The notes under the pieces were generated by a model, which was given only the letters and a program-made list of their open reading frames with translations, was not told where the DNA came from and searched no databases. Shown here piece by piece: positions 1 to 64,000 of a DNA stretch of 64,000 bases. How positions within the stretch are numbered: the first letter of the stretch is position 1; every line of letters begins with the position of its first letter. The translations under genes and the position numbers were made by a program. The DNA is from an uncultured Bacillota bacterium (GTDB lineage: Bacteria; Bacillota; DTU025; MWDF01). The stretch covers positions 320,001 to 384,000 of the forward strand of contig CAWGMK010000010.1 of the NCBI GenBank assembly GCA_963823655.1. The letters are read 5' to 3'.

Positions 1-876
1 ATCGATGAGAAGCAGTATGAGTGCGCTCGGTATCGTGCCGATTATGGGGCCGGCAATGGGCACAAGGTTGCTTACACCTATCATGATGCTTATGGGAAGC
101 GCATAAGGGAAGCCGAATATCATCATGCCGATGAAACAGAGCACACCCAGGATAAGAGCCTCGGTGAGCTGGCCGTATATGAACTTCTTGAACGTGGCGG
201 TGGTTATGGCCGCGACATCCTCGATGCGCGCTGAGGACTTGGACAGATATGCTCTGTTCGCCCTTATCAGCATCCTTTCGATATTGCGCTTGTCAGCAAG
301 GATGTAGATGGACAGCACAAACCCGAGGACTATGTCCACGACCGTGCCTATAACGCTGGTTGTGATGGTGAATACCTGCGGCAGGAAACCGGTTAGTATG
401 GTGCTCAGCTTTTCAGGAAGTTGCTTTATGAAGTTATCGAAGCTGGAAAGGTCCAGGGTACCCAGCTTAAGATAGCTGTTTATCATATTCAGGAAGGAAT
501 CGATCTGCTCGCGGTATGTAGGATAGTTAGAGGAGAACTGCCGCACGCTGTCTATGAATTGCGGAATTATGTAGTAGAACATGCCTGTGAGCGCCAAAAG
601 GAATACCAGATGAGCGAGAAGCACCGATGCTATCCTTACTAACTTCTCCGCGCGATCTGATTTGATAACCCTCATCAGCTGCTTTTTTATCCACTCATAC
701 GGTCCATTGATTATAAATGCCAGGGCAATACCAATGAAAAGAGGGCTCAGCACACCCATCGCCTTGCCCAGGAATGTTAGGATGACGTCGACTTTTACCA
801 ATGCCGCCGCCATCAGGAGTATTAAAGCTGCCAGTTTCAAATAGCTTTTAAAGAGGCTGGAGTTCAAATGCATCAT
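1..876 (-). CDS. AI-2E family transporter (partial, runs off window start)
   Basis: Reverse strand reads MMHLNSSLFKSYLKLAALILL...LSPLFIGIALAFIINGPY...GQLTEALILGVLCFIGMMIFGFPYALPISIMIGVSNLVPIAGPIIG, a typical AI-2E/PerM hydrophobic pattern. Confidence 0.85.
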   Translation of the reverse strand, partial: MMHLNSSLFKSYLKLAALILLMAAALVKVDVILTFLGKAMGVLSPLFIGIALAFIINGPYEWIKKQLMRVIKSDRAEKLVRIASVLLAHLVFLLALTGMFYYIIPQFIDSVRQFSSNYPTYREQIDSFLNMINSYLKLGTLDLSSFDNFIKQLPEKLSTILTGFLPQVFTITTSVIGTVVDIVLGFVLSIYILADKRNIERMLIRANRAYLSKSSARIEDVAAITTATFKKFIYGQLTEALILGVLCFIGMMIFGFPYALPISIMIGVSNLVPIAGPIIGTIPSALILLLID

Positions 877-917
877 CCTTCGTCTTTGGGCCACGCTTGA
901 CCCTAACAAAGATTATA

Positions 918-1601
918 TCAGCTGAGGCAGTATTCTAGCGCCTCTGCTACATGCAGGTGCAATGTGTCCAGAAATGGCCTGCCTGCGGGCGGGGTACCGA
1001 CGAGGAGAGGCAGCTCTGTACAGCCGAGTATCACGCCGTCCACATCATATTCATCAGTCATATCCAGAAACCATTTGCGGCTTGCGGCTTCGAACTTCTC
1101 TAGAGCAAGCTCCTCGAAGATGATCCTATTAATCTCGTTCTGGTGATCCTGGGAAGGGACTATTACCTTTATTCCTGCTTTTGCGAAGCCGTTTTGATAG
1201 AAGTCCCCGCCCATCGTATATTTGATGCCGGTCAGTAGCACCTTGCCAAGGCCAAGCCTTGCGGCTTGCCGCGCCGCTGCATCAACTATGCTTATCATGG
1301 GGATTGGGGACCTCGCGTGAACCCTATCGTAGGCGGAGTGGGCCGAATTCGCTGCCATTATCGCAAACTCGGCACCCGCCGCCGCAAGTGCTTCTATGGT
1401 TTCAGAGATGTAGGATGCGTACTCATCGAACCTGCCTTCGTCCTCAAGGTCGGTGTAACGGCCGAAATCCAGGCTCTTTATAACGATTTCAGGATAATAG
1501 TAATCGTGAGCCCTCTCATAATACATCGAGATGATGGATCTGTAATACTCAAGCGTAGATGCAGGACTTATGCCTCCTAATATGCCTATGGTCCTCTTCA
1601 T
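918..1601 (-). CDS. Asp/Glu racemase family amino-acid racemase (RacX/YgeA-like)
   Basis: IGILGGISPASTLEYY N-terminus, ANSAH and LGCTELP motifs. Confidence 0.88.
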   Translation of the reverse strand: MKRTIGILGGISPASTLEYYRSIISMYYERAHDYYYPEIVIKSLDFGRYTDLEDEGRFDEYASYISETIEALAAAGAEFAIMAANSAHSAYDRVHARSPIPMISIVDAAARQAARLGLGKVLLTGIKYTMGGDFYQNGFAKAGIKVIVPSQDHQNEINRIIFEELALEKFEAASRKWFLDMTDEYDVDGVILGCTELPLLVGTPPAGRPFLDTLHLHVAEALEYCLS

Positions 1602-2107
1602 AATGCATCCTCCTTCGAAACGGGCAACACTTTATAAAAGGAGAACGACTTGTCGTCGATCGCCCTCATTGTGGCCAATACTCCGTCCAGGTGGTCGTAC
1701 TCGTGCTGGATGAGCTCCGAAAGATCACCTTCCAGGCTCATGCTTGCCGGTTTGAACGAGAGGTCCAGGTAATCCACATGGCACCTGCGATGCCTAAGGA
1801 CCTTTACGAAAAGCCCCGGGAAGCACATGCAATCGTCCATGACTTCCATCATCTGATCATCGGGGAATGAAAGCACGGGATTAACCAGGGCGATGGGCGA
1901 ACCCGCATCCATGTAAATGATGCGGCGGAAATGTCCGATTTGAGGCGCGGCAATGGCCCTGCCAAAGCCATAGGTCCTCCTGAATTGCATCATAGTATCT
2001 TTCAGGTCTTCTGCTATCGCTGCCGCTTCGCCCATTTCGGACACTGTCACCGCGCGGCTTGCATCATACAGCGCCGGCTCGCCCAGCCTGAGAATCTTTC
2101 TGACCAT
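1598..2107 (-). CDS. def: Peptide deformylase family protein (variant motifs)
   Basis: GRAIAAPQIG, DDCMC and QHEYDHLDG motifs; stop overlaps the racemase start. Confidence 0.85.
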   Translation of the reverse strand: MVRKILRLGEPALYDASRAVTVSEMGEAAAIAEDLKDTMMQFRRTYGFGRAIAAPQIGHFRRIIYMDAGSPIALVNPVLSFPDDQMMEVMDDCMCFPGLFVKVLRHRRCHVDYLDLSFKPASMSLEGDLSELIQHEYDHLDGVLATMRAIDDKSFSFYKVLPVSKEDAL

Positions 2108-2160
2108 TACTCTCACCTGCAATCATTCAGTTGGCTTTACAAATAATTTATGATACTTCA

Positions 2161-2185
2161 ATTCGTCGGAACGTAATTAAAACCT
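2161..2185 (-). promoter_or_regulatory. Sigma-H-like promoter for def-racemase-AI-2E
   Basis: Minus strand AGGT-N17-GAAT (aaaaggttttaattacgttccgacgaatt), matching the AGGA-N17-GAAT sigma-H architecture. Confidence 0.55.
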
Positions 2186-2303
2186 TTTCCGCATTCCTAA
2201 CAAAAGGGCTTATATACTCATAATATAGTAAAATCCTGCCATCAGTGAAGTAGGCTTTGACTGGGGCTTAGAATGCATAGAGGTAATTGAATAGTAGCAG
2301 TTA

Positions 2304-2321
2304 AAGTGATACAATTCACAA
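2304..2321. promoter_or_regulatory. Candidate Rex operator
   Basis: AAGTGAT-ACAA-TTCACAA versus consensus TTGTGAA-N4-TTCACAA (one perfect half-site), about 40 nt upstream of an FMN-binding protein gene. Confidence 0.5.
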
Positions 2322-2359
2322 TAAATGCGACCAATAATCCAATATAAGGAGGAGAAAAA

Positions 2360-3411
2360 ATGCGCAAGTTATCTATGCTTCTGATCGCGGTGCTAATCCT
2401 CGCGGTCTCCGGCGCAGCCGTACTCGCCTACACCAATGGCGTGTTCGAGGGCGAAGCTGACGGATATCTCGGCAAGATAAAGCTGGCCGTAACCGTTGAA
2501 AACGGAGCCGTAAAGGCACTTAAGGTGCTTGAGACCCATGACACTGACGGAATTTTCGGGCCCGCTTTCGAAGAGCTGTCGGCCAAGATCGTCAAGGCCA
2601 ACGGAGTCACCGGCGTAGACGCAGTCTCCGGAGCGACCTATTCGTCAAAGGGTATTTTGGCTGCTACCACCGCTGCTCTGAACAAGGCCGGCGCGGGAAT
2701 CGCGGTTGCTTCAGAGAAGCCTAAGGAAGTTGTCAAGTCAGCACTCCCCGAGGGCGCCAAGTCCGTATATAAGGGACTCGGCAAGACGGTCACATTCAGG
2801 CTCGGCCCCGGCTCCGACTCGGAGAAGGTGCCCGTATACAGCTTCAACATCGTTTTCGCTAGCGTATTGTTCGACAATGCTGGCCGCATCATCGACGCTT
2901 TCGTCGACATGTACGAGATCAGCACCCCGAACTACGACGGTGCGAGCATGCCTCATTTCTCCGGCTGGCCCGGCACACCCGGCTATAACTACACTGACCA
3001 TGAAGCCGAGAAGGTCACCGGCAAGACCGACAACAGCGTCGAGAAGATCACCGCCGAAGTCAACGGCTGGCTCTCGAAGCGCCAGCGCGGCGACTCCTAC
3101 GGCATGAACGCCGCCAACGAGTGGTACAAGCAGATGAATGCCTACCAGGATTTCTTCAGAGGGAAGACCGTTGAAGACATCATCAGGTTCTTCGTCAAGT
3201 ACTGCTCCGACCGCAATGGCCGCCCGATAAAGGCCAATACTACAAACGCAGTGACCTCGCCAAGTTCAATTTGTTGAACGACAGCGAGAAGGCCCTTCTG
3301 GCAGACGTAGTTGCGACCGCCACGATGAGCCTTAACGATGCTCATGGCAACATCCTTGCGGCCCTTCTGGATGCATACAACAACCGCGTCGAGATTGTAG
3401 TATCCAAATAA
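2360..3411 (+). CDS. Exported FMN-binding (flavinylation-substrate) protein, two domains; frameshift near 3252
   Basis: Signal peptide; FMN_bind domain with DAVSGAT; a shifted frame continues DLAKFNLLNDSEKALLADVVATATMSLNDAHGNILAALLDAYNNRVEIVVSK* to 3411. Confidence 0.85.
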
Positions 3412-3429
3412 CTGTATTAGCTTGACTCT

Positions 3430-3459
3430 AGCCAGCGCCCCAAAGGCGCTGGCTTTTTT
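3430..3459 (+). terminator. Intrinsic terminator
   Basis: agccagcgcc-ccaaa-ggcgctggct followed by a T run. Confidence 0.85.
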
Positions 3460-3729
3460 ATTTCATGCTGTGATTAATGGGACAATGTGAATATAGTTGC
3501 ATGCGCATGGCTCAAGCCGAAAATGGGCATGGAACATAAGTTGTGCTGCGATGCGTCTTAGTAGTGAAATGAGGGACGAACCGAACTGAACAGATAACAT
3601 TGTGAAGTAAATATTTAAGTACTAAAACTGATACAATGTAATGCGTGCTAGATTATTTATGAGTATAAATGTATGTGATAAAATGAACTACGTAAATGAC
3701 CTAAAACCTATTTATTGGGAGGAAAGACA

Positions 3730-4758
3730 ATGAAAAGAGTAATGTTGGTTGTACTGGCGATCATGCTCGTCTCAGCCGTAGCAGTTACGGCAGCCGACGC
3801 TCCGATAGCCCTTCTCGGCCTCGGACACGTCATCAGCATCAAGAGCTCCAAGGACGCCACGGAGACGGCAACTGCGGTTGGCCAGGTTGATACGGTAATG
3901 GCCGCAGTAGCTTTCGACATCAATGGCAAGATAGTAAAAGTGAGCATCGACAACGCCCAGACGAAGGTCAACTTCGACAAGGCAATGAAGGTTTCTTCCG
4001 ACGTAACAGTCGCCCCCCAGACCAAAGTAGAGATCAAAGAGGGTTACGGCATGGGCAAGGTATCCACGATAAAGCTCGAGTGGTATCAGCAGATGGCCAA
4101 CTTCGAGAAGTGGATGGTCGGCAAGAACATCAACGAGATCAAGGCCCTCAAGGTCAAGACGCGTGATGCTTCCCACACCAACGTTCCCGACATCCCGGAG
4201 CTCACCTCCCTCGTCACGATAACTGTACAGGATTATATTGCAGCCGTAGAGGATGCATGGCTCAACGCAGTCGCAGTAAAAGCGGGCGGAGTCAAGCTCG
4301 GCCTGGGCCAGAACGTATCAATTAAGAGCTCCAAGAGCGCAACCGATACAGTAGCCCCCGTCGCCCAGGTTGACTGCGTAATGACAGCGACCCTGTTCGA
4401 CGCAGCAGGCAAAGTAGTCGAGACCGTTATCGACAACGGCCAGACCAAGGTCAACTTCGACAAGGCCGGCAAAGTAACCTCGGACAAGACCGCCGTCTAC
4501 AAGACCAAGAAGGAAGTCAAGGAAGGCTACGGCATGGCAAAGGTCTCCACCCTGAAGCTCGAGTGGTATCAGCAGATGGAGAACTTCGAAGCTTGGATGG
4601 CGGGCAAGACCGTCGCTGAGATCCAGGCCCTCAAGGTCAAGACCCGCGACGCCTCCCACACCAACGTTCCGGACGTCCCGGAGCTGACTTCTCTCGTCAC
4701 CATCACAGTACAGGATTACATCGCGGCCGTTGCCGAAGCGTTCGTAAACGCCAAGTAA
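3730..4758 (+). CDS. Exported protein with two tandem FMN-binding-like domains
   Basis: Signal peptide (MKRVML...AVTAA); duplicated KLEWYQQMxNFExWMxGK...PELTSLVTITVQDYIAAV; RBS ggagg. Confidence 0.75.
   Translation: MKRVMLVVLAIMLVSAVAVTAADAPIALLGLGHVISIKSSKDATETATAVGQVDTVMAAVAFDINGKIVKVSIDNAQTKVNFDKAMKVSSDVTVAPQTKVEIKEGYGMGKVSTIKLEWYQQMANFEKWMVGKNINEIKALKVKTRDASHTNVPDIPELTSLVTITVQDYIAAVEDAWLNAVAVKAGGVKLGLGQNVSIKSSKSATDTVAPVAQVDCVMTATLFDAAGKVVETVIDNGQTKVNFDKAGKVTSDKTAVYKTKKEVKEGYGMAKVSTLKLEWYQQMENFEAWMAGKTVAEIQALKVKTRDASHTNVPDVPELTSLVTITVQDYIAAVAEAFVNAK
3810..4755 (+). repeat. Intragenic tandem duplication, period about 483 bp (161 aa)
   Basis: aagctcgagtggtatcagcagatgg at 4072 and 4555, with near-identical DNA downstream of each. 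Confidence 0.9.
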
Positions 4759-4865
4759 CCAAGCCCGGACAATAAGGCAGTACAGGGCCTCCTGAAAAGG
4801 GGGCCCTTTGCATGAGCTGTTGCTAAGAAGGCTTCCAACGCTTAATATTGCTAAAGGTGATGATG

Positions 4866-5969
4866 ATGTCGAAAAAGAAGAACTCGATAATAGCGCTGAT
4901 CGCGGCAATCGCACTTATTGGTGCAGGTATTGCGGGCTATTACCTGACGCGCACAAGGTATGAGAAGTACACGGAGAGCATGCTCGATGTGTTCGATACG
5001 GTTATCACGCTTGTGGCATATACGAAAGACGAGGCGGAGTTCATAAAGTACTTCGATTACGCTTACGACCGTCTGCACGAGCTACACAAGCTATATGACT
5101 TCTATAATTCCTACGAAGGCATAAACAACATAGTCACAATTAATGAGAATGCAGGCATATCCCCCGTAGCCGTAGACAAGCAGATAATCGATATGATCCT
5201 GTTCGCAAAGGACTACTACAGCCGCACCGGCGGGAAGACGAACATCGCCATGGGCTCGGTCCTTAGCATCTGGCACCGATACCGCGATGACGGCATCAAT
5301 GACCCCGACAACGCCAAATTGCCAGACATGCAGGAGCTTGTCGCGGCCTCCTTACATACCGACATAAACAATGTAATCGTTGATGAGTCCAACGGCACCG
5401 TCTATCTCAGCGATCCGCTGATGAGCCTGGACGTGGGGGCAGTAGCCAAGGGTTACGCAACCGAGCTTGTCGCAGACGAGCTGGTTGCCATGGGAATGAG
5501 CTCCGGCATGCTCAACTCGGGCGGAAACGTCAAGTCGGTTGGCAAGCCCATGGACGGCATCAGACAGAGGTGGGGAGTAGGCGTCCAAGACCCTGACGCA
5601 TTCATCTTCTCTGATGACGAGGACCTTCTGGACGTAATATTCGTAAATGACGCCGCAGTTGCCAGCAGCGGGGACTACCAGCGCTACTACGAAGTGGACG
5701 GCAAGGTGCTGCACCATCTAATCGACCCTGCCACATTGATGCCCGCCCAGTATTTCCGGGCAGTCACTGTGCTAACCGACGACGCAGGACTGGCCGACTT
5801 CATGTCGACTGCGCTTTTCATGCTTCCTCTAGAAGAGAGCAGGGCGCTAGCGGAAAGCTTCGATAATGTAGAGGCGTTCTGGGTTTTGCCGGACGGTAAG
5901 ATGGACGCAACAAACGGAATGCTAAAGCTTCTCAGAAGCCAGGGGGCGTCTGGCGCAGACAAGCAATAA
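4866..5969 (+). CDS. apbE: FAD:protein FMN transferase ApbE
   Basis: LDVGAVAKGY, NSGGNV, ASSGDYQRYY, HHLIDP and ADFMSTALF motifs; N-terminal membrane anchor. Confidence 0.95.
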   Translation: MSKKKNSIIALIAAIALIGAGIAGYYLTRTRYEKYTESMLDVFDTVITLVAYTKDEAEFIKYFDYAYDRLHELHKLYDFYNSYEGINNIVTINENAGISPVAVDKQIIDMILFAKDYYSRTGGKTNIAMGSVLSIWHRYRDDGINDPDNAKLPDMQELVAASLHTDINNVIVDESNGTVYLSDPLMSLDVGAVAKGYATELVADELVAMGMSSGMLNSGGNVKSVGKPMDGIRQRWGVGVQDPDAFIFSDDEDLLDVIFVNDAAVASSGDYQRYYEVDGKVLHHLIDPATLMPAQYFRAVTVLTDDAGLADFMSTALFMLPLEESRALAESFDNVEAFWVLPDGKMDATNGMLKLLRSQGASGADKQ

Positions 5970-5992
5970 TGCAAAGGGATTAGAAACGATCG

Positions 5993-6030
5993 GGTCCGGC
6001 GGCATAACAACCGCCGGACCTTTCTTTTTC
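5993..6030 (+). terminator. Intrinsic terminator
   Basis: ggtccggcgg-cataacaa-ccgccggacc followed by tttctttttc. Confidence 0.85.
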
Positions 6031-6253
6031 TTTGACCCGCGCCCCCACGATAAGCCCTCTCTGATGATTCCTGCTCGCGTAAAGCCCAATTATGAGGGAC
6101 TTCCGCTCGTGCCAAAAAACGGAAAATTTTAATGTCATTAAAAACATAATGGCAGACTGATTATCGCTATGCGACTTTGCATAGCCTTATACTGGAAATC
6201 ATATGCGCCGCTTAGTGCGATTATGGATAAATGTCTATCTGTGATATTTGCTA

Positions 6254-6282
6254 TTGTAAGTTGAATGAGATTCAAATATTAT
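6254..6282 (+). promoter_or_regulatory. Sigma-A-type promoter with a palindromic operator in the spacer
   Basis: TTGTAA-N17-TATTAT; the spacer holds TTGAAT-GAG-ATTCAA (6261-6275). Confidence 0.55.
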
Positions 6283-6330
6283 GTCATTAGAGTTATATCC
6301 GCCTCTGTTCTTTCGACGAAGGAGGATGCC

Positions 6331-6940
6331 ATGCTCGACAAGTACGGTTACATAGGCGAGCGCATCCGCAAGGAGCGCACGAAATACGACTTGAGCCTCT
6401 CTGAGCTAGCAAAAGAGATCGGAGTCTCCGTCTCCCTGCTGAGCCTTGTGGAGAACGGCAAGGCGACGCCCTCCATGACTGTGCTCGACAAGATCTGCTC
6501 ATTTTTCTCAATCCATATGGCATCGCTCTTCGAGGAGGAGACCGGTAACCCGAAAGTGGTGCTGCTCAAAAAGGACAAGCAATTCGAAGTGAAAATAGAC
6601 GAAGCCAGGGCAAGGAGATTCCTCCTGCCTAGAACAGGCGTGCCCATTGAGCCCGTCCTTGTGACCATAGATCCCGGTGCGCCCTATATCGACTTTTCCG
6701 TCCATAAGGGAGTCGAATATGGCTATGTCCTGGAGGGCGCAATAACGGTGGAAGTGGAAGGCGGCGAATCCGTTACGTGCGGCGAAGGGAGATTCCATAT
6801 TCTACAAGGCATCTCAGCCCCACAGGCTGCTGAACCTGTCCACCGAGAAGGCGGTCGGCCTTTGGATGGGAGTGCCCGATGTCAACGACACCGCCGGGCA
6901 TACGGCTTTTTCCGAGGAAGGCAAGAAGGCCAGGCGGTAA
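6331..6940 (+). CDS. XRE-family HTH plus cupin transcriptional regulator; frameshift near 6789
   Basis: RIRKER..LSLSELAKEIGVSVSLLSLVENGKATPS and HKGVEYGYVLEG; corrected frame continues GDSIFYKASQPHRLLN to TAA at 6940. Confidence 0.88.
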
Positions 6941-6959
6941 TATTTTCGGAGGTGTGGCA

Positions 6960-7958
6960 ATGAAGAAGATAATCAACAAGCCCGAAATGGCAGTACCCGA
7001 GATGCTGCAGGGAATGATGAAAGCGCACCCGGGGATAGTCGATGTGCTCCCCGGAACCCAGGCAGTAGTAAGGTGCGACGCGCCCGTTAAGGGCAAAGTG
7101 GCGCTGCTCACAGGCGGCGGAAGCGGACATGAGCCTGCCCACGGAGGCTTCGTCGGCAAGGGATTGCTTGATGCGGCGCTCGCCGGCGCGGTGTTCTGCT
7201 CACCTCCTCTAGATGACGGCATCGCCGCGCTTGAGCGCATCAACGGCGGCGAAGGCGCGCTCTTCATAATCAAGAATTATACCGGCGACATACTTCTCTT
7301 CGACATGCTCGAGGAGGAGGCATCCGACCGCGGCATAAAAGTCAAGAAAGTGCTGGTAAAAGACGACGTGGCTGTGGACAAGCGGGAGGGAACGACGGGA
7401 AGGCGCGGCGTCGCCGGTACCGTGTTCGTGCATAAGATAGCCGGAGCTAAGGCGGCATCTGGCGCTAAGCTCGACGATGTGTACCGCACAGCCGTAAAAG
7501 TCACCGAGAACATGAGGACCATGGGCATGGCTACAAGCCCCTGCCTGGTGCCCGGACGCGACAAGACCAACTTCGAGCTGGGTGAGGGCGAGATGGAAAT
7601 CGGAATCGGCATACACGGCGAGCCCGGCGTAAGGCGCGAGAAGCTGGCAACGGCTGCTTCCATTACATCGGAGCTGCTCGATCGCATAGTGGCTGACCTT
7701 CCATACAAGTCCGGGGACGAAGTCGCGGTCATGGTCAACGGTATGGGCGCAACGCCTCTCATGGAGCTGTACATAATCTTCAACGAGGCAGAGAAATACC
7801 TGGCAGCCAGGGGAATTAAGATTGTGCGCAGCTATGTGGGCGAGTACATGACATCGCTTGAGATGGGCGGCTTCTCCATAACGCTGCTTAAGCTTGATTC
7901 TGAGCTGCTGCCGCTGCTCGACGCCCCCTGCAAAGCCGCAGGTTTGGTGCAGGCATAG
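6960..7958 (+). CDS. dhaK: Dihydroxyacetone kinase substrate-binding subunit, divergent copy 1
   Basis: GGGSGHEPAH, KNYTGD, RRGVAG, GIHGEPG and TSLEMGG motifs. Confidence 0.92.
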   Translation: MKKIINKPEMAVPEMLQGMMKAHPGIVDVLPGTQAVVRCDAPVKGKVALLTGGGSGHEPAHGGFVGKGLLDAALAGAVFCSPPLDDGIAALERINGGEGALFIIKNYTGDILLFDMLEEEASDRGIKVKKVLVKDDVAVDKREGTTGRRGVAGTVFVHKIAGAKAASGAKLDDVYRTAVKVTENMRTMGMATSPCLVPGRDKTNFELGEGEMEIGIGIHGEPGVRREKLATAASITSELLDRIVADLPYKSGDEVAVMVNGMGATPLMELYIIFNEAEKYLAARGIKIVRSYVGEYMTSLEMGGFSITLLKLDSELLPLLDAPCKAAGLVQA

Positions 7959-7985
7959 ATATCGAAATCTTAGGAGGTCCGGGGC

Positions 7986-8613
7986 ATGTCGATCGAAAGA
8001 GCTGATGTTCTAAAGGCGTTCGCGGCTATGATAGACGCCGTAGATAAAAACAAATCCCTGCTCAACGAGCTGGATTCCACAATAGGCGACGCCGAGCACG
8101 GGATGAACCTGAAAAGGGGCTTCGGCATAATCGCAGATAAGCTGGAAGGGCTTTAGGAGCTTGAGCCCGCGATGATCATAAAGAAGGCGGGGACAGCGCT
8201 GGCAGGCGCCGGATGCGGATCAGGCCCCATATTCTACGGCCTTAGGCATTAGGGCCGCGGGCGATGCCCTCATCAAGAACGGCGGGGCCGGGCCCATGGA
8301 AGTCTCCGAGGCACTAACTGCCGCGCTCGACGTCATAAAGGAGAAGGGTGGGGCGAGCGTCGGCCAGAAGACGATGGTTGACGCAATAGAACCGGCAGCC
8401 CTTGCTTTCAGGAAAGCCGCAGATGCGGGGCTCGACATGAGATCGTGCTTCGATGCCGCAGTTGATGCCGCCAAGGTTGGCATGGAAGCGACGGCGAAGA
8501 TGGTCGGCATGAAGGGCAGAGGCTTCCATGCAGGCGAGCGCGGCCTGGACCATCAGGATCCGGGCGCCACATCGGCTTACATGCTTCTTAAGAGCATAAG
8601 GGACATAATCTAA
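7986..8613 (+). CDS. dhaL: Dihydroxyacetone kinase ADP-binding subunit, copy 1; in-frame TAG at 8154 and frameshift near 8244 (error or pseudogene)
   Basis: LNELDSTIGDAEHGMNLKRGF...KTMVDAI...GRGFHAGERGLDHQDPGATS. Confidence 0.85.
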
Positions 8614-8678
8614 CACAGGTATTTCCATGGGGGACCCATGTGGAATATAGGCAAATCGAAAAAGTAGGAGGCAATAAT

Positions 8679-9797
8679 ATGAAGAGAACAATTCTAACCC
8701 TTGTTGTAATCGCCTTAGTAGCAAGCCTCGCGGCGATAGGCAATGCGGCCACAGTCATAAGAATCGGACTTTCTGCGCCGATAACCGGCAACTATGCCGA
8801 GTACGGCCAGAACTTCGAAGTCTCCGTAAGGATGGCAGTGGATGAGATCAACGCCAAGGGCGGCATCCGCGGCATGAAAGTCGAAGTAGTAGTCATGGAC
8901 TCAAAGAGCGACCCGAAAGAGGCCGCCCTCATAGCGCAGAAATTCGTCGACGATCCTACCATAGTAGCCGAAATCGGCGACTTCAGCAGCACAGCATGCC
9001 TGGCAGCAGCCCCGATCTATGAGCGCGCAGGCATGGTACAGCTATCACCCACAGCATCCAGCCCGCTGTTCGCGCCGTCAGGCGAGTACATGTTCGGCAT
9101 AGTAGGCACTCAGACCGACGAGGGCCCGTTCAACGCGAAGAACATCGCGCAGGACTATCTCGGTCTTAAGACGGTAGCCACCCTCTACATAAACAATGAC
9201 TGGGGCAAAGTGACCAACTCCACATTCGTAGAAGCAGCGAAGAAGATCAACCTCAACGTAGTAACCGAGCAGTTCTTCATGGACTCAGAGAAGGATTTCA
9301 CAGCAGTGCTCACCAAGATCCGCCAGCTGAACCCTGACGGAATATTCTTGGCAGCCATGTACAATGAGGCCTCAGCCATAGCCCGCCAGATCCAGAAGAT
9401 GGGCTGGAAGGTAAAGCTGTCGGCTCCCAGCTCGGTATTCTCAAGCCAGCTCATAGCGCTCGGCGGCGACGCCGTCGAAGGCCTGGTAACCAACACGTTC
9501 TTCGTACTTACCGATCCCAACCCCGTCGTCCAGAAGTACATCAAGGACTTCGAAGCAAGGGCCAAGAGATACCCCAACCTCCACGCCGCCTGCGCATATG
9601 ACGCAGCATACCTGTTGGCCGCAGCAATCGAGAAGGGTGGCCTCGATCGCAAGGCAATCAGGGATGTCCTGGCAGTGACCAAGGGCTTCAAAGGCGTCAC
9701 CGGAGAGATAACCTTCACAGCAGTTGGTGACGTCGTCCGTTCGTACAAGATACTTGCCGTCGAAAAGGGCGAGTGGGTAATCAAGAAGGACAACTAA
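8679..9797 (+). CDS. Liv/HAAT-family ABC transporter substrate-binding protein
   Basis: IRIGLSAPITG, AVDEINAKGGI and AYDAAYLL motifs; signal peptide without a lipobox. Confidence 0.92.
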   Translation: MKRTILTLVVIALVASLAAIGNAATVIRIGLSAPITGNYAEYGQNFEVSVRMAVDEINAKGGIRGMKVEVVVMDSKSDPKEAALIAQKFVDDPTIVAEIGDFSSTACLAAAPIYERAGMVQLSPTASSPLFAPSGEYMFGIVGTQTDEGPFNAKNIAQDYLGLKTVATLYINNDWGKVTNSTFVEAAKKINLNVVTEQFFMDSEKDFTAVLTKIRQLNPDGIFLAAMYNEASAIARQIQKMGWKVKLSAPSSVFSSQLIALGGDAVEGLVTNTFFVLTDPNPVVQKYIKDFEARAKRYPNLHAACAYDAAYLLAAAIEKGGLDRKAIRDVLAVTKGFKGVTGEITFTAVGDVVRSYKILAVEKGEWVIKKDN

Positions 9798-9876
9798 CAT
9801 CGATCTCGCCCAAATCCTGCGGGCAGCAGCGATCCTGCGCCCGCAGGATTCCTAATTGCAAGAAGGCGGTGAGCCA

Positions 9877-10749
9877 ATGTTCTTCCTGCAGCAACTTGTA
9901 AACGGCCTTGCCCAGGGCTCGATCTATTCCCTAATGGCAATAGGCCTCGCGATGATAATCGGTGTAGTCGGGCTGGTCAGCTTCGTAAACGGCGAAGTCA
10001 TCATGGTGGGGGCGGTTGCGTCCTACCTTGCGATCACCTACATAACCCCCAACCCGGTACTTGCTTTGCTTATGGGCATGCTGGCCTCGGCGGTCATGGG
10101 AGTGGCAGTCGAGTACATCTGCTACAGGCCTTTCAGAAGGTCGAAGACCAATAACGCGCTCATTGCGACCATCGGGCTTTCGATATTCGCAAAGAGCCTC
10201 ATGCAGGTAATATTCGGCACAGAGCAGAAGTTCATGCCGGACCTGCTGGGAACGAATGTGATAATTATCGGGGATCTGAGGATAAGCTACGTCCAGGTGA
10301 TGATAATAGCGATTGTCGTCGGCCTGAGCGTGCTTCTCCAGCTCATCCTCTACAGGACCAGGACGGGGGTAGCCCTGAGGGCCGTGTCGATGGACAAGAC
10401 GGCCGCGGCGCTTCTTGGCGTTAACGTGGACCGGACGGTCCTCATAGGTAACGCCATAGGCTGTGCGCTAGGAGGGGTATCCGGAGTCTTGATCGGCATA
10501 TACTACAATTCCGTGTACGCGCTACTGGGCGCAAGCGTGGCCATGAAGGCGTTCGCAGCCGTCGTATTCGGAGGGCTCACCAGCATACCGGGGGCCGCTC
10601 TTGGCGGGCTTGTGCTGGGAGTAGTAGAGAATATGGCCGTTACGATATTCTCATCTGGCTATAAGGATATCGTAGCGTTCATAGTGATCATCATAGTGCT
10701 AGTCATCAGGCCTTCGGGCATCCTGGGACGCAAAGGGGTGAGCATCTGA
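9877..10749 (+). CDS. livH: Liv-type ABC permease (LivH-like)
   Basis: QQLVNGLAQGSIYSLMAIG and KAFAAVVFGGLTSIPGA. Confidence 0.9.
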   Translation: MFFLQQLVNGLAQGSIYSLMAIGLAMIIGVVGLVSFVNGEVIMVGAVASYLAITYITPNPVLALLMGMLASAVMGVAVEYICYRPFRRSKTNNALIATIGLSIFAKSLMQVIFGTEQKFMPDLLGTNVIIIGDLRISYVQVMIIAIVVGLSVLLQLILYRTRTGVALRAVSMDKTAAALLGVNVDRTVLIGNAIGCALGGVSGVLIGIYYNSVYALLGASVAMKAFAAVVFGGLTSIPGAALGGLVLGVVENMAVTIFSSGYKDIVAFIVIIIVLVIRPSGILGRKGVSI

Positions 10750-10750
10750 C

Positions 10751-11731
10751 ATGAAGAGGACGAAGCTCATCTACATCGGCCTTCTGCTTGCGGCCTTGAT
10801 TCTTATCGGGGCCTTCCCGAAGTTCGCCGGGTCCAATTACATACTTAGAGTCGCAATACTGTCGATGATAAATGTGGCGCTTGTCGGCAGCCTGAACCTG
10901 GTAAACGGCTATATCGGCCAGTTCAACCTGAGCCATGTGGGCTTCTACTGCGTCGGCGCCTACACCGCAGCCATACTCTCTACCAGGTACAACTACAGCT
11001 TCTGGCTTCTGCTTCCCCTATCGGGGCTTATGGCGGCGGCAGTCAGTATGATATTGGGCGTGCCCACTTTAAGGCTCAAGGGCATATTCTTCACGATAAC
11101 GACGCTCGGCTTCTCCGAGATAATCAGGATGACGGTGCTCAACTGGGAGTCGCTCACCCGCGGGACCATGGGAATACCCGGAATACCGTTCCCGGTGCTC
11201 TTCGGCATGAAACTCAAAAGCAACGCCCAGTTCTACTGGATAATATTCGGGATAGTGATAGTGCTTTATATCAGCAATTATCTGCTCATGAACTCGAGGA
11301 TCGGCAGGGCGTGGATCGCCATCAGGGAGGACGAAGGTGCTGCCCGCTCCATGGGGGTCGAAACCTACAAGTACAAGCTGATGAACCTCGCGATTAGCGC
11401 CTTCTGGGCAGGCGTGGTCGGCTGCTTCTACTCCTTCTTCAGCGCCTACGTCAGCGCCGACAGCTTCAAGCTTGACGAGAGCTTCTCTATGGTCGCTATG
11501 CTCCTAGTCGGCGGCCAGGGCACGATGCTTGGCCCCGCGATAGGGGCTATAGTGCTTACCGTGCTGCCCGAGGTCTTCAGGAGCCTGGTTGAATACAGGC
11601 TCGTCATATTCGGAGCTGCGATAGTCCTGATGATACTGCTAAGGCCCCAGGGCATAGTCGGGGGGCTAAGGCTTGCAAACTTCCAGCTTCCTGTCACAAA
11701 AGTCGGCAGGGTAAGGAAGGGGGCGGCGTGA
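10751..11731 (+). CDS. livM: Liv-type ABC permease (LivM-like)
   Basis: SLNLVNGYIGQFNLSH and SRIGRAWIAIREDE. Confidence 0.9.
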   Translation: MKRTKLIYIGLLLAALILIGAFPKFAGSNYILRVAILSMINVALVGSLNLVNGYIGQFNLSHVGFYCVGAYTAAILSTRYNYSFWLLLPLSGLMAAAVSMILGVPTLRLKGIFFTITTLGFSEIIRMTVLNWESLTRGTMGIPGIPFPVLFGMKLKSNAQFYWIIFGIVIVLYISNYLLMNSRIGRAWIAIREDEGAARSMGVETYKYKLMNLAISAFWAGVVGCFYSFFSAYVSADSFKLDESFSMVAMLLVGGQGTMLGPAIGAIVLTVLPEVFRSLVEYRLVIFGAAIVLMILLRPQGIVGGLRLANFQLPVTKVGRVRKGAA

Positions 11732-12543
11732 TGGAGCATCAGGGAAAGGTAATACTTGAGGCAAAGGGCCTGTGCCGCTTCTTCGGCGGGCTAAAAGCCG
11801 TTAACAATGTGGATGTCAAAGTGGAAGAGGGCATGATCCACGGGATAATCGGGCCCAACGGCGCGGGCAAGACCACTTTCTTCAACGTCCTCACCGGCAC
11901 TTACCCCGCATCCGCCGGGGAAGTCCTGTATCTGGGCGATAAAATCACAAACAAAGCCCCGGAGCATATAACCCGGCTTGGCATAGCCAGGACGTTCCAG
12001 AACATCAAGCTCTTCAAGAACATGACCGTCCTGGAGAATGTGAAGATAGGCTTCCACGTCCATACGGGAACCGGGCTTGCAGACGCGCTGCTTCGCACCC
12101 CCAAATGCAGAAGGGATGAGAAGTTCGCAACCGAGAAGGGCCTCGAGATCCTGAAAAGGGTAGGGCTTGACGCCCACGCGGACGACATTGCCACGAGCCT
12201 CCCCTACGGCGACCAGCGCAGGCTCGAGATAGCAAGGGCCCTTGCGACGGCGCCGAAGCTTCTCCTCTTGGACGAGCCGGCTGCGGGTATGAACCCCATG
12301 GAGACGGCACGCCTTATGGATTTCATCAGGCAGCTAAAGGGCGAGGGCTTAACTATAGTAGTCATCGAGCACGACATGAAGCTCATCATGAATATCTGCG
12401 ACAGGATAACCGTAATCAGCTACGGCGAGAAGATCGCCGAGGGCACGGCCGCCGAAATCCAGTCGAATCCCGCTGTAATAGAGGCGTATCTGGGCAAACG
12501 CGGCAATCTCAGGGCGAGGAAGGGGGCCGTCAAGGATGCTTAA
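11731..12543 (+). CDS. livG: Liv-type ABC ATPase (LivG-like)
   Basis: GPNGAGKTT, ARTFQNI, LPYGDQRRLEIARALA and DEPAAG. Confidence 0.92.
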   Translation: MEHQGKVILEAKGLCRFFGGLKAVNNVDVKVEEGMIHGIIGPNGAGKTTFFNVLTGTYPASAGEVLYLGDKITNKAPEHITRLGIARTFQNIKLFKNMTVLENVKIGFHVHTGTGLADALLRTPKCRRDEKFATEKGLEILKRVGLDAHADDIATSLPYGDQRRLEIARALATAPKLLLLDEPAAGMNPMETARLMDFIRQLKGEGLTIVVIEHDMKLIMNICDRITVISYGEKIAEGTAAEIQSNPAVIEAYLGKRGNLRARKGAVKDA

Positions 12544-13246
12544 AGTAGAGGCCCTCAAGGTAAGATACGGGGCGATCGAAGCGGTCAAAGGCGTTGACAT
12601 ACAAGTTAACGACGGCGAGATAGTGACGCTCATCGGATCAAACGGCGCCGGCAAAAGCAGCACCCTGATGGCTATTTCGAACCTCGTAAGAAAGACCGGC
12701 AAAGTAAGCTTCGACGATACTGACATAAGCGCGCTGGAGCCGAGCCTGATAGTTAAGAAGGGCATCTGCCACGTGCCTGAAGGACGCCATATATTCCCCT
12801 TCCTGACGGTCGAGGAGAACCTTGTGATGGGGGATTTCGGCAACACCGATGGATCCAAGGACAGGGTCAAGGACAACATGGACCATGTCTTCGAACTCTT
12901 CCCCCGGCTTAAGGAAAGGCGCCGCCAGAACGGCGGAACGCTCTCGGGCGGCGAGCAGCAGATGCTTGCAATCGGCAGAGGGCTTATGATGAACCCGAAG
13001 CTCATGATGCTCGACGAGCCCTCCCTTGGGCTGGCTCCCATGCTCGTCGACCAGATATTCGAGCTGATTTTGAAGATTAGGGACCACGGGAAGACGATAC
13101 TTCTCATTGAGCAGAATGCTAACATGGCTCTCCAGATTGCTGACAGGGCATATGTTATGGAGACCGGCGTGATAAGCATGAGCGGGCCCGCTGAAGAGCT
13201 GGCCGGCGACGAGAGAGTAATCAAGGCATACCTGGGCATCAATTAA
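12536..13246 (+). CDS. livF: Liv-type ABC ATPase (LivF-like)
   Basis: GSNGAGKSS, VPEGR, LSGGEQQMLAIGR and DEPSLGLAP. Confidence 0.92.
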   Translation: MLKVEALKVRYGAIEAVKGVDIQVNDGEIVTLIGSNGAGKSSTLMAISNLVRKTGKVSFDDTDISALEPSLIVKKGICHVPEGRHIFPFLTVEENLVMGDFGNTDGSKDRVKDNMDHVFELFPRLKERRRQNGGTLSGGEQQMLAIGRGLMMNPKLMMLDEPSLGLAPMLVDQIFELILKIRDHGKTILLIEQNANMALQIADRAYVMETGVISMSGPAEELAGDERVIKAYLGIN

Positions 13247-13263
13247 CGAAAGGCGGTAAATTA

Positions 13264-13758
13264 ATGAGCATCAACAACGTAGCCAAGACCAAGGCGGACG
13301 AGAAGACACTTGATCTTAGAAACGCTTTCGAACACAGGGCGACATGGTTCTATTACCTTCTTGACGAGGCGGAGAAGGCGGGAGCAGACTGGGAGAAGAT
13401 CGGGCGCAACGCAATTTTCCGCTGCGGCTGCTTCCACGGCGACAACAAGTTTACGCCGACATCCGATCTAAAGAAGTTCGCAGGCGAGTTCGCCAACGAG
13501 AACGTGAAGAAGGTATTCGAGATGGACATCAAGGAGATGTCCGACGACAGGTTCTACGTAGAGTTCAACTTCTGCCCGCTAGTGGCGGGCTGGCTCAAGC
13601 AGACCAATGACGAGAAGAAGATCGAGACCCTCTGCGACATCGCCATGGACGGCGACCGCGGCATCATCAACGAGTTCCCGGGCTTCGAGTTCAAGCTGGG
13701 CGACACGATAGCCAAAGGCGGCAAGGTTTGCTGCGTAGAGGTAATAAAGAACAAGTAG
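13264..13758 (+). CDS. L-2-amino-thiazoline-4-carboxylic acid hydrolase family (ATC_hydrolase) protein
   Basis: 164 aa with the pattern CPLVAGW...LCDIAMDGD...TIAKGGKVC typical of this family. Confidence 0.75.
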   Translation: MSINNVAKTKADEKTLDLRNAFEHRATWFYYLLDEAEKAGADWEKIGRNAIFRCGCFHGDNKFTPTSDLKKFAGEFANENVKKVFEMDIKEMSDDRFYVEFNFCPLVAGWLKQTNDEKKIETLCDIAMDGDRGIINEFPGFEFKLGDTIAKGGKVCCVEVIKNK

Positions 13759-13764
13759 GAGTGC

Positions 13765-15054
13765 TTGATGATAACAGTAAGGGAGTATCTTAAGAGGGAA
13801 ATGATGCCCTCTTTAGGCTGCACCGAGCCCGTCGCCGTGGCGCTTGCCGCGGCGCGGGCCTATAAGGCGCTTGAAGGGCGGCCGATCGACCGCATAGAGG
13901 TCGACATCAGTGACAGCATCTACAAAAACGGGATGGGAGTCGGAGTGCCGGGAGCAAACGGCAGGACCGGAAACGGCCTTGCAGCAGTGTTGGGGGCAAT
14001 TGCCGGCGACTCGTCGCTGGATATGCAAGTACTAAGGGATGTAAACGACGACGACGTCGAAAGGGCCCTGCAGATTCTTGCCGAGGGCAGGATGCAGCTC
14101 AACTGCCTTGAGGACGTGCACGGAGTTTACATACTCGTGAAGATAAAAGCAGCAGGCCACACAGCCGAGTGCAGGATCGAAGGGGAGCACAACAATATCG
14201 TATCGGTGAAGCTGGACGGAGTACAGATGCAGGAGAGGAAACAGCCCTTGCCCGGTAAGGCCGCTGAGGCTGACCCATTCCTGGAAGTGGAGTTCGAACA
14301 GCTTCTAGAGCTTGCAGACTGCCTTGAGCCCGAGGACATAGACGCTATCATGGATGGCGTGGAGATGAACCGCAAGATCGCTGCATACGGCCTTTCCGGA
14401 GGCCCGATGTCGGGGTTGGGCGTTGGTTCGGTCTTCAAGGATTTCTTCGAGCACACCCACCTCAACGAGGACCTTCTGTTTAGAATCCGGGCTGCCTGCA
14501 GCGCGGGCTCAGATGCCAGGATGGCAGGTTGCCCTTTGCCGGTCATGACGGTAGCAGGGAGCGGAAACCAGGGGATTACCTCCATGCTTTCGGTTGCCAT
14601 GCTGGCGGAATACTACGGCAAGAGCCGTGAAGAGATAGCGAAAGCCGTGATGGTCAGCATGCTGACGACAAGCTATGTAAGAAGCGTCATAGGCAGGGTG
14701 ACACCCATGTGCGGTTGCGTTGTAGGCGCAGGTTCGGGAGCCGCAGCCGGAATGACATATTTACTCAACGGCTCGATTGACCAGATAAAGCTATCGATGC
14801 AGACGATGATGTCCAATTTGGCCGGCATAGTTTGCGACGGGGCGAAGGGCACCTGCGCGCTTCGGGTAGGGACCGCCGTTACCGAGGCCTACCTTTCAGC
14901 TCTCATGGCCTGGCACTACAAAGGCGCGAGCAACGTGGAGGGCATCGCCGGAGTGACAATGGAACAGACAGCCCATAATGTTTCCATGCTCAACAAAGAG
15001 GGCATGAAAGAGATGGACAGGCTGATAATAGACATTATGGAGGAAGGCAAGTAG
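13765..15054 (+). CDS. cyuA: UPF0597/YhaM (CyuA) Fe-S L-cysteine desulfidase-like protein
   Basis: LGCTEPVAVALA, SDARMAG, GSGNQG, MCGC and CDGAKGTCA motifs. Confidence 0.85.
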   Translation: MMITVREYLKREMMPSLGCTEPVAVALAAARAYKALEGRPIDRIEVDISDSIYKNGMGVGVPGANGRTGNGLAAVLGAIAGDSSLDMQVLRDVNDDDVERALQILAEGRMQLNCLEDVHGVYILVKIKAAGHTAECRIEGEHNNIVSVKLDGVQMQERKQPLPGKAAEADPFLEVEFEQLLELADCLEPEDIDAIMDGVEMNRKIAAYGLSGGPMSGLGVGSVFKDFFEHTHLNEDLLFRIRAACSAGSDARMAGCPLPVMTVAGSGNQGITSMLSVAMLAEYYGKSREEIAKAVMVSMLTTSYVRSVIGRVTPMCGCVVGAGSGAAAGMTYLLNGSIDQIKLSMQTMMSNLAGIVCDGAKGTCALRVGTAVTEAYLSALMAWHYKGASNVEGIAGVTMEQTAHNVSMLNKEGMKEMDRLIIDIMEEGK

Positions 15055-15081
15055 ATTGCCGCCCTCACCGGAGGACCGGAC

Positions 15082-16077
15082 ATGAAGAAGATAATCGACA
15101 GCCCGGAAAGAATAGTGGATACAATGCTCAACGGCATCGCCTTCTCTCACTCAGGGAAGGTAGCAAGGCTTGAGGGCTTCAACGTAATAGTCAGGAAGAA
15201 TCATAACGACAACAAAGTATCCCTTATAAGCGGCGGAGGATCCGGGCATGAGCCCGCGCACGCGGGCTTCGTAGGCCGCGGAATGCTGGATGCCGCAGTG
15301 GCAGGCGAGGTATTCACCTCTCCCACGCCGGACCAGGTGTTGGCTGCTTTAAAGGCAGTGGCCAGCTCAAAAGGCTCGCTACTGATCATCAAGAACTACT
15401 CGGGAGACGTAATGAACTTCGAGATGGCCGCAGAGATTGCAGAGATGGAAGGGCTCAAAGTGGCCAAAGTCATTGTAAATGACGATGTGGCCGTGATGAA
15501 CAGCACTTATACGACAGGCAGGCGCGGCATAGCGGGAACAGTGTTCGTCCATAAGGTGGCGGGGGCCAAAGCGGAGCTCGGAGGAAGCCTGGAGGAAGTA
15601 GCCGCGGTAGCCTGCAAAGTAATTGCAAACACCAGGAGCAAGGGCTGTGCGCTTGCTCCGTGCATAGTGCCCGCGGTGGGAAGGCCTACATTCACCCTTG
15701 CTGAAGACGAGATGGAAATAGGCCTTGGCATCCACGGGGAGCCGGGCGTAAAGCGTGTCTCCATGATGAGCGCAGAACAGATAGCCCAGGATCTTGCAGG
15801 CTCCTGCGCCGACGACCTAAAGCTTACAGACGGCGAATCGGTGGCGGTCCTGATAAACGGGCTCGGATCGACGCCCCTTATGGAGCTCTATATTCTTGCC
15901 GCCAGGGTTGGCGATTACCTCAAAGCAATTGGAGTTAGCGCCCCAAGGGTTTACGTCAAGGAGTTCATGACATCGCTTGAGATGGCAGGCGCCTCCGTAA
16001 GCCTGATGAGGCTGGATGATGAGATATTATGCCTTCTGGACAAGCCCTGCGATACGCCCGCCTGGACGCAGTTCTAG
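15082..16077 (+). CDS. dhaK: Dihydroxyacetone kinase substrate-binding subunit, canonical copy 2
   Basis: GGGSGHEPAH, GEVFTSPTPDQ, KNYSGDVMNF and GIHGEPG. Confidence 0.95.
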   Translation: MKKIIDSPERIVDTMLNGIAFSHSGKVARLEGFNVIVRKNHNDNKVSLISGGGSGHEPAHAGFVGRGMLDAAVAGEVFTSPTPDQVLAALKAVASSKGSLLIIKNYSGDVMNFEMAAEIAEMEGLKVAKVIVNDDVAVMNSTYTTGRRGIAGTVFVHKVAGAKAELGGSLEEVAAVACKVIANTRSKGCALAPCIVPAVGRPTFTLAEDEMEIGLGIHGEPGVKRVSMMSAEQIAQDLAGSCADDLKLTDGESVAVLINGLGSTPLMELYILAARVGDYLKAIGVSAPRVYVKEFMTSLEMAGASVSLMRLDDEILCLLDKPCDTPAWTQF

Positions 16078-16090
16078 GCAGGTGGATAGG

Positions 16091-16732
16091 ATGCAGATTA
16101 CTTCCAAAGACCTAATAAAGATGCTTGAGGCGATGCGCCAAACCATCGCCGGGCACAAAGATTACCTTACGGAGCTAGACGCTGCGATCGGAGACGCGGA
16201 CCACGGGATAAACATGGACAGGGGGTTCGCAGCCGTCGTGGCCAAGCTAGTGACCCTCGAGGGCGCATGCTGCGGCACTGTGCTCAAGACGGCCGGGATG
16301 ACTTTGCTTTCCACTGTAGGCGGGGCGTCCGGGCCATTGTACGGCACGGCATTCATGTATGCGGGCAACGCTGTCATGGGAAAGTACGAGCTCGGAGCCG
16401 AGGATGCGGCAAAGGCGGTCGACGCTGCAGTCCAGGGCGTCATGAAAAGAGGCTCTGCCGTGGCGGGCGATAAGACTATGGTGGACACGCTGCTTCCGGT
16501 CTCGCAGTATATGGGCAGCGAGGAGTATCTAAAGGCAGATAGCTTCGATGCGATGCAGAAGGTGCTTATGATCGCTGAAGACGGCATGAACTCGACGGGA
16601 GGGCTTACTGCAAAGCGCGGCAGGGCGAGCTTTCTAGGAGAGCGCAGCGCAGGGCACCTGGATCCGGGCGCCGTTTCCAGCTACCTTCTTATAGGCGCCG
16701 CAGTGCGCCTTCTGGGCGGTGATCGCTTTTGA
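16091..16732 (+). CDS. dhaL: Dihydroxyacetone kinase ADP-binding subunit, copy 2
   Basis: LDAAIGDADHG, VGGASGPLYG, GDKTMVD and GRASFLGERSAGHLDPGA. Confidence 0.95.
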   Translation: MQITSKDLIKMLEAMRQTIAGHKDYLTELDAAIGDADHGINMDRGFAAVVAKLVTLEGACCGTVLKTAGMTLLSTVGGASGPLYGTAFMYAGNAVMGKYELGAEDAAKAVDAAVQGVMKRGSAVAGDKTMVDTLLPVSQYMGSEEYLKADSFDAMQKVLMIAEDGMNSTGGLTAKRGRASFLGERSAGHLDPGAVSSYLLIGAAVRLLGGDRF

Positions 16733-17121
16733 TCGGCATACTGATAGTGTCCCACAGCAGGAAAGTCGCCGAAGGCGCAAGGGAAATGGCCCTTGCGATG
16801 ACCGGAGGGGAAGTTGAGATAATCGCCGCCGGCGGAACGGCAGACGGTGGGCTTGGCACGGATTACGAGGCGATTTTCAATGGCATGAGCAAGCTTGCCG
16901 CATGTGGCGGGGGAGCAGTCCTCATGGACCTCGGAAGCGCTGTAATGAGCGTGCAGGCGGCGCTTGAGCAGTTGGGGGACGACCGAGACAAGATCGTTCT
17001 ACTGGATGCCCCATTGGTTGAAGGGGCCGTCGTAGTGGCCGTACAGGCATCGCTTGGCAGCGGCTTAGCGGAGCTTAAAGAAGTAGCCCAAGGGGCTTGG
17101 GGAATGCGCAAGCTAATTTAA
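16729..17121 (+). CDS. dhaM: PTS-dependent DHA kinase phosphotransfer subunit (EIIA-Man-like)
   Basis: IVSHS, AAGGT, MDLGSAVMS and APLVEGA. Confidence 0.93.
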   Translation: MIGILIVSHSRKVAEGAREMALAMTGGEVEIIAAGGTADGGLGTDYEAIFNGMSKLAACGGGAVLMDLGSAVMSVQAALEQLGDDRDKIVLLDAPLVEGAVVVAVQASLGSGLAELKEVAQGAWGMRKLI

Positions 17122-17133
17122 GGAGGGCCCGTT

Positions 17134-17397
17134 TTGCTGGAGAAAACCGTAGTAGTAGGCGGCAAGGAGGGCCTTCACGCAAGGCCTGCGGCTGCTTTTG
17201 TCAAGGCGGCATCGAAGTTCAAATGCAAGGTCTCCTTGAACCATAAGGGCAGAAGCATAAACGCCAAGAGCACTATAGACATGATGATGTCTGCAGCATC
17301 CGAGGGGGATCTGATCATCATCCGAACTGACGGCGAGGACGAAGAAGCCGCCATGGGCAGCCTGTCCATTCTTATCGAAGGAAAGGCCGGTCAATAG
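17134..17397 (+). CDS. ptsH: Phosphocarrier HPr
   Basis: GLHARPAA (His15) and NAKS (Ser46). Confidence 0.93.
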   Translation: MLEKTVVVGGKEGLHARPAAAFVKAASKFKCKVSLNHKGRSINAKSTIDMMMSAASEGDLIIIRTDGEDEEAAMGSLSILIEGKAGQ

Positions 17398-17399
17398 CC

Positions 17400-19109
17400 A
17401 TGAAGCTTTCGGGCATCCCGTCATCTCCGGGCATAGCTGGGGGGATAATTCGCAGGATGGAAGCGGCCGGCGCGAGGGGGCTGGCAGCGGACTTTGCGAG
17501 CTCGCAGCCTTTGAGCTGGGATGAAGCTGTAGACGCAGCCAAGGGAGTGCTTGAACAGGCGCGAAAGAAAGCGCTTGATTCTGTAGGCGCCGAGGCTGCG
17601 GCAATCTTCGAAGCCCAGATGATGATAGCGGAGGATCCGAGCCTGAAAGATGCCGCAATGGAGCTTTCCGGCGGCAAGCCGGGGGCGAAGGCTGCGATCG
17701 ATGCCGCGGAATCCCTGGCGAAGATGTTCGACGCGATTGAAGATGAGTACATTAGGGCGAGGGGGGCCGACATACGCCATGTCGGCGCGCTAATAGCCAA
17801 GGCCTTTTCGGGAGAGGGCGAAGACAAGCAGGAGGCCAAAGACGGCGCTATATCCTCTTCTAGCGGCTCCAAGGGCATGGTAATTGCAGCATACGATCTG
17901 TCGCCTTCAGAGACAGTCTTCCTGGATGAGAAAAGCGTATCCGGCATCGCTCTTGAGGGCGGGACCGTTAATTCCCATGTATCGATTCTGGCGCAGGCTA
18001 TGGGCATACCGTGCGTAGTCGGCATAAAAGGTTTAATGCAAGCAGCGGTCCAAGGAGATGCCTGCTTTCTTGACGCGGTTGAAGGCTTTTTCCTTACCGG
18101 ACCTGACATCCCGGCAGGAAGCCAGAGCAGCACCCGTCCCGCAGGAGATGTGGCGCAATTTACTAAACATCTCGTTAGCAAGGATGGGTACAACATAGGC
18201 CTTGCCCTTAACATCGGGAACATTGAGGAGCTCAGGAAACTGGCGAGAATTGACCTGTTAAACACCAATATCGGGCTTATGAGGACCGAATTCATCTTCA
18301 TGGGCGCAAAGCAGCTTCCTGGCTACAAGGCGCAAAGCATCATTTACAAGCAGATCATGGAGGCTGCACATTTCGGAATGGTCAGATTCAGGACCTTGGA
18401 CATTGGCGGGGATAAAAAGCCTTCGTTTGTGGAGTTCGCCCATGAGGATAACCCTTACCTCGGTCTCAGGTCCATAAGGCATTCGCTTAAGAATGAAGCC
18501 ATGTTCAAAGAGCAGTTGAAAGCGCTTGTAGAGGCAAGCGAGGGGCATGCCATTGAAGTGATGTTCCCGATGGTGAGCACCATTGAGGAGCTGAGGCGCG
18601 CAAAGGGCCTTCTTGCGGATGCGATAGCCGAAAACGGCAAGGCTAATAGATTTTCGGTCAGCTCGGGCATCATGCTGGAAGTCCCCTCGGCCTGCATTAT
18701 GGCCGACGCCTTCGCAAAAGAGTGCGACTTCCTCAGCATCGGCACGAACGACCTTGTGCAGTACACCATGGCCACTGACAGAGGCAATCCTGAAGTTTCA
18801 GAGCTTTACCAGCAGTTCAACCCTGCGATTTTCAGATTGATCAACTCCTGCGTACTCGCATGCGAAGTGGCGGGGAAGGAGCTTTCTGTCTGCGGGGAGC
18901 TTGCCGGAAGCCCTGAAGGCGCCGTCATACTTGCAGGCCTGGGCGTAAAGAAGCTCAGCATGTCGCCAAGGAACACCATGCGAGTGGCCAAGGCCCTTTC
19001 GCGATTTAGCGTGCATGAGATGCGTATGCTGGCGATGGAAGTGCTTAACGCCTCTTCGCAGCAGGAAGTTCTGGACATGACGGAAGAGATCAGGGCTGGA
19101 GTGAAATAG
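17400..19109 (+). CDS. ptsI: PEP-protein phosphotransferase (Enzyme I)
   Basis: GGTVNSH, GLMRTEF, RTLDIGGDK, SIGTNDLVQY and CGELAG. Confidence 0.95.
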   Translation: MKLSGIPSSPGIAGGIIRRMEAAGARGLAADFASSQPLSWDEAVDAAKGVLEQARKKALDSVGAEAAAIFEAQMMIAEDPSLKDAAMELSGGKPGAKAAIDAAESLAKMFDAIEDEYIRARGADIRHVGALIAKAFSGEGEDKQEAKDGAISSSSGSKGMVIAAYDLSPSETVFLDEKSVSGIALEGGTVNSHVSILAQAMGIPCVVGIKGLMQAAVQGDACFLDAVEGFFLTGPDIPAGSQSSTRPAGDVAQFTKHLVSKDGYNIGLALNIGNIEELRKLARIDLLNTNIGLMRTEFIFMGAKQLPGYKAQSIIYKQIMEAAHFGMVRFRTLDIGGDKKPSFVEFAHEDNPYLGLRSIRHSLKNEAMFKEQLKALVEASEGHAIEVMFPMVSTIEELRRAKGLLADAIAENGKANRFSVSSGIMLEVPSACIMADAFAKECDFLSIGTNDLVQYTMATDRGNPEVSELYQQFNPAIFRLINSCVLACEVAGKELSVCGELAGSPEGAVILAGLGVKKLSMSPRNTMRVAKALSRFSVHEMRMLAMEVLNASSQQEVLDMTEEIRAGVK

Positions 19110-19180
19110 CCGGTTCGGATCTGCCCGAAAAGCTTATGCAGAAAAAATAAAGTACTAAAAAATATACGAGCATATGCAGC

Positions 19181-19216
19181 AGAAAGGAGCTTCCCGCAAG
19201 GGGGGCTCCTTTCTTT
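19181..19216 (+). terminator. Intrinsic terminator closing the dha/liv operon
   Basis: agaaaggagcttccc-gcaa-ggggggctcctttct followed by tt. Confidence 0.8.
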
Positions 19217-19279
19217 CGGGTGTATAATATTCATGGTCGGGGGCGTCAGCCTCCGGCGAAAACAAGAGGAGGGGAATAC

Positions 19280-20947
19280 ATGAAAAAGAGCTTCTTTTCA
19301 GGCATGATGGCAGTAATGCTAATTGCCGCCTTCGCAATAGGCGCAATGGCATGCACATCAATTCCCGTATCCAAGGGCGCATCGGCCGGCGGCTACGTGA
19401 TGACCACATGGACAGATGACTCGGGCACCGATAACATGAGAATAAACGTCGTACCGGCTAAGGACTGGCCGGCAGGTTCGATGAGGACCGTCCTTAGAAA
19501 CACAGACTACGGTCAGTTCGCACAGATTGCAACCCCGATATTCTCACCTGGTGAGATGCCACAGGTTCCCCATACCTACCAGTATATCAACGCATCTTAC
19601 TCCTTCATGAACGAGAACGGAGTGGGCATGGGCGAAACCACAATAGGCGGAGAATCAAGGATGAGGAACAGCAAGGGCTGGTTCGACATCGTCGAGCTGC
19701 AAAGGATTGCGCTTGAGCGCTCCAAGACAGCACGCGAGGCCGTCATGATCATGGGTTCTCTCGCTGAGAAGTACGGCTACGGAATCGGCGGCGAATGCCT
19801 TACGGTAGTCGACAAGGACGAAGTATGGCAGTTCGAAGTCTTCGGACCCGGCCCCCTGTGGGAGTACGGCTCCGGCGAGCCCGGCGCAGTCTGGGCAGCA
19901 GCAAGGATACCCGAAGGCTACGTCGGCGTATCGGCCAACAGGAGCAGGATCGGCGAGGTCAACCCCGCCGACACAGCGAATTACCTCTGCTCCGCGCACA
20001 TTTTCTCTCTCGCAGAGTCGATGGGCCTCTGGGATCCTAAGTCCGGCAAGCCCTTCAAAGTGTTCGAGACCTACGGCAAGAAGGCCTATTCACCTTACAA
20101 CGCGCGCCGCGAGTGGAGGGTATTCAGCCTCCTGGCGCCTTCCATGAAACTAGATCCGTGGCTTGAGCAGTACCCGTTCGCAATCAAGCCCGACAAGCCG
20201 GTCACACCGCAGATGCTCATGGCCATCTGCCGCGACCACTATGAAGGCACAGAGTTCGACCTCACCACTGGGCTCCAGGCAGGCGCATTCGGCACCCCCG
20301 ACAGGTGGCCTACCCCTTCCAGCTCCAACCCCAAGAACAGCGTAGGCTGGGAGCGCGCGATATCCATGTTCAGAACCAATTTCTCTGTCGTATTCCAGAT
20401 GAGGGCCGACATGCCGGCAGCAATCGGCGGCCTGGTATGGTTCGGTTATGACAAGCCCGGCACAACATGCTATATCCCGATCTACGCCGGTGCCAAGTCC
20501 CTGCCCGAATCGTTTGCGAAGGGCATGAGAGGCGCCAATTACGACGTATTCAGCCGCGAATCGGCATGGTGGGCGTTCAACTTCGTCTCCAACTACGCCA
20601 ACCTGAAATACAACGTAATGATAAACGACATCAAGGCCGTCAGCGGCCCGTTCGAGGACGAGTTCTTCAAGCTTCAACCCTACATAGAGAAGGCAGCAAC
20701 CGACCTCTATGCCAAGGACCCTGAGCTTGCGAAGGAGTTCATAACCCAGTACACCAACTCTGCGGCCAACAAAGTCGTAGCCGCCTACTGGAAACTGGCA
20801 TCCACGCTGGCCGGCAGGTACACAGACGGATACACCTACGGCTATGGCGACGGCAAGCTGGTACAGAACGGCTACCCGAAGGAGTGGCTGGATGCAGTGG
20901 GCTTCGGAATCAGCACAATAAAGCCCGAGCTCAGGACCACGAAGTAA
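19280..20947 (+). CDS. Exported C69-family dipeptidase (Ntn hydrolase)
   Basis: Signal peptide ending AMA then CTSI (N-terminal Cys nucleophile); MNENGVGMGETT, SANRSRI and RDHYEGTEFDLT. Confidence 0.9.
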   Translation: MKKSFFSGMMAVMLIAAFAIGAMACTSIPVSKGASAGGYVMTTWTDDSGTDNMRINVVPAKDWPAGSMRTVLRNTDYGQFAQIATPIFSPGEMPQVPHTYQYINASYSFMNENGVGMGETTIGGESRMRNSKGWFDIVELQRIALERSKTAREAVMIMGSLAEKYGYGIGGECLTVVDKDEVWQFEVFGPGPLWEYGSGEPGAVWAAARIPEGYVGVSANRSRIGEVNPADTANYLCSAHIFSLAESMGLWDPKSGKPFKVFETYGKKAYSPYNARREWRVFSLLAPSMKLDPWLEQYPFAIKPDKPVTPQMLMAICRDHYEGTEFDLTTGLQAGAFGTPDRWPTPSSSNPKNSVGWERAISMFRTNFSVVFQMRADMPAAIGGLVWFGYDKPGTTCYIPIYAGAKSLPESFAKGMRGANYDVFSRESAWWAFNFVSNYANLKYNVMINDIKAVSGPFEDEFFKLQPYIEKAATDLYAKDPELAKEFITQYTNSAANKVVAAYWKLASTLAGRYTDGYTYGYGDGKLVQNGYPKEWLDAVGFGISTIKPELRTTK

Positions 20948-21105
20948 GCAAAAATCGACATAAGGTCAAATAGGAAGTGCCTCGGCGACAGCCGGGGCGC
21001 TTCTCATTATCAGGGTGCTTCTCACTATCGTGGACTTCCCGTTTATCGACAGCAAACTCCGCTTGAAGTATCATTGAAATACCGGCGATGAGCGGAGGGA
21101 TTGCA

Positions 21106-22101
21106 TTGAGAAGGATTGCGGTGCTGACAAGCGGCGGCGACGCCCCCGGCATGAACGCGGCGGTCAGGGCGGTCACGAGGAAGGCGATAGGCCTAGGCGC
21201 AGAAGTCGTTGGTGTGCAAAGAGGCTACCAGGGCCTTATAAACGGCGACTTCATCGAACTCAAGTCGAGGTCTGTGGGAGACATCCTTCAAAGGGGCGGC
21301 ACGATGATCAAGACCGCAAGGTCTGAAGAATTCAGGACCCCCGAAGGGCGCACCAAGGCCATGCTCATGATGAAAAGCTACCAGATAGAGGGCTTGGTGG
21401 GAATAGGCGGCGACGGCACCTACAGGGGCCTTGCAGAGCTCGTGAAATTGGGCTTTCCGGTAATCGGCGTGCCCGGCACCATAGACAACGATATAGCGTC
21501 CACTGATTATACGATAGGCTTCGATACAGCCTGCAATACAGTGATAGATGCTATCAATAAGATAAGGGATACGGCGTCCTCCCACGACAGGACCTTCGTC
21601 ATTGAAGTCATGGGCATGCGATGCGGCGATATCGCGCTTCATACGGGGCTCGCAGGCGGCGCTGAGGAGATTATTATACCCGAGATACCCTATGACATCG
21701 AAAAGGCTTGCGCAAGGATTGAAGACGGCGTTAAAAGGGGCAAGGGGCACAGTATCATAGTCGTGGCCGAGGGCATCATCGACAAAGCGGCTGATTCAAT
21801 GGCTGCGACGCACGGCAGCGCCTACTACATCGCAGACCAGATCAGGAAGAGGACCGGCATGGAATTCAGGGTGATCGTCCTGGGTCACGTTCAAAGGGGA
21901 GGCTCTCCTACTGTAAGGGACAGGGTGCTTGCCACAAGGCTGGGAGCCAAGGCGGCCGAGCTTCTGATTTCGGGCGTGCGCGATGCGGCGGTGGGGATAA
22001 AAGACGACGTAATCGTGCATTACCCGCTGCTTGAAGCGCTTGCTATGGAGAAGCACGTGAACATGGACTTATATGGGCTGGTCAACGAGATGTCCATATA
22101 G
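21106..22101 (+). CDS. pfkA: 6-phosphofructokinase (ATP-dependent)
   Basis: TSGGDAPGMN, GGDG, PGTIDND and LGHVQRGG. Confidence 0.96.
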   Translation: MRRIAVLTSGGDAPGMNAAVRAVTRKAIGLGAEVVGVQRGYQGLINGDFIELKSRSVGDILQRGGTMIKTARSEEFRTPEGRTKAMLMMKSYQIEGLVGIGGDGTYRGLAELVKLGFPVIGVPGTIDNDIASTDYTIGFDTACNTVIDAINKIRDTASSHDRTFVIEVMGMRCGDIALHTGLAGGAEEIIIPEIPYDIEKACARIEDGVKRGKGHSIIVVAEGIIDKAADSMAATHGSAYYIADQIRKRTGMEFRVIVLGHVQRGGSPTVRDRVLATRLGAKAAELLISGVRDAAVGIKDDVIVHYPLLEALAMEKHVNMDLYGLVNEMSI

Positions 22102-22124
22102 TAAAGGCTCCAAACAATATTCTA

Positions 22125-22165
22125 AAAAAAGCGCTGCTTTGGCATCTGGCCAAGACAGCGCTTTT
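22125..22165. terminator. Bidirectional terminator between pfkA and msrAB
   Basis: aaaaaaagcgctg...cagcgcttttg hairpin between convergent genes. Confidence 0.75.
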
Positions 22166-22202
22166 GTCGCCTCTATATACCTGGCAACAAGAAACAATTA
22201 CT

Positions 22203-23312
22203 TTATTCTAACCAATGAATGATTGCCCCATATCCTTGGGCCTGCATCTCGGCTTTCGGAACGAACCTCAGCGCTGCGGAATTTATGCAGTAACGCAGGC
22301 CGCCGTACTCGGCTGGTCCGTCATCGAACACGTGACCTAGATGGGAGTCCCCGCTGCGGCTTCTTACTTCCGTCCTTGTGTAACCCAGGCTCTTGTCGAC
22401 GACATAAGTCAGCACATAGTCGACGATTGGCTTCGTGAAGCTGGGCCAGCCGCTGCCGGATTTGAACTTGTCCTTGGATGAGAACAGGGGCTCGCCTGTG
22501 ACGATATCCACATAGATGCCGGGCTCGTAGTTCTGGTCATAGATGTTGAAGTAGCAGGCCTCAGTTGCCTCAAGCTGCGTTACTCTGTATTGCTCATCGG
22601 TCAGCATCCGCTTGATCTCCTCATCGCTTGGCTTCGGATAGTCGCTGACCCTTAACACCGGTTCACCCGCAAGCGAGAGGTTTATATGGCAGTAGCCGCT
22701 CGGGTTCTTGTCCAGATAATCCTGGTGGTAGTCTTCAGCGTTGTAGAACTTCGTCAGCGGCTCTACCTCAACGGCCAGGGGCTCGCTGTAAGCCCGCTGC
22801 ACCTGGCTCATCCTGTTTTGAATTACGGGAAGGTCGGCCGCGTCCTTGTAATATATGCCGGAGCGGTATTGGACGCCCACGTCATTGCCCTGCTTGTTGA
22901 GGCTTACCGGGTCGATAATCCTGAAGAAGTAGATTAGCACTTCGTCAAGGGAGATGCGGCTTGTGTCGTATCTGACCATAACCGCCTCCGCGTGCCCTGA
23001 ATTCCTGTATATTAGATCCTCGTATGATGGGTTCTCGGTGCTCCCGTTCGCATAGCCGGAGACGGATTCCACCACGCCGTCTATGCGCCCCATGTAAGCC
23101 TCTACACCCCAGAAACATCCTCCGGCGAGGTATATCTCCTTAATGCCGGTGGGCGTTGTCCCCGCTTGTATATTGCCTGACACGGGTACCGTCTGAGGCG
23201 GTGCCGACGCAATTTCATTATCCCCGCAGGAGCTCAAAAGATATGCGCCTGCCAGTATGGATGCCACAGCCACAACGATGATAATCACCCGCTTTTTGCT
23301 AAAATTTTTCAT
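22203..23312 (-). CDS. msrAB: Bifunctional methionine sulfoxide reductase MsrA/MsrB, probable lipoprotein
   Basis: [27 protein letters not shown] and RYCINS; signal peptide with LLSSC lipobox. Confidence 0.93.
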
Positions 23313-23547
23313 TTGACCACTCATTTCGATTAGATTTATCCACGTACTAATATATACGAATCCTGCATAAAATCGTTCTATCCCAGAGTCCATCGGAGCC
23401 CTGTGCGGATGGCTGTTTCGAGCCTCGAACAAACGGGATAAGCAGAAGGAGCATCTTGCATCGGCTAGCTTGCCGTTTAGCCCCTCCGAATGAAAACATC
23501 CCCGGACCTAACGATCCGGGGATGTGCATTGATATCGGGTTTTGGCT

Positions 23548-24586
23548 CTATTTAACGAAAAGGCATGCCACCCTGTGGCCCGGGGTGATCTCGATCAACT
23601 CCGGCTCTGTCACATCGCACTGCCCTTTTGCGAACTTCGGGCAGCGGGGGTGCAGCCTGCAGCCTGAGGGCGGATTAATCGGGTTGGGTACCTCTCCCTT
23701 GAGGACCTGCCCCAGCTGCCTGTTGTTCGGATCCGGCACGAATACCGCCTTTATTAGCGCCTGGGTGTAAGGGTGCAGGGGGTTCTTGACGACGTCGTCT
23801 GCGCTTCCCTCCTCGACTATCCTTCCCAGGTACATGACTGCTATCCTGTCGCAGATATGCCTTGCGGTGGCAAGGTCGTGAGTGATGTATACGAAGGTTA
23901 CGCCCTTGTCCTTCGCCAGGTTCTGCATCAGATTCTAGGACTTCTCCTCTAATGGACACGTCCAGCATCGATACAGGCTCGTCAGCTACTATGAATGAGG
24001 GATCCAGCGCAAGGGCTCGCGCAACCGCGATCCTCTGCCTTTGCCCGCCTGACAGCTCGTGAGGATACCTTCCGATATACTCCTCGACCGGCGTCATCTC
24101 GACGTCCTCTAGCACCTGCTCCACCCTCGGCAATGCCGCTTCGACGTCCTTTGCCACCCTTTGTATCCTCAACGGTTCGGATACCACGCTGCAGACGGGA
24201 AGCCTCGGGTTCATCGATTCATAAGGGTCCTGGAAGACCATCTGCATGTGTCGCCTGAGCACCTTGGTCTCGGCATGGGGCAGCTTCGCTATGTCCGTGC
24301 CCTCGAACCACATCTCGCCGTGTGTGGGCTCGGTAAGCTTAAGAAGGGTCCTCGCCAATGTGGTCTTGCCGCAGCCGGATTCGCCGACTATGCCATAGAT
24401 CTCGCCCTTCCTTACGCTAAAGGAAACGCCGTCCACGGCCTTTAAAACAGGCTGTGTGCCTCCTTTAAGAGATGCCAGCAGGCCTCTTCTTACGGGGAAG
24501 TGCTTCTTCAGATTCTCTATATCAAGTATGACCTCTCCGACTTTGACATTCGGATTCGCGGTCACCTTGTCAGCAACTATTGCCAT
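23548..24586 (-). CDS. oppF: Oligopeptide ABC ATPase (OppF-like); frameshift near 23935
   Basis: GESGCGKTT, LSGGQRQR, ITHDL, HPYT and GCRLHPRC. Confidence 0.9.
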
Positions 24587-25566
24587 ATGTCCACCCCCTC
24601 GGAGATCTCCCTTTCCCTGTGGCATGCGACCTTCTGTCCGCTGACTACCGACTTCAACAGAAGAGGCTCCTCGGAGCAGCACTTTTCATTGGCCATGGGA
24701 CAACGGGGATTGAAGCGGCAGCCCTTGGGCGGCGAGAGAAGATTCGGAGGCGAACCTGGTATCGAACGGACCTTCTGCTTCTCGGCTGCGATGTTGGGGA
24801 ATGCCTTGACCAGGCCCATCGTATATGGATGCCTGGGCCTCAGGTAAATGTCCTTGGCCGAGCCGTACTCGACTATCTTGCCGCCGTACATTATGGCCAC
24901 ATCGTCGCAGGTCTGAGCGATTACGGCCAGGTCATGGGTGATGAGTATCATACCCAGGCCCATCTTCTTGCGCAGATCCTCCATCGCTGTGAGCACTTGC
25001 GCCTGGACCATTACGTCCAGAGCGGTAGTCGGCTCATCCGCGATGATTATGTCCGGGTTGCATGCCATGGCCATTGCGATGACGACCCTCTGCTTCATGC
25101 CTCCTGAGAACTCATGCGGGTACTCATTGTGGCGCTTGGGGTTGATGCCCACCATATCCAGAAGCTTAAGCATCCTGTCCTTGGCTTCGGCCTTCGTGAC
25201 GTTCTCATGGGCGAGCATCGCCTCTGTTATCTGGTCGCCTACCCTGTGGACGGGGTTTAGGGCGTTCATCGCCCCCTGGAATACCATGGACATCCTCTTC
25301 CAGCGGACTTCCTTGCGGAAATCCTCCTCGGAGAGGTCGATGATCTCCTTGCCGCCCATCTTGACCGAGCCGCCCATGATCTTGCCGTTTGCGGGCAGGA
25401 GCCTGAGCACTGCCGTGGCCATCGACGATTTGCCGCATCCTGACTCGCCGGCAAGGCCCAGCGCCTTGCCCTTGTCCAGGTCGAAGCTGACGCCGTCGAC
25501 GGCTTTGACATAGCCTCTCATGGTCTTATAGTACATAGTCAAATCCCTGACTTCTAACATAGCCAT
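24577..25566 (-). CDS. oppD: Oligopeptide ABC ATPase (OppD-like)
   Basis: GESGCGKS, FSGGMKQR, DEPTTALD and GCRFNPRC. Confidence 0.93.
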   Translation of the reverse strand: MAMLEVRDLTMYYKTMRGYVKAVDGVSFDLDKGKALGLAGESGCGKSSMATAVLRLLPANGKIMGGSVKMGGKEIIDLSEEDFRKEVRWKRMSMVFQGAMNALNPVHRVGDQITEAMLAHENVTKAEAKDRMLKLLDMVGINPKRHNEYPHEFSGGMKQRVVIAMAMACNPDIIIADEPTTALDVMVQAQVLTAMEDLRKKMGLGMILITHDLAVIAQTCDDVAIMYGGKIVEYGSAKDIYLRPRHPYTMGLVKAFPNIAAEKQKVRSIPGSPPNLLSPPKGCRFNPRCPMANEKCCSEEPLLLKSVVSGQKVACHREREISEGVDIWQ

Positions 25567-25569
25567 GGC

Positions 25570-27123
25570 TTAAGACCTCTCTCTGTAACGGGGATTTCAG
25601 AATCTCGTTTATCGTGTTGCCTATGAACACGAAAGCGAGGCTTAGGAAAGTAAGGGCCAGTCCGGGAGGCAGCAGCCACCACCAGGCCATTACAGTGAAA
25701 GCTCCGAACCCTCTTGCATTTTGCAGCATGCGTCCCCATGTGGGCACACGCGGATCGCCCAGCCCCAGGAAGCTCAATGATGCTTCCGTAAGGATCGCGC
25801 TCGGGATCCTCAGGACCAGCGACGAGAATACCAGCGGCATAACGTTTGGCAGGATGTGGGTGACCATTACATAGCCATCCGATCCGCCGGACGCTTTTGC
25901 GGCCTCGACGAAAGACCTCTCCTTAAGAGTAAGAGTCTGCGAGCGTACCAGCCTTGCCGTTCCCATCCATGAGAACAGGGCGACAAGTATGACCACGTTC
26001 CAGACGCTAGTCCCAAGAAGGGCCGAAAGGACGATCAATACCGGCAGGCTGGGTATGGCAAGGAGGACATCTACGAAACGCATCAGCACTTCGTCGACCG
26101 CGCCTCCTATATAGCCTGCGATTATGCCCACCGTAGTGCCCAGGAAGACGGAGATGAATGCGGCGGTAAGCCCTATCATAAGGGATATCCTGGCCCCGTA
26201 TATCAGCTGTGACCAAAGGTCGGAGCCCATATGGTCGGTGCCGAGCACTCCGAAGACGAGGCCCGGTATCTTAACATTCATTGCCGACAGGTAGATCTGC
26301 GCGCCTGTTGCCGAATCCGTCTTCGCGATCAGCTTTATGGTGTAATCGCCGGCCTCGGTGAATATCAGCTTGGCGGGGTCTCCGAAGAAGTCCATGCCCA
26401 GCCTCATCTTCACAGGCACGTCCCTGCCGTCCACCGTCGTGTAGGAAAGGGGCCACTCGCCGTAAGAATCGGCGCCCCATACATCGTATTCCTTTCCGGA
26501 GGGCGATACGATCAGAAGCTTCATTCCGGTCATCGATTCAGGCGTGACGCCCTCTATCGCGTAATCGAAAGTGATGTTGAACGTATTCGGTGGATCATAG
26601 CTGTAAGGGAACTTGAATTCTGCGGCGAAAGTCGAACCTGACAGCTGTGCTGGTGCCGGCAAGCTCCGCTATTTGCTCGTCCGTGTATTCCGGGTAAAGC
26701 TCCTTCAGAAGCGCTATCATCGGGTCTTCCGAAGCTGCGGCGCTTGCCGGAGGGAAGCTCTATCTTGACGAACTCATCATCATCGTATGTGGTGGGCGAC
26801 AGAGGGTAATCCAGGCCCTCTGTTACGGTCCAGCCATCAACTCCGACCGCCTTTTCTATCGTCGGCGGCGCGTTCTTATACTTGGCTGACAGGCCTCTCA
26901 TCCATGACGGAGCGGCGAGGTTGTCCGCAAGGAACAGGTCCTTGGTGGGATCGTAGTTGGTGATCAGCGGCGCAGCAAGGGCGCCAAGGACATATATGAC
27001 CACGATTGCCAGGCCTATCATGCCCAACGGCTTGCGCCTGTACTGCTGCCAGAAGGTTACCTTCTTTATCTTCAGGGGAGCTTCCTGGATCGGGCAGGAA
27101 GCGTCCTTCTTCTCTTCGCTCAC
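25570..27123 (-). CDS. oppC: Oligopeptide ABC permease (OppC-like) with a large extracytoplasmic insertion; frameshifts near 26745, 26640 and 25597
   Basis: OppC N-terminal helix, LGTDHMGSD, EAAKASGG and LSFLGLG; corrected end ILNPRYRERS*. Confidence 0.85.
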
Positions 27124-28100
27124 TTCGCCCCACCTCCTACTCTGATCCTGGGGTCGACAAGCCCGTATGCCAGGTCAGCGAGCAGGTTCGAAATGATGAC
27201 GGAGAGCGCTATCAGGTAGAATGCGCCCTGGGCCGCCGGATAGTCCTGCTGCATGACCGCATCGATGAGGTATTTGCCCACGCCGAACCAGGAGAATATG
27301 GTTTCGGTTATCACTGCCCCCGTAACTGCTCCGGGCAATGACATGAATATAAGCGTAAGGATGGGCGGCAGCACGCTTCTGAGGGCGTGCTTGTAAAGAA
27401 CGGTCCTCTTGTCGAGGCCCTTGGCCCTTGCGGTCAGAATGTAGTCCTGCCCCAGGGCCTCAAGCATCGTATTCCTGGTATAAAGGGCCCACGAGCCGAA
27501 GCTTATCACCATGAGGCTGCCCGCAGGCAGAATCAGATGCCACGCCCTGTCCAGGAAGGCAGCTATGACCCCCGGAGGAGGAGGCGCGCTCATCGTACCT
27601 CGTATGGGAAGGATCGGGAAGTAGTAGCCGAATATCATCAGTAACATCAGCTGTATGAAGAAGCCCGGCACAGCATAGGCGAAAAGCCCTGCTCCCGTGA
27701 CGAAATTCTCTGCGAAAGTGCCTCGTCTGGCGGCTGCGAACACTCCTAGCGATATGCCCAACAATGCAGTGGCCGTGAACGAGACGAAGAATAGCTTGAG
27801 CGTATTAGGAAGCCTTTCTTTCAGCTCATCCCAGACAAGGCGCCTGGTGCTGAAAGACCTCCCCATGTCGAACGTGATAAGCGCCTTCAGGTACTTTACG
27901 TACTGGGTGCCTATCGATTGGTCAATTCCGAACTGCGATCTGAGTTCCTCCTTGGTAGCCACGTCGAAGTTGGGGTCCAATATCATGGATACCGCATCTC
28001 CCGGCATGATTCTAAACAGGAGGAAGTTGAGGCTCAGAATGATGAAAAGGACCAGTATGGCGTAGCCAAGCCTTTTCAACAGATAATTCCTGAAGCCCAA
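27120..28100 (-). CDS. oppB: Oligopeptide ABC permease (OppB-like)
   Basis: RIMPGD, RLPNTL, DYILTARAKGL and DLAYGLVDPRI. Confidence 0.93.
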   Translation of the reverse strand: MGFRNYLLKRLGYAILVLFIILSLNFLLFRIMPGDAVSMILDPNFDVATKEELRSQFGIDQSIGTQYVKYLKALITFDMGRSFSTRRLVWDELKERLPNTLKLFFVSFTATALLGISLGVFAAARRGTFAENFVTGAGLFAYAVPGFFIQLMLLMIFGYYFPILPIRGTMSAPPPPGVIAAFLDRAWHLILPAGSLMVISFGSWALYTRNTMLEALGQDYILTARAKGLDKRTVLYKHALRSVLPPILTLIFMSLPGAVTGAVITETIFSWFGVGKYLIDAVMQQDYPAAQGAFYLIALSVIISNLLADLAYGLVDPRIRVGGGAK

Positions 28101-28248
28101 GTTCCTGTCACCTCACTTAGCGTGTTTGCCTCTGGCAATGATAGCCCTAATAATTTTTACGAGCCGCCGTCCAGGGACACTGGACGGCGGCCCATAGCAG
28201 GGAAAACGGTAAGGGGCGATCTGGAAACCCCTTACCAATCAAGTCCGC

Positions 28249-29926
28249 TTATTTCTTGGGCAGTGCGAAGTAGTTGGCGTTCTTTTCAAGGCGGACATAC
28301 TCGCCGACCTTGTACTCCTTGAGGTTGAAGGGTCCGAGGCCGACCAGCTTGGTCATGCCGGCCACTGTTGGATGCGCTTCCTTCCAGGGCTCGAACGCGT
28401 TGAAATCCTTGACGTCCTTCCAGATGTGCTGGGGAAGTCCGCAAAGGTCGGCATTGTCGATGTTCCAGTAGCTCAGGTTGGAGAAGTACACCTTGGCGGT
28501 ATACTTGTCCGGCGTCTCTACCTTGACTACGTTCGCCACTGAAGACAAGTACCTGGGCGCCTTGTTGTCGCGCAGGATACTCGATGGTGAACTTAACGTC
28601 GGCCGAGGTGAACGGCACGCCGTCGGACCACTTTATGTCATCCCTGAGATGCCAGGTGATGAGTGTGCCGAACTGGCCGGGGGCTACCTGCCACTGGCCG
28701 ATCTCCCAGGACTTTGCCATCCACGGGATGTCTGCGGCGGTGACGGGGTCGATCTGCCTGAGGCCGCCCATGGGAGCTACGCGTCCGAGGACTTCCCACT
28801 CATATGCGGAGGAGCCTGTTACGGGGTTCAGGTTCTTGGGCTCTTCTGACAGCGCCCAACGGATGGTTCCGCCGGGGCCTACTACGCGCTCTATGTTAAG
28901 GGTGGTCCAGAGGTTGTTGTAGTTTGCGGCGCCGAAGCCGTTCATCGGTACCCAGCCCTTGACGATGTCCTTGCGGAAGCCGTCGATGTAAGGCCTGGAG
29001 TAGAGCGGTACGTACGGCATCAGGCGGGCGAGTATGAGCTGCGATGCGTCTGCAGCTGCCTTTGCGGTCTTGAGGTCGACCGGCGAATAGAGCTTCTCAA
29101 GCGCCTTGTCGAGCACTGCGTCGCGGATGCCGGGCCTGTTGTAACCGGCCTCGATATCCTGCGAGGAATGGAAGAAGTCATACAGGAAGTCAGGGTTCCT
29201 GCTAAGGCTCCATGCAAGTGCGAACATATCGAAATCGGCGACGTCGAGCTTGTCGAGCATCACGTTGAAGTCCATGGGCTCGTGCTTGGCGGGGATGCCG
29301 ATCGCGTTCATGGCTGCTACTATGATCCTGCCGATTTCGGCGGAGGTGGCTGCCACTTCGTAGGTGGGTGTGAAGAACTTGACTTCGCGCATCGTCTTGC
29401 CCGTTGTCGGGTCGATACGCTTGCCGTCCTTGCCTACTACATAACCGGCGGCGTCCAAAATCTGCTTGGCCTTCGTCGGGTTGTAGGGGTATACGGGGAC
29501 GTCCGACTTGAAGAAGGGGCTAGCTTGCGGGACGAAGCTGGTGAGAGGAAGCATATTGCCGGCGAACAGGGTGCGGATGATGTTGTCCCTGTCGACTATA
29601 TGGGCAATGGCCTGCCTTACTGCCAGGGCATTGAAAGGATCCTTCCTCATGTTGAAGGACATATAGAACATATGGTAGCCATAGTTCATATTGACCGCTG
29701 CATTGGAAAGGCCCTTGACCTTTGCGATGTCCGCTGCGGCTGTCAGGCCGGGGATCACCACTGTGTCTCCACGCTCGAAAGCGATTAACCTTGCCTGCTG
29801 TTCCTTGATGATCGGCATGATGATCTCGTCAACGCGGGGGCCCGTCTTCTCGTAGGCCAACGCGGCGACACCGACCATTGATACCATCATCACTGCCAGG
29901 GCGATGATTGCCAGTGTACGTCTCAC
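28249..29926 (-). CDS. oppA: Family-5 (OppA/DppA) substrate-binding protein, circularly permuted; frameshift near 28575
   Basis: FNMRKDPFNALAVRQAIAH, KAKQILDAAG, GGTIRWALSEEPKNLNP, KWSDGVPFTSADVKFT and GLGPFNLKEY. Confidence 0.88.
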
Positions 29927-30044
29927 TAAGATCTACCTCCTTATATGGATTGATACCCTAATAATCGGAAAACTGCGCCTTAATAGCCGGGCTGACCGGC
30001 CTTTTAAGTTTTGACTGAAAATTACGCTGCTATGTTTCAAATGA

Positions 30045-30069
30045 ATTCGACGCTGTATATATGATTCCT
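30045..30069 (-). promoter_or_regulatory. Sigma-H-like promoter for the opp operon
   Basis: Minus strand AGGA-N17-GAAT (gaaggaatcatatatacagcgtcgaatt). Confidence 0.6.
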
Positions 30070-30260
30070 TCTATAATTCTATGTTAATAGCGCAGATATA
30101 TCAAGATAAGGGAATGTCGAGGGGCCTCCTGCCACATGTATACAATATTCAGCATTGTATAGCTGAAACGCTTGGGAAATGACCTTTGTGCCCATTTTCT
30201 GCTATTATTTACTTATCACCCATGCTGCTCGAACGCTAGCTTCACGCGGGAGTGTGTTCA

Positions 30261-31724
30261 ATGTCTTCTTATGATGTGGCGGTAATCGGCGCCGGAATAT
30301 CAGGCTGTGCTGTCGCCAGGCAGCTTTCCATGTATAAACTCAGAGTGATCGTAATAGACGCGGAAGACGACGTGGCTTCGGGCACGACCAAGGCCAATAC
30401 AGCTATAGTGCACGCAGGCTATGACGCCAAGCCCGGAACCTGGAAGGCAGCCACCAACCTTGAGGGATCGAGGATGTATGAGGGGCTGTGCAGGCAGCTG
30501 GATGTGCCGTACTCGAAGACAGGCACCCTTGTTGTGGCGATAGATGCTGTCCAGGACGAAGCGGTAAGGCAGCTCAAAACCAGAGGAGAGATGAACGGTG
30601 TGCCCGGCCTTGAGGTGCTGGATTCTAAAAGGCTTCTGGAGATGGAGCCGAATATCAATCCTGCTGCTAAAAGCGCCCTGTTTGCGCCCACCGGGGCCTA
30701 CACTTGCCCCTGGGAGATGTGCATCGCGCTGATGGAAAACGCCGTGGAAAACGGCGTGGAGCTATTGCTGGGCGAGGAAGTGTTCGACATTGCCCAGATG
30801 GTTGACGGTTTCGATGTGATCCTCAAAGACAGGGCCTTGAAGGCTTCATTTATCGTAAATGCTGCAGGCTTGCACGCCGACAAAGTAGCCTCCATGGTTG
30901 GAGACCCGGGCTTCAGGATAGCCCCAAGAAGGGGCGAGTACTGGCTCTTCGACAAGAACCTGCAGGGAATTATTACAAGGCCCCTTTTCACCGCACCCAC
31001 GCCGATTTCCAAGGGAGTCGTAGTCACCCCGACGGCCGATGGCAACATCATGGCGGGGCCCAACGCGGAGAACATCGACGACCCCGATGATACATCAACG
31101 ACAGCCGAAGGCCTGGAGAAGGTATGGAACGATGCGCTTTCCCTGGTACCCTGCCTGCAGAGAAGGTCGGCTATTACGAATTTCGCTGGTTTGAGGGCCG
31201 CTTCATTCCCTCAGGCCGATTTCATAATCGGCCCGATGCCCTCGCAACCCAGGTTCTTCAACATCGCGGGCATCGAATCCCCAGGTTTGACTTCTGCGCC
31301 GGCGATTGCCGTGCGCGTCGCTGCCATGCTCAAGGAAGCAGGCCTCAATCTGGAAATGAAAGCGGGATGGAACCCCGAGAGGAAGGGCATGGTGCACTTC
31401 GCTCTGCTTGACCGCGAGCAGCAGGACGAGCTTGTCAGGCGCGACCACAGGTACGGGCATGTGGTGTGCAGGTGCGAGACCGTGACCGAAGGGGAGCTTA
31501 TCGCGGCCATGAACAGGCCTGTGCCGTGCAGGACGATGGACGGGCTCAAGCGCAGGACGCGCCTGGGGGCAGGGCGCTGCCAGGCGGGCTTCTGCAGCCC
31601 GAGGGCTTTAGGCATTGTATCCGAGCAGCTGGGAATACCGATAGGGGGCATCAGCAAGAATGGCGGGGGCTCGAACCTGGTGCTGGGCTTGCTGGGCGAG
31701 GAGGAGGGCCGCTCGAATGACTGA
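30261..31724 (+). CDS. FAD-dependent oxidoreductase with C-terminal BFD-like [2Fe-2S] domain (glycerol-3-phosphate dehydrogenase-like)
   Basis: IGAGISG, TTKANTAIVHAGYD, GIESPGLTSAPA and CRCE...GRCQAGFC. Confidence 0.88.
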   Translation: MSSYDVAVIGAGISGCAVARQLSMYKLRVIVIDAEDDVASGTTKANTAIVHAGYDAKPGTWKAATNLEGSRMYEGLCRQLDVPYSKTGTLVVAIDAVQDEAVRQLKTRGEMNGVPGLEVLDSKRLLEMEPNINPAAKSALFAPTGAYTCPWEMCIALMENAVENGVELLLGEEVFDIAQMVDGFDVILKDRALKASFIVNAAGLHADKVASMVGDPGFRIAPRRGEYWLFDKNLQGIITRPLFTAPTPISKGVVVTPTADGNIMAGPNAENIDDPDDTSTTAEGLEKVWNDALSLVPCLQRRSAITNFAGLRAASFPQADFIIGPMPSQPRFFNIAGIESPGLTSAPAIAVRVAAMLKEAGLNLEMKAGWNPERKGMVHFALLDREQQDELVRRDHRYGHVVCRCETVTEGELIAAMNRPVPCRTMDGLKRRTRLGAGRCQAGFCSPRALGIVSEQLGIPIGGISKNGGGSNLVLGLLGEEEGRSND

Positions 31725-32985
31725 GATCAAGGTTGATGTCGCCATCATCGGCGCCGGCCCCGCGGGCCTTGCTGCCGCCATAAAGGCCAGGCAAAGCGGC
31801 GCTTCCCGCGTACTTGTAATTGAAAGGGACAGGGAGCTTGGCGGGATACTCCAACAGTGCATCCATAACGGCTTCGGGCTTCACCTTTTCGGGACCGAGC
31901 TTACGGGGCCGGAGTATGCGTTCAGATTCATAGAGGAGGCCCAGGCAGCAGGCGTCGAGTTCATGCTTGATACCATGGTGCTGGAAGTATCGAAGGACAG
32001 GTCAATAATCGCCCTTAACGAACAGAGGGGCATGTTCAGGATAGATGCCGGCGCAATCGTGCTCGCCATGGGCTGCAGGGAACGAAACAGGGGAGCTGTT
32101 ACCATACCGGGCTCAAGGCCGGCCGGCGTGTTCACGGCGGGCGCCGCCCAGAGATTGGTCAATATGGAAGGCTACATGCCCGGCAGAAGGATTGTAATCC
32201 TCGGCTCCGGTGACATCGGCCTCATAATGGCAAGGCGCATGACATGGGAGGGAGCCAAAGTCGAGGCAGTCTTGGAGATACTCCCCTTCCCGAGCGGGCT
32301 TACGAGGAATCTGGTGCAGTGCCTGAGCGATCAGGGAATACCCCTTTACCTGGGCAATACGGTGGTCAAGGTGCACGGCAGAAGAAGGGTCGAGGGGGTA
32401 ACGGCCGCCAAAGTGGACGAGAAGCTCAGGCCAATTCCCGGGACCGAATGGCACATACCATGCGATACGCTGATGCTTTCCGTGGGGCTGATCCCCGAAA
32501 ACGAGCTTAGCCGGGGCGCAGGCGTGGACATCGATCCGATAACAGGCGGGCCCGTAGTGACGGATGACATGGAGACGAGCGTCGAGGGCATATTCGCATG
32601 CGGAAACGTAGTTCATGTGCATGACCTGGTCGATAATGTAACGATGGAAAGCCGTATAGCCGGCCTGGGCGCTGCCAAGGCGGCAACAGGCAGCATCGGC
32701 AGAGGCGCCGCGGTTAAGACCAGGGGCGGGGAGAACATCAGGTATGTCGTCCCTCACTCACTCAGGCTGGACAATGCGAAAAGCCGCGAGACTACGTTAT
32801 ATATGAGGGTAAACAAGCCCGTCGAGAAGGTAAAGGTTCAGGCCACGTCAGGCGGAAGACTGCTTTACTCTAAGACGGAAAGAATCTGCAAACCGGCTGA
32901 GATGCTGGTGCTTAAGCTGCCGGCAGGCAAGCTTCAGGGGTTGGCAGACGGTGCCGAGGTCGAATTCGGCATAGTTGTAGAATAA
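31717..32985 (+). CDS. NAD(P)/FAD-dependent oxidoreductase (partner subunit)
   Basis: IGAGPAG, GGILQQCIHNGFGL, GSGDIGLIMARR and CGNVVHVHDLVD. Confidence 0.9.
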   Translation: MTEIKVDVAIIGAGPAGLAAAIKARQSGASRVLVIERDRELGGILQQCIHNGFGLHLFGTELTGPEYAFRFIEEAQAAGVEFMLDTMVLEVSKDRSIIALNEQRGMFRIDAGAIVLAMGCRERNRGAVTIPGSRPAGVFTAGAAQRLVNMEGYMPGRRIVILGSGDIGLIMARRMTWEGAKVEAVLEILPFPSGLTRNLVQCLSDQGIPLYLGNTVVKVHGRRRVEGVTAAKVDEKLRPIPGTEWHIPCDTLMLSVGLIPENELSRGAGVDIDPITGGPVVTDDMETSVEGIFACGNVVHVHDLVDNVTMESRIAGLGAAKAATGSIGRGAAVKTRGGENIRYVVPHSLRLDNAKSRETTLYMRVNKPVEKVKVQATSGGRLLYSKTERICKPAEMLVLKLPAGKLQGLADGAEVEFGIVVE

Positions 32986-33005
32986 CGGATTGCGGGGATG
33001 ATGGG

Positions 33006-33374
33006 ATGTCGGAAGAAGTAAGGGAGCTTACTTGCATAGTATGCCCGGTGGGCTGCAAGCTGAAGGCGACGATCGACGGCGCCGATATAAGCATTGAGGG
33101 AAATACATGCGCAAGAGGGAAGAAATACGGGCTTGACGAGCTATGCAGCCCCGTTAGGATGATCACGTCGACTGTTAAGGTGGACGGGGGCTTCCTGCCC
33201 AGGCTGCCGGTAAGATCGGCTTCGCCCATACCCAAGGCGAGAGTCCTGGATGCGCTGGCCGCGCTCACATCCGTCAGGATGCACGCCCCGGTGGAAATGG
33301 GTCAGCTGGTTTTAAGGGATGTAGCAGGCTCCGGCGTTGACATCATCGCGTCCAGGCCCATGGACAGGGTATAA
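33006..33374 (+). CDS. DUF1667 CxxC metal-binding protein
   Basis: CIVCPVGC...GNTCARG; usual third gene of this trio. Confidence 0.88.
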   Translation: MSEEVRELTCIVCPVGCKLKATIDGADISIEGNTCARGKKYGLDELCSPVRMITSTVKVDGGFLPRLPVRSASPIPKARVLDALAALTSVRMHAPVEMGQLVLRDVAGSGVDIIASRPMDRV

Positions 33375-33410
33375 TGCAATCCTAAGGATTTAAGCAATCG
33401 GAGGTGCCAA

Positions 33411-34322
33411 ATGAAGGATCTAGTCATTATCGGAAGCGGACCCGCCGGGATGGCGGCAGGCATATATGCCAGGCGCGGAGGGCTGGATACAGCGCTCATC
33501 GAGAAAGTATGGACCGGAGGGCAGGCCGTATATGCCCACAGCATAGAGAACTTCCCGGGCTCGTATCAGATGCCCGGTTACAAGCTTATGCAGTCCTTTG
33601 TGGAACACATGGCGCAGTTCGGGCTCGCCCCGGAGATAGTGAAGATAAACAAGGCGGAGCTAAAGGGCAAAGTAAAGCTCATACACACAGATAACGGAGT
33701 CATAGAGGCGAAGGCCGTTGTAATCGCATCAGGAGCCAGCAACAGGAAGCTGGGCATGCCAAATGAGGGCAGCCTCATCGGCAACGGAGTTTCTTACTGC
33801 GCCAATTGCGACGGCAACTTCTTCAAGGGCAAGCCGGTCGCAGTAGTGGGCGGCGGGGATACGGCCGCCGATGACGCGATGTACCTGTCTAACATCTGCT
33901 CGAAGGTATACCTGATTCACAGGCGCGATTCCCTAAGGGCGCAGCAGATAATACAGCAGAAGCTTTTTACGATGACGAATGTGGAGCTGGTCTGGGACAG
34001 CGTCGTCGAGGCGATAATCGGAAAGCCCAAGGTGGAAGCCCTGTCCGTGAAGAACGTGAAGACGGGTGAGTTGCGTAGAATCGACGTAAACGCAGTATTC
34101 ATAGCCATCGGGCAGGTGCCCAATACCGAACTTTTCAAAGACGAGGTAGAACTATCAGAGTCCGGGCATATCATTGTTGACCGCGATATGCGCACTAATG
34201 TGAGCGGGGTTTTCGCAGCCGGCGATGTTACTGTGAAGTCATTGAGGCAGGTCATAACCGCAGTTGCGGACGGGGCCGTCGCTTCATACAGCGCAATAAA
34301 GTACATAAGCACTGAATACTAG
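33411..34322 (+). CDS. trxB: Thioredoxin-disulfide reductase
   Basis: GSGPAG, SYCANCDG, GGGDTA, IHRR and FAAGDV. Confidence 0.95.
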   Translation: MKDLVIIGSGPAGMAAGIYARRGGLDTALIEKVWTGGQAVYAHSIENFPGSYQMPGYKLMQSFVEHMAQFGLAPEIVKINKAELKGKVKLIHTDNGVIEAKAVVIASGASNRKLGMPNEGSLIGNGVSYCANCDGNFFKGKPVAVVGGGDTAADDAMYLSNICSKVYLIHRRDSLRAQQIIQQKLFTMTNVELVWDSVVEAIIGKPKVEALSVKNVKTGELRRIDVNAVFIAIGQVPNTELFKDEVELSESGHIIVDRDMRTNVSGVFAAGDVTVKSLRQVITAVADGAVASYSAIKYISTEY

Positions 34323-34339
34323 GCTGAAAGGCGTTACAT

Positions 34340-36331
34340 ATGAGCGAGTGCTGCAAGGACGAGGGCAAGAAGGCCTGCTCATGCGAGGCGGCGCCCATAA
34401 GGCGCATGCCGGGCACGGGCACGATCATGAAGGCGGGGAGGAGAAAGGGCTAAGGGCCCTGCTCGCAACCGGCCTTCTGCTTTTCGCCGCCGGCCTTGTG
34501 GCCGAGCATATCCTGAAAAGCGGCGCATCCTTCTGGCTTTACTTGCTTGCCTATCTGTCCGTCGGCTGGAATGTGGCAAAGCAGGTTATAGATGACGTAA
34601 GGGGAGGGCAGGTCTTCACGGAGAACCTGCTTATGAGCACGGCTTCCGTAGGCGCTTTCCTTATCGGCCAGCACGCAGAAGGTGCGGCCGTTATGATCTT
34701 CTATACGCTCGGCGAAGTGCTGCAGAGCCTCGCTGTGGGCAAATCCAGGAAGAGCATCGAAGCCGCGATGGACTTGAGGCCCGACAGGGCGAGGGTAATC
34801 AGGGACGGCCAGGAGGTCGAAACCTCACCTGAGGAAGTGGAAGTGGGCGAGACTGTAATAGTCAGGCCCGGCGACAAGCTTCCCCTAGACGGCACTGTCA
34901 TCGAAGGCTCATCCTTTATAGACATGTCGAAGCTTACAGGGGAATTCGTCCCCAAGCGGGTAAATATTGGCTCGCAAGTCCTGGCAGGCACCGTAAACGG
35001 CACAGGGCTTCTTACCGTGAGGGTGGATAAGACCTACGGCATGTCAACGGCGGCGAGGATAATGAGAAGCGTGGAGGAGGCCGAGGACAAAAAGGCCGTT
35101 CCCGACAGGTTTATCAGGCGCTTTGCCAGGTATTATACGCCGGCAGTCTTCGCAATAGCCGTGTTGATCGCGCTAATCCCGCCGATGCTCGGTTACGGCA
35201 GCATAGCCTACTGGGCCGAAAGGTCTCTTGTGCTGCTCGTCATGGCCTGTCCGTGCGCCCTTGGTCATATCTGTGCCTCTAGCCTATTTCGCCGGCGTCG
35301 GCAGGATCTCAAGATACGGCGTTCTGGTGAAAGGCGCAGCATACGTGGACGTGCTCGCAAGCTTGGATGCTATGGTCTTCGACAAGACGGGCACGCTTAC
35401 CGAGGGTAGCTTCCGAGTAAGGGAAGTCGTCCCCATGAAAGATGTATCAAGCATGGACCTTGTGCGCGCCGCAGCGTCTGTTGAAGGCGGTTCGGTTCAC
35501 CCGATAGCCTCATCAATAATGGAATATGCGAAGGATTTGGGGATAGAAAACGGGCTCAACCCTGCCTCCGGCTATAGTGAGATCCCGGGAACCGGAGTTA
35601 TCGCCTCGGTCGAGGGAAGGGAAGTGGCAGTCGGCAATAAGGAGCTGATGCTGCGCGTTGGGGCGTCATATGAGGATCCTAAGTGTTCGGATCCGGTATG
35701 CGAGCATACGGTAGCAAGCGTCGCAGTCGACGGCAACATGATAGGAAGCCTGCATCTTGGCGACATGCCCAAGGAGATGGCCTCCGATACGATAACCGAG
35801 CTTAGAAGCATCGGGATTAAAAGGATCGCCATGCTGTCAGGGGACAAGATGGAAGCGGCGAGGGCGATGGCCGATGTGATAGGCGTGGATGAAGTGTATG
35901 CCGAGCTGCTTCCGAATGAAAAGCTCGACCAGCTCGAGATCATAATGGCGACATCGAAAAAGACCGCTTTCGTGGGAGACGGCGTAAATGATGCGCCGGC
36001 GCTTGCCAGGGCAGATCTGGGCATAGCGATGGGCGTGCTCGGCTCCGATGCCGCAATCGAGACCGCTAACATCGTTGTTATGGACGACAACCTCACAAAG
36101 CTTCCCAAGGCTATAAGGGCTGCTCGTTATACCAGGGCTGTTGCCATGCAGAACATCGTGGGGGCCCTTGCAGTAAAAGCAGTATTCCTGACACTAGGCG
36201 GCAGCGGGCATGCAGGCATGGTGGAGGCCCTCGTGGCAGACGTAGGCCTTACTTTGCTTACCGTCTTGAACTCATTCAGGCTGTTTGCGGGCATGAAGGA
36301 AGAGACAATGAGGACGAGGTCAAAAGGTTAA
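34340..36331 (+). CDS. cadA: P1B heavy-metal (Zn/Cd/Pb) P-type ATPase; frameshifts near 34386 and 35263
   Basis: MSECC..CSC and His-rich N-terminus, TGE, ACPCAL, DKTGT, HP and GDGVNDAP. Confidence 0.9.
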
Positions 36332-36389
36332 CGATTGCCTGATGGAGCAAGTTAATTTCCTGACAAGGCAGCTTTTCCTCATAAAAGGC

Positions 36390-36418
36390 TTGACAGATGC
36401 CACGATGGAGAATAATAT
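36390..36418 (+). promoter_or_regulatory. Sigma-A promoter of the tpl-like transcript
   Basis: TTGACA-N17-TAATAT. Confidence 0.75.
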
Positions 36419-36456
36419 TACGACATAACGCATAAATCTACCATGGGGGCGCAGGC

Positions 36457-36540
36457 ATGCAAGCTTCGATATCGATAAGAGAAATGAATCGATATTATAC
36501 CTATATGACGGCTTGCCTTTGCGCTTACCGTAGAGTATAG
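36457..36540 (+). CDS. Putative Tyr-rich leader peptide
   Basis: MQASISIREMNRYYTYMTACLCAYRRV* (alternative start 36484); GGGGG RBS upstream; lies in the 5-prime leader of the tpl-like gene. Confidence 0.55.
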   Translation: MQASISIREMNRYYTYMTACLCAYRRV

Positions 36541-36593
36541 GCAGCGCTTCTGGTACATCTACCTTAAGCGGGCGCAAGGGCAGGCCGTAAAAC

Positions 36594-36626
36594 GAGGACT
36601 CGGTTAGTACCGGGTTCTTTTATTTT
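36594..36626 (+). terminator. Leader (attenuator) terminator
   Basis: gaggactcggt-tagt-accgggttctt followed by ttatttt, between promoter and start codon. Confidence 0.7.
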
Positions 36627-36683
36627 ACTGCCTCGTATTTATTTTGCCCCGCCCTGTGGATATTTAAGGGAGGATGTACATAA

Positions 36684-38124
36684 ATGGAGTTCAAGTTAAG
36701 AGACGGCAGAACGATACCGGTAGAGATGCACAAGACTAAAGTAGTCCAGACGATAAACCTTCTTTCCCCGGACAAGCGCCTTGCCTCGATCAGGGAGGGC
36801 GGATTTCAACACCTTCCTTCTTAGAAGCGGCGATGTCTTCCTCGATATGCTCACCGACAGCGGCACAAATGCCGTCAGCGACTGCCAGCAGGGCGCAACA
36901 ATGTGCTCAGACGACGCCTACGCGGGCTCCGAGAGCTTCTACAGGCTTATGGATGCCGTCAAGCAGGTATGGGGCAAGGATTTCGTCCTGCCTGTCCATC
37001 AGGGAAGGGCGGCCGAGCACATACTAGCAAGGTTCTTCGTCAAACCCGGATCGTTCCTGCCCATGAACTACCATTTCACGACCACCAAAGCCCACTTCAT
37101 GATGCAAGGGGGCACGGTGCTTGAGCTTTTCAAGAAGGGTGCACTCGACATCGACAGCGATGAGCCATTTAAAGGCGATATCGACATAGAAGAAGTCGAG
37201 AAGGTTATCAAGGAAAAAGGCGCAGCGAATGTGCCGTTCGTCAGGATGGAGGCCACAACGAACCTAATTGGGGGCCAGCCGTTCTCCCTTGCCAACCTCA
37301 AAGCGCTCAGGAAGATGCTCGACAAATACGGTATACCGATAATGCTGGACGCAAGCCTAGTGTCTGAGAATGCCTTCATGATCTGGAAGAGGGACAAGAG
37401 TGCAGCAGGCATGAGCGTTGGCGAGATCTTGAAGACGATGATGGACCTTAGCGACATAGTCTACCTTTCCGCAAGGAAGAGCTGCGCCGGGCGCGGCGGC
37501 ATGATAATCACCAACAGGAAGGACTTCTATGACGGAATAGCACCCATGATACCGGTATACGAAGGCTTCCTTACATACGGCGGCATGTCTTCCAGGGAGA
37601 TAGAGGGCATCGCAGTTGGCATACGCGAAATGGTGGAGCCGGAAGTAGCAGGGTCTTCAGTAGAGATGATCCGTTTCGGGGTCGAGAAACTAAGGAAGAA
37701 CCGCATACCGGTTATCACTCCGGGCGGCGGCCTGGGCATACACCTTGACGCGAGAGCATTCCTGCCTCATATCAGCTGGAACCAGTACCCGGCCGGCTGC
37801 CTGGCAGCGGCCATGTACATCGCGTCCGGAGTAAGGGGAATGGAGCGCGGCAGCATATCGATGGACAGGACCCCGGAGGGCGATGAAGTCCCGGCCGACG
37901 TGGAGTTGCTAAGGCTTGCCGTTCCCAGAAGGGTTTTCAGCTCATCGCATATCGAATACATGACAGACATGGCAATTTGGCTGTTCGAGCACAGGCATCT
38001 TGTAGGAGGCCTGAAGTTCGTACAGGAGCCGCCGGTGCTGCGCTTCTTCATGGGAAGGCTCGCGCCTGTGGACGATTGGGACAGCAGGCTGCTTGAAGCT
38101 GTGAAGGCCGATTTCGGCGCCTAA
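36684..38124 (+). CDS. tpl: Tyrosine phenol-lyase/tryptophanase family beta-eliminating lyase (TPL-type residues); frameshift near 36805
   Basis: DMLTDSGT, DDAYAGS, HQGRAAE, HFTTT, SARK, ERGSISMDR, RLAVPRR and LRFF. Confidence 0.8.
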
Positions 38125-38156
38125 GCCATAAGTAATCGACAGGAGTGAAGTGAAAG

Positions 38157-38197
38157 AAAAAGGCTGCCCGTAAAGCAAATCCTTGCGGGCAGCCTTT
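38157..38197. terminator. Bidirectional terminator
   Basis: aaaaggctgcccg...cgggcagccttt. Confidence 0.8.
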
Positions 38198-38216
38198 GAT
38201 TCTAAGTTGCGGTAGC

Positions 38217-39264
38217 CTACAATATTTCGCAGGTTTCGCAGGTCCTTTTTATTACATCTACACCTATCAGGCTGATGTCTGGAGCCATGAAGCCTTCCTT
38301 CACCGGCTCCGGCCTCATAAGATCGGTGCTCAAATACTTCTTGTTGTCATCCGAGAAGATGGTGACCACTTTCGCGTCCTTGCCGAGCTTCTCTTGCGCT
38401 ACCAGGGCCCCGAGGAAGTTCGCGCCGGAGGAAATGCCAACCGCAAGGCCGAGCTCGCGGGCCAGCTTCTGCGCCATTATGATCGAATCGCCGTCGTCGA
38501 CAGCGATGACTTCGTCAATCTCCCCCACTTCCAGTATCGGCGGGATGAACTCGTCCGATATGCCCTGTATGCGGTGCTTGCCGACTTTATAGCCGGTGGA
38601 TATTGTGGGCGAGTTGGACGGTTCGAGCGGATACAGCTTCACTTTCGGGTTCTGGCTGCGCAGGAACCTGCCGGTGCCCATTATCGTGCCGCCTGTTCCG
38701 ACTCCGGCCACGAAGGCATCCGGGAACCAAGCCCCTTGATTGCATCTGGAACCATATCTCAGGCCCCGTATGCAGAAAGTGGGCTTCGCAGTTGTCAGTG
38801 TTGGAGAACTGGTGAGGAAGGAAGGCGTCGCCCACCTTTTCGGCGAGCTTGTCCGCGCCTGCTATGCTTCCAAGGAAGCCGCCCTGCTCTTTGCTGATGA
38901 GAACGATATCGGCTCCGAGGCTGCCTATAAGGTTCTTCCTTTCGGAGCTCATCCAGTCCGGCATGAATATCGTTACGGGATGCCCGAGGGCGCGACCGAT
39001 CGCCGAGAAGGATATGCCGGTGTTGCCGCTCGTCGCCTCGATTATCATGTATCCAGGTTTCAAAGCCCCCGTCTTGTAGGCCTTGCTTATTACGTGGATG
39101 GCCATGCGGTCTTTGATGCTGCCGGTCATGTTGAGGTTTTCGGATTTGGCATAGATGGTCCTTTTGCTGCCTTTGTAGAGAAAATCGATTGCAAGAAGGG
39201 GAGTATTTCCTATGTAAGCTGAGAGATTTTCCATGACAGTGCTAGTAACGACTCCGTGTCCCAT
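38217..39264 (-). CDS. cysK: PLP-dependent cysteine synthase family protein; frameshift near 38722
   Basis: [34 protein letters not shown] and GISSGAN. Confidence 0.88.
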
Positions 39265-39333
39265 CTTAGTCACCCCTTACAAATAGAGAATACGCTATGT
39301 ATAAAGGATACCATTACCGGCGATAAATTTCCT

Positions 39334-40549
39334 TCACAAGCCTTTGGCTACGCTTATGCCGGCAGTAAGGGGGTTAACCATATTCGATATTATCCCCGTG
39401 GAATATATGACGGAGGCCCTCCTTATTGATGCAGAGCCGAACCTTGCAGCCATATTGTCCATGACGCCGCGGATCCTGCCGCCCAGGTCTGACTCCACAT
39501 CGAGAGGAAGCCTCATCTGGATCTCCCTGGTAAGGCCGGATACTCCTGCTCCCACCAGGCGGACCCTCCTTCCGGGCGAGTAGACACGGGCATATAGGTG
39601 CATCAGGGAATCCATGATATGGTCGGTGAGCGTCATGTCGTAGCCGATCGTAAAGGAGCCCCCGACGTCCTTGAAATCGTCGTATCTCAGGTGCAGGTGG
39701 GCTACCCTTGCCGCCATCTTCTCTCCGGCGAGCCTGCCTGCGAGGCCGTCCGCTATCATCAAGGATATGGGCCTTTATTACATCCTCATCCGTAGTATCC
39801 TGCATGAGGGTAAAATCATTGCTCATGGACCTCATCTTAATGGGCACGCCCCAGCCATAGGAGGGCTCCCTGCCCTCTATCGAATCGTAGAGCCAGTCGG
39901 CCCTGACGCCCATCAAAGGCCGCAGCAGCTCCCTTGGAAAGGCCCTAAGCTCGCCTAATGTATGCACACCGCGCTTTGCAAGCAGTGCGGAAGTCCTGTA
40001 ACCTATGCCGGGCAGGTCGTCCACCGGCAGGCGGTCTATCTCCTGGCTTATCCTGTCAGGGTTTATCACTTTGAGCCCGTCCGGCTTGCCCATATCGGAT
40101 GCAAGCTTTGCCAACACCCTGGTATCCGCAACGCCCGCCGTAACCGTTATGCCGAGGCTCTTCTTCGTCCATGCCCTGAAATCGCCGGCGATGTATACCG
40201 CGCGGTCGTACCCCTCGGGGCAGCTAATGTGGAATTCATCTATGGAGCAGGGATGCACGTACTGGCCGTAGGTAACAAGCTTCTCATGCAGCTTCCTGCT
40301 GAAATCCAGGTAGATGTGGGGCTTGCCGCGGATGAAGTAGCCGTTTGGCATGAGCCTCTTGGCTTCGAAATAGGGCATGCCGGCGGTTATGCCGTACTTC
40401 TTGGCCTCTCTGGACCTTGCTGTTACGACGCCTTTCTGCGTGGATTCCAAGGATCCCACGACGGCCACGGGCTTGCCCTTCAATGAGGGGTTTATCGCCT
40501 GTTCGCAGCTGGCGAAGAAGGAATCGCAATCTATGAACATCTCAGGCAT
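39334..40549 (-). CDS. dinB: Y-family DNA polymerase (DinB/PolY-like); frameshift near 39763
   Basis: FIDCDSFFAS, SREAKKYGI, SIDE, LAKLASDMGKPDG and LPGIG; tail MAARFGSASIRRAS. Confidence 0.9.
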
Positions 40550-40564
40550 TGTGATCACCCCTTC

Positions 40565-40831
40565 CTAGCTGTATGTGCTTCCGTCGGGCATATGCACTCT
40601 GAGAAGGCGCCAGGTCAGGGTCTCGCTGGAAAGCTCCAGCTCATATACGTCAGGACCGTCGGAAAGGACCGCGAAATGGTGCTCTATCACGGCGCCGGCC
40701 CTTTTGGCCCAGCGGGCGGTTATCGTGCTCACTTTGTAAGTCCTACCGCCCCAGAGGAAGGCCAAAGGAGATATGGCTCCCTTGGAAAACCGGGCTGTAA
40801 CAGCTATTGCGCATGGAAGTCCTCCGCTCAT
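40565..40831 (-). CDS. Small beta-rich protein (DUF6504-like) cotranscribed with the polymerase
   Basis: PLAFLWGGRTYKVSTITARW...HHFAV...YELEL...WRLLRV; AGGAG RBS. Confidence 0.65.
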   Translation of the reverse strand: MSGGLPCAIAVTARFSKGAISPLAFLWGGRTYKVSTITARWAKRAGAVIEHHFAVLSDGPDVYELELSSETLTWRLLRVHMPDGSTYS

Positions 40832-40844
40832 GGCCAACTCCTAC

Positions 40845-40858
40845 CGAACATATGTTCG
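40845..40858. promoter_or_regulatory. LexA (SOS/Cheo) box
   Basis: Perfect palindrome CGAACATATGTTCG = GAAC-N4-GTTC, directly upstream of the RBS. Confidence 0.92.
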
Positions 40859-40996
40859 ATTCGAATCTACCATATCGGGGCCTCCGGGGCAACAGCTTCG
40901 CACGAAAAAAGAGGGCGGCCTGCGCCGCCCCCACAAATGAAATGCCGTATCAATGAACTGTGAACTAAGAAGAGAGTATTCCCTGTCGGGCGCAGA

Positions 40997-41617
40997 TCAG
41001 AACTTCAGCCCCGCCCCGAGGCTTACGAAGCCGTCCCGCCTCAGATAGTCCATGCTTGCGAAGATGATAAGGGGACCGACCGGATTATACCTCACCATCA
41101 GCCCGCCGTTTACGAATACATCCCTAAATGTGTAGGAAACGTTGCCGTCTATCTCCAGCTTTCCGGACAGCAACGAAAGGAAGGCCTGGGCCCCTATATT
41201 GAAATCGACCTTGCCGGAGGTGTTCCCGAAGGAAACGTTACCGTAGCTCATTCCAGCTGTGGGCCCGAAGCCGAAGTAGGTGCCCTCCTTGTCGTATTTC
41301 AACAGGTCGTAGTCCACGCCGGCCCTTGCAGTAAGGGAGATGACCGGCGGCGGTACGGGCTCCATCTCCTCGGGCAGCGCTTCAACGCCTCCGTATCCGA
41401 TGTACGATGCCATATTGACCCTTACGCCCGGCATCGCCCCAAGGCTTAGGAAAATCGAGCCCTTCAAGTTCTCCTGCCAGTTGGGGGCAACCCAGAGAGG
41501 GTCAGATGAGAAGGACCTGTAAGAGGCGCCGAGGCCGATATAACTCGATGCGGATGCCGATAACGCGGCCCCCAGGACCATTATGACGATTGCAGGAAGC
41601 AACAAATGGCGTTTCAT
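40997..41617 (-). CDS. Exported protein, probable small outer-membrane beta-barrel
   Basis: Signal peptide, alternating Gly/aromatic strands, C-terminal SLGAGLKF. Confidence 0.6.
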   Translation of the reverse strand: MKRHLLLPAIVIMVLGAALSASASSYIGLGASYRSFSSDPLWVAPNWQENLKGSIFLSLGAMPGVRVNMASYIGYGGVEALPEEMEPVPPPVISLTARAGVDYDLLKYDKEGTYFGFGPTAGMSYGNVSFGNTSGKVDFNIGAQAFLSLLSGKLEIDGNVSYTFRDVFVNGGLMVRYNPVGPLIIFASMDYLRRDGFVSLGAGLKF

Positions 41618-41903
41618 TTCTATTCCCCCTAAAAACACTCTGCTTATGGATAATACTACGGTAAGTCCCGGATACCTCTATTGCCCGATATGTCGGGCTT
41701 ATTATTTGGCATCGTGTGAGTAGGAGCAGCCCTTTTGCCGAGCTCTTACCGCTGCATGTCCGGTTTGCGCTTCTCAGCGCCTGAATATAGTACAAGTATT
41801 GTGCCCGCTTTTCGGTCTAATACTAGCAAAGTAGCCATTTACTAGGTATATTTATATTGCGTACGGCAGAATCTGAGCTAAGCCTGAAGGGGGGCAGACA
41901 GGT

Positions 41904-42749
41904 ATGATCAAGATCACCGCCGATAGCACATGCGATCTCTCTGCCGAAATCATAAAAGAAATGGATGTCAGCCTTGCGGCCCTGCACGTGATAGTCGACG
42001 ATAAAGACTACCTAGATGGCGTCGACATAACGCCCGCGGACATTTTCCGCTTCGTCGACGAAGAGGGCAAAACATGCAAGACCTCTGCCATGAATGTGTA
42101 CGAGTATGAGAGCTTCTTCTCGAAATTCGCCGACCAATACGATGCAGTCATACATATAAACATAGGATCGGGCTTTTCGGCCTGCCATCAGAACGCGACT
42201 ATTGCGGCGGCCGGTTTCAAGAACGTACATGTCGTAGATTCCAAGAACCTCTCCAGCGGAAGCGGCCACCTGGTCTGCGATGCCGCGAGCATGGCGAAAA
42301 AAGGCATGAAGGCAGAGGAGATCTGCCGCAAGCTTGAAGAAACGGCGCCTAAGATCGACGCAAGTTTCGTAATAGAGCACCTTGATTACCTGTATAAGGG
42401 CGGGCGCTGCTCGGGCCTTGAAGTCATAGGGGCCAACCTTCTGAAGATTAGGCCGTGCATAGAGGTCAACAAGGGTAAGATGGGCGTCGGCAAGAAATAC
42501 AGGGGAAGCTTCGAGCGCTGTTTGGAGCAGTATGTGGAGGACAAGCTTTCCGGCAGGCAAGTCGACCGAAGCCGGGTCTTCATAACCCATTCCTCATGCC
42601 CGGAAGGGACAGTGGAGAAGGTGAAGGCGGCCATCAGGCGCTTTGCCGACTTCGACGAGATAATCGAGACGAATGCCGGATGCACCATATCCAGCCACTG
42701 CGGCCCCAACACCCTGGGGATACTGTTCAAGCATGCCAACGGGGCATAG
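41904..42749 (+). CDS. DegV/FakB fatty-acid-binding protein
   Basis: ADSTCDL, KTS, VVDSKNLS, LYKGGR and SHCGP. Confidence 0.93.
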   Translation: MIKITADSTCDLSAEIIKEMDVSLAALHVIVDDKDYLDGVDITPADIFRFVDEEGKTCKTSAMNVYEYESFFSKFADQYDAVIHINIGSGFSACHQNATIAAAGFKNVHVVDSKNLSSGSGHLVCDAASMAKKGMKAEEICRKLEETAPKIDASFVIEHLDYLYKGGRCSGLEVIGANLLKIRPCIEVNKGKMGVGKKYRGSFERCLEQYVEDKLSGRQVDRSRVFITHSSCPEGTVEKVKAAIRRFADFDEIIETNAGCTISSHCGPNTLGILFKHANGA

Positions 42750-42894
42750 GATAGGAAATATCCGCAATTCAAATGCCACTTAAGCTCATATATGATCGCA
42801 AGCGGCCGCCCTTGGCCCCCATCGGGAGAAAAGGGCGGCCGCTTGCTGTATAATTGACCTGATTAATCAGTCGCAAAGGATTTCGAGGTGGAAG

Positions 42895-43834
42895 ATGTCC
42901 AGATCGGCCGAATGGAAGCTTTTTGCAGCAAGTATACTCTTCGGTGCCATAGGCACCTTTTCGGCGCTTCTAAGAAACGAGGGGGTCTCCTCGCTCGTAC
43001 AGACGTCTTTCAGGACGTTCGGCACATCCCTGGCCCTGATACTCTATTACATCGCAATACGGAAAAAGCCCGCCAATCCCGGCAAGCATTCATGGTATTT
43101 CCTCGCGTATGGGCTTTTCGCTTTCGTGGGCATGTTCATAGGCTACACATCATCTGATTGCCATGGGGACGCCGATTACGGTCGTTACGCTGCTTAGTAA
43201 ACCTGCAGCCGGTATATGTGCTCATAATGGCAGCGACCTTGCTCAAGGAGAAGAGTCGACATCACGAAGACGCTGCCGGTCGCAGTATCCCTGATCGGGG
43301 TGGCGATCCTGGTTGGAGGCTGGAGGATGCAGGGCGAGGTGCAGGTAGTAGGCGCGCTTTTCGCCGTCATGAACGGCCTCTGCTATGCCCTTTACCTGTT
43401 CATGACGAAGAAGCTGAGGGCAGGCAGCGGCATGGAGCCTACCGACATACTCCTTCTGGGGCTACATTGCAGCCTCCGCTGCGATGCCATTTGTATTGCT
43501 GATCATGCCCGCCCTGGTAAAAGACCCGGTGCTTACATCCTTGAAGCTTGATCTTACGCTTGCCTCCTCGCTCTATCTTGCCGGGCTTACGCTCTGCTGC
43601 ACGTTGCTGCCGTACCTTCTGATAACCCAAAGCCTGGGCAAGGTGGAGCTTTCGAGGGCGTCGCTGAGCCTTTTGATGGAGCCGGTTGTAGCAATCCTGA
43701 TTGGTTCGTTAGTATTAAGAGAACCTGTTCACATCTACCAAGTGGCGGGCGGCAGCCTTATACTATTGGCCGTGATACTGATAAATCTGCCCAGGGAGAC
43801 ATTCCTGAGGTTGCTCGTAGGAAGGGCAAAATAA
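42895..43834 (+). CDS. DMT/EamA family transporter; about 4 frameshifts (near 43156, 43196, 43254, 43453)
   Basis: Joined frames give about 10 hydrophobic helices with LQPVYV..KEK and MEPVVAILIGSLVLREP. Confidence 0.75.
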
Positions 43835-43845
43835 CTGTGGAGGAC

Positions 43846-44683
43846 ATGATGGGAAGCGAAGCAAAAGTAGTTCTAATAACAGGGGCGACATCCGGATTCG
43901 GGAAGGCTACGGCACTTCATCTTGCAGGCATTGGATATAAAGTATATGGTTTCGGGCGCTCTGTTGATGAGAGCAAAGTGGAAGCGGGCGGAAACCTCAC
44001 GATGATGAGGATGGACGTCAATGATTCTGCGTCGGTAAAAGAAGCAGTCGATGCAGTCATCGCGGCCGAAGGAAGGATAGATGTGCTGCTGAGCGCCGCC
44101 GGGCTCGGATTTCGGAGGCGCGGTGGAGGACGCATCCATTGCGGAAGCCAAGGCCATTTTCGAGACGAACTTCTTCGGTTCGTTGAGAGTCTGTAAAGCG
44201 GTCCTGCCTCAGATGAGAAGCCAGAAGTCGGGATTGATAATGCTTGTAAGCTCGGTGGCGGGGGTTTTCGGGGTGCCTTTCCAGGGCGTTTACAGCTCAA
44301 CGAAGTTCGCGATCGAGGGAATTGCCGATTCCATGTCCATGGAGGTCAGGCAATTCGGCGTGGATGTAGTCATACTCGAGCCGGGAGATTTCAATACAGG
44401 ATTTACTGCCAACAGGGTGAAGGCCGCAGCCGCAGAGACGGAGGATTCGCCTTACAGGAAGGCATATCTCAAGGCCCTGAAGAATATCGAGAAGGATGAA
44501 GCCTCAGGGCATACGGCCGATTACCTTGCCGTGGCCGTGGCGAGGATAATCAAGTCCAAATACAGAAGGCTCAGATACGTAATAGGCAGCCCATTGGAGA
44601 AGCTGGCCATCGTCCTCAAGAGGACCCTGCCGTCCAGATTTTTCGAAGGTCTGCTGTATTGGTACTATATGATGTCCAGATAA
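43846..44683 (+). CDS. SDR family oxidoreductase; frameshift near 44111
   Basis: TGATSGFG, ETNFFG, SS and YSSTK catalytic motif. Confidence 0.9.
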
Positions 44684-44700
44684 AAACGGAGGCGCTTATT

Positions 44701-45981
44701 ATGTCCAGCGATATTTCTGCCAAATACTCCAAATACATATTCCCCACCCTGAAGACCCTCTATGAAGAGCCTATAGTCATGGTAAGGGGCGAGGGGCACT
44801 ACCTGTTCGACGAAGAGGGCAAGAGATACCTCGATTTCTTCGGAGGGATACTCACCTGCGGCATAGGGCATGCCAATCCGAAAGTGGCGGACGCGGTATC
44901 GAAGCAGGCCCACACGCTGCAGCACTGCTCGACTATCTACATCATTCCGGGCCAGGTCGAACTGGCTGAGAGGCTAATGGGGATAGTGCCGGAAGGCATA
45001 GGAAAGTTCACCTTCACCAGCAGCGGGACCGAGGCGATCGAGGCGGCGATAATGATGGCCCAGATAGCCACCGGCAACGATGAGGTAATTGCGCTCAGGC
45101 ACTCCTATTCAGGAAGGAGCAAGCTGGCAATAGAGCTCACCGCCCTTCACAACTGGAAACAGGGGATGGCACCTTCCGGAAACGTAAAGTACACGCACAA
45201 CGGTTACTGCTACAGGTGCGCCTTCGGGCTTAAGTACCCCTCGTGCGGCATGAGGTGCGCATACGACCTGGAGGAGCTGATTAAGACCTCTACAAAAGGC
45301 AGGATAGCAGCATTGATAGCGGAGCCCATACAGGGTGTGGGCGGCGCGATCACGCCGCCTTTGGAGTTCTTCCCGATAGTGGCCGATATTACAAGGAAGT
45401 ACGGCGGCATCTTCATATCCGATGAGGTGCAGACGGGCTTCGGCAGGACCGGAGGCAAGTGGTTCGGAATAGAGCACTGGGGTGTCAAGCCCGACGCCAT
45501 GACGGCGGCAAAGCAGATGGCCTCAGGATCTCCGATCGGGGCCCTTATGGCCAAGCCGGAGTTCGCAGAGAAGTGGACCTCGCCGTCGATTTCGACCTTC
45601 GGCGGCAATCCGGTAACCATGGCGGCAGCGTGCGCCACTATAGATTTCATGAAAGAGAACGATACAAAATCGAATGCCGAAGCGATGGGCAGTCGCTTCA
45701 TGAACGGCCTACTTGAGCTCAAAGAGAAGCACAGATGCATGGGCGATGTCAGGGGAAAAGGCCTTATGCTGGGCATAGAATTTGTGAAAGAGGGCAAGGA
45801 ACCGGCCCCGTCGCTGCTTCTTAAGATCATGGAGGCGACCAAGAAGAGAAGGCTGCTCGTAGGAAAAGGCGGGCTTTACGGCAACGTAATGAGGCTAGCT
45901 CCTCATATGACGGTGACAGCCACCGAAGTGGACACCGCAGTATCGGTCCTTGACGAGGCGATAGCGGAAGCGACCAAGTAG
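44701..45981 (+). CDS. Class-III PLP aminotransferase (AGXT2/GabT-like)
   Basis: YLDFFGGI, SGTEA, EPIQGVGG, DEVQTGFGRTG, AK and TFGGNP. Confidence 0.92.
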   Translation: MSSDISAKYSKYIFPTLKTLYEEPIVMVRGEGHYLFDEEGKRYLDFFGGILTCGIGHANPKVADAVSKQAHTLQHCSTIYIIPGQVELAERLMGIVPEGIGKFTFTSSGTEAIEAAIMMAQIATGNDEVIALRHSYSGRSKLAIELTALHNWKQGMAPSGNVKYTHNGYCYRCAFGLKYPSCGMRCAYDLEELIKTSTKGRIAALIAEPIQGVGGAITPPLEFFPIVADITRKYGGIFISDEVQTGFGRTGGKWFGIEHWGVKPDAMTAAKQMASGSPIGALMAKPEFAEKWTSPSISTFGGNPVTMAAACATIDFMKENDTKSNAEAMGSRFMNGLLELKEKHRCMGDVRGKGLMLGIEFVKEGKEPAPSLLLKIMEATKKRRLLVGKGGLYGNVMRLAPHMTVTATEVDTAVSVLDEAIAEATK

Positions 45982-46109
45982 ACAAGGTTCAATCTAATTA
46001 GGGAGATTATGCCGCGCTTTGTGCTTAACGCACAGAACGCGGCATATCTTTACAATTGAGCTAATTCGGTATATTGTTTATATAAAAGCAAACGATTAAG
46101 GAGAAAGCG

Positions 46110-46847
46110 ATGCAACTTCCATCGGTGTTCTGGAATGCCGGACATGAAGATATGATGAGGGGCTACTCGTCGATAGACGGTATGCTCATGTGCCTTGTAT
46201 GCTGCAAGAGCTTCCCTGAATCCGAGGAAGACGCAATAAAAGTCCACATCAAAGAAGAGCACGGCGATATGTTCGAGCTTCTTATGGGGCTCGATGCCGC
46301 AGAGAACGGGCTTACTTCAAACCAGGAGGCGGTACTGAGGCTCATCAGGCAGGGGAAGTCGGACGGCGAGATCGTGGCGGCGGGGCTATTCGGCGCTACT
46401 TCCACAGTCAGGGGCTACAGGCTGGCGCTAAGGGAGAAGGAGAGGCGTGCGAAAGTCTTTCTGGCGATATCATGCCTTCTGCACGAGGGCGATTATAGAA
46501 AGAGGCGTCCGGGCAGGAAGCCTAGCAAGGGGTGGAGCATAATGGACGAAAGGTTCGACATAACCGAGGAGGAACGCAAAAAGGCGCTGAAGACGTACTT
46601 CGACGAGGAGAAGGGCATATTGAAGCAGTTCCCTTCAAAAGAGAAGTACAAGATAGTAATCCTGGACAGGCTGGCAGAGATGTTCGAGAAGGGGCGCACC
46701 TACAAGGAGCAGGAGATAAACCAGATATTGTTCAGGGCGTTCAACGATATCTCGACTCTGAGGCGCTATCTAATAGAGTACAAACACCTGGCCAGGGTCG
46801 CCGACGGTTCGGCCTACTGGCGCACCGATCCGTGGCATAAGGAATAA
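46110..46847 (+). CDS. DUF2087-domain protein with CxxC and HTH-like segment
   Basis: CLVC; C-terminal FPSKEK..YKEQEIN..DISTLRRYLIEY..R..DGSAYW. Confidence 0.85.
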   Translation: MQLPSVFWNAGHEDMMRGYSSIDGMLMCLVCCKSFPESEEDAIKVHIKEEHGDMFELLMGLDAAENGLTSNQEAVLRLIRQGKSDGEIVAAGLFGATSTVRGYRLALREKERRAKVFLAISCLLHEGDYRKRRPGRKPSKGWSIMDERFDITEEERKKALKTYFDEEKGILKQFPSKEKYKIVILDRLAEMFEKGRTYKEQEINQILFRAFNDISTLRRYLIEYKHLARVADGSAYWRTDPWHKE

Positions 46848-46963
46848 TCCGGGCAATATACGAAAACAAGCCGATCGGGGTCTGCCTTCTTTATAGGCAG
46901 ACCCTTTTACATGCCTCTATTTTTCCGTGAGTATGAATTATTAATGAATATTACGTATATATA

Positions 46964-46993
46964 TTGACAAGTAACAGAATAATTATTCATAAT
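46964..46993 (+). promoter_or_regulatory. Sigma-A promoter with overlapping palindrome
   Basis: TTGACA-N18-CATAAT; GAATAATTATTC at 46977-46988. Confidence 0.55.
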
Positions 46994-47027
46994 AGCGACA
47001 TACACTTTTACTTGAGGAGGAAGACGC

Positions 47028-48701
47028 ATGAAAAAGGCATCTGTATTGTTCCTGATAGCAGCATTGCTTCTTGTCATCGCATCGGTATCCATGGCCGAGG
47101 CCGCATCCGGCTTCAAATTCGAGGTCAAGGTACCGGCTAGCTTCGTAGGGGAGCTTAACGGCAGGTGCCTTGTTATACTCACCAAGGACGCCAGTACACG
47201 CGAACCTAAGAATCAGGTCAGCCCGACGGGAGTGCCCGTATTCGGAAAGACCGTATTCGGACTTAAAGCAGGCGACGTGATTACGTTCACGGCAGAAGAC
47301 GCCGAAGTCTACGGCTTCCCGTTCCAGATGGGCGACATCCCTCAGATGGAGCTCTATGTGCAGGCATTCTTCGTGAAATATACGAAGTTCACCCGCTCGA
47401 ACGGCAGCACCATCTGGGCGATGGCCGACCACGGAGGCGGAGGCAAGATGTTCTCCAACCCTTACAACCTTTACAGCAAGGTCGTAAAGGCGCTCGTCGA
47501 TGTTAAGTCGGCATCGTCTGTGCAGCTAGAGCTCACCGAGGAGATACAGCTTGCGGCACCTCTCAAGGCTGGCGAAGTCACCCAGCAGGGCAACTATGAG
47601 GACAAGCCCTATTTGAAGTACGTCAAGATCCAGAGCAAGCTCTTGACCGAGTTCTGGGGCACACCGATGTACATCGGCGCTAACATACTTCTTCCCAACA
47701 CCTACGGCAAGATAGCGGGCAAGAAGTACCCCGTGCTCTACTACCAGGGCCACTGGCCGGCGGGCGGCGCACCCCTAAGCTATGAGAGCACAGCTGCTAC
47801 CGGAAAAGCCCTCAAGGCATACTGGGACAGCGAAGAGGCCCCTCAGATGCTCGCAGTAACCATTCGCGACGCCAACCCATTCTATGACACTGCGTATTCG
47901 GTGAACACCGCAAACCTCGGCCCCTGGGGCGATGCCATAACGCAGGAGCTCATACCCTACATCGAGAAGAACTTCAGCGTCGTCGCCGAACCTTGGGCAA
48001 GGATACTCGCCGGCGGATCCACCGGCGGCTGGGAATCGATGGCGATGCAGGTATTCTACCCGGATTACTTCGGCGGAACATGGCCGATGTGCCCGGACCC
48101 GCTCGACTTCAATTACTATCAGATAGTCAACGTATACAAGGACGACAACGCCTACTTCATCGACAAGGGCTGGTACAAGGTCGAAAGGCCCGGATCAAGG
48201 TCCGTGGACGGCAACATCAGCTACATGATGAAGGACGAGAACCTCTGGGAAATCGCAGTCGGCGGCCTTGAAGCGCTCAGCCTCGGGCAGTGGGCGATCT
48301 GGGAGGCTGTATACGGGCCGATGGACAAGGACGGCTATCCCGCAAGGATATGGGACCCGCTGACCGGCAAGATCGACAAGACCGTGGCAGAGTACTGGAA
48401 GCAGAACTTTGATATCAACTTCAAACTGCAGAAGGAATGGCCGACGCTAGGTCCCAAGCTTGTCGGAAAGATACATCTCAGAGGCGGAGACATGGATGCC
48501 TACTACCTCAACAACGCGCAGTATCTCGTAGGCGACTGGCTCGAGACCACTAAGGATCCATACTATGCGGGATATTCAGTAACGTTCGCCAGGAAGGGCC
48601 ATACCGGCAACATCACGAACGTGGATCTTCTCAAGGAGATCGCGGCGCACATGATAAAGTACGGGCCGGCTAACGCCGCATCCATACTGGCAGCCAAGTA
48701 A
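47028..48701 (+). CDS. Exported alpha/beta-hydrolase (putative esterase)
   Basis: Signal peptide; YPVLY, ELIPYIE and GGSTGGW nucleophile elbow. Confidence 0.8.
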   Translation: MKKASVLFLIAALLLVIASVSMAEAASGFKFEVKVPASFVGELNGRCLVILTKDASTREPKNQVSPTGVPVFGKTVFGLKAGDVITFTAEDAEVYGFPFQMGDIPQMELYVQAFFVKYTKFTRSNGSTIWAMADHGGGGKMFSNPYNLYSKVVKALVDVKSASSVQLELTEEIQLAAPLKAGEVTQQGNYEDKPYLKYVKIQSKLLTEFWGTPMYIGANILLPNTYGKIAGKKYPVLYYQGHWPAGGAPLSYESTAATGKALKAYWDSEEAPQMLAVTIRDANPFYDTAYSVNTANLGPWGDAITQELIPYIEKNFSVVAEPWARILAGGSTGGWESMAMQVFYPDYFGGTWPMCPDPLDFNYYQIVNVYKDDNAYFIDKGWYKVERPGSRSVDGNISYMMKDENLWEIAVGGLEALSLGQWAIWEAVYGPMDKDGYPARIWDPLTGKIDKTVAEYWKQNFDINFKLQKEWPTLGPKLVGKIHLRGGDMDAYYLNNAQYLVGDWLETTKDPYYAGYSVTFARKGHTGNITNVDLLKEIAAHMIKYGPANAASILAAK

Positions 48702-48721
48702 AACAGCATATAATCCCTGAT

Positions 48722-48765
48722 ATTTGCCGCGGGATGCTTATGGCTCTCCGCGGCAAATCGCTTTT
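48722..48765 (+). terminator. Intrinsic terminator
   Basis: atttgccgcgg...ccgcggcaaat followed by cgctttt. Confidence 0.7.
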
Positions 48766-48842
48766 ATGGACGATAATTCGAACAGGTGGATAATGGGCGA
48801 TAATGGTAATATAGTTAAAGAATTATTACGGAGGTGCAATCA

Positions 48843-49742
48843 ATGTCTTTATTCGATATCTCCAAGATCAAAGGGGTTTTCGCCCCTATAGCGACTTCCT
48901 TTGACGCAGCAGGCGAGCTGGACTTCAAATCGCTTGCGGCTAACATGGCCAAATGGGGTAAGACCAGGATGCAGGGTTACGTCGTCCTCGGGTCGAACGG
49001 GGAGGCCAACTTCCTGACTTTCGACGAGAAAATTGAGCTGGTCGCAGAAGTCGTCAAGCTCAACCGCGGATCCAAGGTGATCATCGCGGGCACCGGAGTT
49101 GAGACTACAAAGGAGACCATAGCCCTCACAAAGAAGGTAGCCGAAGTCGGAGCCCAGGTGGCGCTCGTGCTGCCCCCATTCTACTTCAAGGCCGCCATGG
49201 GCAATGCCGCGCTCGCAGCCCATTTCAAAGCCGTTGCCGACGCATCTCCCATACCCGTAATGCTTTACAACATGCCCGGCAATACCGGCTTGAACCTGTC
49301 TTCGGGACTTGTAGCCGAACTTTCCTATTACCCGAACATCGTAGGCATCAAGGACAGCGGCGGAAACATCGTCCAGATAGCCGAGATAATCGCCAAGTCC
49401 AAGCCAGGCTTCATCGTATTTGCAGGTTCAGGCAGCTACCTGCTTCCCACGCTTGCAGTTGGCGGGCATGGCACGACAGCGGCGCTTGCCAATATAGCGG
49501 CAGATGAACTTGCCGACGTTTACGAGGCATTCATGGCGGGCGACTACGAGAGGGCGAAAGAGGCCCAGAAGAAAGTGCTCGACATAAACGCCGCCGTTAC
49601 TAGCAGGTGGGCCGTTCCCGGACTGAAGGCTGCAATGGATATGATGGGCTACGTCGGCGGAAGGCCGAGGCTTCCCATGCTGCCCCTTCCCGAAAAGGAC
49701 AGAGTCGAGCTTGCCAAAGTAATAGAGGACTTCAGGAAGTAG
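48843..49742 (+). CDS. DapA/NAL family aldolase (4-hydroxy-2-oxoglutarate aldolase-like)
   Basis: GSNGE (HOGA-like rather than GTTGE), LYNMP and GIKDSGG. Confidence 0.85.
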   Translation: MSLFDISKIKGVFAPIATSFDAAGELDFKSLAANMAKWGKTRMQGYVVLGSNGEANFLTFDEKIELVAEVVKLNRGSKVIIAGTGVETTKETIALTKKVAEVGAQVALVLPPFYFKAAMGNAALAAHFKAVADASPIPVMLYNMPGNTGLNLSSGLVAELSYYPNIVGIKDSGGNIVQIAEIIAKSKPGFIVFAGSGSYLLPTLAVGGHGTTAALANIAADELADVYEAFMAGDYERAKEAQKKVLDINAAVTSRWAVPGLKAAMDMMGYVGGRPRLPMLPLPEKDRVELAKVIEDFRK

Positions 49743-49776
49743 AAGAGGCACCATAAGGAAATCGACTTAATAAATA

Positions 49777-49826
49777 AAGCTGCCGTACGGTTTGTGATTT
49801 GTTCACACCGTACGGCAGCTTATTTT
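49777..49826. terminator. Bidirectional terminator
   Basis: aagctgccgtacggt...accgtacggcagctt, 15-bp stem. Confidence 0.85.
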
Positions 49827-49837
49827 GTCTCAGCCCT

Positions 49838-51924
49838 TTAGAACAGGGACATGGTTAGGAACAATGTGGCCATAAGGGATGAGACCAGCGATACGACAGT
49901 TATCTGCGTGTTGATCGAAGGGCCTGCCGTGTCCTTGAAGGGATCTCCCACGGTGTCGCCGACCACTGCCGCCTTATGGGTGTCGGAGCCCTTGCCGCCG
50001 TTGTTGCCCGCCTCGACGAACTTCTTGGAGTTGTCCCACAGCCCGCCGGAGTTGGACATGAACAGGGCGAAGACGAGTCCGCTTACAATGTTGCCGGTAA
50101 GATAGCCGCCTATTGCCTGCACGCCGCCAACGAAGCCGACCACAAGGGTCAGGAGTATCGCTGCAAGGCCTGCGGGTATAAGCTCCTTGATCGCCCCGTC
50201 AGTGGCGATCTCAATGCACTTGTCATATTCCGGCGTCACTCCGGGTTTGCCCTCCTTGAGGCCGATTATCTCCTTGAACTGGCGGTGTATCTCAGCTACC
50301 ATGCGCTGCGCATTTCGGTTGACTCCGAGCATGAGCATCGCCGAGAACACAGGAGGCACCGCGGCTCCGACCAGGATGCCGAAGAATACCAGAGGGTTCA
50401 TAATGTCGAAGCCCTGTATGCCGGCAATCCCGAGCTCCGCCGCTGCGGTGTTGACCTCGCTGATGAACGCCCCAGCAGAGCGATGACGGTAAGGCCTGCG
50501 GCGCCGATTGCGAACCCCTTGGTTACCGCCTTGACGGTATTGCCCGCGCTGTCGAGGACGTCAGTTGTCTCGATTACTTTTTTGCCGAGGTTGCCCATCT
50601 CGGCAAGGCCGCGGGCATTGTCCACGATCGGGCCGTAAGCGTCGTTCGAGATTATCATTCCTACGATTGAGAGCATGCCGACTGCCGCCATGGAAATGCC
50701 GAACATGGCGTAACCGGGGCCCAGAGGCTCGCAGATCTTGTAGGCTGCAAGCGCGGAGATGCCGATTCCTATCATCGCGGGAAGTACGCTTATCAGCCCG
50801 TAGGAGACACCGGAAAGGATGGTGAAGGCGGGTCCCGACTCGGAGGCCTTAGCGACCATGTGAACGGGCGGCTTGGAGTCGTCAGTGAAGTAGTCGCTCG
50901 TGATGCCGATTACTACGCCGACTACAAGGCCCACTGCGCTTGCGCCCCAGATGCGCCACTCGAAGCCGAAGGCCCATGTGGCAAGCGCTGTGAGCAAGGC
51001 GAATACGAAGGTAGTGACATATGTGCTTGTATTGAGCGCCTTCGTGGGGTCGCCGCCGCGGCCGATCCTTGCGGTTGCGACGCCGATGATGGACGACAGG
51101 AGGCCAATTGCTGCATACGCGAACACCATGGTGGTATTCATCATGCCGCCTACCAGCTTGTCAAGGCTGCCGGCCATGACAAGTGCCGCGGCCATGGAAG
51201 CGACGTTCGAATCGAACAGGTCGGCGCCCATGCCGGCTACGTCGCCCACGTTGTCGCCAACATTGTCTGCGATGACTGCAGGGTTGCGCGGGTCGTCTTC
51301 AGGGATGCCAAGCTCCACTTTGCCTACCAGGTCAGCGCTTATGTCAGCGGTCTTCGTAAAGATGCCGCCGCCCGCTTTGGCGAACAACGCAAGAGAGCTT
51401 GCCCCGAAGCTGAAGCCCAGAAGCGCCGAGGTGCTGCCCGTTATCACGTATACTAGCGTAACGCCAAGAAGGCTGCTGCCAACGACTGCCATGCCCATCA
51501 CGGCGCCGCCTCTGAAGCCCGCCATGAATGAGGGCTGTATCCCGTCCTTGGCGGCCTCTGCGGTCTTCATATTGGCTATCGTGGAGACTTGTATGCCGAC
51601 TTTGCCGGCGGCTGCCGAGAACGCCGCGCCCGCGATGTAGGCAAGCGCCATCATGATGTTGTTGAGCGGCGAGCCGTGCCAGATCGGCTTGGGCAGGAAG
51701 ACCAGTATCAGCAGGGATGCGACGCCTGCGAACTTTGACAGCATCACGTATTCCTTCTTCAGGAAGGTGTTAGCACCCGAGGTGATGAGCTTGCCCACTT
51801 CCGCTATCCTCTTATTGGAGGAGGGGCGCGCTTTTACCCAGGAATAAAGCCAGGCTGCGAAGGCGAAGGCGATTAGGGCGACTACTGAAGATGCAATTAA
51901 AAACTGCGTAAGAAGCGAGCCCAT
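49838..51924 (-). CDS. hppA: Membrane ion-translocating pyrophosphatase; frameshift near 50472
   Basis: GGGIFTKTAD, IPEDDPRNPAVIADNVGDNVGD, DAYGPIVDNA, GNTVKA and GDTVGDPFKDT. Confidence 0.95.
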
Positions 51925-52028
51925 GGATGTAGACCTCCACTAATTGAATTTGTCGTAGCGGGGTATCTGATGCATGCGAAATCCAATGGATATCGTAATG
52001 TATGCGGCGGATATTTTTGAGAAACTTC

Positions 52029-52556
52029 CTACCTGTCGAAGAAGGGGCTCTTCCCGGTTGCGGTCAGAGGCACTCCAATTACGGTGTCGGCCTTTATCAG
52101 CCCGAGCTTCCTTGCCACAACGCCTATCCTGTACATGATCCTGTTGTCGACATTGTGAATGGACGCAGTCTTTACAGCTGAGCCCAGCGCTATTCCCAGA
52201 TCCTGCATCTTCCAGGCGCAGTTGGGCCCGGCGAACTCGGAGAACTCCGTATGGGCTTTGGCCAGCTCGGCGCAGGTGGCAAAGCCGCACGCGCCGCAGT
52301 TGAGCCCGATACCGGCGCACTGCCTGAGGCCAAGGAGCAGCACAGCCGATGAAGCATCCACTCCTTTAGCGTCCCTGTCGAAATTCTTCTTGCCGGAGGC
52401 GATTCCGTACTCCCGCATCCCGTCCGCCAATTTCCTAAGCTCGGAGCCCTTGAGAAGCTCGATTTCTATGAAGTCAGAGCCGGTCGCCTTAGGGGCGGTC
52501 CTCGCTGAAACCGCCATGAGCTCGCCTACGAGGATTACTGCCTTCTCCATATCCAT
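52029..52556 (-). CDS. DUF2148 ferredoxin-domain protein
   Basis: ARTAPK, CGACGFATC, GPNC, DLGIALGSA and DNRIMY. Confidence 0.85.
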   Translation of the reverse strand: MDMEKAVILVGELMAVSARTAPKATGSDFIEIELLKGSELRKLADGMREYGIASGKKNFDRDAKGVDASSAVLLLGLRQCAGIGLNCGACGFATCAELAKAHTEFSEFAGPNCAWKMQDLGIALGSAVKTASIHNVDNRIMYRIGVVARKLGLIKADTVIGVPLTATGKSPFFDR

Positions 52557-52650
52557 AGTAAAACCTCCACTATATGCCCTAAATAGGGGCAGTTTGCTTA
52601 GTAAGACATTCACAAATAGAATATACTTATTCTAACAGGAGGTAGCATGC

Positions 52651-53520
52651 ATGCAAACGGAATTAAAACTATCCTCATGGAATATAAACGGCATAAGGGC
52701 TTCTGTGAAAAAGGAGCAGGGCATACTCTCATATCTTAAGGACTTCTCCCCCGATGTGGTAGGCGTGCAGGAAGTGAAGGCAGACATGTCGCAAATACCG
52801 ACTATGCTGCTGGAATTGCCCGGCTACAAGACTTATTTCAACACCGGCGAGGTAAAGGGCTATTCAGGGGTGGGCCTTATCACGAAGAGGGAGCCGCTTA
52901 GCATACAAACTAGCATCGGCGTGCCCGAGTTCGACCGCGAGGGCAGGTTCATCGCAGCCGACTTCGGCGACTTTGTGCTCGCCAATGCATATTTCCCCAA
53001 TGGAGGGCAGTGGCCGCAACAGTGGCCCTTGGACCTCAAATGGCCGCAGTACTCGGACTGGAGGGACTGGCTGAACCATCCGGAGTGGCCCGATTGGCTC
53101 GGCAGGCTGAAGTTCAAGATGGCATTCTATGAGTGCTTCAGGCAATGGGCTAAAGGGGTTATAGGCGGGGGAAAGCATCTTGTGGTGTGCGGGGACGTCA
53201 ATACCGCACACAAGGAGATTGACCTGGCAAGGCCCAAGAACAATGAGCGCACCACGGGCTTTCTTCCCGGGGAGCGCGAATGGATATCCAAATTCCTTGA
53301 CGACGGCTTCGTGGATTCATTCAGGGCTTTCAACGAGGAGGGGGACAATTACTCCTGGTGGGACATGAAGACCAGGGCCCGCGACAGGAATGTGGGCTGG
53401 CGGCTGGATTATTTCTTCGTAGATAAGGCTTTTCTTGGCAAAGTGAAGGGCGCATCCATAGAGAAGGATGTCTTAGGTTCGGACCACTGCCCGGTGAGCA
53501 TAACGGTCAGCAGCTCATAG
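52651..53520 (+). CDS. xth: Exodeoxyribonuclease III (AP endonuclease) with Trp/Pro-rich insertion
   Basis: SWNING, QEVK, YSGV, GDVNTAH, YSWW, GWRLDY and SDHCP. Confidence 0.95.
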   Translation: MQTELKLSSWNINGIRASVKKEQGILSYLKDFSPDVVGVQEVKADMSQIPTMLLELPGYKTYFNTGEVKGYSGVGLITKREPLSIQTSIGVPEFDREGRFIAADFGDFVLANAYFPNGGQWPQQWPLDLKWPQYSDWRDWLNHPEWPDWLGRLKFKMAFYECFRQWAKGVIGGGKHLVVCGDVNTAHKEIDLARPKNNERTTGFLPGEREWISKFLDDGFVDSFRAFNEEGDNYSWWDMKTRARDRNVGWRLDYFFVDKAFLGKVKGASIEKDVLGSDHCPVSITVSSS

Positions 53521-53550
53521 CGGCATAAACAGATATTGCAGGCTGAGAAT

Positions 53551-54318
53551 CTAGATGAAGTAGATGAGCATGAGGCCCAGGATCGCGCCTATAACGGTGC
53601 CGTAGGTGCCGGAGTGGCCGATTGCAGAACTTTGCGATTCGGGGATGAGCTCGTCCGCCACGATATAGAGCATGGCACCTGCGGCAATCCCCAGAGATGC
53701 TGATACCATCGCCGGGGATATCGAGCCGAAGACCGCCCCCAGGAATGCTCCTATCGCCATGGGAAGGCCGGCGAGGGCACCAATCGAAAGCACTTTCCAG
53801 CGGCGTATCCCACAACCGGCAAGAGGCGCCCCGAGGGCTAAGCCTTCTGGCAGGTTATGAAGGGCGATGGCGATGAACAGCGTAAGGCCGAGCTGTTCGC
53901 TGTGTGCATACCCAGCTCCTATAGCCAGTCCTTCGGGCAGGTTATGGAGCGCAATGCCAAGGGCCGTTAGCACGCCGGTCTTGTACATCTTGGGATTGAC
54001 GTTGGGCTCAAGCGTTGTGAAGTGGCGGTGCGGCAGGAGCTTGTCCATAAGTGTCATGCTAAGAGCGCCTGCGAGGAACGAAATGTAGGCGAGGACCATT
54101 CCTCCCCTGCTGTCGGGGAAGGCCATGCTGCCTGCATGTACGGCTTCGGGCATAAGGTCCGCGAAGACCAGGGCTACCATGACGCCGGCTGCTATGCCGA
54201 GCATGATGCTTATGTACTTCTCGGCGCGCCTTCCTAGAAGCGTGGGCAGGAAGCTGCCGATGGCCGTGCTGACAAGCCCTGCGAAAAGGCCGATTAGAGT
54301 GACTTTAAGGATTTGCAT
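53551..54318 (-). CDS. zupT: ZIP-family metal transporter (ZupT/GufA)
   Basis: Duplicated IALHNLPEG; AAGAMLYIVADELIPE. Confidence 0.9.
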   Translation of the reverse strand: MQILKVTLIGLFAGLVSTAIGSFLPTLLGRRAEKYISIMLGIAAGVMVALVFADLMPEAVHAGSMAFPDSRGGMVLAYISFLAGALSMTLMDKLLPHRHFTTLEPNVNPKMYKTGVLTALGIALHNLPEGLAIGAGYAHSEQLGLTLFIAIALHNLPEGLALGAPLAGCGIRRWKVLSIGALAGLPMAIGAFLGAVFGSISPAMVSASLGIAAGAMLYIVADELIPESQSSAIGHSGTYGTVIGAILGLMLIYFI

Positions 54319-54430
54319 CGCCAAGTGCCCCTCGCTTCATTAATCGGCGCGGTATCGTGCCCTAATTAGATTATGATACATTCATAGTGGTTTCGCGGGC
54401 AATTTTGTAAAAACCTTGCGGAGGTGCGCC

Positions 54431-55207
54431 ATGTTCCTTGCAGTGGATATTGGAAACACCAATATTGTAGTGGGGCTGTTCGACGGCAGCAGGCTGGTCT
54501 CATCGTTCAGGATGGCATCCGAGAGGAACAGGACTGCGGATGAGTACGGCATACTGATGGACCAGTTCCTAAATCACAGAGGGATATTGAAAGGGCAGAT
54601 AGCCGGCGCGATAATCTCCTCGGTTGTGCCGCCTCTAAACGATGCGGTGGAGAAGGCGGTATCGCTCTATTGCGGCATAGAGGCGCCGTTGCAGCTGGGG
54701 CCTGGGGTTAAGACCGGGCTTGCCATAAAGATCGAAAACCCAAAGGAAGTCGGCGCGGACAGAGTATGCGACGCGGTGGCGGTAACCAGCCTGTACGGGG
54801 CCCCTGCCATAGTCGTGGATTTCGGGACCGCCACCACTTTCAGCGCCGTGGACTGCGACGGGGCGTTCATAGGAGGGGCGATCGCGCCGGGCGTGATGAC
54901 TGCAAGCGACGCGCTTTTCTCGAAGGCTTCAAAGCTTCCCAAGGTGGATATCTCAAGGCCTAAAAGCGTCATAGGCAAGAACACCGTAGCTGCGATGCAA
55001 TCGGGCATATTCTTCGGCACGATCGGCATGGTCGAAGAGATTGTCGGGCGGATGAAAGCAGAGATGGGCTTCGAAGGAATTAAAGTAGTCGCGACAGGGG
55101 GCCTTGCGGGGCTGGTTGCCAAGGAGACATCGGCAATAGACCTGGTGGATCCCGACATAACGCTCCAGGGGCTTAGGATAATATACGAAAGGAACGTGAG
55201 CTCGTAA
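54431..55207 (+). CDS. coaX: Type III pantothenate kinase
   Basis: DIGNTN, VGADR, DFGTATT and ATGG. Confidence 0.96.
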   Translation: MFLAVDIGNTNIVVGLFDGSRLVSSFRMASERNRTADEYGILMDQFLNHRGILKGQIAGAIISSVVPPLNDAVEKAVSLYCGIEAPLQLGPGVKTGLAIKIENPKEVGADRVCDAVAVTSLYGAPAIVVDFGTATTFSAVDCDGAFIGGAIAPGVMTASDALFSKASKLPKVDISRPKSVIGKNTVAAMQSGIFFGTIGMVEEIVGRMKAEMGFEGIKVVATGGLAGLVAKETSAIDLVDPDITLQGLRIIYERNVSS

Positions 55208-55208
55208 A

Positions 55209-56540
55209 GTGTCAGAGAAGGAGCTTTTCGGCGCATCAAAGACAATAGAGGTTGGCGACCTTCAGGAGAGGGTTATCATAGTCGCTGTGGATTCGTCCAC
55301 CAAGCAGGATCCGGGCAAACCCGCCGCCTTCGACGAGGACGAATCGCTGGTGGAACTCACCGAGCTAATCAAGTCGGTCGACGGCACGGTAGTCGGTCAG
55401 ATGGTGCAGAAGAGGATGAGGCCCGACCCGGCATACTATATAGGAAGCGGCAAGGCGGAAGAGCTGGCGCTAATGTGCGAGGCGCTCGATGCCGACACTG
55501 TGGTGTTCGACGACGAGCTGTCGCCCGGCCAGCATGCCAAGCTTGAAGAGATCATCAAGAGAAAGATCATAGACCGCACGCAGGTGATCTTGGACATCTT
55601 CGCAAGGCGGGCGTCTACTGCAGAAGGGCAGCTTCAAGTCGAGCTCGCCCAGCTGGAGTACCTGCTTCCCAGGCTGATAGGAAGCCGCCAGGCTCTATCA
55701 AGGCTAGGAGGAGGCATCGGTACAAGGGGCCCCGGCGAGACCAAGCTCGAGACCGACAGGCGCGTCATAAGAAGAAGGATATCCGACATAAAGACCAAGA
55801 TAGAGGATGTTAAATCCAGGCGGCAGATCCAAAGGGGGAAGAGAAGGTCCAACGAGCTTCCCGTGGCATCTCTGGTAGGCTATACGAACGCCGGCAAATC
55901 GAGCATGCTGAACCTGCTTACGGGAGCCTCCGTGCTAGTTGAGGACAAGCTCTTCGCTACATTGGATCCTACCACCAGGAAGTTGATCCTGCCCAATAAA
56001 CAGGAGCTTCTGGTCACTGATACGGTCGGCTTCATAAGAAAGATCCCCCATCATCTGGTTGTCGCATTCAGGGCGACGCTGGAGGAGACGCTTGAGGCCG
56101 ATATGCTAATCCATGTGGTCGACGCCTCGAGCAGCTATGCCCAGGAGCAGTATGATGCCGTCATATCTGTGCTTACCGAGCTGAAGGCGAACGACAAGCC
56201 AATGATCACTGTGCTCAATAAGAATGACAGGCCGGAGGCCGCCGAGGGGACGAAGAAGCTAACAGGCAAAGTGCCAAACCCCGTGGCGATGTCGGCTATG
56301 ACGGGCGAGGGGCTGGAGGAGCTCCTTTCGGAAATAATGAAGGCGCTGTCATCGAGGCTTGTCAGGGTGGAAGCTTTCATGCCGTATGACGAACCTCTCC
56401 TCAGGGAAGTGGAAGCCCACGGCGAGATTATAACCAGGGACTATGTGGAAAATGGCGTTAAGCTGGTGGCAGAGGTGGAATCGATACTTGCTATGAAGAT
56501 TGCTGCCAAGTTTCCCAAAAGCAACGGGGGCAAGGCATGA
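55209..56540 (+). CDS. hflX: Ribosome-splitting GTPase HflX
   Basis: GPGETKLETDRR, GYTNAGKS, LFATLD, DTVGF and NKND. Confidence 0.96.
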   Translation: MSEKELFGASKTIEVGDLQERVIIVAVDSSTKQDPGKPAAFDEDESLVELTELIKSVDGTVVGQMVQKRMRPDPAYYIGSGKAEELALMCEALDADTVVFDDELSPGQHAKLEEIIKRKIIDRTQVILDIFARRASTAEGQLQVELAQLEYLLPRLIGSRQALSRLGGGIGTRGPGETKLETDRRVIRRRISDIKTKIEDVKSRRQIQRGKRRSNELPVASLVGYTNAGKSSMLNLLTGASVLVEDKLFATLDPTTRKLILPNKQELLVTDTVGFIRKIPHHLVVAFRATLEETLEADMLIHVVDASSSYAQEQYDAVISVLTELKANDKPMITVLNKNDRPEAAEGTKKLTGKVPNPVAMSAMTGEGLEELLSEIMKALSSRLVRVEAFMPYDEPLLREVEAHGEIITRDYVENGVKLVAEVESILAMKIAAKFPKSNGGKA

Positions 56541-57556
56541 GCTTCAGCATAGGCCCGATATTGATCCAGGGCGCCCCGGTAATCCTGGCGCCCATGGCAG
56601 GGGTAACTGACCTGCCGTTTCGCATAATCGCAAGGCGGATGGGCAGCGCCGTCTCCTATACCGAGATGCTCAGCGACATGGCTCTCACTTACGGCAGCAG
56701 GAAGACAAAATCCATGCTAAAGCTGGATCCGGGCGAGAAACCTGCTGTGGTTCAGCTTGCCGGCTCCAGGCCCGATGTTATGGCCAGGGCGGCCGTTATG
56801 GTGGAGGAGGCAGGGGCCTGTGCAGTCGATATAAACATGGGCTGCCCCATGCAGAAGATAACATCCAACGGAGAGGGAGCAGCGTTAATGAAGGACCCTT
56901 CCAAGGCGGAGGCGATAATCCGCTCCGTGAAGGCCGCAGTCGGGATTCCCGTCACGGTGAAGATAAGGAAGGGCTGGGACGAAGACACAGAAAACTACCT
57001 TGATTTCGCACTGATGTGCCAGGATGCCGGCGCGGACGCGCTTGCGATTCACGCAAGGACGAGGAAGCAGTTCTACTCGGGCTCGGCCGACTGGGAAGCT
57101 ATCGCCAAAGTAAAGAACAGGCTATCGATTACCGTCATCGGCAACGGGGACATCAGAGATGCCCGGGATGCGGTGCGGATGTTAAATGAGACGGGCTGCG
57201 ACGCGGTCATGATAGGTCAGGGGGCCCTGGGCAATCCCTGGATCTTCAGGGAGGCAAGGCATCTGATAGAAAGCGGAGAGCTTCTTTCACCCCCTGATAT
57301 CCAGGAGGTTTTCACGGTCGCCAGGGAACATATAGACGCGATGGTCGCCCTCTTCGGCGAAAGGTCGGCCTGCCTGAAGATGAGAAAACACCTTTCCTGG
57401 TATGTGAAGGGCATGCGTCAGGCCACGGATGCAAAAGACCGGATCAACACATGCGAGAGCCCCACTGAGATGCACGAATTTCTATCCGAGTACGAGGCAT
57501 TCCTGCTCCAGGACAGGAAACACCAGTCAGATACCCCTCACGAAAGGCTTGTTTAA
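56537..57556 (+). CDS. dusB: tRNA-dihydrouridine synthase B
   Basis: LAPMAG, DINMGCP, VTVKIR, HART and NGD. Confidence 0.95.
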   Translation: MSFSIGPILIQGAPVILAPMAGVTDLPFRIIARRMGSAVSYTEMLSDMALTYGSRKTKSMLKLDPGEKPAVVQLAGSRPDVMARAAVMVEEAGACAVDINMGCPMQKITSNGEGAALMKDPSKAEAIIRSVKAAVGIPVTVKIRKGWDEDTENYLDFALMCQDAGADALAIHARTRKQFYSGSADWEAIAKVKNRLSITVIGNGDIRDARDAVRMLNETGCDAVMIGQGALGNPWIFREARHLIESGELLSPPDIQEVFTVAREHIDAMVALFGERSACLKMRKHLSWYVKGMRQATDAKDRINTCESPTEMHEFLSEYEAFLLQDRKHQSDTPHERLV

Positions 57557-57612
57557 GCTCGCATGAGGGTATAGAATTTCTTTGTGCACAGTAATGTACA
57601 CAAGGAGGCGGC

Positions 57613-58137
57613 ATGGAACTCATCAGAATCGGCGACAAGGTAATTGACAGGGATAAAATAAACAGGATGGTCGCCAGGGTGCTTGAGGCAAGGGCAGAGG
57701 GCCAATCGCAAGCTGAGGCCGCTTCAGGCTTAGGCCTCGACCGCTCCTTCATCTCTAGGCTCGAGGCGATAGGAGAAGTAAGGAAGGGAATGAAAATAGC
57801 CCTCATCGGCTTCCCCCTATCCAACTGCGAGGAAATCGAGAAGGTCGCAAAGGACGAAGGGCTGGACTACGTGTGGCTCATGGACGACAAGCAGAGATGG
57901 GCATACGTTAAAGAGAAGAACGGGATTTCCCTTTTAAACGACCTTATGAGGATAATCGCGCACCTGAAGGACTTCGACGCGCTGATCATGATCGGCTCCG
58001 ATATGAGGGTGAAAGTCGCGGAAGCATTTATGGGCAGCAGGGTATACGGGATAGAGCTCGGCAGCTCCCCGATAAAAGGCGATGTGAGGCTGGATCCTGA
58101 CAAGCTCAAGGGGATAATCGCGGGCATAAAGGGCTAG
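57613..58137 (+). CDS. HTH-containing conserved protein (putative regulator)
   Basis: SQAEAASGLGLDRSFISRLE helix-turn-helix plus C-terminal alpha/beta domain. Confidence 0.7.
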   Translation: MELIRIGDKVIDRDKINRMVARVLEARAEGQSQAEAASGLGLDRSFISRLEAIGEVRKGMKIALIGFPLSNCEEIEKVAKDEGLDYVWLMDDKQRWAYVKEKNGISLLNDLMRIIAHLKDFDALIMIGSDMRVKVAEAFMGSRVYGIELGSSPIKGDVRLDPDKLKGIIAGIKG

Positions 58138-58167
58138 AAAGCCCGGAATGGATTGGGGGCGTCTTCA

Positions 58168-59076
58168 ATGAAACACATCGTAAGCGTAAGCCTTGGATCC
58201 TCAACCAGGGACCATAAGGGCAGCATGATGGTATTCGGAGAGGAATATGTGCTCGAAAGGCGCGGCACGGACGGCGACATCGACAAGGCCGTGGCGCTTT
58301 TAGGAGAGCTTGACGGAAAAGTGGATGCGTTCGGCATGGGCGGCATCGACATTTATCTTGCGGGCATGGGAAAGAAGCTAATCTTCAGGGATGCCAAGAG
58401 GATAGCCGCAGCAGCCAAGATAACGCCTTTGCTGGACGGAACGAGCATGAAGTCGGGCATCGAGCACAGGGCAGTGAAGTTTGCGGCCGAACAGGCAGGC
58501 CTTCCGATAAAGGGCAAGAAGGTTTTCCTCGTTTCCACGATCGACAGGCTGGGTATGGGAGAGGCCTTCGAGGAGATGGGCTGCGATATGGTTTACGGGG
58601 ACGCGATGTACGCGCTCGGGCTCAACTGGAGGCTTACATCAATCAAACAGGTGAAAAGGATCGCCGCTATATTAGGCCCGATACTGGTGCAGCTGCCCTT
58701 CAAATGGCTTTATCCCATCGGCAAGGCGCAAGAAGACAAGCCCAAGCAGAAGAAATGGCAGCAGTACTACTCATGGGCGGACATCATCGCCGGCGACTTC
58801 ATATACATTAACAAGTACCTGCCCGAGGACATAAGCGGGAAGATCGTCATAACCAATACGGTCACCAAGCAGGATGTAGAGGAATTGAAACGGCGCGGGG
58901 CGGCAGCACTGGTAACGACGACTCCTGAGGTCGACGGCAGGTCGTTCGGCACGAATGTGATGGAGGCAATGCTAACGGTGGCCATAGGAAAGAAACCCTC
59001 GGACATCAAAGAGGGCGAGTACATGGCCATGCTGGACAAATTGGGCGTACAACCCAGGGTAGTAATTTTCAAGTAG
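58168..59076 (+). CDS. Conserved protein often labelled quinate 5-dehydrogenase; function unverified
   Basis: VSVSLGSSTRD, ERRGTDGD, LYPIG, TNT and GRSFGTNVMEA pattern. Confidence 0.6.
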   Translation: MKHIVSVSLGSSTRDHKGSMMVFGEEYVLERRGTDGDIDKAVALLGELDGKVDAFGMGGIDIYLAGMGKKLIFRDAKRIAAAAKITPLLDGTSMKSGIEHRAVKFAAEQAGLPIKGKKVFLVSTIDRLGMGEAFEEMGCDMVYGDAMYALGLNWRLTSIKQVKRIAAILGPILVQLPFKWLYPIGKAQEDKPKQKKWQQYYSWADIIAGDFIYINKYLPEDISGKIVITNTVTKQDVEELKRRGAAALVTTTPEVDGRSFGTNVMEAMLTVAIGKKPSDIKEGEYMAMLDKLGVQPRVVIFK

Positions 59077-59088
59077 GAATATTACATC

Positions 59089-59117
59089 TTGACATGAGGG
59101 TCATACATCTTCATAAT
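59089..59117 (+). promoter_or_regulatory. Sigma-A promoter of greA-lysS
   Basis: TTGACA-N17-CATAAT. Confidence 0.8.
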
Positions 59118-59201
59118 TTTCCTCGTATCGCGCGGCAACTTGGGTTCAAATCCAGCTTGCCGCACATATTTTACTTCTTTTTTGGTTAAGGGGAATGAAA
59201 A

Positions 59202-59678
59202 ATGGCAGAGAGAGAAGTCTTCCTTACTATCGACGGGCTTAGGAGAATAGAGAAAGAGCTCGATTTCCTGAAGGGCGAAAAACGCTTGATGATATCCGAG
59301 AGGATCAAGCAGGCCAGGGAATTCGGCGACATCACCGAGAACTCTGAATACGATGATGCCAAAAACGAGCAAGCCGAGGTTGAGCAGCGGATTTCCCTCA
59401 TAGAGGCAATGCTTGTCAAGGTCAAGATCATCGATGAGGTCGACCAGGATACGAACATCGTATCGCTGGGAAGCACCGTCGTACTCAAGGACATGGAGTG
59501 CGACGAAGTCGAGAAATATACCATAGTCGGTTCGGCCGAGGCCAACCCTATGGAAAACAGGATTTCCAATGAGTCACCCGTTGGCAGGGCCATAGTGGGC
59601 AAGCTCGTCGGATCCGTGGTAGAAGTGGCAGCACCTATGGGAAGCATCAAGTACCAGATCGTGGAGATCTGCGTTTAA
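59202..59678 (+). CDS. greA: Transcription elongation factor GreA
   Basis: [17 protein letters not shown] and ISNESPVG. Confidence 0.97.
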
Positions 59679-59695
59679 CTAAGCGAGGTATCATC

Positions 59696-61198
59696 ATGGA
59701 CGAACTCAGGACCGGTATAGTCGAGCCTGTGGAGGGCGAACCCATCGACGAGGGCGAAGAGATATCAAGGCGCAAGAAGGTTGCCGAAAAATGGTCTGCC
59801 ATAGGGCTTGAGCCCTTCGGCGGCAAGTTCGGGCGCGACACTTCGGCGCTTGATGTGCTTGAGAAATTCGCCGAGCTCGAAGGCAAGGAAGTCAAGCTCG
59901 CCGGCAGGATCATGGCCATCAGAAGCCACGGCAAGGCATCCTTCGCGGACCTCAGGGACCAATCGGGCAAGGTCCAGCTCTATTTCAAGCAGGATCTTCT
60001 TGGAGATGAAGCATACGAGAGGTTCATGCTCATCGACCTGGGCGATATAATCGGCGCGACCGGCAAGGTTTTCAAGACCAGGCGCGGCGAGATCAGCGTG
60101 GAGATAATGTCATTTGTCATGCTTACGAAGGCATTGAGGCCGCTTCCCGACAAATGGGGAGGGCTCAAGGACGTCGACGCCCGCTACCGCCAGCGCTATG
60201 TGGATATGATTGCAAACCCCGAAGTCAGGAAGACATTCCTCACCAGGAGCGCAATCGTGGCCAGCATAAGGCGTTTCATGGACGGCAGGGGATTCGTCGA
60301 GGTCGAGACCCCGTCGATGCATGCCATAGCCGGAGGCGCCCACGCAAAGCCGTTCATTACGCACCACAACGCGCTGGACCTGGATCTTTATCTGAGGATC
60401 GCCACCGAGCTTCATCTGAAGAGGCTGCTTGTGGGCGGCATGGAGCGCGTCTACGAGATGGGGCGCATCTTCAGGAATGAGGGCATATCCACGAAGCACA
60501 ACCCGGAGTTCACATCGATAGAGCTATACCAGGCCTATGCAGATTACTACGACATGATGGAGCTTACGGAAAGCCTCGTGGCGAATGCGGCATTAGAAGC
60601 GCTCGGGACGACCAAGATTAAGTACCAGGGCGTCGACATCGACCTGACGCCACCCTGGCCGAGGAAGACAATGGCGGCCCTTGTAAAAGAGCATACGCCC
60701 GAGGACATCGCCTCTATGGATGATGCTGAAGCGAGAAGGGCCATTGCAAGGCTCGGGCTTGAGATCGCGCCCCACGCAAGCATGGGGCAGTGCCTGAACA
60801 TGGCCTATGACGAGATTGTGGAGCCTAAGCTAGTGCAGCCCACAATAGTCATGGATTACCCGATAGAAGTATCGCCACTTGCAAAAAGGCGCGAGGATGA
60901 TCCACGCTTCACCTACAGGTTCGAGGCCGTCTGCGTCGGCAGGGAGCTGGCGAACGCATTCTCCGAGCTCAACGACCCCATAGACCAGAGGGGAAGGTTC
61001 GAATCCCAGATGGGCGAGAGGGAGAAGGGCGACGAAGAGGCCAATATGATGGACGAAGACTTCGTCAACGCGCTCGAATACGGCATGCCGCCCGCAGGAG
61101 GCATGGGCATGGGAATCGACAGGCTAGTGATGCTTCTGACCGACTCAGCTTCGATCAGGGACGTCATCCTGTTCCCTACGATGAGGCCCAAAGCCTGA
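59696..61198 (+). CDS. lysS: Lysyl-tRNA synthetase (class II)
   Basis: [29 protein letters not shown] and YGMPPAGG. Confidence 0.98.
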
Positions 61199-61253
61199 TT
61201 GCACCGAAGCGGCGGCGCATGATATATTACCTATTGCGTCAATTAGCTAGCAC

Positions 61254-61329
<76 letters not shown>

Positions 61330-61501
61330 AGTTACCGGGACCGGCCCACGGCCGGCCCCGGCTGTTTATTTTCAAAGGAATTGCGGGCACTTCATGTGTT
61401 TTATCAAAGCTGTCCACATATAAGTACACAGCTTTCAATTGAAGATAGGGCTCAGATTCGTTAGAATCTATTGTGGAAGAATAATCGAGGAGGTTTTTGA
61501 A

Positions 61502-61669
61502 ATGCCACATTTTATCGCCAATGAGTGCATAGGCTGCGGAAGCTGCATGGCGGAGTGCCCGACGGCAGCAATTACCGAAGGTACCCCTTATGTGATAGAC
61601 CCCGACCTTTGCATCGATTGCGGCGCCTGTGCTGTTGTATGCCCAGTATCTTGCATCAGCCAGAAGTAG
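61502..61669 (+). CDS. 2[4Fe-4S] ferredoxin
   Basis: [12 protein letters not shown] and [12 protein letters not shown]; AGGAGG RBS. Confidence 0.95.
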
Positions 61670-61782
61670 CGCAAAAAAGGCAAGGACCTTCGGCTCCCCG
61701 GCCAGCCGGGGAGCTTACGTACGCAGCTGTCCTGCCAGGACATGCATATAAGCTATAAGACCAGGATGAGGATGTGATTTTC

Positions 61783-62673
61783 ATGAGCGATACAAGGCAG
61801 GGGACATGGAAAGTCAAGGTAAGCTTCATACAGATGCTAAAAGGCGGAGTCATCATGGACGTGGTGAACGCCGAACAGGCCAGAATAGCTGAAGAGGCGG
61901 GTGCCGTCGCGGTAATGGCGCTTGAGCGCGTGCCGGCGGACATAAGGGCCACCGGCGGTGTCGCGAGGATGTCCGACCCCAAGATGATAATGGAGATTAA
62001 AGAGGCCGTAACCATACCCGTCATGGCGAAGGCAAGGATTGGCCATTTCGTCGAGGCCCAGGTGCTCGAGGCGATCGGCGTGGACTGCATAGACGAGAGC
62101 GAAGTGCTCACACCGGCCGATGACAAGTACCACATAAACAAGCACGACTTCAAGATCCCGTTCGTCTGCGGCTGCAGGAACCTGGGCGAGGCGCTAAGGC
62201 GCATCGGCGAGGGCGCAGCCATGATGAGGACCAAGGGCGAGGCGGGCACTGGCGATGTCATAGAGGCGGTAAAGCACATGCGCCAGGTCAGCGAGGACAT
62301 AGCAAGGCTGCAGTACTCACCGAAAGAGACCCTGATGACCGCCGCTAAAGAGCTTGGCGCGCCTTATGAGCTGGTGCTCCAGGTCGCGGAAGCCGGAAAG
62401 CTTCCCGTAATCAACTTCGCCGCCGGCGGCATAGCCACGCCGGCAGATGCCGCTTTGATGATGCAGCTGGGCTGCGACGGCGTCTTCGTAGGATCTGGCA
62501 TCTTCAAGTCGGACAATCCGGCCCTCAGGGCCAAGGCCATTGTAGAAGCGGTTGCGCACTTCAATGAGCCTGCGATAATCGCCGAAGTCTCCAAGGGATT
62601 GGGCGAGCCCATGAGGGGGATCAGCGTATCCAGCATGCGCGAAGAGGATAAGGTACAGGGCAGGGGCTGGTAG
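61783..62673 (+). CDS. pdxS: PLP synthase subunit PdxS
   Basis: [28 protein letters not shown] and [12 protein letters not shown]. Confidence 0.98.
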
Positions 62674-62705
62674 GTTTTGGCACGACTGCACCGGAGGGAA
62701 AAGAT

Positions 62706-63302
62706 TTGTTGAAGATCGGCGTACTTTCCTACCAGGGCGATGTATCTGAACATATGGACATGGTGAGGGCGGCCGGTTGCGAGCCCGTCGCGGTGAAAGA
62801 CGAGAGATCCCTCGCTTCGGTGGGGGGGCTGGTTCTTCCTGGAGGGGAGAGCACCTGCCAGGGGAAGCTTTTGAAGCGCTTCGGCCTCGACGCGCCCATA
62901 ATAGAGCGGATAAAAGCGGGGATGCCGGTTTTCGGCACCTGCACAGGAGCGATATTACTAGCCCGTGAGATAGACGGCAGCTGCCAGCCAAGGCTGGGTA
63001 CCATGGGCATAAGCATAGCCAGGAACGCCTTCGGCTCTCAGGTTGACAGCTTCGAGACGGAAATCGAAATCGATGGCATCACAGACAATGTCAAGTACGG
63101 CTACGGCCCTTTCAAGGCCCTTTTCATCAGGGGCCCCGTAATAAGCGGGGCGGATGCTGATGTAAAAGTGCTCGCCAAATTCGAAGGAAGGATCGTGCTC
63201 GCAAGGCAGAGGAATATGCTTGCCTGCTCCTTCCACCCCGAGATGGGGGACGATTTGCGCATTCACCGTTATTTCGCCGACATGGTAGAGGAATACTCAT
63301 AG
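62706..63302 (+). CDS. pdxT: PLP synthase glutaminase PdxT
   Basis: PGGEST, GTCTG, RNAFGSQ, FIRGP and SFHPE. Confidence 0.96.
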   Translation: MLKIGVLSYQGDVSEHMDMVRAAGCEPVAVKDERSLASVGGLVLPGGESTCQGKLLKRFGLDAPIIERIKAGMPVFGTCTGAILLAREIDGSCQPRLGTMGISIARNAFGSQVDSFETEIEIDGITDNVKYGYGPFKALFIRGPVISGADADVKVLAKFEGRIVLARQRNMLACSFHPEMGDDLRIHRYFADMVEEYS

Positions 63303-63320
63303 AAAGTTAGGGGTGGGAAG

Positions 63321-64000
63321 ATGATGCTCGAGAACCTGCGCGTTCAGGACCCGGAACTGGCGGAGGCCATATTCAAGGAAGTATCAAGACAAAGGACCAA
63401 GATCGAGCTGATCGCCTCCGAGAACTTCGTAAGCCGCGCAGTGCTGGAGGCCGCCGGCTCGCCGCTTACGAACAAGTACGCCGAGGGGTATCCCGGCAAG
63501 AGATACTACGGCGGATGCGAGTTCGTAGACATCGCCGAGAACCTCGCAATTGAAAGGGCCAAGCAGATCTTCGGCGCAGAGCACGTAAATGTACAGCCTC
63601 ATTCCGGCGCGCAGGCCAACACGGCAGTGTATTTCGCAGCCCTGGAGCCCGGCGACAAAGTCCTGGGTATGAACCTGGCGCACGGGGGCCATCTAACCCA
63701 CGGCATGGCAATCAACATTTCCGGCAAGTACTTCAATTTCGTACCTTACGGCGTCTCGCAAAAGGACGAGAGGATCGATTATGATGCGCTCGAAGCCCTT
63801 GCTATGGCTGAGAAGCCAAAGCTAATCGTGGCTGGAGCCAGCGCCTACTCGAGGATAATTGATTTCCCGCGCTTCAGGCAGATTGCCGACAAGTGCGGAG
63901 CCCTTCTTATGGTTGACATGGCCCACATAGCGGGCCTTGTTGCAGCAGGCGTACACCCTAGCCCGGTACCTTACGCGCATTTCGTGACCACCACCACCCA
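63321..64000 (+). CDS. glyA: Serine hydroxymethyltransferase (partial, runs off window end)
   Basis: [37 protein letters not shown] and DMAHIAGLV. Confidence 0.97.

Follow-up and report, generated by a model that had tools for sequence, protein, structure and literature searches.

Dihydroxyacetone kinase operons contain proteins with regulatory or sensing roles, namely DhaR in Escherichia coli and DhaQ/DhaS in Lactococcus lactis. AtcB, the founder of PF14196, acts in the pathway from ATC through N-carbamoyl-cysteine to cysteine, and the family takes its label from one characterised Pseudomonas enzyme. The solved L-cysteine desulfidase CyuA binds free cysteine via its thiol on the [4Fe-4S] cluster (PMC12647591). 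Cysteine-aldehyde thiazolidines are natural metabolites of an anaerobe and are enzymatically degraded (PMC4222106). Our literature searches yielded no description of a pathway with the composition reported here. The window analysed in this study, 64,000 nt of DNA from an uncultured Bacillota bacterium, contains a gene cluster which many anaerobic bacteria share and which probably breaks down an adduct of cysteine and a sugar fragment.

Organisation of the cluster

The cluster comprises 15 genes, all on the plus strand, and Pfam and NCBIfam profile searches assigned them to the families originally predicted. The features are as follows.

6254..6282, +, sigma-70-like promoter TTGTAA-17-TATTAT (9/12 matches; the score alone is no better than that of shuffles)
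6261..6275, +, candidate operator, perfect inverted repeat TTGAAT-N3-ATTCAA between the -35 and -10 boxes
6331..6963 as ORF (the undisrupted frame would end at 6940), +, XRE (HTH_3, 1.5e-12) and cupin regulator, disrupted
6960..7958, +, dhaK1, intact Dak1-domain subunit (Dak1 2.5e-126; TIGR02363 427.5 bits, cut-off 406.25)
7986..8613, +, dhaL1, broken (Dak2 match split in two, one TAG inside)
8679..9797, +, Liv/HAAT-family substrate-binding protein (Peripla_BP_6 1.5e-60; best solved relative 3hut, 1.3e-56)
9874..10749, +, livH-like permease (BPD_transp_2; 2.8e-40 and 8e-48 for the livH/livM pair)
10751..11731, +, livM-like permease (BPD_transp_2, as above)
11728..12543, +, livG-like ATPase (ABC_tran and BCA_ABC_TP_C for the livG/livF pair)
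12536..13246, +, livF-like ATPase (as above)
13264..13758, +, PF14196 "ATC-hydrolase-like" protein, 164 aa (55.4 bits, Pfam cut-off 28.1)
13765..15054, +, CyuA-family [4Fe-4S] L-cysteine desulfidase homologue (SDH_alpha 3e-51)
15082..16077, +, dhaK2 (Dak1 6.8e-127; TIGR02363 461.5 bits, cut-off 406.25)
16091..16732, +, dhaL2 (Dak2 1.1e-48; TIGR02365 222.4 bits, cut-off 138.3)
16729..17121, +, dhaM, single EIIA-Man domain (EIIA-man 2e-23; TIGR02364 113.2 bits, cut-off 98.25)
17134..17397, +, HPr (PTS-HPr 1.6e-26)
17400..19109, +, PTS Enzyme I (three PEP-utilizer domains; TIGR01417 411.9 bits, cut-off 341.7)
19182..19214, +, intrinsic terminator hairpin followed by UUUC (-32.6 kcal/mol, z = -6.2)

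The gaps between the genes range from -8 to 76 nt according to the ORF coordinates, and neither large gaps nor internal plus-strand terminator-like sites were detected across the cluster in the signal scan. We propose that 6331-19109 forms one transcription unit. A promoter-like site does exist at the originally predicted position, 6254-6282: comparison with same-genus genomes placed it within the best-conserved block of the upstream region, and both half-sites of the inverted repeat that it encloses are identical in the window and in three of these genomes (G002, G004 and G006). The XRE regulator may bind this candidate operator. The terminator predicted at 19181 was also recovered as the hairpin listed above, and none of 200 shuffles folded equally well.

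The original prediction of 15 tightly packed and co-oriented genes holds for their presence, order, strand and spacing, but the XRE-cupin regulator and dhaL1 are disrupted in this assembly, in which dhaK1 and the 12 transport and catabolic genes are intact. In the regulator gene, one extra base at about 6785 shifts the frame (+1) within the cupin-coding part, and the Cupin_2 match stops at profile position 45 of 70 (Pfam). Relatives of this gene (~94% identity) have one base fewer at 6785/6789, and their proteins read on in frame past this point. In dhaL1, an in-frame TAG at 8154-8156 replaces a codon that specifies Lys in all four relatives, and a +1 insertion at about 8240 adds a base that relatives lack. 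Both genes are intact in the relatives, and the DhaK1/DhaL1 pair always accompanies the XRE-cupin regulator.

Conserved residues of the encoded proteins

Alignments of DhaK1 and DhaK2 showed that the catalytic DhaK residues are complete: His57, Asp110 and His219 of DhaK1 correspond to His56, Asp109 and His218 of E. coli DhaK, and DhaK2, 52% identical to DhaK1, has the same active-site motifs. Against the DhaQ model of NCBIfam, DhaK1 scored 277.8 bits, below the cut-off of 413.25. A tblastn search revealed no second copies of Enzyme I, HPr or DhaM in this genome, which is 97% complete and gave no match to PTS_EIIC (PF02378), EII-Sor (PF03609) or the MIP glycerol facilitator. The PTS relay therefore seems dedicated to the cluster kinases. 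Only one Fe-ADH able to make free Dha was found in the genome. In the Pfam searches of the cluster, there was no SIS deglycase-type gene, and, as had been predicted, neither a glycerol dehydrogenase nor a facilitator; the absence of an N-carbamoyl-cysteine amidohydrolase was likewise borne out, since no carbamoyl-amino-acid amidohydrolase was detected.

The CyuA-like protein matched the L-cysteine desulfidase of PDB entry 9fsl over residues 3-426 (2.4e-34), and no NCBIfam model matched it. Every catalytic residue of the solved CyuA is present. In an alignment of 33 cluster CyuA-like proteins (32 locus proteins plus that of the window), C19/E21, R252, N268, C316, C357, K361 and C364 are conserved, with E21 changed to Asp in one of them.

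The two ATPases of the importer have LivG and LivF as their best NCBIfam matches, with scores under the cut-offs. In the binding protein, Ser251 occupies the position of Glu226 of LivK, the acidic residue that contacts the alpha-ammonium group. This Ser is kept in 39 of 41 cluster-linked binding proteins and, judging from the sequences, would suit the secondary amine of a ring; the contrast with the paralogues of the same genome is not clean, as only two of the seven have Asp at this position. The residues S127, W175, Y228 and S251 are nearly fixed among cluster-linked binding proteins that are only ~32% identical overall. This signature, together with the linkage to transporter genes in 52 of 80 loci, suggests that the module goes with one specific ligand taken up from outside.

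The conserved module centres on the ATC-like protein. The family alignment revealed three invariant cysteines (C104, C124 and C156), an EHRATW motif, and the invariant charged residues R19, E23, H24, R25, E35, E86, D125, D131 and R132. Its AF2 model (pLDDT 97) resembles Bet3, H-NOX and the V4R sensor domain of MopR/PoxR (Foldseek E values of 2e-4 to 1e-2, TM 0.45-0.6). Since the matched folds are ligand-binding domains, the modelled protein could bind a ligand rather than hydrolyse it, and the hydrolase activity is only a family label.

Recurrence of the gene combination

The whole cluster is syntenic in the three same-genus genomes and in one genome of another family (G007), and its gene order also recurs in other phyla. 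Its cultured carriers include Lachnotalea glycerini, Anaerocolumna aminovalerica and Anaerotruncus colihominis. Among genome representatives, 451 relatives of the ATC-like subfamily were found. In the best 80 of these 451 loci, co-directional HAAT (Liv-type) permeases occur in 52, Dak1 in 35, CyuA-like genes in 34, and all three in 25; these loci are mutually related, and the counts overstate their independence. When the count is confined to the 44 loci whose flanks extend at least 8 kb upstream and at least 3 kb downstream, the corresponding numbers are 34, 24, 31 and 24, and the nine loci without any of the three partners represent other contexts (polar amino-acid ABC systems, URO-D, NC10). 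The ATC-like tree has the combination of Liv, Dak and CyuA in each of its two halves; it is present in loci assigned to Bacillota, Atribacterota, Chloroflexota and Bacteroidota, and the module occurs in two different gene orders. Liv with Dak is found in Synergistota, and Liv with CyuA in Spirochaetota and Thermodesulfobacteriota. Recurrence had been set beforehand as a test of the original prediction, and the synteny in four genomes and the 25 of 80 loci in several phyla gave a clear positive answer.

The partners are also exchanged or lost. The Synergistaceae versions lack CyuA. In these loci and in L061, the ATC-like gene occurs with Dak but without CyuA, and in, for example, L076, L088 and L092 with CyuA but without Dak. 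Such pairing with either partner alone is expected for an enzyme whose two products feed both branches. A PLP-dependent Cys_Met_Meta_PP lyase takes the place of CyuA in one genome (G003), and a gene of this type is present on either strand within the fetched flanks of 6 of the 80 loci; Aminotran_5 was found in three ATC-like loci and RidA in five. Depending on the lineage, such PLP lyases or class-V aminotransferases either stand in for CyuA or accompany it. An FGGY kinase replaces Dak in seven loci, and in a single locus (G010) the place of DhaKL is taken by an aldehyde:ferredoxin oxidoreductase directly downstream. In NC10 bacteria, the ATC-like gene adjoins a TAL/FSA-type aldolase (seven loci) and an MGS-like gene (three loci), which is triose chemistry again. 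The substitution pattern of CyuA and DhaKL fits a substrate in which cysteine is joined to a small carbonyl compound. It lends indirect support to the conjugate of cysteine and ketose parts that had been proposed for this cluster.

Candidate substrates and comparison with known systems

Our tentative preference is for the uptake and breakdown of a small amino-acid-like compound in which L-cysteine is combined with a C3 carbonyl (either dihydroxyacetone or glyceraldehyde), most likely a thiazolidine-4-carboxylate-type adduct. The natural occurrence and degradation of cysteine-aldehyde thiazolidines in an anaerobe (PMC4222106) speak for it. Three points weigh against it: CyuA is lacking in the Synergistaceae, nine of the 44 well-flanked loci have none of the three partners, and ketone thiazolidines are chemically less favoured than aldehyde thiazolidines. 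From the sequences, the thiazolidine of the original prediction appears plausible. The adduct would be imported by the Liv-type ABC system, and the PF14196 protein would open and hydrolyse it to cysteine and a triose. By family assignment and with all catalytic residues present, the CyuA homologue is predicted to convert the cysteine into pyruvate, ammonium and H2S. DhaK2/DhaL2, also assigned at the family level, would phosphorylate the triose so that it could enter glycolysis as a triose phosphate, being recharged from PEP through Enzyme I, HPr and DhaM. The XRE-cupin regulator would act at the TTGAAT-N3-ATTCAA operator, and DhaK1/DhaL1 may sense the triose for it, as the analogy with DhaR and DhaQ/DhaS suggests.

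A rather doubtful alternative is that two ordinary functions share the operon, namely import of free cysteine (or a similar amino acid) for CyuA fermentation and a PTS-dependent kinase for free dihydroxyacetone, with the PF14196 protein as a V4R-type accessory or sensor of the Dha system. The likeness of the ATC-like fold to sensor and ligand-binding domains (Foldseek; also PMC5847659) agrees with this, as do the DhaR-like GAF-AAA+ regulator beside the ATC-like gene in 20 loci and the ATC-like gene with Dak alone at L027 and L055; E. coli CyuA and its dedicated importer are a known cysteine-fermentation pair (PMC9040844). However, sharing of this kind does not explain the linkage of cysteine uptake and desulfidation to Dha kinases in 25 of 80 loci, in several phyla and two gene orders. 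The many invariant charged residues of the ATC-like protein would be appropriate in the active site of an enzyme with a polar substrate, and in this genome there is only the single Fe-ADH to make free Dha and no glycerol facilitator was found. At L027 and L055, on contigs that are short or cut, the ATC-like gene adjoins DhaKL(M) without transporter genes, which would also be consistent with metabolite repair, in which the ATC-like protein would recover cysteine and trioses from spontaneous intracellular adducts of triose metabolism and the importer would carry plain amino acids. The FSA-type aldolase and MGS-like neighbours in NC10 and the spontaneous formation of thiazolidines in anaerobes (PMC4222106) point the same way, but the transporter linkage in 52 of 80 loci and the near-fixed binding-site signature make repair quite improbable.

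The substrate might instead be another amino-acid-carbonyl conjugate: an S-substituted cysteine thioether (S-glycerylcysteine from lipoproteins), an Amadori-type N-(3-hydroxy-2-oxopropyl) amino acid, or a thiazoline, with the ATC-like protein acting before C-S or C-N cleavage. The same comparative pattern of loci applies to such compounds, CyuA gives way to PLP C-S lyases in some lineages, each of the two DhaK/DhaL pairs could act on a carbonyl product of its own, and a PF14196 protein of C. difficile lies, by locus number, beside a mannose-family PTS (PMC13435710). We nevertheless consider this unlikely. The S-glyceryl-cysteine of the original prediction fits poorly, because its conversion into a DhaK substrate needs an oxidoreductase and none is conserved in the cluster; no SIS deglycase-type gene is encoded there, and the solved CyuA takes free cysteine with its thiol on the [4Fe-4S] cluster (PMC12647591).

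Compared with the PTS-dependent dhaKLM systems (E. coli with DhaR; L. lactis with DhaQ/DhaS), the present cluster encodes DhaK, DhaL and a one-domain DhaM, which all exceed the equivalog cut-offs of NCBIfam, L. lactis DhaK (3ct4) is the best solved DhaK relative, HPr and Enzyme I provide the phosphate, and type-2 clusters have a DhaR-like GAF-AAA+-HTH regulator. However, it has two DhaK/DhaL pairs and no glycerol dehydrogenase or facilitator, its kinase genes lie among those for a Liv-type importer, a CyuA homologue and a PF14196 protein, its regulator is of the XRE-cupin type, and DhaK1 falls under the DhaQ cut-off. As with E. coli cyuPA and archaeal CyuA (9fsl), a full-length homologue with all cluster ligands and catalytic residues is encoded alongside an importer, but uptake falls to a HAAT ABC system of five genes rather than to CyuP, and the homologue is distant (2.4e-34) and always linked here to the PF14196 protein. 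The latter scores above the Pfam gathering threshold and shares with the Pseudomonas L-ATC hydrolase AtcB the proposed product cysteine and the three clustered cysteines described for the family (PMC5847659). In contrast to the AtcB pathway, no carbamoyl-amino-acid amidohydrolase is encoded, and the neighbours are the transporter, CyuA and the Dha kinases; ATC yields no ketose, and the present substrate must therefore differ from ATC. The E. coli oxidation of thioproline by proline dehydrogenase and P5C reductase also starts from a cysteine-aldehyde thiazolidine and sets its cysteine free (cited in PMC4222106), and at least one ATC-like gene, at locus L071, adjoins pyrroline-5-carboxylate reductase, with an amino-acid ABC system at the same locus. 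That route, however, is oxidative and has no PF14196 protein, whereas the present cluster, without a dehydrogenase, would open the ring hydrolytically.

Gene organisation and the disrupted regulator end

All 15 co-oriented genes that the original prediction had placed at 6331-19109 on the + strand were confirmed by ORF listing together with Pfam and NCBIfam searches. Their presence and order stood, but their integrity did not, because two of them (the regulator gene and dhaL1) are disrupted in the assembly. The genes run as follows.

Gene order of the cluster, 6331-19109, + strand
Regulator with HTH_3 and Cupin_2 domains
DhaK1
DhaL1
Binding protein (Peripla_BP_6)
Two permeases (BPD_transp_2)
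Two LivG/LivF-like ATPases
13264-13758, 164-aa PF14196 ("ATC_hydrolase") protein, here the ATC-like protein
13765-15054, 429-aa SDH_alpha-family protein, here the CyuA-like protein
DhaK2
DhaL2
Single-domain DhaM
HPr
Enzyme I

Neighbouring genes overlap by up to 8 nt or are separated by at most 76 nt. No terminator-like site was found on the + strand inside the cluster, and Rfam detected neither a riboswitch nor a leader in 5800-19500. Within the promoter-like site at 6254-6282 lies a perfect inverted repeat, TTGAAT-N3-ATTCAA (6261-6275), whose half-sites are identical in three same-genus genomes, with the remaining spacer mostly diverged. The predicted terminator was also borne out, as a hairpin at 19182-19214 (-32.6 kcal/mol, z = -6.2; none of 200 shuffled sequences folded as stably) with UUUC after it. 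The flanks are unrelated to the cluster, with ApbE upstream and a C69 peptidase and phosphofructokinase downstream. For this C69 peptidase (19280-20947) the genome contains nine or more paralogous matches (contigs C6 and C12), several of which stand in tandem at 286-295 kb of C6. Elsewhere in the window, a 347-aa ORF (3715-4758) has no Pfam match; its two halves (residues 34-185 and 195-347) both align to the same stretch of a relative's orthologue, which suggests an internal duplication.

Three lesions (6785, 8154-8156 and 8240) all fall within the regulator-dhaK1-dhaL1 end, presumably the regulatory part of the operon; dhaK1 and the remaining 12 genes are intact. In the regulator gene the reading frame shifts near 6785, midway through the cupin domain, and the Cupin_2 match extends only to profile position 45 of 70. 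dhaL1 has an in-frame TAG (8154-8156) and shifts frame near 8240; its Dak2 match comes in two pieces with one TAG, and the largest piece scores 81.5 bits, below the TIGR02365 cut-off of 138.3 (NCBIfam). Both genes are open in the orthologues of three same-genus genomes (G002, G004 and G006) and of a genome of another family (G007), and lysine stands at the TAG codon in 4/4. In four public metagenome runs, which come from two studies, contigs with about 94% identity to the window have one base fewer at 6785 (or 6789) and at 8240. Since exactly one base is missing from them at each site, the window carries +1 insertions near 6785 and 8240. A search for sequencing runs of the window's own strain found none (best share of sampled words 0.17; sole RNA run 0.06). 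The lesions could be either true mutations or assembly errors; they may mean that a regulatory sub-module has been lost, or that the assembly is poor in this region. Pyrrolysine read-through of the dhaL1 TAG was dropped as an explanation, because the frameshift 85 nt downstream breaks the gene regardless.

Kinases, desulfidase and importer

Both DhaK proteins passed the DhaK equivalog model TIGR02363 (cut-off 406.25), with 427.5 bits for DhaK1 and 461.5 bits for DhaK2. In DhaK1, His57, Asp110 and His219 align with His56, Asp109 and His218 of E. coli DhaK (1uoe, 356-residue numbering). DhaK2 has the same GGGSGHEPAH, KNYSGD and GIHGEPG motifs as DhaK1. We take the three E. coli residues to be the substrate-binding histidine and the acid/base residues. 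DhaL2 is intact (TIGR02365, 222.4 bits versus a cut-off of 138.3), and the phosphotransferase relay is complete, with DhaM (TIGR02364, 113.2 versus 98.25), HPr (TIGR01003, 89.6 versus 47.9) and Enzyme I (TIGR01417, 411.9 versus 341.7). The genes for Enzyme I, HPr, DhaM, the ATC-like protein and the CyuA-like protein each occur once in the genome, and no PTS_EIIC or EII-Sor transporter was found in this 97%-complete genome. Because Enzyme I, HPr and DhaM are single-copy and such a transporter was not found, the relay appears to serve only these Dha kinases.

The kinases had been predicted to lack their glycerol partners, and indeed neither a glycerol dehydrogenase nor an MIP facilitator occurs among the 15 genes or in the flanks; the genome as a whole has no MIP match. 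Only one Fe-ADH was found in the genome, on another contig. With no MIP facilitator and a single Fe-ADH found, this genome shows no evident way of making free dihydroxyacetone from glycerol. The sole Fe-ADH (region C7:247-9554) is 74.5% identical to the Fe-ADH heading a paralogous cluster in the related genome G003; a Liv-type system and an aldehyde:ferredoxin oxidoreductase lie nearby on C7, and there is no ATC-like gene there.

The CyuA-like protein aligned over residues 3-426 with the solved Methanococcus L-cysteine desulfidase 9fsl (E 2.4e-34). Passages of PMC12647591 describe the three conserved [4Fe-4S] cysteine ligands, Cys23 and Glu25 as essential in MmCyuA, with Arg223, Asn239 and Lys339 as active-site neighbours. 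When the window's protein was aligned with 32 CyuA-like proteins of the fetched loci, C19, E21, R252, N268, C316, C357, K361 and C364 were kept in all 33, with one E-to-D change. As a member of this family, the protein would convert cysteine to pyruvate, NH3 and H2S. No NCBIfam model was found for either the CyuA-like or the ATC-like protein.

The importer is complete, with a binding protein, two permeases and two ATPases. The LivK/H/M/G/F models are the top NCBIfam matches of its genes, all below their equivalog cut-offs, and the nearest solved relatives of the binding protein are the amino-acid-binding HAAT proteins 3hut, 3td9, Atu2422 and LivK. Its Ser251 occupies the position of LivK Glu226, which we take to be the acidic contact to the ligand's alpha-ammonium group, and Trp175 that of LivK Tyr150. 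Of the 41 binding proteins that accompany ATC-like genes, 39 have serine at the Glu226 position, among them those with an identity of only about 32%. The binding-site columns did not set the window's protein cleanly apart from seven Liv-type paralogues encoded in the same genome. A ligand with a ring secondary amine would suit a binding protein without the acidic residue.

The ATC-like protein and its genomic partners

The ATC-like protein passed the PF14196 gathering score (55.4 versus 28.1 bits, profile positions 2-141 of 145); no solved relative came up when its sequence was compared with the PDB. In the subfamily alignment C104, C124 and C156 are invariant and C54 and H58 nearly so; the invariant charged residues are R19, E23/H24/R25 (the EHRATW motif), E35, E86, D125, D131 and R132. 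The AlphaFold model (pLDDT 97) resembles Bet3/TRAPP subunits, H-NOX and the zinc-holding phenol-sensor (V4R) domains of MopR/PoxR, with Foldseek E-values of 2e-4 to 1e-2 and TM scores of about 0.45-0.6. The same fold relationship and the same three-cysteine cluster are noted for the family in passages of PMC5847659. Because these Bet3, H-NOX and V4R domains bind ligands, the modelled fold is as compatible with a protein that binds small molecules as with an enzyme that uses a scaffold of this kind. In the Pseudomonas atc pathway, ATC hydrolase works with N-carbamoyl-L-cysteine amidohydrolase. That partner is missing here as predicted, Pfam giving no amidohydrolase family among the 15 genes. 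Since no ketose arises from ATC and the cluster lacks the amidohydrolase, the window's PF14196 protein is unlikely to do the Pseudomonas job.

Recurrence of the combination of ATC-like, Liv, Dak and CyuA genes had been set beforehand as a test, and the combination was found in several phyla. Among 41 related genomes, the window's own included, the ATC-like query matched in 7, and regions from six were compared. G007 and the same-genus genomes G002, G004 and G006 have the full 15-gene order. A further related genome, G010, has a sigma-54 activator, binding protein, livHMGF, CyuA-like and ATC-like genes and then an aldehyde:ferredoxin oxidoreductase, with no Dak genes; this oxidoreductase variant, a single locus, was too little to build on as support. 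In G003, a further genome of the same genus (locus L018, 85-11152), the order is Fe-ADH, YheO-type regulator, livHMGF, two tandem ATC-like genes, a PLP-dependent Cys_Met_Meta_PP lyase, binding protein, DhaK and DhaL. Near this paralogous cluster, on the other strand, are genes for a gamma-glutamyltranspeptidase and an AstE/AspA-like deacylase.

A scan of one genome per prokaryote species with the ATC-like subfamily alignment gave 451 loci, the best 80 of which were analysed; partners were counted as co-directional tblastn matches to the window's proteins. In these best 80 of 451 loci we found HAAT permeases in 52, the binding protein in 50, Dak1 in 35, Dak2 in 36 and the CyuA-like protein in 34; permease, Dak1 and CyuA occurred together in 25, and none of the three in 23, many of which lie on short contigs. 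In the well-flanked subset (n=44; 8 kb or more upstream and 3 kb or more downstream) the counts were 34 for permeases, 24 for Dak1, 31 for CyuA, 24 for all three and 9 for none. Counts by locus overstate independence, because the loci are related to each other. In a quick maximum-likelihood tree of 81 ATC-like proteins, the triple context appears on both halves, at loci labelled Bacillota, Atribacterota, Chloroflexota and Bacteroidota; Liv with Dak is found in Synergistota, and Liv with CyuA in Spirochaetota and Thermodesulfobacteriota. Partnerless loci form clades of their own: one is NC10, the other a Clostridium/Eubacterium group in which polar amino-acid ABC systems are found. Cultured carriers include the gut and digester Clostridia Anaerotruncus colihominis, Marasmitruncus massiliensis, Lachnotalea glycerini and Anaerocolumna aminovalerica.

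Two gene orders recur. The window type consists of regulator, dhaK1, dhaL1, sbp, livHMGF, atc, optional cyuA, dhaK2, dhaL2, dhaM and hpr, with Enzyme I in some, and two Dak1 genes are present in 10 of the best 80 loci. The second order is cyuA, sbp, livHMGF, dhaK and dhaL, with a DhaR-like GAF-AAA+-HTH_8 regulator adjoining the ATC-like gene; this regulator occurs at 20 of the best 80 loci. The window's regulator has the HTH_3 plus Cupin_2 architecture (PuuR, 48.9 bits versus 211, the cupin domain being frameshifted in the assembly), and at all 12 loci with an XRE-cupin regulator a DhaK1-type gene adjoins it. The presence of two DhaK/DhaL pairs may reflect two trioses. Alternatively, DhaK1/DhaL1 may be a sensor pair for the XRE-cupin regulator, because this pair always accompanies it, whereas in clusters with one pair the regulator is DhaR-like. 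The analogy for such a sensor pair is with E. coli DhaR and L. lactis DhaQ/DhaS.

The two enzymatic branches also occur apart. ATC-like genes are found with CyuA and without Dak at L076, L088 and L092 and in the Spirochaete type, and with Dak and without CyuA in the Synergistaceae type and at L061, which is the pattern expected if the ATC-like reaction yields one product per branch. Judged by their gene neighbours, different but functionally equivalent enzymes would fill the branches across lineages. On the cysteine side these are CyuA, PLP Cys/Met lyases (6 of the best 80 loci by tblastn; also G003), class-V aminotransferase/desulfurase-type proteins (3 loci) and RidA (5 loci); on the carbonyl side they are DhaKL, an FGGY kinase (7 loci) and an aldehyde oxidoreductase (one locus). 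In NC10/Methylomirabilota (L024, L028, L030-L034 and L041) the ATC-like gene adjoins a TAL/FSA-type aldolase (7 loci) and an MGS-like protein (3 loci), both enzymes of triose chemistry.

Further neighbours were recorded at several loci. The NC10 loci have a nitroreductase-ferredoxin fusion and an NMT1-like binding protein beside the ATC-like gene, and no Liv, Dak or CyuA genes. The Spirochaete/Desulfosarcina version (L063, 2785-11425; also L053, L062 and L080) comprises binding protein, livHMGF, URO-D-like, FGGY kinase, ATC-like, shikimate-kinase-like, RidA, CyuA-like, ATC-like and LytB-like genes, with up to three ATC-like genes per cluster. The Clostridium/Eubacterium clade includes L048, L054, L039, L071 and L089, of which L048, L054 and L071 were annotated; their neighbours are a TetR regulator (L048 and L054), polar amino-acid ABC genes (SBP_bac_3), a URO-D-like gene or P5C reductase (L071). 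In Clostridium puniceum (L071) the P5C reductase is accompanied by a second, longer PF14196 protein. A thioproline link through P5C reductase was set aside, as L071 is the sole such locus among those annotated and too little to build on. No informative neighbours were found at L069, L075, L095 and L097.

A proposed adduct-splitting pathway and known systems

No oxidoreductase, aldolase or amidase was found in the conserved core, and an import-hydrolysis-split scheme is therefore the simplest that gives every conserved gene a job. The Liv-type system would import X, a putative cysteine-triose adduct of the thiazolidine type, and the ATC-like protein would hydrolyse it (X + H2O to cysteine + triose). 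By family assignment, CyuA would then convert the cysteine to pyruvate, NH4+ and H2S, and DhaKLM with HPr and Enzyme I would convert the triose to triose phosphate. The original prediction of an imported cysteine-ketose conjugate is now better supported and is a reasonable hypothesis. According to passages of PMC4222106, cysteine-aldehyde thiazolidines are documented metabolites of an anaerobic protist, in which they serve as a cysteine store, and thiazolidine adducts are degraded by a lysate activity to which those passages assign no enzyme.

A fuller version of this scheme is possible, although we consider it rather doubtful as a whole: the PF14196 protein would be a new kind of enzyme, on a V4R/Bet3/H-NOX-like, probably zinc-holding scaffold, that opens cysteine-carbonyl thiazolidines by hydrolysis; with a dedicated importer, CyuA and the Dha kinases it would form a widespread, undescribed anaerobic pathway that takes such adducts from the environment and leads to H2S, pyruvate and triose phosphate; and DhaK1/DhaL1 would be a kinase-derived sensor for an XRE-cupin repressor. 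If true, this would give the large uncharacterised PF14196 branch its first physiological role, add a microbial H2S source independent of sulfate and free cysteine, and put a name to the enzyme behind the release of cysteine from thiazolidine adducts, which PMC4222106 describes as an activity in lysates of an anaerobe. Even with a wrong guess at the substrate, a conserved module of known enzymes is established in several phyla. Because cultured Clostridia are among the carriers, the hypothesis is directly testable.

Literature searches found no work treating both ATC hydrolase and dihydroxyacetone kinase, and nothing relevant tying DhaK to thiazolidine. Thiazolidine hydrolase, thiazoline hydrolase and thiazolidine-4-carboxylate dehydrogenase were not named among the matches listed. 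Few of the papers searched mention the PF14196 family, and none of those is on this cluster. Compared with known systems, the kinase part of the cluster belongs to the PTS-dependent DhaKLM family and the desulfidase to the CyuA family. The importer is of the HAAT type, like LivJ/K, but its binding protein differs at a key ligand position. The hub, the ATC-like protein, is a PF14196 member by score, and its neighbours differ from those of the Pseudomonas ATC hydrolase.
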